From assembly GCA_041670225.1 (NCBI GenBank), contig JBAXZU010000001.1, positions 1 through 63,425 on the forward strand: a stretch of 63,425 bases of DNA, read 5' to 3'. Below the pieces are notes generated by a model. It was not told where the DNA came from. It did not search any database and saw only the letters and a list, made by a program, of their open reading frames with translations. Below, piece after piece: positions 1-63,425 of this stretch (the stretch's first letter is position 1; every line of letters begins with the position of its first letter). Origin of the DNA: Bacilli bacterium (GTDB lineage Bacteria > Bacillota_I > Bacilli_A > RFN20 > CAG-288). The translations under genes were made by a program, and so were the position numbers.

Positions 1-1
1 A

Positions 2-550
2 GAAATAAATAATATTCCCTTTGAAGTATTTGTCAGTAATGCTGGATTCGGTGACATCGGAAAATATGAGGATACTGATATTCAAAAAGAGATTTCTATG
101 GTGAAGCTGAATGATATTTCTACTTTGATATTAGTGAAATCTTTTATGGAAAGATTCAAAGAGCAGGGAAGAGGAAGAATCCTTGTTACCTGTTCCGCCG
201 CCAGTTTTGGAGTTGCCCCGTATATGAATGTCTATTATGCGACCAAAGCTTTTTCCTATTCTCTTGTTCACGGCTATCATCGTGAACTGAGAATGGAAAA
301 ATCCCAGGTAACTATTTCAGCTCTCTGCCCCGGTCCAGTGAAAACTGACTTTGGTAAAACTGCCAATGTTAAATTATCAAAAAATGCCATGCTTCCGGAA
401 AAGGTTGCTGAGGTTGCAGTCAATGGTATTCTAAAAGGGAAACTGGAGATTGTTCCTGGATTCAAGATGAAGCTCGTTCATTTCCTTTCTCATCTGGTTC
501 CAAAGCGTTTAATTAGCTGTTTTTTGAATAAATCCGCAGAAATGGAATAA
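2..550 (+). CDS. short-chain dehydrogenase/reductase (SDR) family oxidoreductase, 5' end cut by window edge
   Basis: Frame open from nt 2 (EINNIPFEVFVSNAGFG...). SDR NAG motif, catalytic YxxxK (YYATK), CPGPVKTDF motif. TAA stop. Confidence 0.75.
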   Translation, partial: EINNIPFEVFVSNAGFGDIGKYEDTDIQKEISMVKLNDISTLILVKSFMERFKEQGRGRILVTCSAASFGVAPYMNVYYATKAFSYSLVHGYHRELRMEKSQVTISALCPGPVKTDFGKTANVKLSKNAMLPEKVAEVAVNGILKGKLEIVPGFKMKLVHFLSHLVPKRLISCFLNKSAEME

Positions 551-621
551 TTGATTCATTCCAAAAAAATACGATAATTATCGTAATTTTTGAATGCTAA
601 AAATATTATCAATCTTAGAAA

Positions 622-648
622 TTAGCACTTGCCACTTGAAATTGCTAA
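622..648. promoter_or_regulatory. degenerate CIRCE (HrcA operator) inverted repeat overlapping the groES promoter
   Basis: TTAGCACTT-N9-AATTGCTAA versus consensus TTAGCACTC-N9-GAGTGCTAA (8/9 and 6/9 matches). Candidate -35 TTGAAA at 636-641 and -10 TATAAT at 658-663 with a 16-nt spacer, 43 nt upstream of groES. Confidence 0.6.
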
Positions 649-705
649 AATTCAACCTATAATAAATGTTGCCTGATAAAAAAGGCATACCGGAGGTATA
701 TTTAA

Positions 706-987
706 ATGATTAAACCATTAAGAGATTATGTTGTTTTGGAAAAGATTCCTGAAGAAAAGAAGATTGGTGGAATTATCATCGCAACTTCTCATGAAAACGA
801 ATCAGCCGTAGCTAAGGTTATTGCTGTCGGACCTGGTTATGTCGATGAAAAAGGCCATGAAATCAAGGTTCAGGCTTTAGTCGGTCAGAAAGTCATTTAT
901 AAGAAATATTCGACAACCGATTACGAAGAAGCCGGAAGAAAAATGATGCTCATTCAGGACAAAGATATCCTGGCTATTGTTGACTAA
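706..987 (+). CDS. groES: co-chaperonin GroES
   Basis: 93 aa. IKPLRDYVVLEK... is a typical Cpn10 N-terminus. GGAGG RBS at 691-695. Immediately upstream of groEL. Confidence 0.97.
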   Translation: MIKPLRDYVVLEKIPEEKKIGGIIIATSHENESAVAKVIAVGPGYVDEKGHEIKVQALVGQKVIYKKYSTTDYEEAGRKMMLIQDKDILAIVD

Positions 988-1004
988 TATTTAATAAAGG
1001 ATAA

Positions 1005-2639
<1,635 letters not shown>

Positions 2640-2649
2640 ATTAAAAAAA

Positions 2650-2680
2650 GGGGCTTCCGCTGAGGAAGCCCCTTTTCTTT
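2650..2680. terminator. rho-independent terminator between convergent groEL and the zinc-ribbon gene
   Basis: GGGGCTTCC-gctga-GGAAGCCCC perfect 9-bp GC-rich stem. A-run upstream and T-run downstream, so potentially bidirectional. Confidence 0.85.
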
Positions 2681-2682
2681 TC

Positions 2683-2952
2683 CTAGTTATTGTACTTATC
2701 GAATTTCGAAAGCGAATAAGGCTGCTCTGGTTCGATTCCGTCTTCATCTAAACCAGTGCCATGATTCTTATCCGAAAGCATTGACTTATCTTCGTTAGAA
2801 ACTGAACCTTGATTTGATTTATAGAAACTATCAAAGTCACCCATGGTGGCATGGCCGGTTCCTTTCTGCCCGGAAGGTACTCGGGTATGACAGTAAGGAC
2901 AATACCAATCCTGATCCGGTATTTCTTTTAGACATTTTGGACATGTTTTCAT
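2683..2952 (-). CDS. zinc-ribbon domain protein (hypothetical)
   Basis: 89 aa with N-terminal CPKC...CPYC double CxxC. No other recognisable domain. Confidence 0.5.
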   Translation of the reverse strand: MKTCPKCLKEIPDQDWYCPYCHTRVPSGQKGTGHATMGDFDSFYKSNQGSVSNEDKSMLSDKNHGTGLDEDGIEPEQPYSLSKFDKYNN

Positions 2953-3121
2953 ATACGAATATTATAGAACTTTCTTTGGTAAAGGATTTGTAAAAAGTTA
3001 TGTTTTATTAATTATGATATTGAGTAATTGCTGCTGAAAGCAACTTCTATTGTAGCTGTTTAATCATTAATGATGAAAAAAGCGAAAAAATGAACTATAA
3101 TAGCATAAAGGTGGTATTTAT

Positions 3122-3958
3122 ATGAGTAAACCAATAATTGCCCTGCTGTACGATTTTGACAGAACCCTCTGTACAAGTGATATGCAGAACTATTCTTTTA
3201 TTCCTTCGCTGAAAATTAAATCCGAAGATTTTTGGGCGGATACTAATTACATGTCTCAGAAATATGAAATGGATGGCTTATTAGCCTATATGTATCTGAT
3301 GATTCAAAAGGCTAAAGAAAAAGGACTTCCGATTAATCGTGAAGCTTTTGTTCAATTAGGTAAGGATATTAAATTTTATCCTGGTGTTGAAGGCTGGTTT
3401 GACCGGATTAATGCCTATGGTGAAACTAAAGGCGTAGAAATTCAGCACTATGTCATTTCCTCTGGAAACAAGGAAATAATTGAAGGATCTTCAATATATA
3501 AACACTTCAAGAAAGTTTTTGCCTGTGAATTCCTTTATATTGATGATAATGCTGTTTGGCCAAAGAATCTTGTTAATTATACAACTAAGACTCAATTCCT
3601 TTTCCGAATCAACAAGGGTGCTCTCAATATGTCAGATAATGACCGTGTCAATCAGAGTATTCCACATGATGAAAGAACTGTTCCTTTCAGAAATATGATT
3701 TATATTGCTGATGGTCTTACCGATGTTCCCTGCATGAAGTTGGTCAGAGACAAGGGCGGAGCTTCAATTGCGGTTTATGGCCGTGGAAAGAAGCCAACAG
3801 CTCAGCAGTTATTTGAGGATCGTCGAGTTGATTTCTTCACAAATGCTGATTATTCAGAAAACTCTAAAATTGATCTGATAATCAAGAAACTTATTGATAA
3901 GATGGCTGTTCAGGATGAATTAATCAGACTTCATCAGAAACAGAAGGAAACTCTTTAA
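3122..3958 (+). CDS. HAD-superfamily hydrolase-like protein
   Basis: 278 aa. N-terminal DxD motif (LLYDFDRTL) and distal IYIADGLTDVP aspartate motif. AAGGTGG RBS upstream. Confidence 0.6.
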   Translation: MSKPIIALLYDFDRTLCTSDMQNYSFIPSLKIKSEDFWADTNYMSQKYEMDGLLAYMYLMIQKAKEKGLPINREAFVQLGKDIKFYPGVEGWFDRINAYGETKGVEIQHYVISSGNKEIIEGSSIYKHFKKVFACEFLYIDDNAVWPKNLVNYTTKTQFLFRINKGALNMSDNDRVNQSIPHDERTVPFRNMIYIADGLTDVPCMKLVRDKGGASIAVYGRGKKPTAQQLFEDRRVDFFTNADYSENSKIDLIIKKLIDKMAVQDELIRLHQKQKETL

Positions 3959-3967
3959 TAAATTAAG

Positions 3968-3996
3968 CCTGTTTTCGAAAGAAGACAGGTTTTTTA
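3968..3996 (+). terminator. rho-independent terminator
   Basis: CCTGTTTTC-gaaa-GAAGACAGG stem (one G-U pair) followed by TTTTTT. Confidence 0.65.
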
Positions 3997-4006
3997 TTGC
4001 TTTGTA

Positions 4007-5515
4007 ATGTATAATATTAAACATATGGCAAAAGCACCAAGAATAATTTCCCGTCTGGTTAATCAAAAGGATAATGATATACTTGATATTTCAGTTTTTG
4101 TTATTCTTACTCTGCTTACTGCGGTTTTGACCTTAGGATATTTTTACTCAACTACAATCTTTAATGATGATTATTCAGGATTGAAGCTTTTTGGAATGAT
4201 TATCGGATATCAGGTTGATAAAGCCATGAACATCGGACTATTCATTCCGATGTTTATTATTTTTATCTTTCTTCTTGGTTTCTTTGTTTTCTTAAGAATG
4301 CAGAAGACAAATATTTTCATTTCAAAGACCGTCATGGCCTTGATGGTTTTCTTTGTATTAGCAAGATTTATTACCAATGTGGCTTTTCCTTACGGAGAGC
4401 AGACCTATGTTATTTTTAGTTCTATTAGGCAAGCAAGTTATTCGATTCCTTTTGCTGGCTTTTCGGCTTCAGAGAGAATAATCAGCTTTCTTCTTGAAAC
4501 TTTATTAATTGTTTTCTTTGGAATAGCCTTTACTTATATCAAAACATTTTCAAATAAGTTTAATAAAGTTGTTAATTTCTTTTTATACTTGTTAATTGCT
4601 GTCGCAATCGTAATGAATATCTTTTCTTATATAACTGAATCAGCTAAAATAGTAAATAATCTCCAAGTTATTTTCACGAATTCGGATAAGTCTTTTGATC
4701 ATGGTATAATCAGTTTCACTTCGCATCGTAATGTGTATGGTTTCTTTATTTTGATGGCATCACTGGCTTCAATGATTCTTTCTTTTAAGAAGAAACCGAA
4801 TCCTTTATTTCTTTTATTAGTTGTCTATTTCTTTATTACATGTTTCTATCTGAAGAGCCGTACTCCTTTCTTCTTAATTTTTTCTACTCTCATGGTTATG
4901 CTGGTTTTTAATTCGGTTTTCTTCTTTAAACACTATAAAATTTATTCAATCTCCTCAATGGTTTTGTTTGTTTTTATTGTGATTTTCTGTCTTTTGATTT
5001 TCTGCTTTGCCCCTAACTGGGAAATTTCTATTCATTTCCGTCGGCTTTTTGAAATATATAATGACAGCGGAACAGTTCTGGCAAGACTTGATTTGAATAC
5101 CAGGGCTCTTGATATGCTTTCTTCCAGCTTCTATTATGTTCTGTTTGGATACGGAAAAATTCCTTTCATAAATATTTATAATACCTTTGGTACAATGATC
5201 AGTCAGCAGACAATCTGGTCAAGTCACAACGGATTCCTTGATGTTCTGCTCTCCTACGGTCTTGTTGGATTAGCATCTCAAATTCTCTGTTTTGGAGTTT
5301 TGGTTTATCATGCGATAAGCCTGGCTTTTAGAAAACCATTGATTTCCTTCACTTATTTATTTGTTATATTAATTACCATTATTTACGGTTTCTTTGAAAT
5401 GCGGGTACCTTTCGGAATTGATCCAAGCGGCCTGATTTTTGTCTTTTTATTGGTATATCCGATAGAAAACGAATTTTCCGCTGAAAACAAAAAACCTAAG
5501 CCATTATTGGCTTAG
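4007..5515 (+). CDS. polytopic membrane protein, O-antigen ligase/polymerase (Wzy_C-like) family
   Basis: 502 aa, about 12 hydrophobic segments. SSHNGFLDVLLSYGLVGL resembles the O-antigen ligase-family motif. Alternative start at 4025. Confidence 0.55.
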   Translation: MYNIKHMAKAPRIISRLVNQKDNDILDISVFVILTLLTAVLTLGYFYSTTIFNDDYSGLKLFGMIIGYQVDKAMNIGLFIPMFIIFIFLLGFFVFLRMQKTNIFISKTVMALMVFFVLARFITNVAFPYGEQTYVIFSSIRQASYSIPFAGFSASERIISFLLETLLIVFFGIAFTYIKTFSNKFNKVVNFFLYLLIAVAIVMNIFSYITESAKIVNNLQVIFTNSDKSFDHGIISFTSHRNVYGFFILMASLASMILSFKKKPNPLFLLLVVYFFITCFYLKSRTPFFLIFSTLMVMLVFNSVFFFKHYKIYSISSMVLFVFIVIFCLLIFCFAPNWEISIHFRRLFEIYNDSGTVLARLDLNTRALDMLSSSFYYVLFGYGKIPFINIYNTFGTMISQQTIWSSHNGFLDVLLSYGLVGLASQILCFGVLVYHAISLAFRKPLISFTYLFVILITIIYGFFEMRVPFGIDPSGLIFVFLLVYPIENEFSAENKKPKPLLA

Positions 5516-5537
5516 GTAATTATTTGATTATTCAGTA

Positions 5538-6395
5538 TCAGAGGCTGAGACCTAGTTTATAGACTAGGTTTTTCTTTGCACCGGTATTCTGAGCAATTTC
5601 TTTTGAAAGCTCGGAAAGCGATTTTCCGGATTTGAGTCCGGTTTTCAGAAGGTTGATAATCTCTTCTTCGGTGATTTCCTGACGGGCTTCAGCACCTTTG
5701 ATGATGATGACACATTCACCTTTGACTTCATCCTTAATGGCAGCGTTCAGTTCTAAAAGTGTGCCATGGACGACTTCCTCATGAATCTTGGTCAGTTCTC
5801 TGATTAAGGAAGCTTCTCGGTTATCTCCGAAAACTTCGCGCATGAGAGCAATGGTTGAACTGGCTCTTTTAGGTGATTCATAGAAAATCAAGGATTCTTT
5901 TCTGTCTTTGTATTCTTCCAGCATTTTCTTGATGGCACCGGGTTTAGTTGGGAGAAAGCCTAAGAAAGTGAAATCTGCACTATCAATGCCCGAGATAACT
6001 AAAGCTGATAAGGAGGCAGTGGCACCGGGAAGAATGGTAACGGGAACGTTATCATCATAGGCAGCCTGAACCAGAAGAGCACCAGGATCAGAAATCCCAG
6101 GCATTCCAGCATCAGAACAATAGGCTAGTTTAAGCTTTTTGGCTTTGACCAGCTTTACGATTTCTTTTGCCTGTTTAAGCTCAGTCTGAGCATAAAGCGA
6201 AATCAGCTTTTTAGGCTTGATGTCATACTGCTTAAGAAGCATACCAGTATTTCTGGTATCTTCACAGGCGACAATGTCAGCTGATTTAAGGTATTCGACT
6301 GCTCGGTAAGTGATGTCCTTGAGATTTCCGATTGGAGTAGTAACTAAAGCAATAAGCGGAGAATCTTCTTTGGAATAGGGATTATTTCTTAGCAT
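5538..6395 (-). CDS. rsmI: 16S rRNA (cytidine1402-2'-O)-methyltransferase
   Basis: 285 aa. TPIGNLKDITYRAVEYLKSADIVACEDTRNTGMLL is a typical RsmI tetrapyrrole-methylase-fold N-terminus. Conserved position after ricT. Confidence 0.9.
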   Translation of the reverse strand: MLRNNPYSKEDSPLIALVTTPIGNLKDITYRAVEYLKSADIVACEDTRNTGMLLKQYDIKPKKLISLYAQTELKQAKEIVKLVKAKKLKLAYCSDAGMPGISDPGALLVQAAYDDNVPVTILPGATASLSALVISGIDSADFTFLGFLPTKPGAIKKMLEEYKDRKESLIFYESPKRASSTIALMREVFGDNREASLIRELTKIHEEVVHGTLLELNAAIKDEVKGECVIIIKGAEARQEITEEEIINLLKTGLKSGKSLSELSKEIAQNTGAKKNLVYKLGLSL

Positions 6396-7695
6396 CTTTG
6401 TTCACTGGCTTGACATCAAGAACTGATTTATCGGAAATTTGGCTTACAGGTATAAAGCCGGAATTGGCTGGCTTAGGAGCATTGGTGGGGTTCTTTCTGT
6501 TAAAGCTATTTCCGTTTCTATTGTTATTAAAGGAGTTGTTATGTCTGTTATTAGTTGAATTAGTGCTTGAAGTGTTATTCTGATAACTATTCTTATTCTG
6601 ATAGTTTTTATTATTTCTATTTTGATTATTAGAATTATTTGGCTGAGTGCTGCGGTTAGGGTTGTTGTTGTTTCGGTTATTGTTTCTATTCTGATTATTG
6701 TTATTATTTCTATTCTGGTTATTGTTGACAGGGGTTCTTGAGGTTTTAGAAATAATATCTTCTTTGTGTTTTTCTTCAGTCTGATTAATCTGAGAAATAC
6801 GGCGGTTAGTTTCTTTTAGACCATGACCGGATAAATCAATACCGGCATTGATATCAGCCTTGAGAGTGGGGGCAGTCTGTTTTTCAAGACCGTTTTTGAC
6901 TCTTTCGTATTCTTCTTTAGAGAAGGATTCATAATTATCACCGTTATAGGCAGTGATGGTATCGTTAAGAAGATTGAGTCCGGAGACTGAATAAGTGGAA
7001 TTCTTATAGGTGAATTTTTCTCCGATTTTGGGATAAAGAGGTCTGACTAAGGAATAGGCCTTATCTTCAAACTTCAGACAGCACATAAGTTTTCCGCACT
7101 GTCCGCTAAGCTTAGGAATATTGATTGCCAGAAGCTGATTCTTGGCCATGGCAATGGAAATGCCATCAAAAGAATTAAGGAAGGTTGAACAGCATAAAGG
7201 TAGACCACAGGGTCCGATGCCACCGATAGTCTTAGCCTGATCACGGGGACCAATCTGACGTAATTCAATACGGAGATGGAAAGAACCATTGAGAATTCTG
7301 ACTAATTCACGGAAATCGACACGCTGTTCAGCACTGAAAGTGATAAGGACTTTATCCTCATCAATATCCAAATGGGAATTGAGAACCTTCATATCAAGCT
7401 TCAGTAAATCGGCCTGGTTCTGAGTTTCACGGGTAATCTTTTTTTCTCGGGAATCAGATTCTTCAAAGAAGGACTTATCCTGGAAAGTGGCAATTCGGTT
7501 GATGCTGGGATAAAGAGTTGAGAAATTTGGTCTCTGGGTTTCTTCTTCAGTAAGAACCCTGAGCTTCTTAACAACACCAATGAAAGTTCCATGCTCTGTT
7601 GGGCAGACAACCATATCGCCTAAAGCAACATCTTTCTTGGTTTGATAATATGTCATACCGGCAAAATCGAATGGAATTCCTAATAAAGTAATCAT
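6382..7695 (-). CDS. ricT: PSP1-domain protein RicT/YaaT with Asn-rich C-terminal extension
   Basis: 437 aa. Cys cluster GPCGLPLCC...GQCGKLMCCL is typical of YaaT/PSP1. Conserved position after holB. C-terminal roughly 100 aa are N/Q/R/S low complexity. Confidence 0.85.
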   Translation of the reverse strand: MITLLGIPFDFAGMTYYQTKKDVALGDMVVCPTEHGTFIGVVKKLRVLTEEETQRPNFSTLYPSINRIATFQDKSFFEESDSREKKITRETQNQADLLKLDMKVLNSHLDIDEDKVLITFSAEQRVDFRELVRILNGSFHLRIELRQIGPRDQAKTIGGIGPCGLPLCCSTFLNSFDGISIAMAKNQLLAINIPKLSGQCGKLMCCLKFEDKAYSLVRPLYPKIGEKFTYKNSTYSVSGLNLLNDTITAYNGDNYESFSKEEYERVKNGLEKQTAPTLKADINAGIDLSGHGLKETNRRISQINQTEEKHKEDIISKTSRTPVNNNQNRNNNNNQNRNNNRNNNNPNRSTQPNNSNNQNRNNKNYQNKNSYQNNTSSTNSTNNRHNNSFNNNRNGNSFNRKNPTNAPKPANSGFIPVSQISDKSVLDVKPVNKDAKK

Positions 7696-7698
7696 GTG

Positions 7699-8691
7699 TT
7701 AATCCTCATCTTCCAAAGCCAGAATCATTTTTGACAGAATTGCGGTGGGGTTAAGATTGATCTGTTTCAATGCTAAGGCTTCATCCAATATTTTCTTTGC
7801 GTTCTGAATCTGCGGCTTCTTATTTTCAAGACTCCTGATAATGTCATTGAAGGGATTGTCAGGATCGTTTTCCTGTAATAGAACATCTTTATAGATTTCA
7901 TTAAGTGTCAGATACAACCAATTATAACACTTTAGCTCCTTTATCTGAGCGGTTTTGAGAAGAAGTGTGTATCCAGCTTTTTCGCTGCTGACAGCTAAAT
8001 CATTCAGAAAAGCTTCTCCTGCCTGATATCCGTCATCAAATCCGGTTTCTTCTTCAATCATGAAGCGGGCCTGTGAAATCTCACTGGTGAATCTTGAAAG
8101 AATGTAGGCTTCCGGGGAAGAAAGGTGGGTTTTCTTTTTTTTGACAATGAATTCCTCATTCATCAGCTGCTGATAGAAAGCCGATGTATCTAAAGGATCT
8201 ATTCTTATCTGAATGGAGCGGGAGAGAATGGTCGGAAGTACTTTGGTGATGTTGTAGCTGGTAAGGAAAGCGACTTGTCCTTCTTTCGGTTCCTCAAGAA
8301 ACTTAAGAATGGCATTAGCACCTTCTTCGGTGATGTTGTCGATGCAGTTAATCACATAAGTAAGGCGATGATCTTTTTCTAAAGCTGAGAAAGCAAATTT
8401 GTTTTCCAAAGTTTTGATATCATCTTTTTTGATGGTCTGATACTGTCCGTCAATCAGATTGAAATCCGGATGAATGCCTTCATCGAATCTTTTGCAGGAT
8501 GGACATTCATGGCAGGCTAAATAATCTTTTTCGCAATTTAAAGACATAGCCAGATAAACGGCAATATCTTTTAAGGGAGCTGACCTATCTCCATAAAGCA
8601 GATAGGCATTAGCTAAGCGATTCTTTTTCCGGGAATTGACAAAAAGGGTAGCTAGTCTCGGTTCATATTTAATTAGAGTTTCTTTATTCAT
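7699..8691 (-). CDS. holB: DNA polymerase III subunit delta'
   Basis: 330 aa. AYLLYG start, zinc module CHECPSCKRF, SRS-type motif TILSRS. Position between tmk and ricT. Confidence 0.85.
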   Translation of the reverse strand: MNKETLIKYEPRLATLFVNSRKKNRLANAYLLYGDRSAPLKDIAVYLAMSLNCEKDYLACHECPSCKRFDEGIHPDFNLIDGQYQTIKKDDIKTLENKFAFSALEKDHRLTYVINCIDNITEEGANAILKFLEEPKEGQVAFLTSYNITKVLPTILSRSIQIRIDPLDTSAFYQQLMNEEFIVKKKKTHLSSPEAYILSRFTSEISQARFMIEEETGFDDGYQAGEAFLNDLAVSSEKAGYTLLLKTAQIKELKCYNWLYLTLNEIYKDVLLQENDPDNPFNDIIRSLENKKPQIQNAKKILDEALALKQINLNPTAILSKMILALEDED

Positions 8692-8774
8692 TGGTATCTA
8701 TATAATTATAAAGTTAAATCACTGAATAAAGAAGATAAAAAAATATAGTTTTTGTAATGATTTTATCGTAAAAA

Positions 8775-9413
8775 CTATTTTTCTGATAATTTCTTAAAGA
8801 TCACAGAAGCAATTTCGTTGGCAATTTCGTCAGGAGTCTGTCGGGCATCAATGGAAAAAATTCTGGAAGAGTATTTCTCATTAATGATTTTATAGCCTTC
8901 ATAGACTTTCTTATGGAAGGAAAGCTTCTCATTATCAAGACGGTCACTGTCACGGTTACGGCCCTGAATCCTGGCTAAGCCTTCTTCCGGAGTAAGGTCT
9001 AAAAAGAAGGTCAGGTCAGGCATGGTGTTTTCGATAGCAAAAGCATTGATTGACATGACATTATCGATTCCTAATCCACGGGCATAACCCTGATAGGCTA
9101 AGGATGAATCAATATAACGGTCACAGATAACCAGAGTTCCGTTTTCTAAGGCTGGTTTAATTACTTCAACCAGATGCTGACGGCGGCTAGCGGCATAAAG
9201 CAGAGCTTCGGTACGGCTGTCTTCCTCAGTGTTATTCTTATCAAGAATGATTCCTCTGATCTGTTCAGCAATTTTACTTCCGCCAGGTTCTCGTGAGAGA
9301 ACATGTTCGATTTGGTTCTTAGTAAGGATTTCGTCGACTTTTCTGATGGCAGTGGTTTTTCCACAGCCGTCGCAGCCTTCGAAAGTGATAAATAATCCTT
9401 TATTTTGATTCAT
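8775..9413 (-). CDS. tmk: thymidylate kinase
   Basis: P-loop FEGCDGCGKTT, DRY motif (CDRYIDSSLAYQG). Start moved to the third ATG (9413), which has a GGAGA RBS 8 nt upstream. Overlaps the recR stop. Confidence 0.93.
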   Translation of the reverse strand: MNQNKGLFITFEGCDGCGKTTAIRKVDEILTKNQIEHVLSREPGGSKIAEQIRGIILDKNNTEEDSRTEALLYAASRRQHLVEVIKPALENGTLVICDRYIDSSLAYQGYARGLGIDNVMSINAFAIENTMPDLTFFLDLTPEEGLARIQGRNRDSDRLDNEKLSFHKKVYEGYKIINEKYSSRIFSIDARQTPDEIANEIASVIFKKLSEK

Positions 9414-10026
9414 TGTCATTATCTCCATTGTTAAGTACGACTCTTCCCTTCAGCGACTGAGAGATGGTTAGATTATCAAGATATTCAAGGTTAGTTCCGA
9501 CAGGAAGCCCATAGGCTAACCGTGAGACTTTAATCTCGGGATTGTTTTTGTAGATGTTAGCAATGTAGAGAGAAGTGGTCTCACCTTCCAAATCGGTCGG
9601 AAGAGCGAGAATGATTTCTTTGATTCCTTCTTTCTCAACCCGGGCTTTCAGTCTTGGAATTCCAATCAGATCCGGTGTTCGGTTTCTTAAAGGCGAGAGG
9701 GTTCCGCTAAGAGTGAAATAAGTGCCCTGATAATTTTTTGTTCTTTCAATTGAATAGATATCCTTGCTGTTTGAGACAACCAAAAGAACTAGATGATTTC
9801 TGGTTTTGTCAGAACAGACAGGACAGACATCAGTATAGAAAAGACCGCAATTAGGGCATTTCTTAACTTTGGTGTTGCAGTCTAAAAAAGCGCTGATGAA
9901 AGCTTCTCTTTCTTCAGGAGTTAAATCCAAAGTGGCGTAAGCCAGCCTTTCAGCAGTCTTAGCACCGATACCCGGAAGTTTTTTATAGCATTCGATGAGA
10001 TCTCTGACAACGTCAATCTGTTCCAT
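9400..10026 (-). CDS. recR: recombination protein RecR
   Basis: 208 aa. LPGIGAKTAERLA helix-hairpin-helix, C4 zinc finger CPNCG...CPVC, Toprim region. Confidence 0.95.
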   Translation of the reverse strand: MEQIDVVRDLIECYKKLPGIGAKTAERLAYATLDLTPEEREAFISAFLDCNTKVKKCPNCGLFYTDVCPVCSDKTRNHLVLLVVSNSKDIYSIERTKNYQGTYFTLSGTLSPLRNRTPDLIGIPRLKARVEKEGIKEIILALPTDLEGETTSLYIANIYKNNPEIKVSRLAYGLPVGTNLEYLDNLTISQSLKGRVVLNNGDNDNESK

Positions 10027-10029
10027 TGT

Positions 10030-10377
10030 TTATTTATTATTGATAGCGGTGGCTTGGTAACGGGCGATTTCAGCCTGCATCTGCTCAGTGATGTCTTTCT
10101 GTTCCTGAACGATGGCATCATGGAGGTTGGTGTAGCAGATGAGGAAGCCATGTTCAATCTGAGTACAGCTGGCAGTTTCATAGTAAGACTGATCAATAGA
10201 AGTAGAAAGCATAGTGAAATCACCCTTCATCTTAATGTTGATTCCCTGATACTTTCCCTGGTATTCCTTATTCTGAATGTTGATCAGTTTAGTCTTGTAG
10301 TTTTCAACTTTGTCCTGAAGGACAGCATAGTCAGCACTTTCTCTGGCTCTTTTGAGGTTGATATCTTCATCTTCCAT
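10030..10377 (-). CDS. YbaB/EbfC-like nucleoid-associated protein (divergent)
   Basis: 115 aa ORF in the conserved slot between dnaX and recR. The call is mostly positional; sequence is divergent from canonical YbaB. Confidence 0.5.
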   Translation of the reverse strand: MEDEDINLKRARESADYAVLQDKVENYKTKLINIQNKEYQGKYQGINIKMKGDFTMLSTSIDQSYYETASCTQIEHGFLICYTNLHDAIVQEQKDITEQMQAEIARYQATAINNK

Positions 10378-10402
10378 AATGTTTTTCTCCTTTTTTTATT
10401 TT

Positions 10403-12061
10403 TTATTGAGCGGTTAACTCATTAAAGAAATCAGTCGAACTTGAGGCTTTAGTTTCTTCCCCGAAATCAATCGTGCAAGGCTTTGGATCAGCTTTGGAAG
10501 TCTTTTTGAAAAGGTTGTAGGCTTCAATGAATTCGGCTTTGCTGATGGCAAGAACATGGTATTCCTTTTGGAAGGTTTCTTTGCTGATGGTAGCAAAAGC
10601 AATCTGAGCGGATTTTTTATTGATCTTAATCTTTTCGGCCAACATTTCATTGGTGACTAGAATAATATTTCCACCAATCAGTCTGATCTTTGATCCGTAG
10701 AGAGCTCTGGCTTCATAGGCGTTAGAGAAAGCAAACCGGTCTTTAAGGTTTTCCCATTGATCAGAGACGGCTTTTCTTTCCTTCACTTTTTCTTCAGGAA
10801 TAGCCATCATCATTAAATTCACCAATTCGTCTAGTGTGTATTTGATGATGTCATTATTATCTTTCTTTTCTTCTTCGACAGGCTTAGCCTCGAAACCGGA
10901 TGCTTTAGCCTCGACAACGACAGCCTTACTGGCAAGAACAGGTTCTTTCTTAGTTGGCTCTTTGCTTTCCATCCGAATGACCTTTGGCTGATTGTATCCT
11001 AAGATAATCGAGAGAAGAGTTAATTCCAGATGATTAAGAAGGTTATCGGAATTCCGGTAATCTCTTTTAGCTGAAATCAAGGTTTTGATGTTGTCTTCTA
11101 AGGTTTCTAATGGTTCATCAAATCCCTCACAGTCGGTCTTAGAAAGCTTATCAAGAAGTGATTCATCACTGGTTGTTTTATAGAGAAGAAGATCTTTATA
11201 TATGGCAATAAGATCGGAATGAAGTCGGATGATATCCATGCCTTTGCGGTATTTCTCACGAATTAATTTAATTAATTCATCACTCTTTTTTTCGTGAAGA
11301 AGATGGACAATGCTGATTTCATCTTTTAAAGACAATAATCCGAAAAGATTATCAACATCTTCCATGGTGACTTTGGTTCCGGAGTAGGAGACTAGTTGGT
11401 CAAGTAAGGACAAGGAATCACGGACACCGCCATCAGATAAGGAAGCAACCGCCTTAAGGGCTTCGATATCATAGCTGACATTTTCAGCCTTTAGAATTCT
11501 TTGCATATTTAAGACTAAGTCAGCTTCAGTGACCTTGCTGAAATCAAAACGCTGAACTCGGGAGAGAATAGTCGGAATGATTTTCTGGGGTTCGGTGGTA
11601 GCTAAAATGAAGACAACAAATGAGGGTGGTTCTTCTAAAGTTTTCAAAAGGGCATTGAAAGCAGAATTAGACATATTATGGACTTCATCAATGATATAGA
11701 CTTTGTAGCGTGACATGATTGGCTGATAAGCGACGTTATCAACTAAGTCTCTGACACTATCAACGGTGGAATTACTGGCAGCATCGATTTCAATGACATC
11801 CGGATGGTCACCCTGTGTGATAGCCTTACAGCTGTCACAGGAATTGCATTGCTTGCCTAAGCCTTCTTTGCAGTCTAAAGCTTTGGCAAAAAGTCGGGCC
11901 ATGGAAGTTTTTCCGGTTCCTCTTGGGCCACAGAAAAGATAGGCATGAGCAATCTTACCTTCGGAAATTGCATTCTTAAGGGTTTCGACAATTGCTTTCT
12001 GTCCGACTACTTCCTCAAAAGACTGAGGACGGTATTTGTTATAAAACGCTTGATAAGCCAC
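10403..12061 (-). CDS. dnaX: DNA polymerase III subunit gamma/tau
   Basis: 552 aa. YRPQSFEEVVGQ, Walker A GPRGTGKTS, zinc module CNSCDSC, SRVQRF sensor motif. Confidence 0.95.
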   Translation of the reverse strand: MAYQAFYNKYRPQSFEEVVGQKAIVETLKNAISEGKIAHAYLFCGPRGTGKTSMARLFAKALDCKEGLGKQCNSCDSCKAITQGDHPDVIEIDAASNSTVDSVRDLVDNVAYQPIMSRYKVYIIDEVHNMSNSAFNALLKTLEEPPSFVVFILATTEPQKIIPTILSRVQRFDFSKVTEADLVLNMQRILKAENVSYDIEALKAVASLSDGGVRDSLSLLDQLVSYSGTKVTMEDVDNLFGLLSLKDEISIVHLLHEKKSDELIKLIREKYRKGMDIIRLHSDLIAIYKDLLLYKTTSDESLLDKLSKTDCEGFDEPLETLEDNIKTLISAKRDYRNSDNLLNHLELTLLSIILGYNQPKVIRMESKEPTKKEPVLASKAVVVEAKASGFEAKPVEEEKKDNNDIIKYTLDELVNLMMMAIPEEKVKERKAVSDQWENLKDRFAFSNAYEARALYGSKIRLIGGNIILVTNEMLAEKIKINKKSAQIAFATISKETFQKEYHVLAISKAEFIEAYNLFKKTSKADPKPCTIDFGEETKASSSTDFFNELTAQ

Positions 12062-12211
12062 AATGGTTTCCTCTGTTTATATTATACAACAGGAAAGAGT
12101 TTTCTTTGTTGTATTACTGAATATTTTTTACTCTGTTTACTATCATCAAAAGTGAATTATCAAAAGAAATATCTAACAAAATTTCATATACAATAATAGA
12201 ATAATAAGGAA

Positions 12212-13132
12212 ATGAAAAATGCTTTAAAAAGATTTGGCGGTTTTATCACTAGAATCGATGTCATGAACAGAATTCTTGTTATTCTTTCAATGGCCTTCTT
12301 TTTGGTTATCCCCTCAATGGTCCTTTATTATCTCAACGAGAGCAATTTTTCTCTTGAAGTAGTGGTTCCCTGTCTTATGGTTATCGGTTTAGTTGTAGGC
12401 ACAGGGCTATTCTGTCTTTATAAACCAATTAGGACTTCTTTCTTTTATTTTATTGAAACTGGTTTTGTTTTGTTCATGTATCATGATTTCTTTCTTTCTC
12501 TGAAAGTAGAAGGAATTCATGGAGTATTTGATATGAACGCTCTTTTTTGGATTCAGATAGTTTATTGCCTGATTGCTGTTTTTCTTAACTTGATATATTT
12601 CATTAAATCCTTAAACCGCTATTTGAAATCAAAAATTGCTTTTAATGAAAACACTAATGCTGATAGCCTTTATGATTTCCTTAATGGTGGTGAAACAAAT
12701 AAAACTATTGAGAAGAAAGTATCTGAAATTATGCCGGATTCTAGTTCTAAGAACCGCATGAATTTTCTTAAGAATGTTAAACTCTCAAGAATCTTCAGAG
12801 TAGTATCTTTTGTGGCTTTTGCAATGATTTTCTTTGATACAATTGTAAATATTGAAGCTAATACCTTATCACTTGTCTATGTTCCGGCAATTAATGGATT
12901 GCTTTCCTTATTCTTCTTACTTCTTTTTTCAGTCTATCTTCCGGGAGATTTTAAATATTTATACTATTACACCGGAATCTTTACCTTAGTCATGATGATT
13001 CTCTGTGCCAGTGAGTGTTCCCTTAATCCGTTTTTCATGATTATTGTTTTAATTATCTTCAGCTGTGCTCTTTTAGTGACCTTGATAACTGAAGGAAGAA
13101 CCTGGACCGGTGCTCAGCCTGACTCCAAATAA
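12212..13132 (+). CDS. hypothetical polytopic membrane protein
   Basis: 306 aa, about 8 hydrophobic segments. No recognisable motif. Confidence 0.5.
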   Translation: MKNALKRFGGFITRIDVMNRILVILSMAFFLVIPSMVLYYLNESNFSLEVVVPCLMVIGLVVGTGLFCLYKPIRTSFFYFIETGFVLFMYHDFFLSLKVEGIHGVFDMNALFWIQIVYCLIAVFLNLIYFIKSLNRYLKSKIAFNENTNADSLYDFLNGGETNKTIEKKVSEIMPDSSSKNRMNFLKNVKLSRIFRVVSFVAFAMIFFDTIVNIEANTLSLVYVPAINGLLSLFFLLLFSVYLPGDFKYLYYYTGIFTLVMMILCASECSLNPFFMIIVLIIFSCALLVTLITEGRTWTGAQPDSK

Positions 13133-13244
13133 AGTCAGTTATAAGTATTATTGTTTCTGGTCCTTGGTTTTCTTTTAAAAAAATATCGTTGATATTTATT
13201 TAATAATGATATAATTTTCTTGTTATTTCAGAAGGAGAACAACT

Positions 13245-15032
13245 ATGGAAGATAATGCAATTCTTGAGCCTCTTAAGGAATGGTCGACTCTAAAGGATAA
13301 ATGCCATCAGAATGCTATCGAATATTATAATGAGATGGTTAAAAAATCGGCTATTGATGAGAAAGCAAATAATTCAACCTGCGATGAATATAATGCTGCT
13401 TATGCTGCCTATCAGAAAGCTTTGAAGAAAGTAGGAAGTGCTACTGTTATTAAAGTTCTTCTAATCATCCTTGATGTTCTTGTTTTCATCGCTGCCTTAG
13501 TAATGATTATTTTAGCTTTTGTTGTTGAAGGCATGATGACTGTCGGACTTATCGTTGGAATCTGTTTGGTTTTGCTTGGTGCCGGAATCATTGTATTTCT
13601 TTGCCTCAAAATCCAGAAACTATTGGAAAACCGCAGACTGAAAGCTGAAAAATTAAAAGAAAAGGTTGATAAGCTTTTTGCTACTGCCAATGCTCAGATG
13701 GCTCCTCTGAATGCTTTGTTTGATTGGGGAATGATGGCTGAAGTTATTGAAAAGACTACTCCTCTCATTCAGATGGATAAGAACTTCGATGTTGAAAAAT
13801 TCCAATATCTGCATGAACACTATGGATTGACTGATAATAATAATCCTAAGGAATCTACCGCCTTTGTCCAATCGGGATCAATCAAAGGAAATCCTTTCAT
13901 TGTTGTCAGACAGAATCATCAGATTGATTCTCAAAAGACCTATACCGGAAGTATTACTATTTCTTGGACTACTCATGGAACTGATTCTCAGGGTCATTCT
14001 ACTACAATCTCTCATTCTCAGACACTGACTGCCTCAGAAACAAAATTCTATCCAGTCTATAATTATGATACTTTCCTCGTTTATGCTAATGATGCTGCTC
14101 CTGATCTTCATTTTTCAAGAACTCCTCAGGTTGAAAAAGGAACTGATGATAATAAGATTAAGAGAATGGTTAAGAAAGGTTCTAAGGAACTTGATAAGTT
14201 GGAAAAGAAGGAGCTTATGGATAATGATGCTTCAACCAACTTTACCAGCATGGGAAATGATGAGTTCGATGTTCTCTTTCATGCCGTTGACCGTGATAAT
14301 GAAGTTCAGTTCCGTCTGCTCTTCACTGTTCTGGCTCAGAGAAACATGGTTGATCTGATTAAATCCGATGAACCATATGGTGATGACTTCAATTTCACCA
14401 AGATTAAGAAACTGAACTATATTCAGTCAAAGCATTCTCAGAGAGAAGATATTTACGGAAATCCGACTAAGTTCTTCAGTCATGATTGCCGTCTTAGCCG
14501 CAATTCCTTTGTTGATTACTGCGATAAATACTTCCAGTGCCTCTACTTTGATTTAGCTCCTGTCATCTCTATTCCGCTTTATCAGATGAATAAGCCCAGA
14601 GAATACATCTACAATGAACCGATTACTTCTAACCTTACTAGCTATGAAATGGAAACTCTTGCTAATTCCTTTGATGAAAATATGGTTAAGCCTGCTACTT
14701 GTACTACCTGTACTATTAAGAAGACTCAGTTCCTGTCTAAGGAAGGTGATACTGATAAAGCCTTACTTACTTCCTATGGATTCCGTGGTGAAAGAAGAGT
14801 CACTAATCACTCAGTTATGGGCGGAGACGGAAGAATGCATGTTATTCCGGTCAGCTGGGTTGAATACATACCAGTTAAGAGAGAACTTATGATGAAAGCT
14901 AAGAATGCTTCTGAAACTAAGAAGACTTTCTCGGAAAAAGTTAACTCCTATGCTTCAGCCTTAGGAAGTGATACTCTGTCCTATCAAAGAAAGCTGGTTG
15001 CTGCTTTATCTGAATATACTTCTAACAATTAA
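13245..15032 (+). CDS. hypothetical membrane-anchored protein (two TM segments, large C-terminal domain)
   Basis: 595 aa. Strong AAGGAGA RBS. TM hairpin around aa 65-120, then a coiled-coil. Adjacent to LemA. Confidence 0.55.
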   Translation: MEDNAILEPLKEWSTLKDKCHQNAIEYYNEMVKKSAIDEKANNSTCDEYNAAYAAYQKALKKVGSATVIKVLLIILDVLVFIAALVMIILAFVVEGMMTVGLIVGICLVLLGAGIIVFLCLKIQKLLENRRLKAEKLKEKVDKLFATANAQMAPLNALFDWGMMAEVIEKTTPLIQMDKNFDVEKFQYLHEHYGLTDNNNPKESTAFVQSGSIKGNPFIVVRQNHQIDSQKTYTGSITISWTTHGTDSQGHSTTISHSQTLTASETKFYPVYNYDTFLVYANDAAPDLHFSRTPQVEKGTDDNKIKRMVKKGSKELDKLEKKELMDNDASTNFTSMGNDEFDVLFHAVDRDNEVQFRLLFTVLAQRNMVDLIKSDEPYGDDFNFTKIKKLNYIQSKHSQREDIYGNPTKFFSHDCRLSRNSFVDYCDKYFQCLYFDLAPVISIPLYQMNKPREYIYNEPITSNLTSYEMETLANSFDENMVKPATCTTCTIKKTQFLSKEGDTDKALLTSYGFRGERRVTNHSVMGGDGRMHVIPVSWVEYIPVKRELMMKAKNASETKKTFSEKVNSYASALGSDTLSYQRKLVAALSEYTSNN

Positions 15033-15115
15033 TTATTAATCTTTAGCTTAAATAAATTTGTTTTCAAATTATAAGTGCTAGAATATACATAATTCTACAA
15101 AAAGGAGATTATAAT

Positions 15116-15784
15116 ATGGCAAATGAATTAGACGAAATTAATGGCCCAGTTAATGAAAAAGGCCGTGATGTCAATGTTATCGAAAAACAGATACCGATAA
15201 CTGTCGGAGCCGGAACATACGTCTTTATCGTTCTTCTCTTCATCCTTGGTATTATTCCTGGAATCATCTTCTTAGGAATGACCATCAAAGCCCGTACCTA
15301 CTTACGTCAGCTTCAGCAGAAGATTCAGCATAATGCTTCTCAGCTTGATAACTATCTTGAACAGAGAGTTGTCATTCTTCAGAACGCTGCCAAGCTTCTT
15401 GATAAGGCTGTTGATCTTGATAAGACCATCCTTACTGAAGTAGCTGCCTATCGTGGTGGAGTTACTCCTAACAGTGATGCTGCCAGAAATGAAGTTGCTT
15501 CCAAGGTTGAATCCATCGGAAACAAAGTCAACATTGCTATGGAACAGTATCCTGACATTAAGGCTCATTCTGAGATTGCTGACTGTATGCAGCAGAACTC
15601 CTATCTCCAGAAGGAAATCACTGCCGCCAGAGAAACCTACAATGACACTGTCCTTGAATGGAATACTACTATTCAGCGTTGGCCAGTCTATCAGTTTGTT
15701 GCCGCTAAGCAGGGTTACACCACTCGTGTTCCTTTCGCTGCATCAGCTGAGATGAAGGAAAAGGCCAGAGGCACTTTCTTCTAA
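15116..15784 (+). CDS. lemA: LemA family protein
   Basis: 222 aa. Single N-terminal TM. YPDIKAH...YNDTVLEWNTTIQRWPV matches the conserved LemA C-terminal pattern. Confidence 0.85.
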   Translation: MANELDEINGPVNEKGRDVNVIEKQIPITVGAGTYVFIVLLFILGIIPGIIFLGMTIKARTYLRQLQQKIQHNASQLDNYLEQRVVILQNAAKLLDKAVDLDKTILTEVAAYRGGVTPNSDAARNEVASKVESIGNKVNIAMEQYPDIKAHSEIADCMQQNSYLQKEITAARETYNDTVLEWNTTIQRWPVYQFVAAKQGYTTRVPFAASAEMKEKARGTFF

Positions 15785-15799
15785 ACCAAAAAATAAAAA

Positions 15800-15827
15800 G
15801 CGTCCTGTTGATTCAGGACGTTTTTTA
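15800..15827. terminator. rho-independent terminator between lemA and the convergent MATE gene
   Basis: CGTCCTG-ttgatt-CAGGACG stem followed by TTTTTT. A-run upstream. Confidence 0.75.
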
Positions 15828-15900
15828 TTGCTTAGTTTTCTTTACTAGGTGTGAAAAGTCAGATTCTCTCTACCGTTTTATTAAATCTAAGAATGGATTA

Positions 15901-17286
15901 TCAGGCGTCTTCTTGATTCAGAGAACCATCATCGGTTATTTTCTTAGCTTCCTGAGCTTTATCTTTTTTTCTAAAGATGAAGTAAGCGATGAGACAGATG
16001 ATAATCTGAACAAGAGAGGAAATAGGTGTGGCTAGACCAATCAGGAATAATGATTCGTTTCCAATCTGACTAAAAAGATAGACCAAAGGAATTCTGACCA
16101 GAAATGATCCAAAGATTCCTTGGAACATGACAAAAATTGTTTTCTCACAGCCATTGAAGTAACCAATAAAGCAGAAGAGAACAGCCGTCATCACACAATC
16201 AATTGAATAGGCTTTTAAGTAGGAATGGGTAGCAGCTATGACTTGAGAATCATTTGAGAAAATACTGGCTAAATGGTCACCGGCTAGGAAAGCTAAAAGC
16301 CCCATGAGGATTCCGGCTATTAAGGCTGCCTCAATTCCGTATAGCAAGGCTTTTCGGGAACGGTCAGTTTGTTTAGCACCGTTATTCTGGGCGACAAAAG
16401 CTGCCATTGACTGCATGAAGGCGGATGCAACCAGCATCAGGAAGGCACAGACTTTTTCGCCTACTCCGATAGCCGCTGATTCGACTAGACCGATCTTGTT
16501 GACTGTGGACTGAATAAAGATAAAGGAAAAGCCAACTAACAATTCCTGAAGAGCGACAGGTAGACCAATCATCACAATTCGTTTGACATAATATGGATCA
16601 AGTCGGATGTCTTTTTTATTTAGTTTTATCGGAATGTTTCGAAATTTGATGATGATTAGTGAGGCTATAACACTGAAAGCCTGAGCAATGATGGTGGCTA
16701 AGGCGGCTCCAGAGGCCCCCATATTCAGACCAACAACAAAGAGAAAGTCGCCTCCGATATTGATGACACAGGCAATAGCAACCGTAATCAAAGGTGTTTT
16801 TGAATCTCCGATTCCTCTAAAAATCGCACCTATGATATTGTAGGCAATGATAAAAAGGATTCCACCGCCACAAATTCGGATATAGTTGGTGGTCTGACTG
16901 ACTGCATCAGTTGGTGCATTCATTAATACTGCAATCTGAGGAGCAAAAATAGTAAGAATCAAGGTCGATATCAATCCTATAAGAAGAAAAAGAATAATTC
17001 CGGTTCCGATGGCTTTGCTGGCTTTCTCCTTCTGTTTGCTTCCGATGGCCTCGGATATCAGAACAGTGACTCCGATAGCAAAACAGGTGATAACATTGCC
17101 AAAAGCGGTCGTGAACATGCTTCCGGTGGCAACACCGGACTGATCCGCTATCTGAGAAAATTTCCCGACAACTAATAAATCTACTGCTCCATACATGGCC
17201 TGAAGAAATAAGGCTAATAGAATTGGGATAGCGAAACGAAGCAGGCTTTTAAGGATATTTCCTTGAGTAAGTTGGTTTTCTTTCAT
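15901..17286 (-). CDS. MATE family efflux transporter
   Basis: 461 aa, 12 predicted TM segments. N-terminal ILKSLLRFAIPILLALFLQAMYGAVDLLVVG is a typical MatE signature. Confidence 0.9.
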   Translation of the reverse strand: MKENQLTQGNILKSLLRFAIPILLALFLQAMYGAVDLLVVGKFSQIADQSGVATGSMFTTAFGNVITCFAIGVTVLISEAIGSKQKEKASKAIGTGIILFLLIGLISTLILTIFAPQIAVLMNAPTDAVSQTTNYIRICGGGILFIIAYNIIGAIFRGIGDSKTPLITVAIACVINIGGDFLFVVGLNMGASGAALATIIAQAFSVIASLIIIKFRNIPIKLNKKDIRLDPYYVKRIVMIGLPVALQELLVGFSFIFIQSTVNKIGLVESAAIGVGEKVCAFLMLVASAFMQSMAAFVAQNNGAKQTDRSRKALLYGIEAALIAGILMGLLAFLAGDHLASIFSNDSQVIAATHSYLKAYSIDCVMTAVLFCFIGYFNGCEKTIFVMFQGIFGSFLVRIPLVYLFSQIGNESLFLIGLATPISSLVQIIICLIAYFIFRKKDKAQEAKKITDDGSLNQEDA

Positions 17287-17290
17287 AATT

Positions 17291-17342
17291 TTTAATAAAA
17301 AACTGGATAAGACATTAAGATTTCTCTCAACATCTTATCCAG
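17291..17342 (-). terminator. rho-independent terminator downstream of the DUF5131-like gene
   Basis: CTGGATAAGA / TCTTATCCAG 10-bp stem (17303-17312 and 17333-17342), followed on the minus strand by a TTTTTT run. Confidence 0.6.
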
Positions 17343-17432
17343 TCAATAACTATTTTGGTTATTCACCCTCCGATGGCGGTAGCTATCATAACAAACATAA
17401 ATAATCTTGTCAATTTTTTTAGAGAATGTCTA

Positions 17433-18332
17433 TCAAAGACTTTCATCAGGTGGCAGCTGTTTACATTTTCCGCAGTTGGGACATCCGTTGCAGATGATTC
17501 TGTTTCCGCATTGACTGCAGTTGACACTGGTGAATTTAGGCTGATACAGTTTATTTTCTTTGATTTCCCAGCCTAAGGGATCCCGTAAAATATAATTTGT
17601 TTTTTTGCCCTGATAGGAAAGCCCGCTTTTATAAGCCATTTTGGTCTGAATGAATTTATTAGGAATATTATAGGTTTTGTGATCTTTGATAAAATTAGTT
17701 CCGGTCTCGATAAAAGCAAAGGTAGTGTTAGTTTTCTGACATTGGTCGGATAAGTATTTAACCCAGTCATAGTCGCAAGGACGACAGCCAGTATAATTCT
17801 CTCCGCCGCAGATAACCTGTTCAATGAATCCTTCTTTTAGATAATCACTGATATTGATTTCTCCTAATAAAGGAGCAGTCATGATTCCTTTGTGTTTGAA
17901 AGGAAGACTTCTGAGAATTGGTATTCTTTCGTCCGCTCTTTTTTGGTTTTCACAGGTGATATTGAAAAAGACATTATCATATCCATCTGCCCAATCATCC
18001 GGAAGACAGTGTAAGACTCTTTCCGGTCTTTTAGTAAGTAAAAAGAAAATGACATCACTTCTTTTTCGGATGATTTCCCAGGCCTGTTCTCGGAATAGGT
18101 CGGCTCCTTCAACAAAAAAATCGCTAGTCATGCAGACACGAATTAATTCACCGGATTTTATTTTATACAAACCGTCTTTGTTTTTGCTTAAGGGATAACG
18201 AAAAGAACCGGTTTTAATCACCTGGGTTGAATTCCCGTTTCCGTGAACCTTATCAAGAAACATCATATAACAGTTTTCACAACCTTCGCTCTTCTTCTGA
18301 CAGCCATGCCAGGGATTCCAGATATCATGCAT
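17433..18332 (-). CDS. DUF5131 / phage Gp37-Gp68 family protein with Cys-rich C-terminal tail
   Basis: 299 aa. N-terminal WNPWHGCQKKSEGCENCY three-Cys motif typical of this family. C-terminus CSQCGNRIICNGCPNCGKC. Confidence 0.7.
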   Translation of the reverse strand: MHDIWNPWHGCQKKSEGCENCYMMFLDKVHGNGNSTQVIKTGSFRYPLSKNKDGLYKIKSGELIRVCMTSDFFVEGADLFREQAWEIIRKRSDVIFFLLTKRPERVLHCLPDDWADGYDNVFFNITCENQKRADERIPILRSLPFKHKGIMTAPLLGEINISDYLKEGFIEQVICGGENYTGCRPCDYDWVKYLSDQCQKTNTTFAFIETGTNFIKDHKTYNIPNKFIQTKMAYKSGLSYQGKKTNYILRDPLGWEIKENKLYQPKFTSVNCSQCGNRIICNGCPNCGKCKQLPPDESL

Positions 18333-18380
18333 ATGTTTGATTCTCCTGTATTCATATAATTGTAATTTTTTTTAATATCA

Positions 18381-18438
18381 AAAGAATAAAAAATCTAATC
18401 AGCTGAAAATTTTTTTAAAAACAAATTATCAGCTGATT
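18381..18438 (-). terminator. possible terminator of the prfA-prmC operon (weak)
   Basis: AATCAGCTG (18397-18405) pairs with CAGCTGATT (18430-18438). Long AT-rich loop. T-rich run follows on the minus strand. Confidence 0.35.
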
Positions 18439-18555
18439 GATTTAAATTTAACAATTAACATTATTAAAATATGTTAGTACATATTTGATAGTAGTCTTAT
18501 CTATTAAGCTTATATGTTTAACAATTCCTTTCTTATACTAGGAATTGTTATTTGA

Positions 18556-19362
18556 TTATTTCTTTCTTACTTCGAGATAACGGTTTTTATTCTCCATATC
18601 TTTTATTAGCGTGATTTCATATCCCTGAGGATAGATAGAAAGGAAGATATCTTTCACTTTCAAAGCATTAGAAGCTTCCAGTTCAAAGAAAGCGGCTCCG
18701 TCTTTATTCAGTTTCTTATCAAGAAGAGAAAATATCTTTCGATAGGAATCACAGCCGTCTTTTCCACTGTATAAAGCTAACTCCGGTTCAAAAGGAGCCT
18801 CAGTATCAATAGAGTCTTCTTCGATATAAGGAGGATTAGAAATAATGACATCAAAGGTGTCATTGATATCGGATAAGAAATCAGATTTAAGAAAACTGAT
18901 ATCTAGGTTATTGAATTTAGCAGATTTCTTAGCTAAATCCAAAGCTTTATCGGAAATATCTGAGGCTGTAACCTGACTGTCAGGGTAAATGGATTTGATA
19001 GCCATAGCGATAAAACCTGAGCCAGTACAGAGATCAAGAACTTTGTGATTGTTGAATTCGTAGTATCCTTTGAGATATCCGTAAATAAAAGCGATAGTTT
19101 CAGTTCGGGGAATGAGAACATCTTCGGTCAGAAAAACCTTATTTTCTCGGATGATATCATAACCTGAGAGATAGACAGCCGGATATCCCGACTGAAGTCT
19201 CTCAAGTACATATTTGAAATCTTCTTCATTGATAGAATCTTCTTCACCGTGAATTCCTAAAGAATTGAAGTCCATACCAAAATATCCGTCAATAACGGTT
19301 CTGATATCAGCTAAAGGAATTTTATGGTTGTAGAAGGAACTGACGGCTTGGTTATAGGTCAT
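18556..19362 (-). CDS. prmC: peptide chain release factor N5-glutamine methyltransferase
   Basis: 268 aa. SAM motif LDLCTGSG, catalytic NPPY (ISNPPYI). Starts 2 nt after prfA. Confidence 0.9.
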   Translation of the reverse strand: MTYNQAVSSFYNHKIPLADIRTVIDGYFGMDFNSLGIHGEEDSINEEDFKYVLERLQSGYPAVYLSGYDIIRENKVFLTEDVLIPRTETIAFIYGYLKGYYEFNNHKVLDLCTGSGFIAMAIKSIYPDSQVTASDISDKALDLAKKSAKFNNLDISFLKSDFLSDINDTFDVIISNPPYIEEDSIDTEAPFEPELALYSGKDGCDSYRKIFSLLDKKLNKDGAAFFELEASNALKVKDIFLSIYPQGYEITLIKDMENKNRYLEVRKK

Positions 19363-19364
19363 TT

Positions 19365-20468
19365 TTAGGCTAAATGTTCTTCAAAGGCAGCCTGAAGCTT
19401 TTTGGTTTCTTCTTCAAGCATATCTTTCTGGTTGGCTTCATTCAGGGCGTGGACAATCTCATCAAGATCACCATCCATGAACTTCGGAAGATTAAGAGTG
19501 GACCAACCGATACGATGATCAGTGACACGGTTCTGAGGATAGTTGTAGGTTCTGATTCTTTCGTTTCTTTCACCAGTTCCGATCTTCAGTCTTCTCTCAC
19601 CACCGACTTTAGCTTCCATTTCAGCATCCTGCTGGGCCTGAAGCTTGGCTTTCAGCATGACCATACAGGTTTCTTTGTTGGCTAACTGATCTCTTTCAAT
19701 CTGGCAGGAAACAACAATTCCGGAAGGAATATGTGTGATTCTGACAGCTGATTCGGTTTTATTGACGTTCTGACCTCCGGCACCGGAAGAGTGGAAAGTA
19801 TCCATCTTAAGATCGGCAGGGTTGATAACAATATCAACATGCTGAACTTCTGGCATGACCAGAACAGTAGCGGTGGAAGTCTGAATTCGGCCGTTAGCTT
19901 CGGTGACAGGAACTCTCTGAACACGGTGAGCACCACTTTCGAACTTTAATTTGGAATAGACACCTTTTCCTTTGATTTTAAGGGAAATGAGTGAGTATCC
20001 GCCTAATGGTGTCGGATCAGAGTCAAGAACCTGAATCTTCCAACCATTTTTATCAGCGTAGTGAGTATACATTCTGTATAAGTCACCAGCAAAAATGTTA
20101 GCTTCATCACCTCCAGCGGCACCACGGATTTCCATGATGATGTTCTTATCATCATTTTCATCTTTAGGAAGTAAGGCAATCTTAATTTCGGCTCTTTTGG
20201 TTTCTTCATCACTGACAGCAGTATCGAATTCCATTTTGGCCATTTCCTTGATATCAGGATCTGAATCCTTCATCATTTCTTCGGCATCAGTTCTAGTCTG
20301 CTGAATAGCAAGAAGCTCGTTAAACATTCTGACAGGTTCATCTAAGGTTGCTCTTTCTTTACTGAGCTTGGTGACTGTCGGAATATCTAAGGTTCCTTTT
20401 TCAAGTAATTTATCAATATCGGCAAGACGAATTTTCATCGCCTTAAGTCTTTCAATCATGTAATCCAT
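19365..20468 (-). CDS. prfA: peptide chain release factor 1
   Basis: 367 aa. GGQ motif (SGAGGQNVNK). PVT tripeptide anticodon region (RVPVTEANGRIQTS) corresponds to the RF1 PxT motif. Confidence 0.96.
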   Translation of the reverse strand: MDYMIERLKAMKIRLADIDKLLEKGTLDIPTVTKLSKERATLDEPVRMFNELLAIQQTRTDAEEMMKDSDPDIKEMAKMEFDTAVSDEETKRAEIKIALLPKDENDDKNIIMEIRGAAGGDEANIFAGDLYRMYTHYADKNGWKIQVLDSDPTPLGGYSLISLKIKGKGVYSKLKFESGAHRVQRVPVTEANGRIQTSTATVLVMPEVQHVDIVINPADLKMDTFHSSGAGGQNVNKTESAVRITHIPSGIVVSCQIERDQLANKETCMVMLKAKLQAQQDAEMEAKVGGERRLKIGTGERNERIRTYNYPQNRVTDHRIGWSTLNLPKFMDGDLDEIVHALNEANQKDMLEEETKKLQAAFEEHLA

Positions 20469-20697
20469 ATTATTTTTTCTCCTTTTTAATGATTTTTAAC
20501 TATAACGAACGCATTAAAAGGGGCCCTATAAGAAACTGAGGGCAATACTAAGAACGGTGAAAGTATTAAAATGTAAATGTTTCATAGCCTTTAAATTTTA
20601 TCATAAACGCGATTATTCGTGTAGATTATTTAAGATATTGTTGAGAAGAATGCATTTTGAGCTGATTTAGTATATAATTTTTCTAGATAGGTGAAAT

Positions 20698-21381
20698 ATG
20701 GAATCTACTGAGAAAATAACAAAAAAGGGACCATCATGGTTCAAAAGATTTAAAAGAGAACATCCGGTTCTAGTCAGAAATATCTGGCAGTTTGCAAAAT
20801 TCGGATTAATAGGTTGGGCTTTGACAATTATTCAGTATCTCGGATATACTTTCCTTCCTCAGGCTTTTGGTATTGAATATGCGGCTATTGATTGGCAGTG
20901 GCCAAAGATTGAGCTTCCTTATGGTGATGGAAAATTCTATTGGACTATCATTGGGTATGATGTTCTTAAAGATGCTGAGGGCAACGCCATAATCGGTGGC
21001 GGATTAGGTTATACCCTTTCTTGGATTATTGTTTATTTTGCCACTCAGATTATCAATTTCCCCTTACAGAGAAATATCACATATAAATCAAAAGGCAATA
21101 TTGGTTATCAGATTCTCTGGTATTTTATTGCTTTGGTATTAGTCACACTGACTAGTAATGCCTTAAATTCCTTATGGATAAAAGCTGCTAGTGAAGTACT
21201 TCCGGCCACGATATATCAGATTGCTCAGACTTTGGCAACTTCCGGAGTCTCAACTGTCGTTTTCTTCTTTGTCTTTAAAATTATCTTCCCTGAGGGAAAA
21301 CCTGATGATCAGGAAGTGAAGAAGAGAATACTAGATGAAAATCTTACTGCCTCAATTCTTAAGGGAATATTTATTGATTAG
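20698..21381 (+). CDS. GtrA-like membrane protein
   Basis: 227 aa. FAKFGLIGWALT... N-terminal helix and INFPLQRNITYKS resemble the GtrA family. Contains an insert relative to typical 130-aa members. Confidence 0.45.
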   Translation: MESTEKITKKGPSWFKRFKREHPVLVRNIWQFAKFGLIGWALTIIQYLGYTFLPQAFGIEYAAIDWQWPKIELPYGDGKFYWTIIGYDVLKDAEGNAIIGGGLGYTLSWIIVYFATQIINFPLQRNITYKSKGNIGYQILWYFIALVLVTLTSNALNSLWIKAASEVLPATIYQIAQTLATSGVSTVVFFFVFKIIFPEGKPDDQEVKKRILDENLTASILKGIFID

Positions 21382-21823
21382 CTTTTGTTCGTAGTTTACA
21401 AAAGAAATCATCAAATAATGTTTTGAATCTCCTGTCATCAATCCTATTGATCATTAACGAATTATCGGTAAATACATGATAGTAAGAAAGAGAACCCTTG
21501 GTTGGGTCATCCTGAATATAGTAAAGCTGGCTCACGCCAGCTTTTATTATGGCTCCAAGACACATCAGACAGGGTTCTAGATCAACAATCAGAATAGAAT
21601 CTTTCAGATAACGGGAACCGGAAATTTCCATACCTTTTTCTAAAGCCAGAATTTCCGCGTGTTTAAAAGGATTATTGCTGGATTCGACCTGATTAGAAAC
21701 GAGTATAGTCTGATTAGAAGGTAAGACTAATAAAGCGGAGACTGGTATTTCACCTTTAAAAGAAGCTTTCAGAGCTTCTTCATAAAGCTGGTCAAGATAC
21801 TCTTTCAACTGATTTCTGTTCAT
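21371..21823 (-). CDS. tadA: tRNA-specific adenosine deaminase
   Basis: Deaminase zinc motifs HAE (KHAEILALE) and PCxxC (EPCLMCLGAI). Start moved to the internal ATG (MNRNQLKEY) because the upstream 33 nt belong to the SRP RNA terminal helix. Confidence 0.85.
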   Translation of the reverse strand: MNRNQLKEYLDQLYEEALKASFKGEIPVSALLVLPSNQTILVSNQVESSNNPFKHAEILALEKGMEISGSRYLKDSILIVDLEPCLMCLGAIIKAGVSQLYYIQDDPTKGSLSYYHVFTDNSLMINRIDDRRFKTLFDDFFCKLRTKANQ

Positions 21824-21835
21824 TTTAATAAAAAA

Positions 21836-21916
<81 letters not shown>

Positions 21917-21989
21917 TATATTTTACATTTTCTTTTTGATTAAGGCAATATTAGGATGGATTTTTCCTTATTTTTTAAAGAATATTGGA

Positions 21990-22409
21990 TTAGAATTCCT
22001 TATGCATCCAGATATGGGGATAGCCTTCATCGGGTTCAAAGTCACCGAAGGTCTGATATCCGCATTTTTCATAGAAGGGAATAGCTCTTTTTTGAGCATG
22101 AAGCCAAAGGGAAGAACCTTTTTCTTCTTTGACTTTTTCTTCAGCTGCAGAAATTAATAGGGATCCAATTCCTTGTTTTCGGAATTCTTTGGTTACGGCA
22201 ATTCTTCCAAGTGTCCATCTTTTAGTCTGAGAATCAATGAAGATACGGCAGGTTCCTATGGGAGTGTCATCAGAGAAGGCTAGAAAATGAATGGCTATGT
22301 TATCGATGGAATCAAGTTCTTCCTTGAATCCCTGTTCATCACAAAAAACCTGAAGCCTGATATTAACAGCATCCTGAGGACGGTAATTGTAAGACTTGAC
22401 TGTAATCAT
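21990..22409 (-). CDS. GNAT family N-acetyltransferase
   Basis: 139 aa. Acetyl-CoA binding motif RKQGIGSLLI (Q/RxxGxG/A), C-terminal FYEKCGY. Confidence 0.8.
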   Translation of the reverse strand: MITVKSYNYRPQDAVNIRLQVFCDEQGFKEELDSIDNIAIHFLAFSDDTPIGTCRIFIDSQTKRWTLGRIAVTKEFRKQGIGSLLISAAEEKVKEEKGSSLWLHAQKRAIPFYEKCGYQTFGDFEPDEGYPHIWMHKEF

Positions 22410-23569
22410 TAGTTCTTTTTCTGTTTAGCTAAGTATTCTTCCATGGCTTTTTCATCAGCCAATTTTTTCTTGAAGGCTTTTGATTGCTTTTCAATGAACT
22501 TACGGTCTTCAAAATAGGTGATACCTAAAGCCCGTCTGACACGGGAGACGGTTTCCTGAGCTTTGGCTCTGGCTTTAAGAGAACCCTCCTGAAGAATCTG
22601 ATAGACACCGGGGATGTCGGCCTCATATTCTTTTCTTCTGGCTCTGATTGGGTCGAGAGTATCATTGATGACCTGAGCTAAGAAAGTCTTTACAATGACA
22701 TCACCAAGTCCGCCTTTCCGATAATGTTCCTTGAGTTCATCAAGGTTAGCATATTCCGGAAGGAACTTTTCAAAATGGCAATCTTTACAGAAAGCATCCA
22801 GGTAAATGAATACTGGGTTGTTTTCGGTATGTCCGGGATCTTCAATCTTCAGATGGGTTGGATCTGTGAACATAGTCATAACCTTTTTGGTTACGGTTTT
22901 GCTGTCATCACTTAAATAGATACAGTTGCCAATGGATTTTGACATCTTGGCTTTTCCATCAGTTCCGGGCAGTCTTTTACAGGCATTGTTATCGGGTTCC
23001 ATGATTTTGCAGGGGACAAGAGTATCGCCGTAGAGGGAGTTGAATTTGTGAACAATTTCATTAGACTGTTCAATCATTGGTTCCTGGTCTTCACCTACTG
23101 GAACAATGGTGGCATCGAAAGCGGTGATATCAGCGGCCTGGGAAACAGGATAGCAAAGGAAGCCGGCAGGAATGGATTCACCAAACTGCTTCTGAGCAAT
23201 TTCGTTCTTGACGGTTGGATTTCTTTCAAGTCTGGAAAGGGTGACTAAATCGAGATAATAAGAAGTGAGTTCAAATAATTCAGGAACTCGGGACTGAATG
23301 AAGATAGTGACCTTTGAAGGATCAATACCACATGAAAGATAATCAAGGGCAACTTCAATAATGTTGTCTTTGACCTTTTGGGGTACACCAAAATTATCGG
23401 TTAAAGCCTGAGTATCAGCAATCATGATATACATTTCATCAAAACCGCCGGCATTCTGAAGTTCGACTCTTCTTCTCAGTGATCCGACATAATGACCAAT
23501 ATGAAGTCTTCCGGTTGGTCTGTCGCCGGTCAGCATGATTCTTTTATTCTGCATTTCCTGATTATTCAT
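22409..23569 (-). CDS. trpS: tryptophan--tRNA ligase
   Basis: 386 aa. Class I motifs HIGH (GRLHIGHY) and KMSKS. About 45-aa Lys-rich C-terminal tail. Confidence 0.93.
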   Translation of the reverse strand: MNNQEMQNKRIMLTGDRPTGRLHIGHYVGSLRRRVELQNAGGFDEMYIMIADTQALTDNFGVPQKVKDNIIEVALDYLSCGIDPSKVTIFIQSRVPELFELTSYYLDLVTLSRLERNPTVKNEIAQKQFGESIPAGFLCYPVSQAADITAFDATIVPVGEDQEPMIEQSNEIVHKFNSLYGDTLVPCKIMEPDNNACKRLPGTDGKAKMSKSIGNCIYLSDDSKTVTKKVMTMFTDPTHLKIEDPGHTENNPVFIYLDAFCKDCHFEKFLPEYANLDELKEHYRKGGLGDVIVKTFLAQVINDTLDPIRARRKEYEADIPGVYQILQEGSLKARAKAQETVSRVRRALGITYFEDRKFIEKQSKAFKKKLADEKAMEEYLAKQKKN

Positions 23570-23600
23570 GGTAGATTAGTCTCCTCCTAATTTTTTGATT

Positions 23601-24485
23601 CTATTTGTTTTTGACAATCTCTTCTAAATAGTTCATAACATCATCTTTGAGATCATCTCTCTTAAGAGAATAGTCAATGATGGCTTTGATATATCCGAAT
23701 TTGTTTCCGATATCATATCTGGTTCCGCTGAAGATGCAGGCATAGCAGGGATTGAGCTTCATGGATTCTTTGATAGCATCAGTTAATTGAATTTCACCAC
23801 CGACACCAGGTTTGGTATTTTCTAAAACGGTAAAGATTTCAGGGGGAAGGACATATCTTCCTAAGACAGCAATGTTGGAAGGGGCAAGTTCGGCAGTGGC
23901 AGGTTTTTCAACCATATCACAGATCTGGAAATTCTTTCCTTCTGCTTTAGCTAAGGGTTTGACAACACCATATTTCTTTAAAAGTTCAGTAGGAACTTCT
24001 TTGCAGCCTAACTGAGTTCCGCCATTAGTTGCATAATAAGCTTCAATCAATTCGCCGATAGCAGATTTATCATCAGAGGTGATAAGATCATCACCTAAAA
24101 GAACAGCAATTGGATCATCTCCGGCAAAGGACTTTGCACATAAGACAGCATCGCCTAATCCTTTAGGTTCTTTTTGATGGACAAAGGTAATGTTTGCCAT
24201 ATTAGCAATATCACGGATCATCTTTGCTTCTTCATCTTTCTTAGAAGCCTTTAATCTCATTTCTAATTCGGCATTAACATCAAAATAGTCTTCAATGGCT
24301 TTCTTTGAGCCAGAAATAATTAAAAGAATATCAGTAATTCCGGCTTTAACGGCTTCTTCAACAATATACTGAAGATTAGGAGTATCGATTATAGGAAGCA
24401 TTTCCTTTGGTAAGGCCTTGGTGGCTGGAAGAAATCTTGTTCCTAGACCGGCTGCTGGAATAACTGCTTTTGTCACTTTTTTCAT
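23601..24485 (-). CDS. galU: UTP--glucose-1-phosphate uridylyltransferase
   Basis: 294 aa. KAVIPAAGLGTRFLPATKALPKEMLP is the canonical GalU N-terminus. Candidate extended -10 TGGTATAAT on the minus strand at 24518-24526. Confidence 0.93.
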   Translation of the reverse strand: MKKVTKAVIPAAGLGTRFLPATKALPKEMLPIIDTPNLQYIVEEAVKAGITDILLIISGSKKAIEDYFDVNAELEMRLKASKKDEEAKMIRDIANMANITFVHQKEPKGLGDAVLCAKSFAGDDPIAVLLGDDLITSDDKSAIGELIEAYYATNGGTQLGCKEVPTELLKKYGVVKPLAKAEGKNFQICDMVEKPATAELAPSNIAVLGRYVLPPEIFTVLENTKPGVGGEIQLTDAIKESMKLNPCYACIFSGTRYDIGNKFGYIKAIIDYSLKRDDLKDDVMNYLEEIVKNK

Positions 24486-24889
24486 TATAAAAACCTCCGT
24501 GTGATTGTGGTAATAAGATTATACCACTTAATCATAATTCTTTCCTTATTGAAAAAAGATGATACTAAAAAATACTAGAAACCGTATTATTTGATTTCGC
24601 TTTCGCTCTCAATAGTCAGTTTTCTTAATTTATATGCTTTTGGGTAATTATTACATTATTTTCTGATATATTTTTGAAAGCTGTTTACAAAGAAATGGTA
24701 GTGTTCACATCATTAAATAATTCGAAAAAGTCAAAAATACAAATCTAAAATTAACGTTTGTGCCAAAATAAATGCCACTTACGCTATATTTACAATTTTT
24801 TATTTTCAATAGATACTCATTTATGATATATTTATATTGTTAAAAAAAGTTGGACGAGAAGCTTTAGAGAACAAAAATTCTCATTGCTA

Positions 24890-24904
24890 TTGTAAACGCT
24901 TTCT
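24890..24904. promoter_or_regulatory. candidate cre (CcpA) site overlapping the promoter of the HPr-like gene
   Basis: TTGTAAACGCTTTCT fits every fixed position of WTGNAANCGNWNNCW. Candidate -10 TATAAT at 24913-24918. Confidence 0.4.
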
Positions 24905-24939
24905 TTTTTAACTATAATAATAAGGAAGAGTAAAACAAA

Positions 24940-25206
24940 ATGACAGAATTTAAAATTAACATTACCAATTTAGGTGGACTTACTTCTAGATCAAGCGCTG
25001 AACTTGTTGAGGAAGCCAATCATCACAAATGTGAAATCATCATGAAGCTTGAAAATGGCGAAGAATGTGATCTCAAGTCTATTATGAATGTTTTTGCTCT
25101 CTCCCCTGTAGCTCAGGGCGATAGCCTTGTCATCACCTGTGAAGGTGCTGATGAAGAAGAAGCTGTTGAAGGCTTCAAAAAGCTTTGTTCAGAATATAGC
25201 TTCTAG
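24940..25206 (+). CDS. HPr-family phosphocarrier-like protein lacking His15 (Crh-like)
   Basis: 88 aa. HPr fold length and Ser46 region LKSIMNVFAL conserved. The active-site G-I-H-A-R-P is replaced by G-L-T-S-R-S (Thr at position 15). Confidence 0.8.
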   Translation: MTEFKINITNLGGLTSRSSAELVEEANHHKCEIIMKLENGEECDLKSIMNVFALSPVAQGDSLVITCEGADEEEAVEGFKKLCSEYSF

Positions 25207-25581
25207 TAATTGATTTACTAGAAATCATAAAACATTTACCAAAAAAGCAAGAATCGATACAAGCAGTTTATTAAACCTCTGCTTATTTATCATCCTCTGA
25301 ATTTGTATATCAATGGCCATGATATAGGTGAGATGGTATGATTCTGGAAGACCCTTTCTTTTAGAGACGGGAATTCTTTACCTACTTTCTTATTTGTCTG
25401 GTTTTAGTATAAGGAAATGTTTTTTCGGGATGTGAAGAAGAGAAGATATTGTTGAGATCTTTTCTATCAGGGATGAATTCGAGAATAAGAAATACAAAGG
25501 AAAAGAGTTCGTTTAGTGCTGTGACTAGCTTTATATGTTTAGTTTCTATTTGGTACTAGCTGAAGTTTAGATTCAAATTCT

Positions 25582-25700
25582 GGTTGATATTAGGTTGATA
25601 TTAGTTGGATATGTTCTGATACGTTTCTATATGATAAGTTACTATATGATACGTTATGTTTCTAGCTGAATTAGTGGATATCCAAATATGAGTGGATATG
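25582..25700. repeat. cluster of short direct repeats (iteron-like) in non-coding DNA
   Basis: GGTTGATATTA x2 in tandem (25582-25603) plus degenerate GTTGGATATG. CTATATGATA(A/C)GTTA x2 in tandem (25627-25656). AGTGGATAT x2 (25673-25681 and 25691-25699). Confidence 0.6.
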
Positions 25701-25773
25701 GGATGGTCGAAACCTTTACTAGGCCTAGATCAGAAGGGAGTGAAGATATTACGTATTTGTTTCTGTTTTTGTA

Positions 25774-25826
25774 GGAGCCCAGACACAATTGTTTAATTGT
25801 TGCTAACTGGGTTCCTTTTTATTTTT
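25774..25826. terminator. hairpin with T-run on the plus strand, abutting the 3' end of the minus-strand gene at 25819
   Basis: GGAGCCCAG (25774-25782) pairs with CTGGGTTCC (25807-25815). Inner ACAATT/AATTGT stem. Followed by TTTTTATTTTT on the plus strand. Confidence 0.5.
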
Positions 25827-26247
25827 CAATTAAATAAGGAGAGAAGATTTTGACAATTTCCTGATAAAAAGGCTGTTTAAAAGGCATAATTCCTTTTAAT
25901 GCCATATAGGTAGCATCATCAAAATCGATAGTAAGGAAGAACTTCAGGACATAGTCCTTAATGGTGTCTTCATATTTATAGCCAGCAAATTCAGTAGTAA
26001 AAGCATCCTTGCAGTCAACTGTCAGGGATTTAACAAGATCATCAAATACTTTGATATCCATGTCAGACTGATTTCCGTTGATGGAAAGAAGAACAGATTT
26101 CCTTCCGGTGACAGTCATGGTAATGTAATCTATCTTGTCGACTGATGACGGTCTTCTTTTCCAAAAGGAAATAGAAGTAATGGAAGTTTCTTTATTTCCC
26201 GGCATTTTCAGAAAATCCTTGGAATAATGAATCAAAAAGCTGGTCAA
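25819..26247 (-). CDS. hypothetical protein (start uncertain; internal ATG at 26205 possible)
   Basis: 142-aa ORF overlapping the upstream ORF by 14-56 nt. No recognisable motif. Confidence 0.45.
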   Translation of the reverse strand: MTSFLIHYSKDFLKMPGNKETSITSISFWKRRPSSVDKIDYITMTVTGRKSVLLSINGNQSDMDIKVFDDLVKSLTVDCKDAFTTEFAGYKYEDTIKDYVLKFFLTIDFDDATYMALKGIMPFKQPFYQEIVKIFSPYLIEK

Positions 26248-26731
26248 GGACTGTAAGATAGGACGGCATTTTACCGGTTGCTGTCTTTTTGATTTCCTTA
26301 ATTCCGTTATTGAAACTGAGAGTCAGTGAGTAATGCTCGGATTCATCCTTGCTTTCCTCATCCCTCATTTCTTCTTCCCAATCCAAGAAGAAGAGCTTCT
26401 CGATAAGAAGAACCTTGATTTGATCAAACATAGGAGCAAAGCCAGTAATTGGCTGAGCCTGAGAAATACTCATTCCCTTGATGATTCGACAGGAAAGGAC
26501 TGTGTCCTTTTCAGTCTGATGGATTTCAATCATTTTGGTAGATCCGTCATGATTTCGCTGATAGACAAAATCAGATAAACCTTGTTCATATTTATGTAAA
26601 TCATTTTCTTCGGGGCCATTAACGCCAAAGTCGTGATTGCAGGCATCACAATGGAAGCCACTGGTTTTCAGTATTGAATCAAAAAAGGTGTAAGTATCAT
26701 CGCTTCCGCATTTCGGACAGATTGTATTCAT
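26192..26731 (-). CDS. hypothetical protein with N-terminal zinc ribbon
   Basis: 179 aa. CPKCG...CDAC motif. ATGA start/stop overlap with the pseudouridine synthase gene. Confidence 0.5.
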   Translation of the reverse strand: MNTICPKCGSDDTYTFFDSILKTSGFHCDACNHDFGVNGPEENDLHKYEQGLSDFVYQRNHDGSTKMIEIHQTEKDTVLSCRIIKGMSISQAQPITGFAPMFDQIKVLLIEKLFFLDWEEEMRDEESKDESEHYSLTLSFNNGIKEIKKTATGKMPSYLTVLDQLFDSLFQGFSENAGK

Positions 26732-27450
26732 AACTGTTCCTCCTTTTTAAGACGGGTAGCAACTAAGAGACTTTCATATTCATCGCTAGTCAGCAAACGG
26801 ATTTTTCCTTCTTCCAGGTCACCTAGTTCAATAGGACCGAAAGAGATACGCTTCAGTTCGACAACATCGTAATTGAACTTTCCGAATATTCTTTTGACTT
26901 CGTGATATTTTCCTTCATGGACAGTAATCTCACAATGATATTCATCAAGAATGACAAGCTTTGCTGAAGCGGCAAACTCACCCCTTCCGATATCAAGATT
27001 TCCTTGTTTTAGGGTTTCAATAAGTTCTGGACGGAGAATATGATTAACGGTAACGGCATAAGTCTTATCTATTTCATATTTCGGATGAGCTAATCTAGCA
27101 TTAAGGACTCCGTTATCAGTCAAAATCAGTAAACCTGTGGTATCAGCATCCAATCTTCCGACCATTCTTACTCTTTTCTGATAGAGGTCTGGTATGAGAT
27201 TCATGACTGAAGGGTATTTTTCATCAATCATTGAGCACATGAAATTCTGTGGCTTATTGATAATGATGGTTGCATAAGGAATATTTTCAATGATTTGTCC
27301 GTCAACTTTGATAATATCGGTTCCGGAAATCTGCATATCATTGACAGTTGTGACTTTGTCATTGACAGCGACTCTTCCGCTATTGATTATCTTCTTACTG
27401 GAATTACGTGAACAAAAACCATGGGTTGCTAAAAATCTATCAAGTCTCAT
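26728..27450 (-). CDS. rRNA pseudouridine synthase, RsuA/RluB family, with S4 domain
   Basis: 240 aa. N-terminal S4 (MRLDRFLA), catalytic GRLDADTTGLLILTDNG, KYHEVKRIF. Confidence 0.88.
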   Translation of the reverse strand: MRLDRFLATHGFCSRNSSKKIINSGRVAVNDKVTTVNDMQISGTDIIKVDGQIIENIPYATIIINKPQNFMCSMIDEKYPSVMNLIPDLYQKRVRMVGRLDADTTGLLILTDNGVLNARLAHPKYEIDKTYAVTVNHILRPELIETLKQGNLDIGRGEFAASAKLVILDEYHCEITVHEGKYHEVKRIFGKFNYDVVELKRISFGPIELGDLEEGKIRLLTSDEYESLLVATRLKKEEQL

Positions 27451-27451
27451 T

Positions 27452-28693
27452 TTATTTCTTTCCTAATAAAGATTTTAATTTATCAACATCTAATCCTGAA
27501 GAAGAACTAGGTTTGCTGACTTCTTTTTCAGCCGGGATTTCCTTTTCAGCCGGAATGGAAGTTTCTGGCTTTTCCTCAACTACGGGTTTATCCTCAATAA
27601 CTGTTTTTTCTTCAGCAATCGGTTTTTCTTCAATCGTAGTTTCTCTTATGGGTTCTGCTTCTTCAGTGAGAACTGAACCATTATCATCTAAAAGTCCGTC
27701 AATCAGTGAGGAATAGTAGCGGTCATTGTTGATGGGAGAATTCATTGGCTGGAAATAATTGATAGGCTGAGAAGTCTTATCCTGTTTAAGGAAGGTAGTG
27801 AAGATGAGGGCAACAGCAATAAAGAAGCTTCCTAAAAGCATGGCTAAAACGACAATTTTGTCGGCATCAGCTGAGGGTGAATAAGTTGGGAAATAAGGTT
27901 CCTTGATTTTGGTTAAGACCAAATAAATAACACCAAAGAGATAGAAAGAAATATTGATTCCGGTTTTTTCTAATGAAAAATTCCTTCTTCCTTTAACATA
28001 GAAAGCAATAATATCTCCGCTTAAGAAACCAAAAGCGATGCCTAAGAGGAAGAAAATGTTTTCTTTGATTCCGGAAAGATAGCTGAGTAAGTTCAGTTTA
28101 TCGGAGAAGACAAAGAATAATCCGCCTAAGTAAATCAAAGTGAAGACACTGATTCCGCTGAACTGAGAAAGGAATCCGCCAATCAGGAAAAGAAAGACAA
28201 CTAAGGCATAGGCACTAAGGGTTGTCAGTTCTCCTACAAAAGAGAAATCAGCAAAATACATACCAAGCATCAGTCCTATAGGAATTATCAGAGATAATAG
28301 GAAGGAAAGCCAGTTTTTTGAAATCTTATGGATGTTTTTGAGTAAAGAAATCAGTTCAGTTAAAAGGAAAACAGCACAGAAAACCAGCATTGGGCCGTTG
28401 AATCCTAAAGGGATGTTAGGATAAAGAGAAGAGAAAGGAATGAGGAAAACAAAAATCAATCCTAAAATAGTTCCCAGCAATAAAGGCCAACGGGTCAGAA
28501 GATAGTTTCCCATTCTTTTTCCGTTGTTTTTTTCAGTATCGGATTCATTAATTCGCATGCAGTTCTTCAGCAGTCGGGTGTTGGTAAACGGAATAACATT
28601 GCAGGCACCTAAAATGAAACCTTCAACCAAACCAACGAATTTCAGGTAAATGCTTTTTGATGGTTTATTTGATTCAGATGTAAATTCATTCAT
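27452..28693 (-). CDS. hypothetical polytopic membrane protein with Glu/Lys/Pro-rich repeat tail
   Basis: 413 aa, about 9 hydrophobic segments. C-terminal EEKP/EKEIPAEK repeats. Confidence 0.5.
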   Translation of the reverse strand: MNEFTSESNKPSKSIYLKFVGLVEGFILGACNVIPFTNTRLLKNCMRINESDTEKNNGKRMGNYLLTRWPLLLGTILGLIFVFLIPFSSLYPNIPLGFNGPMLVFCAVFLLTELISLLKNIHKISKNWLSFLLSLIIPIGLMLGMYFADFSFVGELTTLSAYALVVFLFLIGGFLSQFSGISVFTLIYLGGLFFVFSDKLNLLSYLSGIKENIFFLLGIAFGFLSGDIIAFYVKGRRNFSLEKTGINISFYLFGVIYLVLTKIKEPYFPTYSPSADADKIVVLAMLLGSFFIAVALIFTTFLKQDKTSQPINYFQPMNSPINNDRYYSSLIDGLLDDNGSVLTEEAEPIRETTIEEKPIAEEKTVIEDKPVVEEKPETSIPAEKEIPAEKEVSKPSSSSGLDVDKLKSLLGKK

Positions 28694-28765
28694 ATCTATC
28701 TATTATAAACTATGGAGCATTATTTTCAGCCATAAAAAACACGGAAGAAAGAATTAAAATCAAAA

Positions 28766-30420
28766 TCAGATGATATTGATTCTTCCCTGAGAAGCTGAAT
28801 AGCTTTCCGGAATTGTTCCGGAAAGAGTATTCTGGATGTATTCGAGAAGAACCTGATAATCAAGCATTCCGGAATCGATAACATATTCGTTATCGGAAAA
28901 GATTCCTAATCCATCACCGGAATAGTTTAAAGAATAGTTAGTGGAGGCGAGAGTATAGGTTTTGTTTGGATCAAGGGCAACATAAGTCGAATCATCCTGA
29001 AGAACCTGAATATTTTTTCTCTTCTTTCACCGGTTATTCCGGAAAACATGTTGTTTTCGTCAAGAGTTACTGAGGAAGGAACAGAAACATCAATATCGCA
29101 TTTTAATCCTGATACCTGGAAAAAACCGCCGTTTTCACCAACACTGGTTCCATTGCTGGCTTCTTCCTGAGTAAGACGGTAAGAAAATTCTAGAGCGTCA
29201 GCAATTTCCATACCGGAAGCCTTTACTTCCGATAGTTGGTTTCCGAAAGGATTGACTGCAATAGCATCCCCATAAGTGATATCACCTTGAGCAATATCGG
29301 CTCTGATGCCGCCACCATTACAGAATCCGATGTCAGCATGGCTGATAGAACGATAGGCATCAGCTGTAAAATCACCGATATTGGTTTCACAGTTTCTGAC
29401 AATTCTTACACCATTTTCATTATATCTGGTGAGATTGACATCCGAAGTTCCAATAACAGTATTGATTTTTTCTTCGTATTCTTGTTTGATTCCACTGATT
29501 TTATCTACTATTACCTGATCCTTCTTAGGATACTTGGTAATCAATGAGGTTGAAATAGTTCCGCTTTGGGAGATATTAAGTCTTCCGATAGCATTCAGTT
29601 CAGTTCCGGTAGAAGAAAGAATGACATTCTTTCCATCCAGATTTTCATAGTATTCCGAATTGATAGTGCTATGGGCATGGGCATCAAGGAAAACATCAGC
29701 ACCAGTAGTATTTTTGATAACATCGACGGAAGAAAACGGACTTGATGCATCGTTATTTCCTAAGTGTCCCATAAGAATAACATAGTCAGCATCAGCCTTT
29801 CGGCAGGCATCAATATTATCTTGAATAACTGAATAAAACGTTTCTTTGGTTTCTCCCTTGAAGGAATAAATGAAGTTGCCATCATTATCCATGAAATTTG
29901 TTGGGATGGAGTTGGAAATTGTGAAGGGAGTAGTGATGCCGACAAAACCAACTTTGCATGATCCGTAGTCTTTGATTGAATAAGGGAGGACTTCATCGGA
30001 AAAAGGAGATTCTCCTTCTCCGGTATAGGTAAAATTACGGCTTAAGGCCTGAGCATTCAGCTCATCAGTCAGAGTCACAAGCTGATCCATGCCATAAGCG
30101 AATTCATGATTTCCGTAGGTGACATAGTCATATCCGACAGCATTCATCAAGTCAATAATGTAGGAACCTTTAGAAATAGAACCCATGATATTTCCTTGAA
30201 TGAAATCACCGACATCAACCAAGGTGGTGTTGGGATTAGTTGCTTTGGTATCTTTTAGGTAGGCACTGAGGGTAGCATAACCAAGATTATCGTCGACCGC
30301 ACAATGGACATCATTAGTGTACAGAATGACAACATCGCCATTACTCTTAGTGTTCTGACAGCTGAAAAGACTTAAAGCCATCATCGGAATTAGTAAGACA
30401 TTAATATATTTTTGTTTCAT
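28766..30420 (-). pseudogene. lipoprotein 5'-nucleotidase/metallophosphoesterase (UshA-like), interrupted by a 1-nt frameshift in an A-tract
   Basis: Lipobox LSLFSC. Metallophosphatase motifs TNDVHC, GDFIQGN, GNHEF. After 29013-29018 (A6 on the coding strand) the 5'-nucleotidase C-terminal domain continues in another frame (NIQVLQDDSTYVALDPNKTYTLASTNYSLNYSGDG...) to a TGA at 28766. Confidence 0.75.
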
Positions 30421-30433
30421 TTTTTAAGGGTCT

Positions 30434-31210
30434 CTACTTGTTATCATCCATGAAGGAGGAAGAAAGTGAGGAATAGGAAGAATCATTGGATGTCGGATTA
30501 TTAATTGATGAATCATTGACGGAGGTATTCTTAGAAATCTGGGAGTAATCAATGTAGAATTCTTTTTCTTTATTCATATTAACATAGACAGCAATTCGGT
30601 CACCAGGAGCAATATTTGATAAGTCATCAAAGATATTCGGTGATTTATAGGTGGCACCAACGGAATTCTTGGCAATAATGACAAAGGGATTGATTCTATT
30701 GACAGCGATTCTGGTGTTGACATAGATCTGGTCAACTGTGCACCAAATCATTCTTCCGGTTGATTTCAGTCTCTTCTTTTTCGATTCCGAAATTAAGAGA
30801 GTTATCAGCATTGAGCCGCCAATCAAGATAAAGAGAACACCAATTCCTCCGAAGACACCAATCAGAATGAATTCACCACCCTGGGCTTTGACATGATAGG
30901 GATTTGCGGTTTCATAAAGAATAGTTATTTCTTTTCCGATATAATCAGTTGAAGAATAATAACTGAGAGTTACTATATATTCTTTATCATCAACAGTGAA
31001 AGAAATCTGTTCTCTGGTTTCATCAGAATTGATATCAATGATCTGAGCGGTTGTTTCCGTGGATATATTCTTGAATGCAAGGTAATTATAGCCTTGATAG
31101 CCAGCAAAAAACCCGGTAGCCAGACCAATAATCAGAAAAACAAGAGGCATAAATATTGCGGTGAATTTACTGATCTTTCCAGTATGGGTGTAGGAGTTAG
31201 AATGTGTCAT
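30434..31210 (-). CDS. hypothetical membrane protein (two TM-flanked beta-rich modules)
   Basis: 258 aa. TM segments near aa 15-40 and 115-140. Ser/Asn-rich tail. Confidence 0.5.
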   Translation of the reverse strand: MTHSNSYTHTGKISKFTAIFMPLVFLIIGLATGFFAGYQGYNYLAFKNISTETTAQIIDINSDETREQISFTVDDKEYIVTLSYYSSTDYIGKEITILYETANPYHVKAQGGEFILIGVFGGIGVLFILIGGSMLITLLISESKKKRLKSTGRMIWCTVDQIYVNTRIAVNRINPFVIIAKNSVGATYKSPNIFDDLSNIAPGDRIAVYVNMNKEKEFYIDYSQISKNTSVNDSSINNPTSNDSSYSSLSSSFMDDNK

Positions 31211-31405
31211 GTGGGATTCTCTTTTCTTTCTGATTTTTTTAAAATCAAATAATGTCTATATCATACTTTTAACGGATAATGTTTGCAATTCTAATAGTAG
31301 GTAATCATTAAAAAATTTTCTTTTTTAATCAGAGATTAAAGAAATTTTATATTTAAAAATGAAATAAAAATTACTGGTGTGCTATATAATATTTCCGGTG
31401 ATTAT

Positions 31406-31894
31406 ATGAATAAAATGATAAATAAAATTAAAGACAATCTGAAAAAGAAAGAGAATCTTCCGTTCTATCTGGTTTCATTAATAGGATTATTGATGATTCT
31501 GCTTTCTTTTATTCCTTATTTTAAAACCAGCTTTAACTCAAACCTTTCCTATCTGATGGGATTCCATTCATTAGCCTATTTGGCTGATCAGGCTGATATG
31601 CTCTATTATGAAGGGGTGATGTTTATGTTCTGGCTTTTTATTGCTATAGCTTATTTGATTATCGGAATTGTTTTCTTATTCTATACTTCAGAAGCCTTAA
31701 TCAAAAGAGTGAGTATTCTAGTCTTAGTTCTTTCCTTGCTTCAGGCAGTTGCTTCTTCATTGATTCTTTATTTCACTTTAAGTACATCGACAAATGTTCA
31801 GCCTTATTGTGGAATCTATATTTCTTTAGTCGTTACCTCGCTGCTGTTTTTATCTATTGTCTTTTGTTTTATTAAAATTAAATTAAAAAAATAG
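31406..31894 (+). CDS. hypothetical membrane protein
   Basis: The track ORF begins at a GTG (31379). The first ATG at 31406 is preferred. Four hydrophobic segments. Confidence 0.45.
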   Translation: MNKMINKIKDNLKKKENLPFYLVSLIGLLMILLSFIPYFKTSFNSNLSYLMGFHSLAYLADQADMLYYEGVMFMFWLFIAIAYLIIGIVFLFYTSEALIKRVSILVLVLSLLQAVASSLILYFTLSTSTNVQPYCGIYISLVVTSLLFLSIVFCFIKIKLKK

Positions 31895-31950
31895 TTATGA
31901 ATTAGATCATAACTATCATTAACAATTTTAGTATTTGAATTTTAATTGGA

Positions 31951-32724
31951 TTATTTATCACGTTCGATAACGGAGTTATAGATAGCTTTTCCTTTAGAAA
32001 GTGATTCTTTATTAGTTGTCAGATTACAGGCTAACGAACTAAGGGAAAGCAGCATTCCGGATTTATCAATGGTGATTTCCTCATCAGTGTATCCTTCTTC
32101 CGTATCAGTCTTGAAGAGCTGATGATAAATGGAGTAAACCAAAGTGTCATCTTTTAATGACATGAACTGATAGTATTTAAGTCGGGTGGAAAGGAAATCA
32201 CCATAATAAAGACCGTCAGAAACAACTGAATAGCTTTCAGTCCGATAAAAGGCCTTGGTTGAATGATCAAGAAGCTCGATGGCTGAGAGAACGGTTTTAT
32301 TATTATAGACACAGAGAGGTCCCTCAAGACTTTCACTGTCATAACCATGCTTTGTAACTTCATAGACAAAGGAGCTATCCTCTTCACTGAAATAGCAGTA
32401 GGCAGTGGCATCAGCTAAATAGAGATTGCTTTCTTCATCAAAAACAGATAGTTCACCGGTAAAAATATCTTTGACTTTTGAATAATAATCATCGGTATCA
32501 GTTCTATCAACTTTGATTTCCAGGCTCAGAGTTCCGTAGACTGTTGATTCGTCAGAATAATTATAAAGAGAGGAAGTATACTCGGCACTGATGGTTTTTA
32601 TCTCAGTTAAGCAGTTATCAAGATTCATGGAACTGACAAAAGACCGGATGTCTTCAGGAACGGAAGAAGAACATCCGGCAAGTAAAGCGATTATTGAAAA
32701 TAGTATCTGTGGTTTCTTTTTCAT
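31951..32724 (-). CDS. putative lipoprotein
   Basis: 257 aa. Signal peptide with lipobox LLAGCSS. Confidence 0.6.
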   Translation of the reverse strand: MKKKPQILFSIIALLAGCSSSVPEDIRSFVSSMNLDNCLTEIKTISAEYTSSLYNYSDESTVYGTLSLEIKVDRTDTDDYYSKVKDIFTGELSVFDEESNLYLADATAYCYFSEEDSSFVYEVTKHGYDSESLEGPLCVYNNKTVLSAIELLDHSTKAFYRTESYSVVSDGLYYGDFLSTRLKYYQFMSLKDDTLVYSIYHQLFKTDTEEGYTDEEITIDKSGMLLSLSSLACNLTTNKESLSKGKAIYNSVIERDK

Positions 32725-33407
32725 TAAATGGAATAAGTGAATGTGCTAGTAACATCGACTCTCTTATCTCCGGAAGTTCCGGGAATATAGACCCGTTCGT
32801 TAGTCAGCAATCCCTCATTATTATAGCGTAGAGTGATGTTGAAACGTCCATAAAGTTCGACTGAATCATAATTATCTCCGGTTAGTTCCGTGGAATAAGT
32901 GAGAACAGAATAGAAAGCTATTGATTTTGACAGGCCTTCACAGAAGAAGACTAGATCATCGCCATCTTTTTTGAACTGAAGAACGGTATTGGGATCATTT
33001 TCGCCGGTCAGTTTAGTTTTTATTCGGTAATAGTTATAGTTGGTCTGATCATCGGAACAGATGTTGGCGGGAAGAAAACTGGTTTCGGAGATTCTTAACG
33101 GAATACGGAGAATCTTACTGCGGTTAGCCAGATTATTGGCTAAATCATCGCTGGGGATGGATTTCTTAGAAAATTCCTGAAATTTATTGAAAGACTGAAT
33201 CTGTCCTTCAATAGAAGTTTCAAAAGAAGAAGTAGAAACTTCAGCAAGATTTTTAACTGCCTCCAGCGAATCTTTCAATGACTTGGTTTCGGTATAAGAA
33301 CAGATTAAAGTGCTGTCCTCATCATAAACCGGAATTATCGGATCACTGGCTGAACAGGAAGCTAAGAGAAGAACGGGCAGGAAATAGAGAAGGGATTTCT
33401 TTTTCAT
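32724..33407 (-). CDS. putative lipoprotein
   Basis: 227 aa. Signal peptide with lipobox LLASCSAS. Its stop overlaps the start of the next lipoprotein gene. Confidence 0.6.
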   Translation of the reverse strand: MKKKSLLYFLPVLLLASCSASDPIIPVYDEDSTLICSYTETKSLKDSLEAVKNLAEVSTSSFETSIEGQIQSFNKFQEFSKKSIPSDDLANNLANRSKILRIPLRISETSFLPANICSDDQTNYNYYRIKTKLTGENDPNTVLQFKKDGDDLVFFCEGLSKSIAFYSVLTYSTELTGDNYDSVELYGRFNITLRYNNEGLLTNERVYIPGTSGDKRVDVTSTFTYSI

Positions 33408-33420
33408 TGTTTCACCCTCC

Positions 33421-35967
33421 TTAATACAAACGGATGTTCATTCCCTTTTCAGTTATCTGACTGCGGGAAATATCAAATTCGATTCTTACTTCTTTGCCAA
33501 TCTCCATATGGGAAGTGTTAGCAAGGTAGAAATACTTCTTTTCATTGTTTTCCAGGAAGCTAAGTTTGGTATAGATGAGATTGCCGTAATCTAAGTTATC
33601 TTCAATCTTACAGACTAAAGCATTGGACTTATCAGAAAGCTTATAAGCATCATGAGGCATATCAATACGGAAGTCTTTAGTGAAGACTCTGGTTCCCAAA
33701 CCCTGGATGAGTTTGTTGGAAATGATATCGCTAGCCATGGAGTAATAGTTGCCGCTGATATTGAAGAAGAAGACTAAACCGGCTCTTTCCATTGCATTCT
33801 TCCGGTCAGCATTAAGAATTCTCATGTTTTCTTCATGAGCTTTGGTGATTTGCTGCAAAGGATTGATAGCTTTCTTATAGTTAGCCTTGTTTTCAGCATT
33901 TTCCTTCTTGATTAAAGTGATTTCACGTCGGGCTTTTCCGCTCTGAGCAGAGATTCTGGATTCAAAGTCCATAGTAATCTTTCCTAAAGCACGGTTGAAA
34001 GTATTTTCCTTGTCAGAGGTGAAGTTATCCAGGAACATATGATATTCATCACTTCTTCTCTTTAAGGAATCAGGATCAGTATTGTTGGCTTTGAAAGACT
34101 GGAATTCAGCTTTTTCTTTCTCTTTCTTATCATGGAAGAGATCATCGTTAGCTTTCTTTGCATCAGCTTTAGCTTTTTTGAATTCAGCTTTATACTGAGC
34201 AAGGAGAGTCTTAGATTCTTTTTTGATTTCAGCAATCTTTTCCTGGTTAACCTTAATAGTCTGATTAAGCTTTTCCAGATTCTTCTGCTTTTCTTCTTCC
34301 GAAAGATCTTGGACAGCCAGACGGTTCTTCTCGTATTCCTGATTCTCTAAAAGAATCTTAGCATCAATGAACTGCTTGGCAGAATCAATCTTGTCCTGAC
34401 GGAAGCTGACAAATTCCGGATCATTGACTTTGGAGATGACTGTTGGATAGTTATAGAAGATACCATCAAAGGAATCAAGGCTGTTCAAAGGTTCAAAGAT
34501 ATTGACACCATCCTTGAGTAAGGTGAGTCTGGTGAAATCCAGAGCAACATGGACTTCAGTGTTAGCTTCATAGGGCTTATCTGAAAGACAGAAGAAGATA
34601 CGGTCCTGAGCCAGTAAATGGATAAGGAATCTCTTAGAAATCTTCTCACTCTCGACAACAGTGGCTTTTAAGCCTTTTTCGGCAATAGAAAGTGAGTCAG
34701 TTGGAATTCTTAATTCACAGCCATCAATATCATCTGTCTTAAGAACGGGTGGTAAAAGAACCTCGTTTCCGAGAATATTGATAAAGTTGTTTTTGATTGA
34801 AGCAGTGATTGAATTGAAGTCCGGAATTCTAGGAACAATAGTATCTTCGGTCTTGCTGTCAAAGAAATAAGTCTTAGCCATATTGATTTTGGCATAGACA
34901 ATATCACCAGGATGAAGCTTGCCGACATCCTTGACTTTGATGATGATATTTCCGTCGTTATTAGCAGAAATATCTTCGTTTTCTAAATCAAGTGAACCAT
35001 AAATAAGGCATTCACTGCCTAATTCCTCAAAGTGGGAAATCTTCAGCTTTAAGGCACTTTCATCAGTTTCATCACTCAGTGAAATGTTTTCACATCTGAC
35101 ACCCATAGCGATGTTGTGCTTTCCGTCAAAATATTCAGGAAGGACTTTAATGAGCTGGTTATAGTCGACTGCTAAAACCTTATTGGCTTTAGGAATACTG
35201 ACTTTGACAGTCTGGTCTTCTTTTAAAAGAGTGACGGCAAAGAAGTTCATCTGCGGAGTTCCGATGAAGCCGGCGACAAACTTGTTGGCTGGGTGATTGT
35301 AAAGATTCTTTGGGGTATCGACCTGTTGGATTCTTCCGCCTTTCATAACGACAACTCTGTCACCTAAAGTCATAGCTTCAATCTGGTCATGAGTGACATA
35401 GATGAAGGTGGTCTTCAGTTTCTGGTGAAGCTTAGCAATTTCGGTTCTCATCTGTGTTCTGAGCTTGGCATCGAGATTACTTAAAGGTTCATCCAAAAGC
35501 ATAACTTTCGGATCTCGGAGGATTGAACGGCCTAAGGCAACTCTCTGTCTTTGACCACCACTCATAGCCTTTGGTTTTCTGTCAAGATAATCGGTGATGC
35601 CAAGAATGTTGGCAGCCCAAAGGACTTTCTCCTGGATTTCATCAGCTGGGACATGTCTCAGCTGGAGACCAAAAGCCATATTTTCATAGACAGTCATATG
35701 AGGATAAAGGGCATAGTTCTGGAAAACCATGGCGATATCCCTGTCTTTCGGTTCAACATCATTGACAATCTGGTTATCAATGTATAATTCACCGGCAGTG
35801 ATATCCTCAAGTCCGGCAATCATACGCAAGGTTGTGGATTTTCCGCATCCGGAAGGACCTACAAAGACGATGAATTCACCATTGATAATATCAAGTGAAA
35901 TATCGTTGACGGCTTTGGTTCCGTTAGGATAGACTTTGTAGATATGTTCTAATTTAAGATTGGCCAT
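33421..35967 (-). CDS. sugar ABC transporter ATP-binding protein (MalK/MsmK/UgpC-like) with about 470-aa C-terminal extension
   Basis: Walker A GPSGCGKST, signature SGGQRQR, Walker B LLDEPLS, then a TOBE-like region ending near aa 378. A further 470 aa include a Lys/Glu coiled-coil and TOBE-like segments. Confidence 0.9.
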   Translation of the reverse strand: MANLKLEHIYKVYPNGTKAVNDISLDIINGEFIVFVGPSGCGKSTTLRMIAGLEDITAGELYIDNQIVNDVEPKDRDIAMVFQNYALYPHMTVYENMAFGLQLRHVPADEIQEKVLWAANILGITDYLDRKPKAMSGGQRQRVALGRSILRDPKVMLLDEPLSNLDAKLRTQMRTEIAKLHQKLKTTFIYVTHDQIEAMTLGDRVVVMKGGRIQQVDTPKNLYNHPANKFVAGFIGTPQMNFFAVTLLKEDQTVKVSIPKANKVLAVDYNQLIKVLPEYFDGKHNIAMGVRCENISLSDETDESALKLKISHFEELGSECLIYGSLDLENEDISANNDGNIIIKVKDVGKLHPGDIVYAKINMAKTYFFDSKTEDTIVPRIPDFNSITASIKNNFINILGNEVLLPPVLKTDDIDGCELRIPTDSLSIAEKGLKATVVESEKISKRFLIHLLAQDRIFFCLSDKPYEANTEVHVALDFTRLTLLKDGVNIFEPLNSLDSFDGIFYNYPTVISKVNDPEFVSFRQDKIDSAKQFIDAKILLENQEYEKNRLAVQDLSEEEKQKNLEKLNQTIKVNQEKIAEIKKESKTLLAQYKAEFKKAKADAKKANDDLFHDKKEKEKAEFQSFKANNTDPDSLKRRSDEYHMFLDNFTSDKENTFNRALGKITMDFESRISAQSGKARREITLIKKENAENKANYKKAINPLQQITKAHEENMRILNADRKNAMERAGLVFFFNISGNYYSMASDIISNKLIQGLGTRVFTKDFRIDMPHDAYKLSDKSNALVCKIEDNLDYGNLIYTKLSFLENNEKKYFYLANTSHMEIGKEVRIEFDISRSQITEKGMNIRLY

Positions 35968-35985
35968 AATTATTTTTCCTTTCTA

Positions 35986-37614
35986 TCAGGCTAAGATGGC
36001 TATGCCATAGCTTGGTAAGGTCAGAGTATTTTCTTTTTCTGTTTCCTGGTTTTCGTCATTGACTTTCAGAACGGTTTTCACCTGTTTTGCTGAGAGGTCA
36101 TATTCATAGGAATCAGTGGGAGAGAAGTTGATGACAATAGTAATTGTCTCTTGATTATAAGTCTTGGTGAAGGAGAGGAGTGAGGAAGAAGAGGCATTCA
36201 CCTGACTATCCTGCGTATTGAGAACAAGTGTCCCCCGGCTGATAGCTGGGAAGGCATTACGGAGATTGTTGACTTTCTTAACATAATTAAGGATAGAACG
36301 AGGATCTTTTAGCTGGGTCTTACTGTCTGGGTAGCATTCAATCTGAGCCGTGGATCCGGCTGGATTTTTACATTCTCCTGTGTGAGTCTCATCATCCCAG
36401 AAGTAATGTGTGCGGTAATTAGCATCACCGCCGGAAGAGTTTTCCGAGGAGGACATGCCGATTTCGTCACCATAGTAGTTAAAGGTTGATCCGTTTAGCA
36501 TTCCCAGAACCCCTAACTGAATTTTGGTTTCGTAGATGTTTTTGGATTTGGTTATTCTTCCCATATCGTGATTATCGAGGAAGGGGGCTGGGATTTTTCC
36601 GTTGGCTGTTTCTATTAAGGTATTCAATCCTTTAAGGTAATTTTTCTTAAAGTCATTGATACTGGTCAGTAGGAAGGAATCAGGATAAGCTGAAGAACCG
36701 GGGAAATAGAAGAAGGAATCAGCATTGGAACGGTAGTAGGAAGCAATGGTTGCTTGGTCTTTGAAGCATTCTCCGACCACATAGCCATTGGGCTTACAAT
36801 CCTTAACCATCTTGGTTATTCGGTTGAGGACTTCAACATTCTTATCGGCATTATCAAGATAGTAGTAAGTGGTAGCATCCAGACGGAAGCCATCAATATC
36901 GGCTTCATTCATATAGTATTCAATTACTTCTTGGATTTTCTGGTAAGTCATTTCTTCATCAAAGTTGAGTTCCGGCATATTGGTGTCAAAGTTGCATTCA
37001 TAGTAGAAGTCATTGCCTCCGGCTTTAGCATATTTGTAAACCTTGGCATTCTTAACTTCTTCTAAGGAATCATAGAAGACATAGAGATTGGAGTAGTGTT
37101 TTTCTTCTTCTGTAATCTCTTCCTGTCTGATTTTCTTCTGATGAGCTAGTAGAGCGTTTTTGAACCAGGAACAGCTATACGATGTATGGTTGAAGACTCC
37201 GTCGAGAATAATCTTGATTCCCAGATTATGGGCATCGCTGACTAATTTCTTTAAGTCATCCATAGTTCCTAAGTCTTCATCAATAGTCAGGTAATCAATG
37301 GTGTCATAGCCATGATATGTTCCTGAATCGAAGATGGGGCTTAACCAAATTCCGGTATAACCTAAGTCTCGGATGTAATTCAGTTTCGAATCAATTCCCT
37401 TGAGGTCACCGATTTTGTCACCATTGGAATCGTAATAGGAAGAAACAAAGATCTGATAGAAGTTGCGGTAATTGTCATCAATGATATTTTCGGGAAGAAG
37501 ATCAATTTCCGTCTGAGCTGAGTCACTAATCTCATCGCTAAAAGATGAGGGAGAGTTGTTACATCCCATAAGCATAAGTGCGCTGAGCAATAAACAGGAA
37601 ATTAATTTCTTCAT
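35986..37614 (-). CDS. GH13 alpha-amylase-family lipoprotein
   Basis: Lipobox LMLMGCN. All four GH13 conserved regions present: DGVFNHT, DGFRLDA, VVGECF, FLDNHD. Confidence 0.9.
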   Translation of the reverse strand: MKKLISCLLLSALMLMGCNNSPSSFSDEISDSAQTEIDLLPENIIDDNYRNFYQIFVSSYYDSNGDKIGDLKGIDSKLNYIRDLGYTGIWLSPIFDSGTYHGYDTIDYLTIDEDLGTMDDLKKLVSDAHNLGIKIILDGVFNHTSYSCSWFKNALLAHQKKIRQEEITEEEKHYSNLYVFYDSLEEVKNAKVYKYAKAGGNDFYYECNFDTNMPELNFDEEMTYQKIQEVIEYYMNEADIDGFRLDATTYYYLDNADKNVEVLNRITKMVKDCKPNGYVVGECFKDQATIASYYRSNADSFFYFPGSSAYPDSFLLTSINDFKKNYLKGLNTLIETANGKIPAPFLDNHDMGRITKSKNIYETKIQLGVLGMLNGSTFNYYGDEIGMSSSENSSGGDANYRTHYFWDDETHTGECKNPAGSTAQIECYPDSKTQLKDPRSILNYVKKVNNLRNAFPAISRGTLVLNTQDSQVNASSSSLLSFTKTYNQETITIVINFSPTDSYEYDLSAKQVKTVLKVNDENQETEKENTLTLPSYGIAILA

Positions 37615-37619
37615 TTGAT

Positions 37620-38522
37620 TTAACCTTTGACGGCACCGCCAGTGATACCTTCGACATAGTATTTCTGAAGCCAGAAGAACAAAATAACAATCGGAATAGA
37701 GATAAAGACACCGCCGGCACAGAACATATTGAAGTACTGATTGATATACTGCTTGGCTAACATTGTCTGCATACCTACAGCTACAGTCATCATATCCAGA
37801 TTTCCGCCGGCTAAGTAGCTAGCCATCATGAAGTCGCCCCAGGGAGCAACAAAGGAAATCAAGGCAGTGTAGACAACAATCGGTTTACTTAATGGCATGA
37901 CGACTTTGAAGAAGATGGTGTTTTTGTTGGCTCCGTCAATCATAGCTGCTTCATCCAAAGATCGGGGAATAGTATCAAAGAAGCCTTTAGCAATGTAATA
38001 CTGCATAGCTGCCGAAGCAACATAGATAATAATCAGAGAATAGATGGAAGACTGAAGATTGAGAAGCTTTAAGATGAAGTAGATGATGATCATGGAAAGG
38101 AAGGAAGGGAACATACCTAAGAGAAGAATCATCTTCATCAAAGGTTTTCTCATTTTGAATCTCAGTCTTGAGAAAGCATAACTGGTTCCGAGAATGACAA
38201 TAGTCTGGAGGATAGTGGTGATAACGGCGATGACTAAGGTATTCAGATACCATTTCCAGAAAGGAAGAATCGGATCATTGAATAGACGAGCGTAATTGTC
38301 AAACGTCCAGCCAGGCTGACCAAGTTCGGGATGGATAAGCGGGAAGAAGTACTGGGTAGCATAAGAGGAAGCAAATGACTGACCAATGAGATAAACAAAA
38401 GGAATGAGCCAGATGATGGATATGAGGATTAAGAAGATGTAGACAAAGATATTTCGGGTTGTGATGGCACGCTTGTGGGAACGATAGTTCTTTTTAGCGT
38501 TTTGTTTGGTTAGAGCATTCAT
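37620..38522 (-). CDS. carbohydrate ABC transporter permease (MalG-like)
   Basis: 300 aa, 6 TM segments. EAA loop SLDEAAMIDGANKNTIFFKVVMP. Confidence 0.9.
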   Translation of the reverse strand: MNALTKQNAKKNYRSHKRAITTRNIFVYIFLILISIIWLIPFVYLIGQSFASSYATQYFFPLIHPELGQPGWTFDNYARLFNDPILPFWKWYLNTLVIAVITTILQTIVILGTSYAFSRLRFKMRKPLMKMILLLGMFPSFLSMIIIYFILKLLNLQSSIYSLIIIYVASAAMQYYIAKGFFDTIPRSLDEAAMIDGANKNTIFFKVVMPLSKPIVVYTALISFVAPWGDFMMASYLAGGNLDMMTVAVGMQTMLAKQYINQYFNMFCAGGVFISIPIVILFFWLQKYYVEGITGGAVKG

Positions 38523-40078
38523 TACTGGAATTCCTCCTCATTCTTGACGGAATTGGAGTTGTTATAGAAGATGAGAGAGAAGAAGGCGACAACCACGAAG
38601 ATAAGTAAGCCGATGACAGACGCAGTTCCATAATCCTTGGTAGGTGAAGAAACCGTCATCTTATACAGCCAGGTGATCAGTAAGTCAGTCTTTCCTAAAC
38701 CGGAAGAGATGACACTTAACGGAACACCGCTTCCTAAACCATAGATAGGGTTGCCACCAGACAAGAAGAAGATAACATTGAAGTTATTGATGTTACCGAC
38801 AAACTGAGAAATAAGGTAAGGAGTTGTAACAAATAACATGTAAGGAAGAGTAATCTTGAAGTACATCTTGATGGGAGAAGCTCCATCGATTCTGGCAGAT
38901 TCATACAGATCATCAGGGATGTTCATCAGTAATCCGGTGCAGATAAGCATGGTGTAGGGAATACCAATCCAGGTGTTGAGAACAACAATCATGACTTTGG
39001 CAATCCATTCATCGGATAAGAATCCGATATAGCCCTTAACCCAGCCTAACTGATTGAGCAGACCGTTGACAAAGCCGTTATCGGCAAACATCTTGGAGAC
39101 CAAAAGTAAGGAAATGAACTGAGGGACTGCAATAGTTGTAATTAGGATAGTTCTCCATAATTTCTTGAATTTGATGCCCTTGATATTGATAATCATGGCA
39201 ACAACCATTCCAATGAAATAGTTGGAGAAAGTGGCGAAGAAAGCCCAGCAGAGAGTCCAAAGCAGAACTTCCAGGAATACTTTGATAAAGTTTCCTCCGG
39301 AAGCCGCCGAGTTAGAGGAGAAGACACCGGCAAAGTTCTGGAATCCAACCCAGTCAATTAAGTTATCTGGGGTCAGATGGTTGTAGTTGTAGTCAGTGAA
39401 GGCAATCATTACCATCATGACAATAGGGATAATGGTGAAGATAACCAGTCCTCCGATAGGAATGAAGAGAAGAGTCTTGTCATAGCTTTTCTCAAAAACA
39501 TTCTTCAGGGTCTGAGTATCACTCATTCGCTTTCCGACATAACCCATTCTTTGCAGATTGAGACTGTCTTTCAGTTGGTTGTACCAAAGGAAGACCAAGG
39601 CTAAAAGCATGAAAATCATGATAACCGAGTAAAGAATGATGGTGAAGGAATTATCATTGACCAAAGTCAGCTGAATTTCTACTCCATCTTTAATTCCGGT
39701 GTATTTCAGGACACCCACGTTTCCCAAGTTTCCTAAGGACATAAAACTGGAAAGACCATAGCCGATAAAGAAAGCTATGGTGATTATTTCATAAATAAAA
39801 TAAAGAACACCTCTTGCAATCTGATGTCTGGTGACAAGACCGAAACCCATTAAAATAAATGAAAGACGGGTTTTGAAATCACCAAATTTCATTGCATCAA
39901 AGATGTTCTTAAAGATACCTGCTGTGTTTTTCTTTGTTGTTCGTGCCTGTTTAGGTACTTTTCGGAAAAAGCCGGCAACGGCATGTGGTATAGCTGTGAA
40001 GAAATGCGTGAATTTGTACAAAGCCCGTTGGGGTTTTGACAAAGAAAGGTATTCTAGTTGGTTATCTAAAGTTGCCAT
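38522..40078 (-). CDS. carbohydrate ABC transporter permease (MalF-like)
   Basis: 518 aa. EAA loop LYESARIDGASPIKMYFKITLP. Stop overlaps the MalG-like start. Confidence 0.88.
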   Translation of the reverse strand: MATLDNQLEYLSLSKPQRALYKFTHFFTAIPHAVAGFFRKVPKQARTTKKNTAGIFKNIFDAMKFGDFKTRLSFILMGFGLVTRHQIARGVLYFIYEIITIAFFIGYGLSSFMSLGNLGNVGVLKYTGIKDGVEIQLTLVNDNSFTIILYSVIMIFMLLALVFLWYNQLKDSLNLQRMGYVGKRMSDTQTLKNVFEKSYDKTLLFIPIGGLVIFTIIPIVMMVMIAFTDYNYNHLTPDNLIDWVGFQNFAGVFSSNSAASGGNFIKVFLEVLLWTLCWAFFATFSNYFIGMVVAMIINIKGIKFKKLWRTILITTIAVPQFISLLLVSKMFADNGFVNGLLNQLGWVKGYIGFLSDEWIAKVMIVVLNTWIGIPYTMLICTGLLMNIPDDLYESARIDGASPIKMYFKITLPYMLFVTTPYLISQFVGNINNFNVIFFLSGGNPIYGLGSGVPLSVISSGLGKTDLLITWLYKMTVSSPTKDYGTASVIGLLIFVVVAFFSLIFYNNSNSVKNEEEFQ

Positions 40079-40104
40079 AATTTCCTCCTTTTTTATGTAT
40101 TTTT

Positions 40105-40143
40105 AACCAAAAGCGTAGAACAGGCGATTTTCGCCTGTTCTAC
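40105..40143 (-). terminator. intra-operon stem-loop between the binding-protein and permease genes (attenuating terminator or mRNA stabiliser)
   Basis: Perfect 12-bp stem GTAGAACAGGCG / CGCCTGTTCTAC (40115-40126 and 40132-40143), followed on the minus strand by GCTTTTGG. Confidence 0.55.
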
Positions 40144-40185
40144 ATCAAAAGGTACTGCTAAAACGAATTGTGGATATTGTCAGTA

Positions 40186-41496
40186 TTACTTGCCGACATT
40201 GCAGATGGCAGCATTGAAAGTATCAAGCCAGCCCTTAAGTGTCTCATCAGAGATATCACCAGTGGCAGAACTGATACTAGTGTATAAAGCATCATTAGCA
40301 GCCCAGCAGCCAGAAGGAACAACAGTCTGAGCAACAGAAGTTGGGATCTGAGCAGCGACAGCAGCAACGATGACATCATCCTTGATGGCATCAGAAGCTA
40401 AGGCCTCCTTATTAACTGGTGAAGTTCCCAATTCAGTGTATCTGCCAATCTGAGCATCCTTGCTGATTAAGTAGGTAGCAATCTTCTGATCGAGAAGAGC
40501 ACGGGCAGTGTCAGTACCATAAGCCTTAGGGTTGATACCATAGAGCTTGTAGCCTAAGAAATTGTGGCAATAATCAGTAGATTCAGCATTTCCGAGCTTA
40601 GGAAGTCTGGCAACACCATAATTGTCGCCTAAGTCTTTCTTCATATCGGATGATCTCCATGCTCCGGAAACGGTGGCACCATAAGCATTGGAAACAGTGC
40701 AGGTCTTACCGGAATCTTCAGTAACATCAACATTAGCATTTTTGCAAAGTTTAACTAATTCTTTGGCAGCCTTAATTCCGTTTTCTCCGTTGAAATCAGC
40801 GGCAATGCTGTTGATGGACTTTCCATCTTCAGATAAGGTGATGTTCCATTTGGCACCATAGGTAGAAAGGAATGGGATACCATACCAGCTGTTCTTAAGA
40901 GGATAATTGTACTTAACGCTCTTAGAAGTACAGGCAGCAATGATGTCCTCAGTATTAGTAGTCTTATCGGCTGGAACTAAACTGGTGTTGTTATACATGA
41001 AGTAAGTATTAGTGGTGAAAGGATAACCATAAGTACCGGCATCACCTAAAGTAGCAGCAGCAACAACGTCTTCTCCTAAGCTGGTAGTCATAGTAGCAAG
41101 ATCAGCACTGTTGACCTTGGCTAAAGCACCACTTGCCATAAGGTTAAGGATCTTATCGCCAGCGAAAGCATAGACATCCGGACCAACAGACCAATCGGAA
41201 ACCTTACTATCAGCTTCATTTTCTTCAAGGGCATAAGGCTGAACGGTAACATTGGTATAACCTAAGGAAGTAACATAATTGGTAACCTGAGTCTTGACCC
41301 AGTCAACCTCAGCAGCAGGTGAACCAATTTTAATAGTGAAGTCATACTTTGATAAATCTTCGGCAGTAGAAGTAGAAGTACTAGTGGAAGTATCAGTAGA
41401 AGTGCCAGTAGAAGTAGAAGCGCTAGTAGTATTGCATCCGGTAAGTCCAACGGCAGCAACAAACATAATAGAAGCTAATTTCATAATCTTTTTCAT
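40186..41496 (-). CDS. ABC transporter substrate-binding lipoprotein (maltodextrin-type, MalE-like)
   Basis: 436 aa. Lipobox LTGCN followed by a Ser/Thr-rich linker. First gene of the permease operon. Confidence 0.85.
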   Translation of the reverse strand: MKKIMKLASIMFVAAVGLTGCNTTSASTSTGTSTDTSTSTSTSTAEDLSKYDFTIKIGSPAAEVDWVKTQVTNYVTSLGYTNVTVQPYALEENEADSKVSDWSVGPDVYAFAGDKILNLMASGALAKVNSADLATMTTSLGEDVVAAATLGDAGTYGYPFTTNTYFMYNNTSLVPADKTTNTEDIIAACTSKSVKYNYPLKNSWYGIPFLSTYGAKWNITLSEDGKSINSIAADFNGENGIKAAKELVKLCKNANVDVTEDSGKTCTVSNAYGATVSGAWRSSDMKKDLGDNYGVARLPKLGNAESTDYCHNFLGYKLYGINPKAYGTDTARALLDQKIATYLISKDAQIGRYTELGTSPVNKEALASDAIKDDVIVAAVAAQIPTSVAQTVVPSGCWAANDALYTSISSATGDISDETLKGWLDTFNAAICNVGK

Positions 41497-41703
41497 TTTT
41501 CAAATCCTCCATTTATGAAATAGTCGGCTTAATGGTTGAAATATAGAAGTTTCAGAACAATAATGATAAGCTAACTATTTATTAGCTCCCTAAGGAGGCC
41601 TACCCTAGGAAGATAAAGCGTTAAGACGCATCAATTTAATAGTTATCTTTGTTCTGATAACTGGTTTGGAATAGCTGTAGTTGTGCTTGATATAAGTCAA
41701 AAA

Positions 41704-41718
41704 CTGGCAGCGTTTTCA
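41704..41718. promoter_or_regulatory. candidate cre (CcpA) site upstream of the maltodextrin transporter operon
   Basis: Minus strand TTGAAAACGCTGCCA fits all fixed positions of WTGNAANCGNWNNCW. About 210 nt upstream of the binding-protein start. Confidence 0.45.
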
Positions 41719-42049
41719 AAAACCGCTTACATTTTACAAGTTTTTTTAAAAAATGTAAAGTTTTACGGAAAATCTAATAAATCAAAAAATGTTAAATTTA
41801 ATTTTTAAAAAATGGCTTACCTAAAAGTGTTTTAAAGGAAACCAATGTAATTATAATAAAATTTCTAAAAATGTAAATTTACCATTAAAAATAATTTTGT
41901 TTTTTAAGTTGGAAACTAAAAAATCAACAATATTTAATAAAAAAATAGGCAAAATTGAGAAAAAATTAACAAAAAATGATAAAAAATCAAAAAATTACTT
42001 TTTACCTAAAAATATTTTTTTACGACTTTCGATTTAAAACACTTTCAAT

Positions 42050-42089
42050 TAAAAAAAACTATCGGGATTATTCAACATCTCCAATAGTT
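42050..42089 (-). terminator. rho-independent terminator after malQ
   Basis: Minus strand AACTATTGG...CCGATAGTT stem (one G-U pair) followed by TTTTTTTT. Confidence 0.55.
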
Positions 42090-42093
42090 TTGT

Positions 42094-43605
42094 TTAATTT
42101 CTTCCGTATTTAATATTCAGTGCCCTTAGTTCAAAGGCTAAATCTTTATTAAAATCTTCTTCAGTTATTCGATAAGTCCAGTTGTTTCCTTTGGTTGACG
42201 GAGTATTGATTCTGGCTTCGCTTCCCTGTAAGAGAATATCATTCATAGATTGGATAGCGACTTTTGAATTGCTGGCTAGATTCATCTCCATAATAGCCTG
42301 GGCGGCTTGTCGATTATCATTCTGTGGTGGAGTGATTCCAAAACGTTTACAAGTTTTGATTATCTCATCGATGGCTTTCTGATGATCGGCTTCAGACATT
42401 GATGACAGGTAGCTTACCAAGGTATCACAGTCATGAGTGGTTGAGAAGCTATAGCAGGAGTAATGGTAATTCAGAGGATTGTTGGGATTATCCAGTCCAC
42501 GGGGGAAAGCTAATTCAGAAACCTTGGTATCCGGAAGCTTGGTAGAATCTAGGAATTCTGAGAACTCCTGACTTTCAAAATCGACGTCTTCGGCAATCAA
42601 ACGGTTATGGTAATTGTTGCAGACGGTTCCGAAACCTGCTCCTGGTCCCTTTTTCCAGGTTCCATTCAAACCGTCTTTGCTTCCGTAAGGCAAAGAGTAG
42701 TATTCAAGGATACAACGGGAAGAGGAAATCATGATAATGTCATAGAGTTTGAGATAGTAATTGAGTCGGTCACGGAAAAAACGATAATAGTTCTTTTTCA
42801 TATAATCGAAATTATAGAGAGGATTACCCCAGACTTGTCCGGTTTTATAAAAGAAATCCGGCGGATATCCGGCTGTTTCTGTCATTCTTCTTTTATTGTC
42901 TAACTGGAAATTACGGTAATGCTTATAGACTTCAACAGAGTCATAAGAAACATACATTGGCATTTCACCGATTATCTTTATGCCTTTTTCGTGGGCATAG
43001 TTTGTTAACTGATCCCATTGACGAAGGAAAATATACTGAGTCCAGATATTGAACTCAACATCGTCTTTATTTAAATGTTTGATTTCACGAAAATGCTTTT
43101 CTGAATAATCATCATAAGGAGGATCGTAGTCCGGCCAGGCCTTATAGGAGTACTGATCTTTCAAGGTCATGAAACAGGCATAGTCCAGATAGCCGTTCTT
43201 TCTGATAAATGAAGTATAGCCTTTTTGATAGTCTCCCTGTCCTTTAATGAATCTTTTAAAAGCTATCCTTAAGATTTTTTTCCGGTTAACGAAAATCTTT
43301 CCGTAATCGACTTTCCGAGGATTATCTCCCCAATCGATATTATTTAAGTCTTTTTTCTTTAATAAGCCTTTATCAATCAGATCTTCAAGATCGATAAAAA
43401 AAGGATTGAGAGCTTTTGAGCTGAAACTTTGATAAGGTGAATCAAGAAAGGCTGTTGGGACTAAAGGGAGGATGCTCCAGTAGGAGAACCCTGCTTTAGC
43501 TAGAAAGTCGATGAATTTTTTGGCACCTTTTCCAATCGTTCCTATTCCGTATTTATCAGGAAGGGAGAAGATTGGCAGGGCGACCCCAGAACTTTTGTAA
43601 TTCAT
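42094..43605 (-). CDS. malQ: 4-alpha-glucanotransferase (amylomaltase, GH77)
   Basis: 503 aa. N-terminal SGVALPIFSLP...GIGT and the WGNPLYN motif are typical of MalQ. Confidence 0.92.
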   Translation of the reverse strand: MNYKSSGVALPIFSLPDKYGIGTIGKGAKKFIDFLAKAGFSYWSILPLVPTAFLDSPYQSFSSKALNPFFIDLEDLIDKGLLKKKDLNNIDWGDNPRKVDYGKIFVNRKKILRIAFKRFIKGQGDYQKGYTSFIRKNGYLDYACFMTLKDQYSYKAWPDYDPPYDDYSEKHFREIKHLNKDDVEFNIWTQYIFLRQWDQLTNYAHEKGIKIIGEMPMYVSYDSVEVYKHYRNFQLDNKRRMTETAGYPPDFFYKTGQVWGNPLYNFDYMKKNYYRFFRDRLNYYLKLYDIIMISSSRCILEYYSLPYGSKDGLNGTWKKGPGAGFGTVCNNYHNRLIAEDVDFESQEFSEFLDSTKLPDTKVSELAFPRGLDNPNNPLNYHYSCYSFSTTHDCDTLVSYLSSMSEADHQKAIDEIIKTCKRFGITPPQNDNRQAAQAIMEMNLASNSKVAIQSMNDILLQGSEARINTPSTKGNNWTYRITEEDFNKDLAFELRALNIKYGRN

Positions 43606-44078
43606 ATTCCGCTTTTATACCTATAATTTTTGCATTTTAATTTAGTTTTGTAAAGCAATAATTAAAAAGAAAAAATAAGCACGACAAAATAAATTAGATA
43701 AATCTAATTTAGGTTTCGAGGAAAAAATTTATTATCGAGTGATTTTTTGTTTTGCTAATCTGTTTTATAAGATAATTAGGAACTATTATTTAGGCTCATT
43801 ACCCTTTTGTTATTCATAGGAAAACATAATCTTTCTATTTTAAAAATTTAAGTCACTATTTTAAAAAAATAAAAAAAGTAAATATTTTTATTATTAATAA
43901 AAAATTATTAATAAAAGAACAATTCTAATAATAATTTTAAAGTTGTATTTAATTTTTTGTTCTTTTTCCTTTACCTTTTCAAGTAAAAACGAAAAAACAT
44001 CAAAACGTGAAAGGGGTTTACTTTTATTAATTTATTGTTTATATTTGTGTTATGTTTTGGAAAGAGAGGAGTCTCTAC

Positions 44079-45446
44079 ATGGACTTTTTTTCATACTTTG
44101 AGGACTATTACATTAATTTAAAATTTGGACCAACCTTTATTATTACCGGAATTGTTTTTTCTTTATCAATTGCTATTATGTTTAATCCGATACAAAAGAA
44201 GGCTTCCTATTTTTTACGGCTTTTTATTGATTTTATTTGTGTTTTTATTGTTCAGCTGCTTGTCAACTGTCTCCTTCATTCCTCTTTTGAGGCTGGCAAT
44301 GTTCTATCTTTTGATCTTTACACCATGTATTATGTTTGGTTCATTGTGGCTTTTATCCATTCCTTCTATCCTAATAAAACTTCTTATCCTATCCGATTTA
44401 CTTATGCCTTATTTGTTAATGCCTTTATCGTCTGTCTTTTAGGAATATCAGGTTCGATTGGAAATATTTTCTTCCATACTACCGAAATACATAATTCCTT
44501 GGGGACTGATATAACGTTCTATTCTATTATTTTCCTGACTTTAGCCTGTGTTATTTTTGCTAAGATGATGCCTTTGGAAAAATATAAAAAGGTTCCTTTC
44601 TCCGGTATAATTGTTGTCGATGTAGTTTTTGTTCTTTCTCTGGTTTTCCTGATTTCTCTTCAGGTATTTTCAGGTGAAAGTGATGAACTGAGAGTCATCT
44701 CTTCTGCTATTCTTCTTATTATTGATTGCCTTACCTACATTCTCTTCTACATCACTATCAGAAACTATAATCACAACCTTTATTATCAGGCAATGGAACT
44801 GAAAGTTGAAAACATTGATAATCAGATTGAATTAGCTTCACGCAAATCGGAAGAGCTGCACGTTATCCGTCATGATATCAAGAATCAGTTCGAATATATT
44901 GACCGGCTTCTTAAAGCTAAAGAATATGACAAACTAAACGAATATTTCAATGATCTCAATGAAAAGACTCGTCTGGCCGTTGATTATATCGACTGCGGAA
45001 ACAGTACTCTTAATCATGTTCTGAATATCATTAAATCTAAAACTGATGTCAGGCATCTGGTCTTTATGACAGACATCAGTGTTCCCCATCAGTTAAAGAT
45101 CAATGATACTGATTTAGTATCTATGATGGTGAATCTTTTGGATAATGCTATTGAGGGAACTGAAAGATCAGGTAAGAAGGGACCTATCAATCTGAAAATC
45201 TTCTATCAAGGAAATTATTTGTTCATCAATTGCTCAAATCCGGTTGATGAAAGTATTGATCCTAAGAAAATACTATCTTTGAAGACAAGTAAGACAGAAA
45301 GCGACAATCATGGTTACGGACATAAGATAATTAAAGGGATTGTGACAAATTATCAAGGATTCATTGATTATTCCATTAAAGACGGATACTTTATTTCTTC
45401 CTTAATGCTTTGTCTGAAGAAGTTTACTAACGAAGAAGAGGAATAG
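44079..45446 (+). CDS. AgrC/LytS-type (HPK10-like) sensor histidine kinase
   Basis: Six or more N-terminal TM segments. H-box HVIRHDIKNQ, N-box LLDNAIEG, G-box GYGHKIIKG. Start at 44079 preferred (GAGGAG RBS); the track ORF begins at 44052. Confidence 0.8.
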   Translation: MDFFSYFEDYYINLKFGPTFIITGIVFSLSIAIMFNPIQKKASYFLRLFIDFICVFIVQLLVNCLLHSSFEAGNVLSFDLYTMYYVWFIVAFIHSFYPNKTSYPIRFTYALFVNAFIVCLLGISGSIGNIFFHTTEIHNSLGTDITFYSIIFLTLACVIFAKMMPLEKYKKVPFSGIIVVDVVFVLSLVFLISLQVFSGESDELRVISSAILLIIDCLTYILFYITIRNYNHNLYYQAMELKVENIDNQIELASRKSEELHVIRHDIKNQFEYIDRLLKAKEYDKLNEYFNDLNEKTRLAVDYIDCGNSTLNHVLNIIKSKTDVRHLVFMTDISVPHQLKINDTDLVSMMVNLLDNAIEGTERSGKKGPINLKIFYQGNYLFINCSNPVDESIDPKKILSLKTSKTESDNHGYGHKIIKGIVTNYQGFIDYSIKDGYFISSLMLCLKKFTNEEEE

Positions 45447-45448
45447 TT

Positions 45449-46181
45449 ATGGAAATGAAAATTGCCTTAGTCGATGATAATCAGTCAACAGTTCAGATGG
45501 TCTCCGGAACTCTGAAGCCTTTATTTGAATCCCGGGGAATTAAGCCTGATGTTTATTATTACTTCAGTGGTGAAGCTTTAGAGAATGATTTAGGAAAAGT
45601 CTCTTTTGATCTGATTTTCTTGGATATTGAGATGCCTCAATTGGATGGCATCAGTCTAGCTGCCAGAATGAGAGAAAAAGAATATACAACTCCCATAATT
45701 TTTCTTTCTAACCGTGAGGATCGGGTCTTTGACTCTTTACAGGTCAGTCCTTTTGGATTTGTCCGAAAATCAAACTTCCTCAATGATTTTGGTAAAGTAG
45801 TTAACCGTTTTATTGATTCAATCAAGATTGATAAATCTGTTACTCTCTTGGTTTCGGATAAGGATGAAACGATTGCTCTTAATGTCAGGGATATCATCAT
45901 GATTGTCAGCCAGAAGAAAAAAAATGGTTTATGCTTCTGGAAGAGAAGAACCTTATGCTATTCACTTGACTATGGAAAAACTGAAAGATGATCTGGCCTC
46001 AGAGGGGTTCATCTGCTGCTGCAAAGGAATCCTGGTCAATTATGTCTTTATTGATGCAATCAAGGAAAGTGATATTGAGCTGAAGAACGGAAAAACAGTT
46101 CCGATGTCCAGAAGACAAACTTCAGAGACAAAGAAGAAATATTTGGAACTGATGCAACAGCACTCAATTCTGATCATGTAA
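45449..46181 (+). pseudogene. LytTR-family response regulator, interrupted by a +1 frameshift in an A8 tract
   Basis: REC domain (ALVDDN, LIFLDIEMPQLDG) in one frame. After A8 at 45917-45924 the LytTR DNA-binding domain continues in another frame (MVYASGREEPYAIHLTMEKL...CCKGILVNYVFID). Seven A would restore one 243-aa ORF. Confidence 0.8.
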
Positions 46182-46188
46182 GAATTCA

Positions 46189-46222
46189 AGGATACCGGGC
46201 TCTTGGCAGGTATCCTTTTTTG
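46189..46222 (+). terminator. rho-independent terminator after the two-component genes
   Basis: AGGATACC-loop-GGTATCCT stem followed by TTTTTT. Confidence 0.75.
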
Positions 46223-46508
46223 ATGGCTTTTGAACCCCTTTTGAGAGGAGTCTAACACCACAACCTCTTCTAAAAAGGATACAAGTTGCGTGAAAAGAAT
46301 GCCCTTTCACGCCTAAAAATACCGCTTATTCCCATAGAAATGCCTTTTGTTCCCTTAAAAAATCCACAAATGGAGAAAAAATGTCCTCTTGTTTCCAAAT
46401 TCAGGAAACCGCTTTTATTTTCGGTAAACTATTGCAAGCTTCGGGTCGGACTTGGCCAGCTGACCCAGCCAGTCGAATAGTCTATCGTGATTAATCTAGG
46501 AGGAAACA

Positions 46509-49500
46509 ATGAAAAAATCACAGAAAAGAAAGATTATTGGATGTAGTTCATTAGGCGTCATCGGAGTTGCATTAATTGCCTTCAATGTCGGTTTAGGAAC
46601 TAACTTCAGTAATGTTGCTCAGTCTTTAGGTACTACTACTGTAACTGGTAATTACACCAGTGCCGACTGCTTTAACGATGGTGTTAAGGCTAATACTGAA
46701 ATTGAAGAAGAAGGTGCAGCTCTATTAGTCAATAAAGATAATCTTCTTCCTTTAACCAATCAGAAAGTCACTATCTTAGGTGCCTGTTCCCACAACTATG
46801 TTCAGGGTGGAACTGGTTCTGCCGGCGGTAAGGATGATCAGAATACTGTCATGCTTGATACCGTTATGGAAAATGCCAATATTGACTACAACAAAACTGC
46901 CTGGGAATGGCTTGACAATGCTTTAGGTTTAGGTCAGGATTCCCATAATGCTACTGTCAACAAGGATTATTTAGCCGAAGCCGATAAGGAAGTTGTCTCC
47001 AAATATGACTGGACTGACTATAAAACCATCCATGAATTCTCTCAGGATACTTACAATCAGTTTGTTACCGATACTGTCATCGGTTCCTACAAGGATGTCG
47101 CTATTGTCACCTTTGGAAGAAGTGGTGCTGAAGGTGCCTCTCCTTCTCTTGAATATGATGGAAACAAAGATACTACTACTGGACGTGACTATCTCGAACT
47201 CTCAGATGAAGAAAAAGATCTTCTGAAGTTCTGCAAGTCCAAGTTCAGCCACACTATTGTTCTGATTAACTCTGCTTTACCAATGGAATGCGGATTTGTC
47301 AACAATGATGATTACAATGTTGATGGCGTTCTTTGGATTGGTTTACCTGGCGAAGCCGGTATCAATGCTGTCGGTGAGATTCTTAACGGAAATGTCAATC
47401 CTTCCGGACATCTGGTTGATACCTGGACTTATGACATGACCACTAATCCAACCTTCTATTCCGCAAATGATCAGACTTATTCCAATGTTTCCGGCAATGG
47501 TATCGGATCCAAGAATAAGTATTATGAATACAATGAAGGTATTTATGTTGGATATCGTTATTATAAAACTGCTGATGCCGCTGGATATTTTGATTCCACC
47601 GACTTTAAGAACACTAAGTTCAAGGGTCATATCGGTGAAGGCAAGTATTATTCTGAATTAAGTGAAACCAACACCTATGAGTCAATGAAGGCTGAAGGCC
47701 CTAAGGCTACCTATGCTGGCTATGATGAATTAGTTCAGTTCCCATTCGGATATGGTCTGAGCTACACCTCCTTTAAGCAGGAAATCACTTCCAAGGATAT
47801 CAAGCTTGAAAAGCATGGCGAAAATACGATCAGTGTCAAAGTTACCAATACCGGCAAGGCTGCTGGAAAGAGCGTTGTCCAGATTTATATGGAATCCCCC
47901 TACAATCAGGATACTACTTTAGGCATTACCGGTGTTGGTCTTGAAAAAGCCAAGATGGAATTAGTTGGCTTTGCTAAGACTGATGAATTGGCTCAAGGCG
48001 AAAGCCAATCTGTTGAAGTCAGTTTCTCAACTGATGAATTAGCTTCCTATGATGAATTCGGAAAAGGAAGATATGTCCTTGAAAAGGGTGATTATACTTT
48101 CCATGTTGCTCAGAATGCTCACAGCTGGAATGCTGATGATGCCGATATTTATGGCGGAGACTATGCCACTACCACAACTAATGTTGCTGATACCAAGATC
48201 TATGATGACAAGAGAGTCATCACCATGAATGGTGTCACGGTTGAGGAAGGTACTGTTGCTAAGAATATCATGGCTGATATCACTGCTGGTGATGGTGCTA
48301 TGTTAGTTAACGGTGGTTCTTCCGGAAGTTATAAGCTTGGCTATCTTTCCCGTAAGGATTTTGCCTCCGGACTTAAGGAAATCATGTCCTATCAGTCTGA
48401 TGATGATACTGGCAAATACTCCGGGAACGGTTATGTCTGGTCGGCTGACGGCAAGGGAACAACTCCTTTAGCCAATGGCGGTGTTACCGAGAATGGTTCT
48501 GTCCGCAGAAAGGCTGCCCAGGCTGTTGTCGATGCTATTGTCACTACTCCTGCCCAGTTGACTGTTGATGGTGTCAACAATGGTATGGATTATAACTATG
48601 GCTCTTTAGTTGCTGACGGAATCACTTTACCTGATGGTCAGACTACTAAGAAGCTTTATGGCTATGGCAATGATGCCGCTGTCAATTCTGCTCTGACCAG
48701 AGATGGAAAATCAGCTGATGATGCTTCCTATCTGAAGAGTGATGCCGGAAATGAAATCAAGTTTGATGCTACTTATTATGTAGCTGAGAATAATGGTGAA
48801 TTAGTCAAGGCTGAAGATGGCTATGTTGCTATTTTTGACACTCAGGCTGATGCCAATGGAAGAGGAACTGCCAGAAAGCTTATGGCTGCTGATATGGCTG
48901 GTGTTCCTGATGATGATTTAGACAGATGGGATAAGTTAGCCAATGAATTATCATTCAATGAAGCTGACGATCTCATGGGTATCAACTCCTGGCAGGAAAT
49001 GGGGCTGCCGAATCAGTTGGCAAACCTCATCAGTTAGCTATTGATGGTCCTGGTGAAGCCGGTAATGCTCAGCATCCTGACCGTACTTGGTGGAACTGCG
49101 CTGTTGTTATCGCTGCTACCTGGAATGTCGAAATGCCTTATCTCTATGGTGAAAACTATGGTAAGCATGATCTTCTCAATGGTGTCAACTATTGCTACTG
49201 CCATTCAATGAACACTCATCGTACTCCTTTCGGCGGAAGAAACTTCGAATATTATTCAGAAGACGGATTTATTGCCGGTATCATCGGCGGTAACGCTGTT
49301 GCCGGTCTCCAGTCGGTCGGTATGCATGTCTTCTCAAAGCATATGGCTTTGAACGATTCTGATACTAACCGTAATGGTGTCACTACTTTCGCTGATGAAG
49401 CTTCTATCCGTGAAATCTATTCCAAGCCTTATGAAATTGTCACTAAGTACTTCCAGGCTGATGGTATCATGGGTTCACTTAACTCTCTTGGCGTCAGCTG

Positions 49501-49939
49501 GTCTCACTCCGGTTTCTACATTGATCTTGTCCGTACTGAATGGAAGTGGCATGGAATGCTGATCACTGATGGTGATGGTTCTTCCAGTGACTGCTACAAC
49601 CAGTATTCCTTCTGGACCTTCGGTACTGAAGGCGGCTTACTTGGCAGTGGTTCTTTACGTACTACCTGTGCTTACCAGTCCATCACTGCTGACACTGCTT
49701 CAAACTTCGTTAAGTACACTCTCCATAAGATTGCCCGTAATGCCTTATATCAGTATTCTCACAATCAGGATAAGTTAGGTGTTCAGAATGTTGTCACTCC
49801 TAACACTGTTGCTCCTGTTGCTATTCTTGTCTCGGTTGATGTTGTCTTAGTTGCCGCAGCTGGTGCTATTGCTGCTTGGACCTTCATCCCTAGAAAGAAG
49901 AAGGTTATTGTTGATGATTCCGAAGGTGATACTAAGTAA
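46509..49939 (+). pseudogene. GH3 glycoside hydrolase (beta-glucosidase family) with permuted domain order, interrupted by a 1-nt frameshift
   Basis: N-terminal TM, GH3 alpha/beta-sandwich domain (FPFGYGLSYTSF), Fn3-like domain, then the catalytic barrel in another frame (AIDGPGEAG..., RTPFGGRNFEYYSEDG, nucleophile region GMLITDGDG), then a C-terminal TM. The frame change maps to 48997-49004 (GAAATGGGG). Confidence 0.8.
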
Positions 49940-49997
49940 ATAATGAAATGTCCAGGCCTGTCAGTTACGCTGACAGGCTAAGACTTTTGGAGGAAAA

Positions 49998-50867
49998 ATG
50001 AAAAAACATACATTATTTTCTGCCTTGTTAGCTTGTTTCGTTCTTGCAGGCTGCGGTGGATCAAACAAATTAGCTACTCCCACTGAATTCGAGTATACAG
50101 TTGCTACGGGCGCTTTCAAATTCAAAGGTGTTGAGAATGCTGAAACCTACACTATCAACGTTTACGAAGTTTTACCGGATGCTCTTGTTGCTTCCCTTGC
50201 CACAGGTGATACTACCAAGAAAGAAGTCATTACCTATAATGTTGACGGAAAAGACGTCAATGTCTGGCAGTGCTCAATCGGTTCCAGAGCTTCTATGAAG
50301 GCTGGTACTGATGGCTATATCTCAAATAAGATTGCCTACTACAGCTATTCTTCTTCGGCTATGTCCGGCGGCAGCCCAATCTCCTGCGCTGATACTCCTC
50401 TTACTGATTATGTCGCTGTTGCTATGGCTTCTAAGACTGACACTCATGCTGCTTCTGATCCCGCTCTTATCTCTTTCCGTCACACCGGAACTTTAGCTAC
50501 TCCTTCTTCAATCACTTACACCATTTCCGATGAATGAAAACTTACTGTTTCACTTAACAGTTACATGACTAGCTGCTTAACCACTTATGGTATTCCATCT
50601 AAGATTGAAGTCGAGGGACTGATGGATGGAGTCTCATTTAATAAGGCTACTATTAATGATTACAATTATTCTGTCTCAGTCAATGGTCCGAATACTGCCT
50701 ATAACTTTGATAAGGCTTCTCCTGTCTTTGACGGAACTTATTCCGCTGATGACAAGGATAAGATCACTATCAATGTCAAGGCTTACGGAAACGGTACAGA
50801 TATTCTCGATTCTGAAATCGGAACTGCCACCTATTCCAGCGGTTCTTCTTCCGGCGGACCGATGTAA
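49998..50867 (+). pseudogene. putative lipoprotein with an in-frame TGA at 50535-50537
   Basis: Lipobox LAGCGG. ORFs 49998-50537 and 50565-50867 share one frame, separated only by one TGA. The repeated module start LATP(T/S)xxxYT(V/I) spans the stop. Confidence 0.6.
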
Positions 50868-50883
50868 ATAAGGAGAATCTTCC

Positions 50884-52638
50884 ATGTCTGAAAAACAAAA
50901 AAAGGTTATTTACGTGGAAGAGGACGAAGATGACGAAGAAGTTAAGCCTAGAAAACCTAAAGGAACTCCCTCTGGGTTTTCTAGTTTCTTAAATAAGTAT
51001 TTTCATCATCTGGACCGTGGTACTTCACTTCATGGTGAAATCAACAGTGGTATATTCGTCTTCCTTCTTGCTATCTGTATGATCATTGTCAATGTCCAAA
51101 TCATGGGTAATGCGATGAACGGCTCCTACACTATTTCTACTTCTCCTAATGATGCAACCAATATAGCTATGGCTCTTAACTATGCCACTCTCTATGTCGG
51201 AAGCATAATCATTGCCTTTGTCGGTTCTCTTCTTATGGGACTTGTTGCCAAACTGCCATTTGTTCAGATTGCAAATCTTGGTTTAGCATCATCAATAATT
51301 TCTTTGGTGGGTTCAACCAGTGGTTTGACCTACTACAATCTTTTATTCATCAATTTATTGAGATCTCTCCTCTATGTCATTGTCTCTTCCGTTCCATTAA
51401 TCCGTGACTTCTATATTAGAAGCATCCCTAAGGGTGTCAGAAAAGCCTTACCGGCGGCAATGGGAATTCTCTTATTTGTTACCTGCCTTAGCTTAAGCGG
51501 TATTATCTCCTTGAATACCATTAGCGGTGGGTTAGCCGGTGGGGTTACTGTCTTCGGTCTTGCAGACATTTCCAGCATGTCTCTCTTGATGACTGAAGCT
51601 TTTACTGCCATCATTATCGGAATTATTGTCTATGCCGTATTGAAAGCTATGAAAGTTAAGAAATCTCTGTTCTATGGATTTTTGACTGCCACAGTTCTCT
51701 ACTTTGTCATCAATATTTTGGCTAAGGGCCTCAATATTGAAGCTAATACTTCCAATACTGATTCTGTCTTTAATTTCGGACGTATCTGGGTTATTGCCGG
51801 AAGCCAGGCCAGTCCTGTTACTCCTTTTGGTGATAGTTACCTCAGTTATGTCGGAAGTGCTATTGGAAATCTCTTCAGTTCCTTACCTAAGGTCTTTACT
51901 GAAGGAACAGACTTCTCAGCCTGTACTGGAAATGCCTTCTTACTCATTGTCGGTGGAATGCTTAATTGTTTCTTCTTAGCTATGAGTGACTTTGATGCTA
52001 CTATTCTTGGAACCAAGAATATTCTTAACAAAGATGTCAAGGATGAAAAGTATGCTTTGAGTCTGGAAGAGGGAAAAGACGGAAACAGAGCCAGAGTTGT
52101 CAATGCAGGAATGAATGTTGTTGCTCCTTTCTTTGGTCAGGGTCAGGTTACTCTTTCTAAGAGTTCATTAGCCGGTATCATTGATTCAGGCAAATCAGGC
52201 ATTGTTCCTGTTGTCAGTTCCATTGGCTTCCTTATCTGTCTGTTCATCTTAGCTATTCCTGCCTTATTATCAACTACTTTCTATCCAGTCAACTCGATGA
52301 GTCAGTGGAATTACTTCGCTTATGGTAATGGCGGATTCATCTATCTGTTCCAGGGTTTAAGTTTTGCTATTGCTGATGTGGTTATTGCCCTTTGCGGTAT
52401 TTCCATGCTTAGAAACTTAGCTGACTTAGATTGGAAAGACTACCTGACTGCTATCCCAGCTATTGCTACCATTCTTGCTTCCTTGGTTTTCTATAGTTTG
52501 GCTATCGGTGTTCTCTTAGGTGTTGTTGTTTACACCGTTCTGAAGTTCCTTAATGTTCGTGCTGATAATTCTGTGAGCCTCTTTGCTGGCTTTAAGAATA
52601 ACTTCATCGCTAACATCAAGACCTTCACAATTCCGTAA
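50884..52638 (+). CDS. NCS2-family (AzgA-like purine/nucleobase) permease, divergent, with acidic N-terminal extension
   Basis: 584 aa, 12 or more TM segments. FLNKYFHHLDRGTSLHGEINSGIFVFLL resembles the AzgA/PbuG N-terminal motif. Confidence 0.55.
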   Translation: MSEKQKKVIYVEEDEDDEEVKPRKPKGTPSGFSSFLNKYFHHLDRGTSLHGEINSGIFVFLLAICMIIVNVQIMGNAMNGSYTISTSPNDATNIAMALNYATLYVGSIIIAFVGSLLMGLVAKLPFVQIANLGLASSIISLVGSTSGLTYYNLLFINLLRSLLYVIVSSVPLIRDFYIRSIPKGVRKALPAAMGILLFVTCLSLSGIISLNTISGGLAGGVTVFGLADISSMSLLMTEAFTAIIIGIIVYAVLKAMKVKKSLFYGFLTATVLYFVINILAKGLNIEANTSNTDSVFNFGRIWVIAGSQASPVTPFGDSYLSYVGSAIGNLFSSLPKVFTEGTDFSACTGNAFLLIVGGMLNCFFLAMSDFDATILGTKNILNKDVKDEKYALSLEEGKDGNRARVVNAGMNVVAPFFGQGQVTLSKSSLAGIIDSGKSGIVPVVSSIGFLICLFILAIPALLSTTFYPVNSMSQWNYFAYGNGGFIYLFQGLSFAIADVVIALCGISMLRNLADLDWKDYLTAIPAIATILASLVFYSLAIGVLLGVVVYTVLKFLNVRADNSVSLFAGFKNNFIANIKTFTIP

Positions 52639-52697
52639 ATTGTCATCTTTGGAGTCAGTATCCTTTCACTGGTCTTCATAGGATTGATGTAGTTATG

Positions 52698-52745
52698 ATA
52701 TCCGGTTTCAGAATCCATATCTGAAACCGGATATTTCTTCTTTGG
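52698..52745 (+). terminator. rho-independent terminator after the permease gene
   Basis: Perfect 14-bp stem ATATCCGGTTTCAG / CTGAAACCGGATAT with a 9-nt loop, followed by TTTCTTCTTT. Confidence 0.8.
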
Positions 52746-52770
52746 ATGATCTGTTTATGGGGGAAAAAGT

Positions 52771-54465
52771 ATGTCGTTTATTAATCTTCAGAAAAAAATC
52801 AAAAATATTCAGGCTGAGAAACCTAATATGTCTTTAGCTGTTTTAGGTGATGTATCAACTCAGTTTTTGAAGATTGCCTTGCAGGCTATCGGAATGGATA
52901 ATGATATCATTCTGGATGTCTATGAAAGTCAGTATGATGTTGTTATTCAGGAAATATTGGATGATGACAGCGGATTATATCAATTCAATCCAGATAATCT
53001 CCTTCTTTATTTTTCAAGCGAAAAACTTTTAGATGATTTCTATCACTGTCCTGTTAAGGAAAGAACTGGTTTTGCTGATAATTGGATGAACAGTCTTTCT
53101 TCTCTTTTGAATAAGATTTCCGTAAAAATGAAAAAAACAAATATTCTAATCTATGATTTTATTGAAAAAGATGATGGAATATTTGCTGGTTATGCTCTGA
53201 AGACTGAGTCTAGTTTTCTGTATCAGGTTCGGAAACTCAATCTTCTTTTAAGTCAGGAAATCATGAAAAGAAAAAATGTTTTTATTGTTTCCCTGAATTC
53301 CTTAGCACTTGAAAAAGGAACTGAAAATATTTTTTCTTATCCGCTTTTTGATGCTTCCAAAGTCAGTATCAAGCCTGATTATTTAGAAGAATTAGCTAAA
53401 CGGACTATCTCTGTTCTTTCCGCCTTACGAGGAAAAATCCGTAAAGGAATTATTGTTGATTTAGATAACACTCTTTGGGGTGGAGTAATTGGAGATGATG
53501 GGATTGACGGTATTCAGATTGGTGAACATGGAATCGGACGGGCTTTTCTTCGCCTGCAGAAATATCTTAAGGAAATGGAGAGAAGGGGAATTGTTCTCTG
53601 TGTCTGTTCCAAGAATGATATTGGTAATGCAAAAGAACCATTTATCTCACATCCGGAGATGATCCTTCATCTGGATGACTTTGCTCTTTTTGTTGCTAAT
53701 TGGGAGGATAAGGCCACCAATATCCGTTATATTCAGTCAGTTCTCAATGTCTCCATGGATTCTCTGGTCTTCCTTGATGACAACCCTTTTGAAAGAAATC
53801 TAGTGAGAACCATGATTCCGGAAATCACAGTTCCTGAGTTACCGAAAGATCCTAGTCTTTATGTTTCCTATTTAAGAAATCTTAATCTTTTTGAGGTTAC
53901 CAGTATTTCGGAAGAAGACAGCAAAAGAGTGAGCCAATATCAGGCCGAAGGAAAAAGAGAAGAAGCTAAGAAATCTTTTACTTCAATTGAAGATTATCTT
54001 AAGCAATTGAAGATGGTATCTAAATATTCCTCTTTTAAAGAGAAAAACATCTCACGTATTTCGCAGCTGTCTCTTCGAAGCAATCAATTCAATCTCCGTA
54101 CTATCAGATACACTGAATCCGATATCAAGAGAATTATTAATGATAGTAATTATCTGACAATAGAATTTTCACTGAATGACCGTTTTGGTGATTCCGGTCT
54201 GATTTCCGCACTCATTCTTAAAAAAGATGAAAACATTCTTTTTATTGATACTTGGATTATGAGCTGTCGGGTTCTGAAAAGAACAATGGAAAGTTTCATC
54301 ATTAATCAATTAGTTGAGTTATGCCGGGAAAAGGGAATAACTCAGTTGGTAGGAGAATATCTTTCGACCAAAAAGAACTCAATGGTTGCTGATTTATATC
54401 AAAGAATGGGATTTATCAAAAGTGAGGACGGATTATTTGTCCTCAATATCAGGGATGCTAAATAA
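52771..54465 (+). CDS. FkbH-like HAD-IIIC family protein (putative acyl/glyceryl loader for the adjacent carrier protein)
   Basis: 564 aa. HAD-IIIC motifs IIVDLDNTLWGGVIGDDG, LCVCSKND, VFLDDNPFER. FkbH-type C-terminal region (WIMSCRVLKR). Confidence 0.8.
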   Translation: MSFINLQKKIKNIQAEKPNMSLAVLGDVSTQFLKIALQAIGMDNDIILDVYESQYDVVIQEILDDDSGLYQFNPDNLLLYFSSEKLLDDFYHCPVKERTGFADNWMNSLSSLLNKISVKMKKTNILIYDFIEKDDGIFAGYALKTESSFLYQVRKLNLLLSQEIMKRKNVFIVSLNSLALEKGTENIFSYPLFDASKVSIKPDYLEELAKRTISVLSALRGKIRKGIIVDLDNTLWGGVIGDDGIDGIQIGEHGIGRAFLRLQKYLKEMERRGIVLCVCSKNDIGNAKEPFISHPEMILHLDDFALFVANWEDKATNIRYIQSVLNVSMDSLVFLDDNPFERNLVRTMIPEITVPELPKDPSLYVSYLRNLNLFEVTSISEEDSKRVSQYQAEGKREEAKKSFTSIEDYLKQLKMVSKYSSFKEKNISRISQLSLRSNQFNLRTIRYTESDIKRIINDSNYLTIEFSLNDRFGDSGLISALILKKDENILFIDTWIMSCRVLKRTMESFIINQLVELCREKGITQLVGEYLSTKKNSMVADLYQRMGFIKSEDGLFVLNIRDAK

Positions 54466-54494
54466 TTGACGACATATATTCAGGGGGAAAAAGC

Positions 54495-54734
54495 ATGAAA
54501 GAAGAAATGATTTTTGAAAGACTGGAAAAGGTCTTCCGGGAAGTGTTCGATGATGAGACTATAAAACTTACAAAAGAAACGCCCAGTTCTGATGTTGAGG
54601 GATGGGATTCCCTTTCACATCTGCTGTTGATTCAGTCGGTTGAAGATGAATTTTCATTTTCGTTTGAAATGAAGGATATTGTTTCTATGGAAAATGTTGG
54701 TGCCATGATTGATATCATTAAGGAACATATATGA
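54495..54734 (+). CDS. acyl carrier protein (phosphopantetheine attachment Ser39)
   Basis: 79 aa. GWDSLSHLLLIQSVEDEF has the ACP DSL motif (Ser codon at 54609-54611). ATGA overlap with the next gene. Confidence 0.85.
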   Translation: MKEEMIFERLEKVFREVFDDETIKLTKETPSSDVEGWDSLSHLLLIQSVEDEFSFSFEMKDIVSMENVGAMIDIIKEHI

Positions 54735-55528
54735 TTACTTTAGGAATTGATATCGGTTCAACTACATCCAAAGTAGTTATTCTGAAAGACGGCCAAGAGA
54801 TTTTAGCTACTTCTCTTTTACTGATTGGAACCGGAACTAAAGGTCCGGTTCTGGCTATGAATGAAGCCTTAATGAAATCCGGACTGAAAAGAGAAGATAT
54901 TGACTATATTCTGGCTACTGGATATGGTCGAAAGAATTTCACTTTAGCTGATTCTCAGGTTAGCGAATTAAGCTGTCATGCTAAGGGAGTCAATCGGATG
55001 TATCCTCAGGCTAGGACAATCATCGATATCGGAGGACAGGATGCCAAAGTCATTCAGCTTTCCGAAAACGGAAAGATGCTTTCATTTCAGATGAATGACA
55101 AATGTGCAGCCGGAACCGGAAGATTCCTTTCGGTTATGGCTAAAGTTTTAGACATTTCTTTAGAAGATATGGATTCCTATGCCCACAAGTCAAAGAAAAC
55201 TGTAGCCTTGAGTTCTACTTGCACGGTTTTTGCTGAAAGTGAGGTTATTTCCCTGCTTTCAGATGGTATTCCGACTTCAGACATTGTTGCGGCTATTGAC
55301 CGTTCAATTGCTGTCAGAGTCGGAGCCTTAGCTCTGAGATTAGGAATTCAGGATGATGTGATTATGACTGGCGGAGTAGCCAGAAATTCTGTGATTGCTG
55401 AAAATATTTCGACAGTTATCAGCAAAAAAGTGATTGTTTCTGAGATGGCACAGCTGAATGGGGCTTTTGGTGCTGCAATATTAGCCTATGAGAGGGTGAT
55501 AAAAGATGAAAGCTCATCAGCTCTATAA
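54731..55528 (+). CDS. BcrAD/BadFG-type ATPase, 2-hydroxyacyl-CoA dehydratase activase (HgdC-like)
   Basis: 265 aa. LGIDIGSTTSKVVIL ASKHA phosphate-1 motif, DKCAAGTGRFL and SSTCTVFAES (the two Cys regions that ligate the bridging [4Fe-4S] in HgdC). Confidence 0.88.
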   Translation: MITLGIDIGSTTSKVVILKDGQEILATSLLLIGTGTKGPVLAMNEALMKSGLKREDIDYILATGYGRKNFTLADSQVSELSCHAKGVNRMYPQARTIIDIGGQDAKVIQLSENGKMLSFQMNDKCAAGTGRFLSVMAKVLDISLEDMDSYAHKSKKTVALSSTCTVFAESEVISLLSDGIPTSDIVAAIDRSIAVRVGALALRLGIQDDVIMTGGVARNSVIAENISTVISKKVIVSEMAQLNGAFGAAILAYERVIKDESSSAL

Positions 55529-56693
55529 GCAACTCACTGAGGATTATTATTCTCAGGCAGAAGAGGCAAAGAAAGAAGGAAAACTGGTGGGTTGGGCCAG
55601 CAGTAATTTTCCTTGTGAGATACCTGAGTCCTTGTCTTTATGTATTCAGTATCCCGAAAACCATGCCGCCATGCTTAGTTCTAAGAAAGCTGCCGATAAG
55701 TATTTTGCTTTAGCCGAACAAAAGGGTTACAGCAACGATCTTTGTTCATATGCGAGAATCAATCTTGGATATTGTGAGACTTTTGATTCTGAACAAAGAA
55801 ATTTAGTCAGGCCTGATTTTCTTCTCTGTTCCTCTAACACCTGTCATCAGCTGATTAAATGGTATGAGATACTTTCTCTGAAATTTGAGATTCCTCTATT
55901 TATCCTGGATATCCCTTATCAGATGAAAGGAACTCCGGATCAGAATAAACTTGATTATGTAAAAAATCAGCTGGATGTTATTATCAAGGAATTATCTTTT
56001 ATCTCACACCAGACATTTAATCAGTCTAAGCTTGATGAAGTAATGGAAATATGTAAAGAAAATGCTAGGCTTTGGCATTCTATTCTGGATCTAGCTAAGA
56101 ATAAGCCTTCTCCTATCAATGGTTTTGATTTATTTGTCTATATGTCAGCTATTGTGACTATGAGATCAAAAAAGGAAACTACAGTTTTTTTAAAAAAATT
56201 AAAAGAAGAAATTGAAAATAAGGTAGAAAACAAGAAAACAACTTATCCGGGAAAAGAAGAGTACCGAGTTTCTTTTGAGGGTATTTGCTGTTGGCCCTGT
56301 CTTTACGAATTTCAAATTCCTCTGATTAATAATCATATCAATGTGGTTGGCGGAAAATATCTTGATTTATTTGCCTTGACCTATTCGGATTATCCTTCTT
56401 TGATTCAGGCCTACTGCAGTATTCCTAATTCCTTAGGAATTGAAAATGCTATCAAAGAAAGCCGGGAAATAGTTTCAGAGTATCAGACTGATGGAGTGAT
56501 TTTCAATCTGACACGAAGCTGCCGAATTTGGTGTGGTTACTATTTTGCTTTGGAAAGAGAAATCAGAAACGGCTGTAATCAGGAAACCTTACTTATTGAT
56601 TCTGATCAGGCCGATAGACGTAATTTTGCTTTTGCCCAGTATGAAACCCGAGTTGAGGCTTTCAGTGAAATGCTGTCGGAAAAGGAGCAATGA
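55506..56693 (+). CDS. 2-hydroxyacyl-CoA dehydratase family D-component subunit (HgdA/HadB-like)
   Basis: 395 aa. Cys-containing motifs (DLCSYARINLG, RSCRIW) and overall pattern typical of HGD-D proteins. 23-nt overlap with the activase gene. Confidence 0.78.
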   Translation: MKAHQLYKQLTEDYYSQAEEAKKEGKLVGWASSNFPCEIPESLSLCIQYPENHAAMLSSKKAADKYFALAEQKGYSNDLCSYARINLGYCETFDSEQRNLVRPDFLLCSSNTCHQLIKWYEILSLKFEIPLFILDIPYQMKGTPDQNKLDYVKNQLDVIIKELSFISHQTFNQSKLDEVMEICKENARLWHSILDLAKNKPSPINGFDLFVYMSAIVTMRSKKETTVFLKKLKEEIENKVENKKTTYPGKEEYRVSFEGICCWPCLYEFQIPLINNHINVVGGKYLDLFALTYSDYPSLIQAYCSIPNSLGIENAIKESREIVSEYQTDGVIFNLTRSCRIWCGYYFALEREIRNGCNQETLLIDSDQADRRNFAFAQYETRVEAFSEMLSEKEQ

Positions 56694-56694
56694 A

Positions 56695-57804
56695 ATGAGT
56701 ATAAATGAAATAATTGCTCAGTTTTCTGAGATTTCACTCCATCCATCGATAAAGTTAAGTGAATACAAGAAAAATGGACTTAAGGTCATAGGTGTCTTAC
56801 CCTGTCATGTTCCCGAAGAAATCATTCATGCCTGTGGTGCTGTTCCTTTCGGAATCTTGGGTATGGAAGCAAAAGCCGTGAAGGCTAAGGAATATTTTCC
56901 GTCTTTTTTCTGCTCGATACTGACAACCTCGATGGAAATGCTGCTTAGTGGAATGTTTGATTCTTTAGATGGAATAGTTTTAACTGATTTATGTGATTCT
57001 TTGAAGTCTTTCAGTCAGAATGCGATGCTATCTAAGAAAAATATTAATTTCATTCCTTTGTCTTTGCCTATTAATACTGTTTCTATAGCTAGCAAGGCTT
57101 ATTTTGAAAGCCAAATGAAAGTTTTCTCTAAAAAGCTCAGTTCAATTACCGGAATCAATCTGACTTCGGAAAGACTGAAGGAATCAATTGAGAAATATAA
57201 CCTGAATAAGAAGCTTTTGAATGATTTTCTGGCTTTAACGAGAAATCATTCCAAGACAATTACCTCCTTGGTCAGGGCTTCTGTCATTAAGGCTTGCTAT
57301 TTTCTGACGGTTGAGGAAGCTAATCAGTTACTTTGTCAGCTTAATGCGGAACTAGAAAAACTTCCTAACGAAAAATCCGGTCTGAAAATTGCTGTTACCG
57401 GAATTCTTTTTGATAATCCTGAGACTCTTCAGATGCTGGATAATAACGGAATCACTATTGTGGCATCTCAGGTTCTCTATGAAACAAATAAGACCGATAA
57501 TCCATGTTCTCAGACTGATTTGAGCGGAATTACGGAAAGGTATTTCACTCTCAATTCTTCTTTGCTAGGTCAAAGACAGTTCTTACGAAAGGCTAGTCTA
57601 GATTCTTTGATTAACAGGTATCATCCAGAAGGTGTGATTTTTGCAATGACCAAGTTCTGTGATCCCGAAGAATACGACTTTCCTTTAATTAAAAAAAGCA
57701 TTCAGAATCAGGATATTCCTTTTGTGGTTTTGGAGATGAATAAAGGAAGTGAGAGCTTAGGTAAGAATCAGACAATCATTGATGCTTTAGGAGAAATGAT
57801 ATGA
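56695..57804 (+). CDS. 2-hydroxyacyl-CoA dehydratase family D-component subunit (HgdB/HadC-like)
   Basis: 369 aa from the ATG at 56695 (AAGGAG RBS). TDLCDSLK and TKFCDPEEYDFP motifs. The longer track ORF (from 56533) overlaps the previous gene and is rejected. Confidence 0.78.
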   Translation: MSINEIIAQFSEISLHPSIKLSEYKKNGLKVIGVLPCHVPEEIIHACGAVPFGILGMEAKAVKAKEYFPSFFCSILTTSMEMLLSGMFDSLDGIVLTDLCDSLKSFSQNAMLSKKNINFIPLSLPINTVSIASKAYFESQMKVFSKKLSSITGINLTSERLKESIEKYNLNKKLLNDFLALTRNHSKTITSLVRASVIKACYFLTVEEANQLLCQLNAELEKLPNEKSGLKIAVTGILFDNPETLQMLDNNGITIVASQVLYETNKTDNPCSQTDLSGITERYFTLNSSLLGQRQFLRKASLDSLINRYHPEGVIFAMTKFCDPEEYDFPLIKKSIQNQDIPFVVLEMNKGSESLGKNQTIIDALGEMI

Positions 57805-58076
57805 TAGTCGAATTCAGTAACTTAGTGATTGTTCTTTCACCATTGCTTTGGCTTCTCTATATTTTAAGCCTGGTTTTCATGGTTCTTGAAGAGCTTTATG
57901 ATGTTAAAGGAATCTTCCGTTTTATTTCTTATGGATTATGTGTGGTTTTTATCTGTGTCAGTTTTATGAGTGGCTGCAAATATCAGGAACTGATACTGTT
58001 CCTTTTGGTTTGGATAGTAATTCAGGCAATCTCAATTTCTTTACATAATAAAAAAGATGGAGCTAAAGAATTATGA
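57801..58076 (+). CDS. small integral membrane protein (three TM segments), translationally coupled on both sides
   Basis: 91 aa. ATG overlaps the upstream TGA (ATGATATGATAG) and its TGA overlaps the MBOAT ATG (ATGA). Occupies the position of a DltX-like accessory protein. Confidence 0.5.
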   Translation: MIVEFSNLVIVLSPLLWLLYILSLVFMVLEELYDVKGIFRFISYGLCVVFICVSFMSGCKYQELILFLLVWIVIQAISISLHNKKDGAKEL

Positions 58077-59599
58077 ACTTCATCTCACTTATTTATTTAG
58101 CTTCATTTATCGTATTTTCAATTCTTTTCTTCTTACTTCCTAAGAAGATTCAACCCTATCTTCTGCTTATTGCCTCATTAGGATTCTATGCCTATAGCGG
58201 GTGGCAATCTTTGCTTTGCTTGATTGGATTAGGGCTTATCGGCTATCTTTCCGGTCTTTTTCTGGGAAGGAATATTTCCCATTCAAAAGGAAATGAGCTT
58301 TCGGAGAAAGAAATAAAAAAGAATCGTGTCTTCCGTAAGGTTATTATTGGTGTTTCTATTATTCTTGATTTCCTGATCCTTATTTATGGAAAGTTTGGAG
58401 TATCCTTAATTCAGGAAATCAATAGTTCTGCCAAGGCTAGTGATATTCTTATTCCGTTAGGACTTTCTTTTATTGTTTTTGAAAACATCAGCTACACCGT
58501 TGATGTCTACCGTCAGACTATTGAATATGAAAGAAATCCATTTAACTATTATTTATTTATTTGTTATTTTCCTAAGATTCTGATGGGACCGATTGAAAGA
58601 TATGGAAAGTTTATGCCTGAGCTTTTAAAAGAACATCAGGCTCAGAGTGAAGATATTCAGCAAGGATCAGTAAGAATTCTTCTGGGATTCTTTAAAAAAA
58701 TAGTAGTAGCAGAAAGTATCTATCCTTTTATCAATAATGTTCTGAATGAGAAAAGCAATGTAGGCAGCTTAGTTGTTCTGGCACTGCTTTTGTATTCTTT
58801 CTATCTTTATCTGGATTTTTCCGGATATATGGATATTGCGGTCGGCTCTTCTCAGGTTTTAGGAATTAAGCTAAGTGAGAATTTCCGTTCTCCTTACTTA
58901 TCCACATCGATTGGTGAATTCTGGAGAAGATGGCATATCACTTTGGGAGCTTTCTTCAAAGATTATGTTTATTATCCTTTGATGATGTCACCTTTATGAA
59001 AAAGACTGCTTTCTAAGAAAAAGAAATGGATCAATAAACTATTGACGGTAATTGCTCTTCTGATTACCTGGACTTTGATGGGCTTATGGCATGAAAGCAC
59101 GCTTAATTTCCTTGTTTATGGTCTTTATCATGGTTTCTTCTTAATTTTGGAAGCCTTATTTGAAACTCCTATCCGGAAACTGATGAAGAAGCATGGTTTT
59201 GATTATCAGAATCGGGGATATGTGATTCTTAAAACTATTATCACCTTCTCATTGGTGACTTTCGGATATGTTTTCTTTGTGACAAATAGCATTCAGGCCT
59301 CCTTTTCTTTGATTTCCTCAATATTTTCTACTAATAATATTTTGCTTCTTTTTGGTGATGCTCTATGTGAAAACGGACTTCCCGTGTTCACAATTCTGGT
59401 TTTCCTTATTTCTTCTCTTTTCCTCTTAATTGTTCAGGGAATTCTGAAACCCAAATCGAATCTGACTTTAAGATGTCAGTCAAATTCCGGAGCTAAACTT
59501 TCTTTGGTTATTGTCACTTTAGTAATTGTTTCTTTAAGCTGGCTGATTCTCTACGAGAGCGGAGACAGTGTCAGTCAGTTTGTCTATTTTCAGTTTTAG
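58073..59599 (+). pseudogene. MBOAT-family membrane O-acyltransferase (DltB/AlgI-like) with an in-frame TGA at 58997-58999
   Basis: EFWRRWHITLGAFFKDYVYYPL before the stop and MGLWHESTLNFLVYGLYHG (catalytic His region) after it, in the same frame. Reading through gives one 508-aa MBOAT. Confidence 0.8.
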
Positions 59600-59607
59600 G
59601 AGGAAGT

Positions 59608-61080
59608 ATGAAAAAAACAATAAAAAGATTATTCATCATTCTTCTGGGATTCCTTCTGCCTTTTTCAATCATAGCCTCACTTTTTGTGACTATTCCCTGT
59701 CAGTATTCAGAGACATATGTCGGAGAATTAAGCTATCTTTTTGATCGGCTGAATTCTACCAAAGAAAGAAAAGTCATTGTCATCGGAGGCAGCAGCTGTG
59801 CCTTTGGACTGAGAAGTGACTTGGTCGAACAGGAATTAGGTTTGCCATGTATTAATTTTGGATTATATGGAACTATCGGAACGAAGACTATGATGTCCTT
59901 GGCTAAAAGCAACATTCAGGAAGGTGATATTGTTATCCTTTCTCCGGAAGTCAATGAACAGACAATGTCCTTATATTTCAATCCTGATGCCATGATCCGG
60001 GCTTTGAACGGAAATATGGAAATGTTCTCTCTTTTGGATGAAAAAGATCAGCTTTCCCTTTTGAGTGCTGTCCCTTCCTATTTATCTAACAATTATGATA
60101 TTTATTCCGGAAAAGCTTCTAACAGTGTAGCTGGAATCTATCAGCGTTCTTCCTTCAATGAATATGGAGATATTTCAGTTTTCCGTCCTTTTAACATCAT
60201 GGAAGACTCCTATGATCCGGTCTCTCTGATTAAATGTGATTTTACTTCAGTACCTGATGATTTCATTGATTACTGCAATGAATTTGCTTCTTTTGTCCGT
60301 TCTAAGAAAGCAAGCATCTATTATTCTTATGGTCCGATGAATCAAATGGCAATAGCCTCCAGTGTTCCTTCAATTTTGGAGTTTGAAGACTATCTTTACG
60401 ATAAACTGGATTTTGAAATCATTTCTAATATTAATGACTATATTATTGACTCCGATTATTTTTATGATACCAATTTTCATTTGAATACGGCGGGAGCTAT
60501 CTTACGTACCAATAGTCTTATCTATGATATCAAACGTGTTTTAGGTGATAATTCTCCGAATAATATCCAACTCATGGATAAACCTCTTACTCCTTCGGAT
60601 ACGGATGACGGAGAGGATGGAGAGGAGGAAGAAGATACAGCCGATAGTGAATCTATGGAAGGACTTGATAATTCCTACTATGATGATTTCAGCTACGATA
60701 AAGTCGGTTCCTATTATTCCGTCACTAATCTTAAAGGCAGTGGTCAGGCTAAGTCTGAGTTGGTGGTTCCTTGTCTTTATGAAGGCAAAAGAATCAACCG
60801 CATAACCATGGATGCTCTCTCCTATGCTCCGAATCTGAAGAAAATCACTATTCAGAGAAATATCACTCAGATTCAGAACAGCGCTTTTTCCGGCTGCCCT
60901 GAATTAAGGGAAATCTATGTCAAGATTGCAAATCCTGTGGATATTACTGTCGGTATGGCCGGCGGTCTATTGACTGGTACCAATGCGACCTGTCTGATTT
61001 ATGTTCCTAAGGCTTCTTTATCTCTCTATCAGAATGACTACACCTGGGAAGCTTATCGCAGTGTGTTAAGGGGGTATTGA
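59608..61080 (+). CDS. membrane-anchored DltD-like (SGNH-type) protein with C-terminal BspA-type leucine-rich repeats
   Basis: 490 aa. N-terminal TM, VIVIGGSSCAFGL (DltD GSS-like Ser motif), YDTNFHLNTAG (D..H motif), acidic linker, then LRR_5-like repeats (ITIQRNITQIQNSAFSGCPELREIYV). Confidence 0.6.
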   Translation: MKKTIKRLFIILLGFLLPFSIIASLFVTIPCQYSETYVGELSYLFDRLNSTKERKVIVIGGSSCAFGLRSDLVEQELGLPCINFGLYGTIGTKTMMSLAKSNIQEGDIVILSPEVNEQTMSLYFNPDAMIRALNGNMEMFSLLDEKDQLSLLSAVPSYLSNNYDIYSGKASNSVAGIYQRSSFNEYGDISVFRPFNIMEDSYDPVSLIKCDFTSVPDDFIDYCNEFASFVRSKKASIYYSYGPMNQMAIASSVPSILEFEDYLYDKLDFEIISNINDYIIDSDYFYDTNFHLNTAGAILRTNSLIYDIKRVLGDNSPNNIQLMDKPLTPSDTDDGEDGEEEEDTADSESMEGLDNSYYDDFSYDKVGSYYSVTNLKGSGQAKSELVVPCLYEGKRINRITMDALSYAPNLKKITIQRNITQIQNSAFSGCPELREIYVKIANPVDITVGMAGGLLTGTNATCLIYVPKASLSLYQNDYTWEAYRSVLRGY

Positions 61081-61081
61081 T

Positions 61082-62830
61082 ATGAAACTTAGAAAACTAT
61101 TCTTTTCGCTGCTTCCCCTCTTATTGATTTCATCCTGCTATGGAGAACCTATAAGTACAATTTCTTCCCGATACCGAGTTATGGTTTTGGAGAATTCCGG
61201 AATCGAGATTATCGGTGATACTCAGAAAATCTGTGACTATGGTGACTCACTATCCTTTTCGGTTTCTCTGGTAGAAGGATATGAAATCACTGATATAAGT
61301 TATGGATATTATGATTATGAAAACTCTTTGCTTATTGTTGAGGATGTTTCTTCACAGCTTTCAATTACAATCTCAACTTCCTTGATCAATTCTTCTTATA
61401 CTATTGATTATTACCTCAATGGTGCGACTAGTTTCAATAACTCAACTGAGAAGATTATCCACCGCTATTATGATCCTTCTATCCGTTTAAGACCGAATAC
61501 CCTGAGATATGATGAAGTCAGTCCTTTAGAAGGAAAAACTCTCATTGGTTGGAATACTAAAGCTGATTTTACCGGTGAGGATATTGGCTTAGGAAGCCGG
61601 GTTACTATCAATAGTGAAAGAAGTCTTAGTCTGTATGCTAAATTTGAAACGTGGTCAGATTCCTCTGCTTTTTCCTATGAAGAAAAGAATAATGGAATCA
61701 GCATTACCGGATATCATGGTCAGGAAGAAAAAATAGTTATTCCGGATACAATCAATGAAAAGAAAGTTTTAGAGATTGCTAAGGGTGCTTTTGCTGATCT
61801 TGACTTCATTGATACTGTCATTATCAATCCTTCTATGGAAGCTATCAGAGGTCAGGGGTTTAGAAATGTTTCCTTAGAGACTCTTTGCTTTTTCGATAAT
61901 CTAAAAACTGTTTCCGATGAATCATTTACTGATTGCCAGAATCTGAAATATGTTCATGTCAATGCCCAGGTAGCTCCTAAATACACCAAGGAATGGACTA
62001 ATAGTTTTGCAGATAAGTTTGATAGGGTGTTTTTAGCTCGGGAAAAGAAACAGATGGTTTTCTTCGGCGGTTCAAGCATGCCTTACGGGCTTTCTTCTTT
62101 GATGGTGGATAAGGAATTTGCTTTACAGTATGTCGTTACTGATTTATGGCTGTCCTATCTGATTAATCCGGGAATGCAGTTTGAAATTCTTGATTCCTGG
62201 CTTTCGGATGGCGATATCTTGGTTCATGCTCCGGAAGATATGACTGAGAAGGTCTCATGGAATGAATTCAGTGATTTGACCTGGAGAGTCTTAGAATTTA
62301 ATTATGATCTGGTTTCAAAGGTTGATATTTCCAGACATACTTCTATTTTTACTTCATTCAACGGCTATAACGGCAATAGGCGTCAGCTGAAAGCTACTTC
62401 CTATAATGAGAAAAGCCGTACCTATAATGAATACGGAGATTTATCGACTTTCCGTCCTAATACGGATAATACTGATAAAGGATATGACATTGTCTATAGT
62501 GCGACTCAGCTGAAGGATTCCGTTCTTTCTTCATTGGATTCGATTTATGATGGGTTTGTCAGTAAAGGAATCACTGTCTATTTTTCATATGGACCGGCTA
62601 ATTTGGACGGAAATAAAATTCCAACCGCTGATGTCAGAGCTCTTTATGATCTGAAAGTCAGGAAGTTCATTACTTCTTGTCCGATTATTTCCCAGCTGGA
62701 AGATTATCTTTTCCGGGGAAAGTATTTTTCTAATACCAACTACCATATGACTTCTCAGGGAGCGGAATTAAGAACTAATCAGTTAATCAAAGATCTTAAG
62801 GCTCAAATGAAAACTGATGGGATTATTTGA
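61082..62830 (+). CDS. lipoprotein with Listeria-Bacteroides repeat, BspA-type LRR and C-terminal DltD-like domain
   Basis: 582 aa. Lipobox LLISSC, LIGWNTKADFTGEDIG repeat, LRR_5-like VIPDTINEKKVLEIAKGAFADL, then MVFFGGSSMPYGL and SNTNYHMTSQGAELRTNQLIKDLK, paralogous to the preceding gene. Confidence 0.6.
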   Translation: MKLRKLFFSLLPLLLISSCYGEPISTISSRYRVMVLENSGIEIIGDTQKICDYGDSLSFSVSLVEGYEITDISYGYYDYENSLLIVEDVSSQLSITISTSLINSSYTIDYYLNGATSFNNSTEKIIHRYYDPSIRLRPNTLRYDEVSPLEGKTLIGWNTKADFTGEDIGLGSRVTINSERSLSLYAKFETWSDSSAFSYEEKNNGISITGYHGQEEKIVIPDTINEKKVLEIAKGAFADLDFIDTVIINPSMEAIRGQGFRNVSLETLCFFDNLKTVSDESFTDCQNLKYVHVNAQVAPKYTKEWTNSFADKFDRVFLAREKKQMVFFGGSSMPYGLSSLMVDKEFALQYVVTDLWLSYLINPGMQFEILDSWLSDGDILVHAPEDMTEKVSWNEFSDLTWRVLEFNYDLVSKVDISRHTSIFTSFNGYNGNRRQLKATSYNEKSRTYNEYGDLSTFRPNTDNTDKGYDIVYSATQLKDSVLSSLDSIYDGFVSKGITVYFSYGPANLDGNKIPTADVRALYDLKVRKFITSCPIISQLEDYLFRGKYFSNTNYHMTSQGAELRTNQLIKDLKAQMKTDGII

Positions 62831-62992
62831 TTTTTCTTCTGATTATTACAATATTTCTTTTAAAAGAATAATTTTTTAATATTTTTTATTGAATTTTTAA
62901 AAAGATATATTAGTTTTAACTAATAGTAAAAAATTAAATTTCCTTAAAACAATATTAGAAACCCCTTTTTTACTCAAAATAAAAAGCTATAA

Positions 62993-63425
<433 letters not shown>

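Follow-up and report, generated by a model that had tools for sequence, protein, structure and literature searches.

An operon coupling an FkbH-type loader and a 2-hydroxyacyl dehydratase module to an MBOAT: a putative carrier-protein-fed acylation system of the cell envelope

What does an operon make and export that follows the logic of D-alanylation (Dlt) systems, but carries an FkbH-like loader and a radical dehydratase set where an adenylating enzyme would be expected? The question is raised by a stretch of 63,425 nucleotides (the window) from an uncultured, gut-type Bacilli bacterium. We favor, with fair but not full confidence, the answer that these genes specify an MBOAT-SGNH system, fed by a carrier protein, for acylating a component of the cell envelope, on a route from FkbH via a 2-hydroxyacyl-CoA dehydratase (HGD) and the MBOAT to SGNH-fold proteins.

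The operon (52771-62830) consists of nine open reading frames on the forward strand, running from FkbH and ACP through the HGD activase, alpha and beta genes to a small membrane protein, the MBOAT and two surface proteins (Table 1). A sequence-only reading had described these genes as co-directional and translationally coupled. Their strand and coordinates were reproduced, and so were the overlaps: ATGA at both 54731 and 58073, ATGATATGATAG at about 57798-57809, and 23 nt at 55506-55528; HGD beta has its real start at the ATG at 56695. Gaps of 1-8 nt had been claimed elsewhere, which is true for three of them (1, 8 and 1 nt) but not for the 29 nt between FkbH and ACP. The terminator ahead of the operon is real as well: its 16 pairs occupy 52697-52735, followed by the T-rich tail, and the hairpin ends the upstream gene of a 584-aa membrane protein, marking the 5' boundary. 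The coupled nine-gene operon is confirmed, and its interpretation as a system for acyl tailoring and surface acylation is supported; the refuting tests proposed with the sequence-only reading were carried out, and none went against it.

Table 1. Positions in the window of the operon's genes, its upstream terminator and two sites within the MBOAT gene
Feature	Position	Strand	Remarks
Intrinsic terminator-like hairpin	52697..52745	+	16-bp stem, 7-nt loop, T-rich tail
FkbH-like HAD-IIIC loader, 564 aa	52771..54465	+	FkbH_N domain, HAD phosphatase domain, C-terminal transferase domain
Stand-alone acyl carrier protein, 79 aa	54495..54734	+	invariant GWDSL phosphopantetheine-serine motif (S39)
HGD / benzoyl-CoA reductase type ATP-dependent activase, 265 aa	54731..55528	+	HMM matches
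HGD-D dehydratase alpha (HadB-like), 395 aa	55506..56693	+	HGD-D HMM and PDB match
HGD-D dehydratase beta (HadC-like), 369 aa	56695..57804	+	HGD-D HMM and PDB match
Small membrane protein, 91 aa	57801..58076	+	conserved KYQEL motif
MBOAT, 508 codons, single frame	58073..59599	+	HMM; PatA-type with extra C-terminal helices
In-frame TGA inside MBOAT	58997..58999	+	replaces Gly invariant (GGN) in six intact orthologues
FVYFQF hexapeptide at MBOAT C-terminus	59579..59596	+	fits FxYxxF acyl-shuttle of DltX and PatA
Membrane-anchored surface protein, 490 aa	59608..61080	+	N-terminal TM helix, predicted SGNH-fold domain, C-terminal BspA-type LRR domain
Lipoprotein, 582 aa	61082..62830	+	signal ending LISSC; Listeria-Bacteroides-repeat-like N-terminus, BspA LRR, C-terminal domain homologous to the predicted SGNH domain

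The FkbH-like HAD-IIIC assignment of the first gene is backed by the FkbH_N (9e-46) and TIGR01686 (7e-93; 311 bits, cutoff 146.65) models, and the motifs DLDNT (D230/D232), SKN, DDN and W(I/L)MSCRVLKR (C499) are invariant. Its closest solved relative is PDB 3slr (1.4e-95), the uncharacterised BF1531 of Bacteroides fragilis. The adjoining carrier protein scores 20.3 bits against Pfam PP-binding, below the cutoff of 20.8; a 15-sequence profile, which substantiates the assignment, matches PDB ACP 2lml (6.6e-24), with ordinary ACPs ranking next and DltC absent from the best 60 matches. Unlike in Dlt systems, the carrier is hence of the ordinary ACP type, and neither the operon nor the relatives' clusters contain a DltA-type adenylating enzyme, as had been noted for the operon. 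Characterised FkbH enzymes all use 1,3-bisphosphoglycerate, and tailoring of glyceryl-ACP on the carrier by dedicated enzymes is established for polyketide pathways (PMC7489565). With these FkbH/OzmB-type pathways (methoxymalonyl-ACP, tetronates) the operon shares a loader above the TIGR01686 cutoff with its HAD and Cys motifs, the adjoining stand-alone ACP and, as predicted, an ACP-bound C3 unit worked on by tailoring enzymes; in contrast to them it has no PKS, FabH-like enzyme or FkbI/K/G oxidase-methyltransferase set, and its sink is an MBOAT exporter.

HMM searches agree with the proposed complete 2-hydroxyacyl-CoA dehydratase set of activase and two D-components, an oxygen-sensitive radical type. 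The activase matches BcrAD_BadFG (4e-63) and TIGR00241 (4e-78; 262.5 bits, cutoff 125.4), its invariant C125 and C164 being placed as the two cluster-bridging cysteines. HGD alpha matches the HGD-D model (7e-64) and, over its full length, PDB 3o3m_A (4.5e-89), with C80, C108, C113, C262, C339 and C343 invariant. For HGD beta the corresponding values are 2e-62 and 1e-67 (3o3m_B), and its invariant cysteines are exactly three (C73, C100 and C322), a pattern agreeing with the family description (PMC8473912). As in HadBC, the (R)-2-hydroxyisocaproyl-CoA dehydratase of Clostridioides difficile with its activator HadI, and in HgdAB/HgdC, full-length alignment is obtained for all three components, and the cluster cysteines are conserved. 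The operon differs from these systems in that its genes are embedded between ACP and MBOAT and lack a fermentation context, and in its predicted substrate, an ACP-bound 2,3-dihydroxy acid. The HGD-alpha proteins of these clusters form a clade of 45-63% identity, every other homologue reaching at most 41%; the nearest outgroup (L012) is a canonical fermentation operon of CoA-transferase, activase and HGD-alpha/beta.

The MBOAT matches the MBOAT model (1.6e-18) and, as its sole NCBIfam match, that of DltB (1.8e-42), and it carries the invariant histidines H288 (WRRWH) and H340 (GLWH). The searches support its assignment as an MBOAT; the gene is broken here by one in-frame TGA. The tyrosine of the C-terminal FVYFQF is kept in all seven MBOAT orthologues (7/7); the FxYxxF motif has been defined for DltX and PatA, and experiments on PatA/PatB and Dlt have established an acyl-Tyr relay from MBOAT to SGNH protein (PMC12148441). 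Whereas Dlt systems carry this shuttle motif on the DltX microprotein, it is here fused to the MBOAT C-terminus, which makes the MBOAT PatA-type rather than a DltB plus DltX. The preceding 91-aa membrane protein, to which the DltX position had been given, has no family match and no FxYxxF motif, and by motif it is not the DltX analogue. A same-position gene also precedes the MBOAT of an ACP-less pair (L013). PatA/PatB, AlgI/AlgJ/AlgX and WssH/WssI likewise combine an MBOAT whose extra C-terminal helices end in FxYxxF with extracytoplasmic SGNH-fold partners, and the presence of two such partners parallels AlgJ plus AlgX. These O-acetyltransferases, however, use acetyl-CoA and, according to PMC12148441, no carrier protein, whereas in the operon the MBOAT is translationally coupled to a donor module of its own, made up of FkbH, ACP and HGD. 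The MBOAT plus SGNH pair also has relatives that lack an ACP; judged from gene adjacency only, the present MBOAT would take ACP and not acyl-CoA.

Both surface proteins had been called DltD-like, which stands for the fold but not for the sequence family, as sequence-family models gave no DltD or SGNH match for either. The AlphaFold model of the 490-aa protein (pLDDT 91.3) shows an SGNH fold at about residues 27-313, with invariant G60-G-S62, D287 and H291, and Foldseek places DltD (7dxm/6o93, prob 0.97) among the best matches, next to rhamnogalacturonan acetylesterase (prob 1.0). Foldseek E-values lie near 1e-3 and TM-scores are low, the query being multi-domain; the Asp-His spacing is DxxxH where DxxH is usual. 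Residues 295-577 of the 582-aa lipoprotein are homologous to this domain (hhalign prob 99.8, E 2.6e-29), with S331-S332 and H555 invariant. The SGNH assignment is thus made at the level of the predicted fold only, and the pairing of two such proteins with LRR domains sets the operon apart from Dlt.

All nine genes recur in unchanged order in L003/L004, L005, L006/L007, L008/L009 and L011, and the order is kept in L010 up to the end of its contig inside the eighth gene. The individual proteins share 34-75% identity with those of the window, the tight coupling is retained in six diverged relatives, and the co-occurrence of the genes is strict throughout these genomes. FkbH clusters contain neither CoA-transferase nor CoA-ligase. 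The FkbH-ACP-MBOAT trio is present at 28 of 77 FkbH loci, the MBOAT ending in FxYxxF in 23 of these 28; this core is widespread, and the HGD module alone is specific to the present clade. Sister clusters have a MaoC dehydratase and a FabG-like reductase beside FkbH-ACP-MBOAT-GDSL in place of HGD, which makes HGD look like an exchangeable module for tailoring glyceryl-ACP. Examples are L095 and L096, uncharacterised clusters from Firmicutes (MaoC dehydratase, SDR, 322-aa protein, FkbH, ACP, MBOAT, GDSL), which share the core with the operon (FkbH 50-51%, ACP 46-51%, FxYxxF-MBOAT 34-35% identical) and whose MBOATs are among the nearest relatives of its own in a rough NJ tree, but which tailor by hot-dog dehydratase and ketoreductase and have a canonical GDSL protein without LRR as SGNH partner. 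FkbH-DH-KR starter modules are expected to yield lactyl-ACP via pyruvoyl-ACP, and the same is expected for L095/L096.

With this in mind, we propose the following route. Given its family membership and conserved residues, FkbH would load a glyceryl unit from 1,3-bisphosphoglycerate onto the dedicated ACP. The activase, using ATP, would inject one electron into HGD alpha/beta, which would then strip the 2-hydroxyl from the ACP-bound (R)-glyceryl thioester by a ketyl-radical route, giving 3-hydroxyacryloyl-ACP, the enol of 3-oxopropanoyl (malonate-semialdehyde) ACP. This 3-oxopropanoyl/3-hydroxyacryloyl unit is the most likely acyl product; a 3-oxopropanoyl ester would be chemically labile, a point against the main reading. 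By analogy with PatA and DltB/DltX, the MBOAT may receive the acyl group from ACP at the cytoplasmic face and pass it, via His340, to the tyrosine within its C-terminal FVYFQF at the outer face, where Ser (S62; S331/332) of one or both SGNH-fold/LRR proteins would accept it and hand it to a putative surface glycopolymer, glycolipid or protein. Like Dlt (DltA, DltC, DltB, DltX, DltD), the system would thus bring a carrier-bound thioester from the cytoplasm to an MBOAT and relay the acyl group, by way of the FxYxxF tyrosine, to an extracytoplasmic SGNH-fold protein, but the exported group is predicted to be an unusual, tailored C3 hydroxy or oxo acid and not an amino acid.

The same architecture could serve other chemistry: the product may be acryloyl-ACP or 3-hydroxypropionyl-ACP, with HGD working as a net reductive dehydroxylase or eliminating both hydroxyls, or FkbH may load another phospho-acid. 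Together these variants are unlikely, although they have some chemical appeal, as the enoxy radical left after loss of the 2-hydroxyl keeps a beta-hydroxyl able to leave once reduced, and an acryloyl or 3-hydroxypropionyl ester is more stable than a beta-aldehyde ester. The superfamily also includes true ATP-driven reductases, and BzdO/MbdO and double-cubane reductases are matched by the HGD subunits, but at 1e-17 to 1e-24, far behind the true dehydratase HadB/HadC; neither a reductase nor a ferredoxin or flavodoxin is encoded in the cluster as electron donor, electron recycling is part of the canonical mechanism (PMC8473912), and the substrate use of known FkbH enzymes argues against another phospho-acid. 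That the HGD genes are an independent catabolic CoA-ester dehydratase of amino-acid or hydroxy-acid fermentation, inserted by chance between the FkbH-ACP and MBOAT pairs, we regard as highly improbable. The characterised close homologues are indeed all fermentation CoA-ester dehydratases, and NCBIfam ranks HadB and HadC first for the two subunits, yet these equivalog cutoffs are missed by far (376 vs 750 and 273 vs 700). Moreover, unlike in L012, no CoA-transferase, 2-hydroxyacid dehydrogenase, acyl-CoA dehydrogenase or ETF is present in the vicinity, the HGD genes sit at the same point between ACP and MBOAT, with start and stop codons overlapping, in 6/6 relatives examined, and the clade was not seen outside this setting in the six contexts examined.

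As to the acceptor, it is rather doubtful that it is a lipid, surface protein or secreted small molecule instead of a wall or membrane glycopolymer, with the LRR-bearing proteins acting as esterases or adhesins and not as transferases. No curated family includes the SGNH domain, repeats of the BspA-type LRR and Listeria-Bacteroides kinds typify protein- or host-binding surface proteins, and an alpha/beta hydrolase gene follows the cluster in most relatives; however, characterised bacterial MBOAT-SGNH pairs with FxYxxF all acylate envelope glycopolymers (PMC12148441), and related FkbH-ACP-MBOAT modules lie in polysaccharide loci (L016) or beside cell-wall genes (L095, L096). It is a tentative possibility, to be taken seriously, that the operon in this genome is a recently inactivated relic without current function. 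The TGA, the sole break in the MBOAT frame, precedes both catalytic His340 and the shuttle Tyr, and just upstream of the operon a second TGA-for-Gly change interrupts a lipoprotein gene and a GH3 gene is split; the stretch may thus be decaying or its assembly error-prone. Yet no break affects the other eight genes, the part of the MBOAT behind the stop has diverged no further than expected (52% vs 60% identity to L003, compared with 55% vs 62% between two intact orthologues), and the TGA may be a consensus or sequencing error. Only one further assembly has the TGA, and being 100% identical over 20 kb it is not independent. Close relatives have intact MBOAT copies. If the TGA is not a sequencing error, this strain has probably lost the use of the last steps.

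In summary, we maintain the envelope acylation route from FkbH to the SGNH-fold proteins as our preferred reading. The sequence-only reading knew of no characterised pathway with this gene content; in the literature searched, no paper contained both FkbH and a 2-hydroxyacyl-CoA dehydratase, and an FkbH-fed MBOAT envelope system was described nowhere. To our knowledge, no HGD-family dehydratase uses an ACP thioester. The family does have members with non-CoA substrates, such as the plasmalogen synthase PlsA/PlsR (PMC12838417). If true, the use of an ACP thioester in place of a CoA thioester would be a novelty among HGD enzymes.

The window takes in the whole contig of 63,425 bp. This is chromosomal DNA, since it encodes GroEL, DnaX, amylases, ABC transporters and an SRP RNA; no tRNA gene was found across the 63-kb window. 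The nine co-directional plus-strand ORFs that the sequence-only reading had placed at 52771-62830 are present, and the strong terminator it reported 5' of them proves to be a hairpin (52697-52745) whose stem has 16 pairs and whose tail is rich in T. The claimed tight packing was largely confirmed, with ATGA overlaps at 54731 and 58073, the sequence GAAATGATATGATAG at the junction of the HGD-beta and membrane-protein genes, a 23-nt overlap at 55506-55528 and further gaps of 1, 8 and 1 nt; the FkbH-to-ACP gap, at 29 nt, falls outside the 1-8 nt that had been stated. All functional assignments of the operon proteins are bioinformatic.

Features of the operon and its surroundings in the window, and the hydrolase gene that follows the cluster in relatives (locus handles precede coordinates)
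Feature	Coordinates	Strand	Remarks
Bacterial small SRP RNA	21824-21920	-	RF00169, 61.4 bits
584-aa multi-pass membrane protein	50884-52638	+	no Pfam or NCBIfam match
FkbH loader	52771-54465	+	FkbH_N 9e-46; TIGR01686
ACP	54495-54734	+	15-sequence profile vs PDB ACPs; GWDSL
Activase	54731-55528	+	BcrAD_BadFG / TIGR00241, 262 bits; two invariant cysteines
HGD alpha	55506-56693	+	aligns with HadB (3o3m) along its full length, 4.5e-89
HGD beta	56695-57804	+	aligns with HadC (3o3m) along its full length, 1e-67; three cysteines invariant
Small membrane protein	57801-58076	+	91 aa; without family match
MBOAT	58073-59599	+	508 codons in a single frame, interrupted once by TGA (58997-58999)
Surface protein 1	59608-61080	+	490 aa; sequence matches to BspA-type LRR only
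Surface protein 2	61082-62830	+	582 aa; sequence matches to BspA-type LRR only
Alpha/beta hydrolase after cluster	L003:17612-18487; L006:17477-18469; L008/L009:17501-18441; L011:16114-		

The two relatives closest to the window also have the 584-aa membrane protein immediately 5' of the cluster (67-71% identical), and it was considered as a member of the system; the intervening terminator, the lack of a family match and its absence from more distant relatives spoke against it. On the other side, an AT-rich spacer is followed in the window by a putative pyruvate:ferredoxin-oxidoreductase (PFOR)-like gene, recognized from reading the translation and starting at ~63036. An alpha/beta hydrolase (Hydrolase_4 / Abhydrolase_1) lies directly 3' of the nine genes in most relatives and is absent from the window.

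An FkbH-like HAD-IIIC protein ahead of a small carrier had been proposed, and profile searches bear this out. FkbH scores above the curated cutoffs of both TIGR01686 (311.2 bits, cutoff 146.65) and PF21211 (FkbH_N; 156.6 bits, cutoff 27), and among solved structures it is nearest to BF1531, an uncharacterised protein of Bacteroides fragilis (3slr, 1.4e-95). The motifs DLDNT (D230/D232; HAD motif I, DxDxT), SKN, DDN and W(I/L)MSCRVLKR are invariant in seven orthologues, the last of them containing C499 of the C-terminal transferase domain, which by analogy with OzmB would carry the glyceryl intermediate. The ACP reaches 20.3 bits against Pfam PP-binding, slightly below the cutoff of 20.8, and the 15-sequence ACP profile matches PDB ACPs at 6.6e-24 to 1e-6, with no DltC among its best 60 PDB matches. 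GWDSL, with the DSL serine, is invariant in the ACP alignment.

The dehydratase set is complete, as had been claimed: the activase and both HGD-D subunits have family matches and conserved cluster cysteines, those of HGD beta agreeing with the three-Cys cluster ligation of the family (PMC8473912). Neither subunit reaches the equivalog cutoff of its closest model (HGD alpha 376 vs 750 for HadB, HGD beta 273 vs 700 for HadC). Among HGD-alpha homologues, a small clade is 45-63% identical (P0002-P0010) and stands apart from all others, which reach no more than 41%. The nearest outgroup, from Anaerospora (L012), is 40% identical and belongs to a canonical operon of CoA-transferase, activase and HGD-alpha/beta that also holds a 2-hydroxyacid dehydrogenase, ETF and acyl-CoA dehydrogenases. 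Unlike 2-hydroxyacyl-CoA dehydratase systems, which work on a CoA thioester from a cognate CoA-transferase encoded nearby, the operon lacks such a gene; no CoA-transferase or ligase occurs in the window's cluster or in the relatives' clusters examined, and a CoA-transferase is likewise absent from all FkbH clusters. A scan of genome contigs with HGD-alpha returned a single distant Lentisphaera locus (L002). HGD catalysis strips (R)-2-hydroxyacyl thioesters of their 2-OH via an ATP-primed ketyl radical whose electron is recycled (PMC8473912), and family members can have non-CoA substrates, e.g. PlsA/PlsR (PMC12838417).

The MBOAT assignment is supported by PF03062 (67.5 bits) and by the invariant H340 (GLWH) and H288; against the DltB model it scores 146 bits, with a cutoff of 375. 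In Dlt, the FxYxxF acyl-shuttle motif is carried by the DltX microprotein, whereas PatA-type MBOATs have it as a fusion after two additional helices, where its Tyr is auto-acylated and then serves as donor to an SGNH partner (PMC12148441). All seven MBOATs terminate in SQF(V/I)YF(Q/E/N/R)F (FVYFQF in the window), which matches this motif. The 91-aa membrane protein has a conserved KYQEL and no FxYxxF, and a small membrane gene occupies the same position in L013, a Clostridia locus, ahead of an MBOAT that has no ACP. Its earlier placement as DltX thus fails, the shuttle motif sitting on the MBOAT C-terminus instead. Judged from this distribution of the motif, the MBOAT is of the PatA type and not a DltB working with a DltX.

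The MBOAT frame of the window is interrupted by its TGA at a position where six intact orthologues (508-527 aa) have an invariant Gly encoded GGN, upstream of both the catalytic His340 and the C-terminal motif. The segment after the stop has not diverged above expectation, and the stop is therefore either a recent event or a consensus error. The sole other assembly with this TGA, an ENA contig (L001), shows 100% identity across 20,054 nt and hence provides no independent confirmation. A second in-frame TGA (50535-50537) splits a plus-strand lipoprotein gene (49998-50867, ~290 aa) and also aligns with Gly, in the orthologue of the related locus L003 (…ISDE[G]VLTV…); both TGAs are directly followed by AAA, and no other ORF pair in the window results from a single in-frame TGA. 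Given the two alignments with Gly, decoding of TGA as Gly (code 25-like) was considered, and rejected because TGA ends the ACP, HGD-alpha and membrane-protein genes at their orthologous ends and closes 10 of the 42 long ORFs. Furthermore, a GH3 glycosidase is spread over two plus-strand ORFs in different frames (46509-49037, 842 aa; 49133-49939, 268 aa), while L003 and L005 each encode its orthologue, by the cluster, as one protein (1155-1157 aa), which suggests a frameshift in the window. Together with the two TGA-split genes this makes three broken genes in ~13 kb, two of which (lipoprotein and GH3) lie just upstream of the operon.

The two surface proteins had been called DltD-like. Searches against Pfam (to E 10) and NCBIfam gave no DltD, SGNH or DHHW match in either, and profile searches against PDB sequences returned LRR proteins only, with no DltD/SGNH. 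The AlphaFold (AF2) model of surface protein 1 (pLDDT 91.3, pTM 0.87) gives another picture: its C-terminal domain matches LRR proteins in a Foldseek search of the PDB, while the N-terminal domain matches rhamnogalacturonan acetylesterase (prob 1.0), DltD (7dxm and 6o93, prob 0.97), YxiM and GDSL lipases, at E-values of ~1e-3 and with TM-scores that are low because the query is multi-domain. The N-terminal 329 residues retrieved 431 homologues, a family for which there is no Pfam or NCBIfam model. Within a 54-sequence alignment G60, S62, D287 and H291 are invariant and G61 nearly so; S62 is the candidate block I nucleophile, and the candidate block V, DTNFH, has the spacing DxxxH as against the canonical Asp-x-x-His. 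The C-terminal domain of surface protein 2 is homologous to this predicted SGNH-fold domain (hhalign prob 99.8, E 2.6e-29), and Asn replaces the candidate block V Asp in three of its five copies. Fold matches without a DltD sequence-family match suggest that "DltD-like" holds at the fold level only.

Conserved co-occurrence of the HGD genes with FkbH, ACP and MBOAT, a check named in the sequence-only reading, was borne out in the six HGD-clade contexts examined. In five of them the nine genes are complete, identically ordered and include an intact MBOAT, and the sixth (L010) keeps the order until its contig ends inside the eighth gene; protein by protein, the relatives are 34-75% identical to the window. 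FkbH homologues of ~50% identity are very numerous, and a metagenome scan with the FkbH alignment yielded 80 loci (L015-L094), on 77 of which, those where the ORF/HMM scan recovered the FkbH ORF, the following counts are based. An ACP adjoins FkbH in 59 and an MBOAT is present in 28, usually right after the ACP and with the FxYxxF end in 23 of the 28; HGD was found in none of the 77. FkbH-ACP-MBOAT trios are widespread in environmental metagenomes (e.g. L016:9983-14632, L021, L024, L078), often with an unannotated 320-370-aa protein next, and the MBOATs of L070, L084, L089 and L090 are shorter (405-412 aa) and without the FxYxxF end. The L016 trio lies inside a polysaccharide locus that also encodes GT8, UDP-glucose dehydrogenase and a capsule-synthesis protein, and the FkbH modules of L018 and L022 include a MaoC-like dehydratase plus an SDR as extra genes. 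Other modules hold putative tailoring genes, namely a class I methyltransferase (L090:5678-6610) and a glyoxalase/dioxygenase-fold protein (L024:11716-12141).

Two loci of gut-type Firmicutes (L095:7787-14439 and L096:7783-14411) encode MaoC, a FabG-like SDR, a 322-aa unknown, FkbH, ACP, MBOAT and a GDSL lipase, and adjoin FemAB and alanine racemase genes, L096 also a PBP gene. Their type of FkbH (P0287) is abundant, being listed in 262 blocks of the sequence collection, and this apparently uncharacterised cluster may O-lactylate a wall polymer. The HGD-cluster MBOATs group as one clade in a rough NJ tree, and the FkbH-linked MBOATs of the L095/L096 type are closest to it. Two Clostridia loci (L013:6226-11446 and L014:8512-11482) have an FxYxxF-MBOAT and a homologue of surface protein 1 without FkbH, ACP or HGD; ahead of the L013 pair lie genes for an LRR/Flg_new protein and an 81-aa membrane protein. 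Altogether, the picture is that of a modular system, in which an FkbH-ACP donor core is combined with optional on-ACP tailoring and MBOAT-SGNH export, HGD being the form that tailoring takes in one small clade of Bacilli.

The operon resembles Dlt in its carrier-protein donor on the cytoplasmic side; its outer side, where the shuttle is fused and SGNH proteins are the partners, is like that of PatAB or AlgIJX. It departs from Dlt in having no DltA, the claimed lack of such an adenylating enzyme being confirmed by the absence of an AMP-binding gene, and also no DltC-type carrier, no separate DltX and no Pfam or NCBIfam match to the DltD family. In the current view, MBOAT/SGNH pathways other than Dlt use no carrier protein and have acetyl-CoA as donor (PMC12148441), a rule for non-Dlt systems that the FkbH-ACP-MBOAT loci, by their gene content, suggest does not hold. 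That no characterised pathway has this gene content agrees with searches of literature outside subscription-only titles, which gave no description of FkbH linked with HGD or of an FkbH-fed envelope MBOAT; in these searches FkbH and MBOAT appeared together only in papers on cyanobacterial aeruginosin/suomilide gene clusters.

We propose a mechanism in which FkbH would load a C3 unit from 1,3-bisphosphoglycerate onto the adjacent ACP, and the HGD pair would convert glyceryl-ACP to 3-hydroxyacryloyl- or 3-oxopropanoyl-ACP, a regiochemistry complementary to that of a hot-dog dehydratase, which would yield pyruvoyl-ACP. The HGD product may instead be acryloyl or 3-hydroxypropionyl. In the proposed route, the MBOAT would take the 3-hydroxyacryloyl or 3-oxopropanoyl group from the ACP, and one or both SGNH/LRR proteins would pass it to an envelope acceptor, as in the known relay from acyl-Tyr to SGNH Ser to polymer (PMC12148441). 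It is a real possibility, which we put forward tentatively, that this operon represents an unrecognised class of envelope acylation, with C3 acyls derived from 1,3-bisphosphoglycerate on a dedicated ACP, interchangeable tailoring and PatA-type MBOAT export to SGNH transferases. The tailoring module would be an ATP-activated radical dehydratase here, and MaoC plus ketoreductase or a methyltransferase elsewhere.

MBOAT-SGNH systems govern lysozyme resistance, cationic-peptide resistance and biofilm properties. Our analysis suggests a large unstudied set of carrier-protein-fed systems, present in gut Firmicutes and many environmental bacteria, that could esterify surface polymers with glyceryl, lactyl or other C3 groups. 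The HGD variant, if true, would give a strict anaerobe a reactive surface ester of the 3-oxopropanoyl or acryloyl type. An enzyme family so far known solely from catabolism by fermentation would thereby enter envelope biosynthesis, its substrate shifting from a CoA to an ACP thioester, and this HGD would be the first of the 2-hydroxyacyl-CoA dehydratases with a biosynthetic role on such a thioester.
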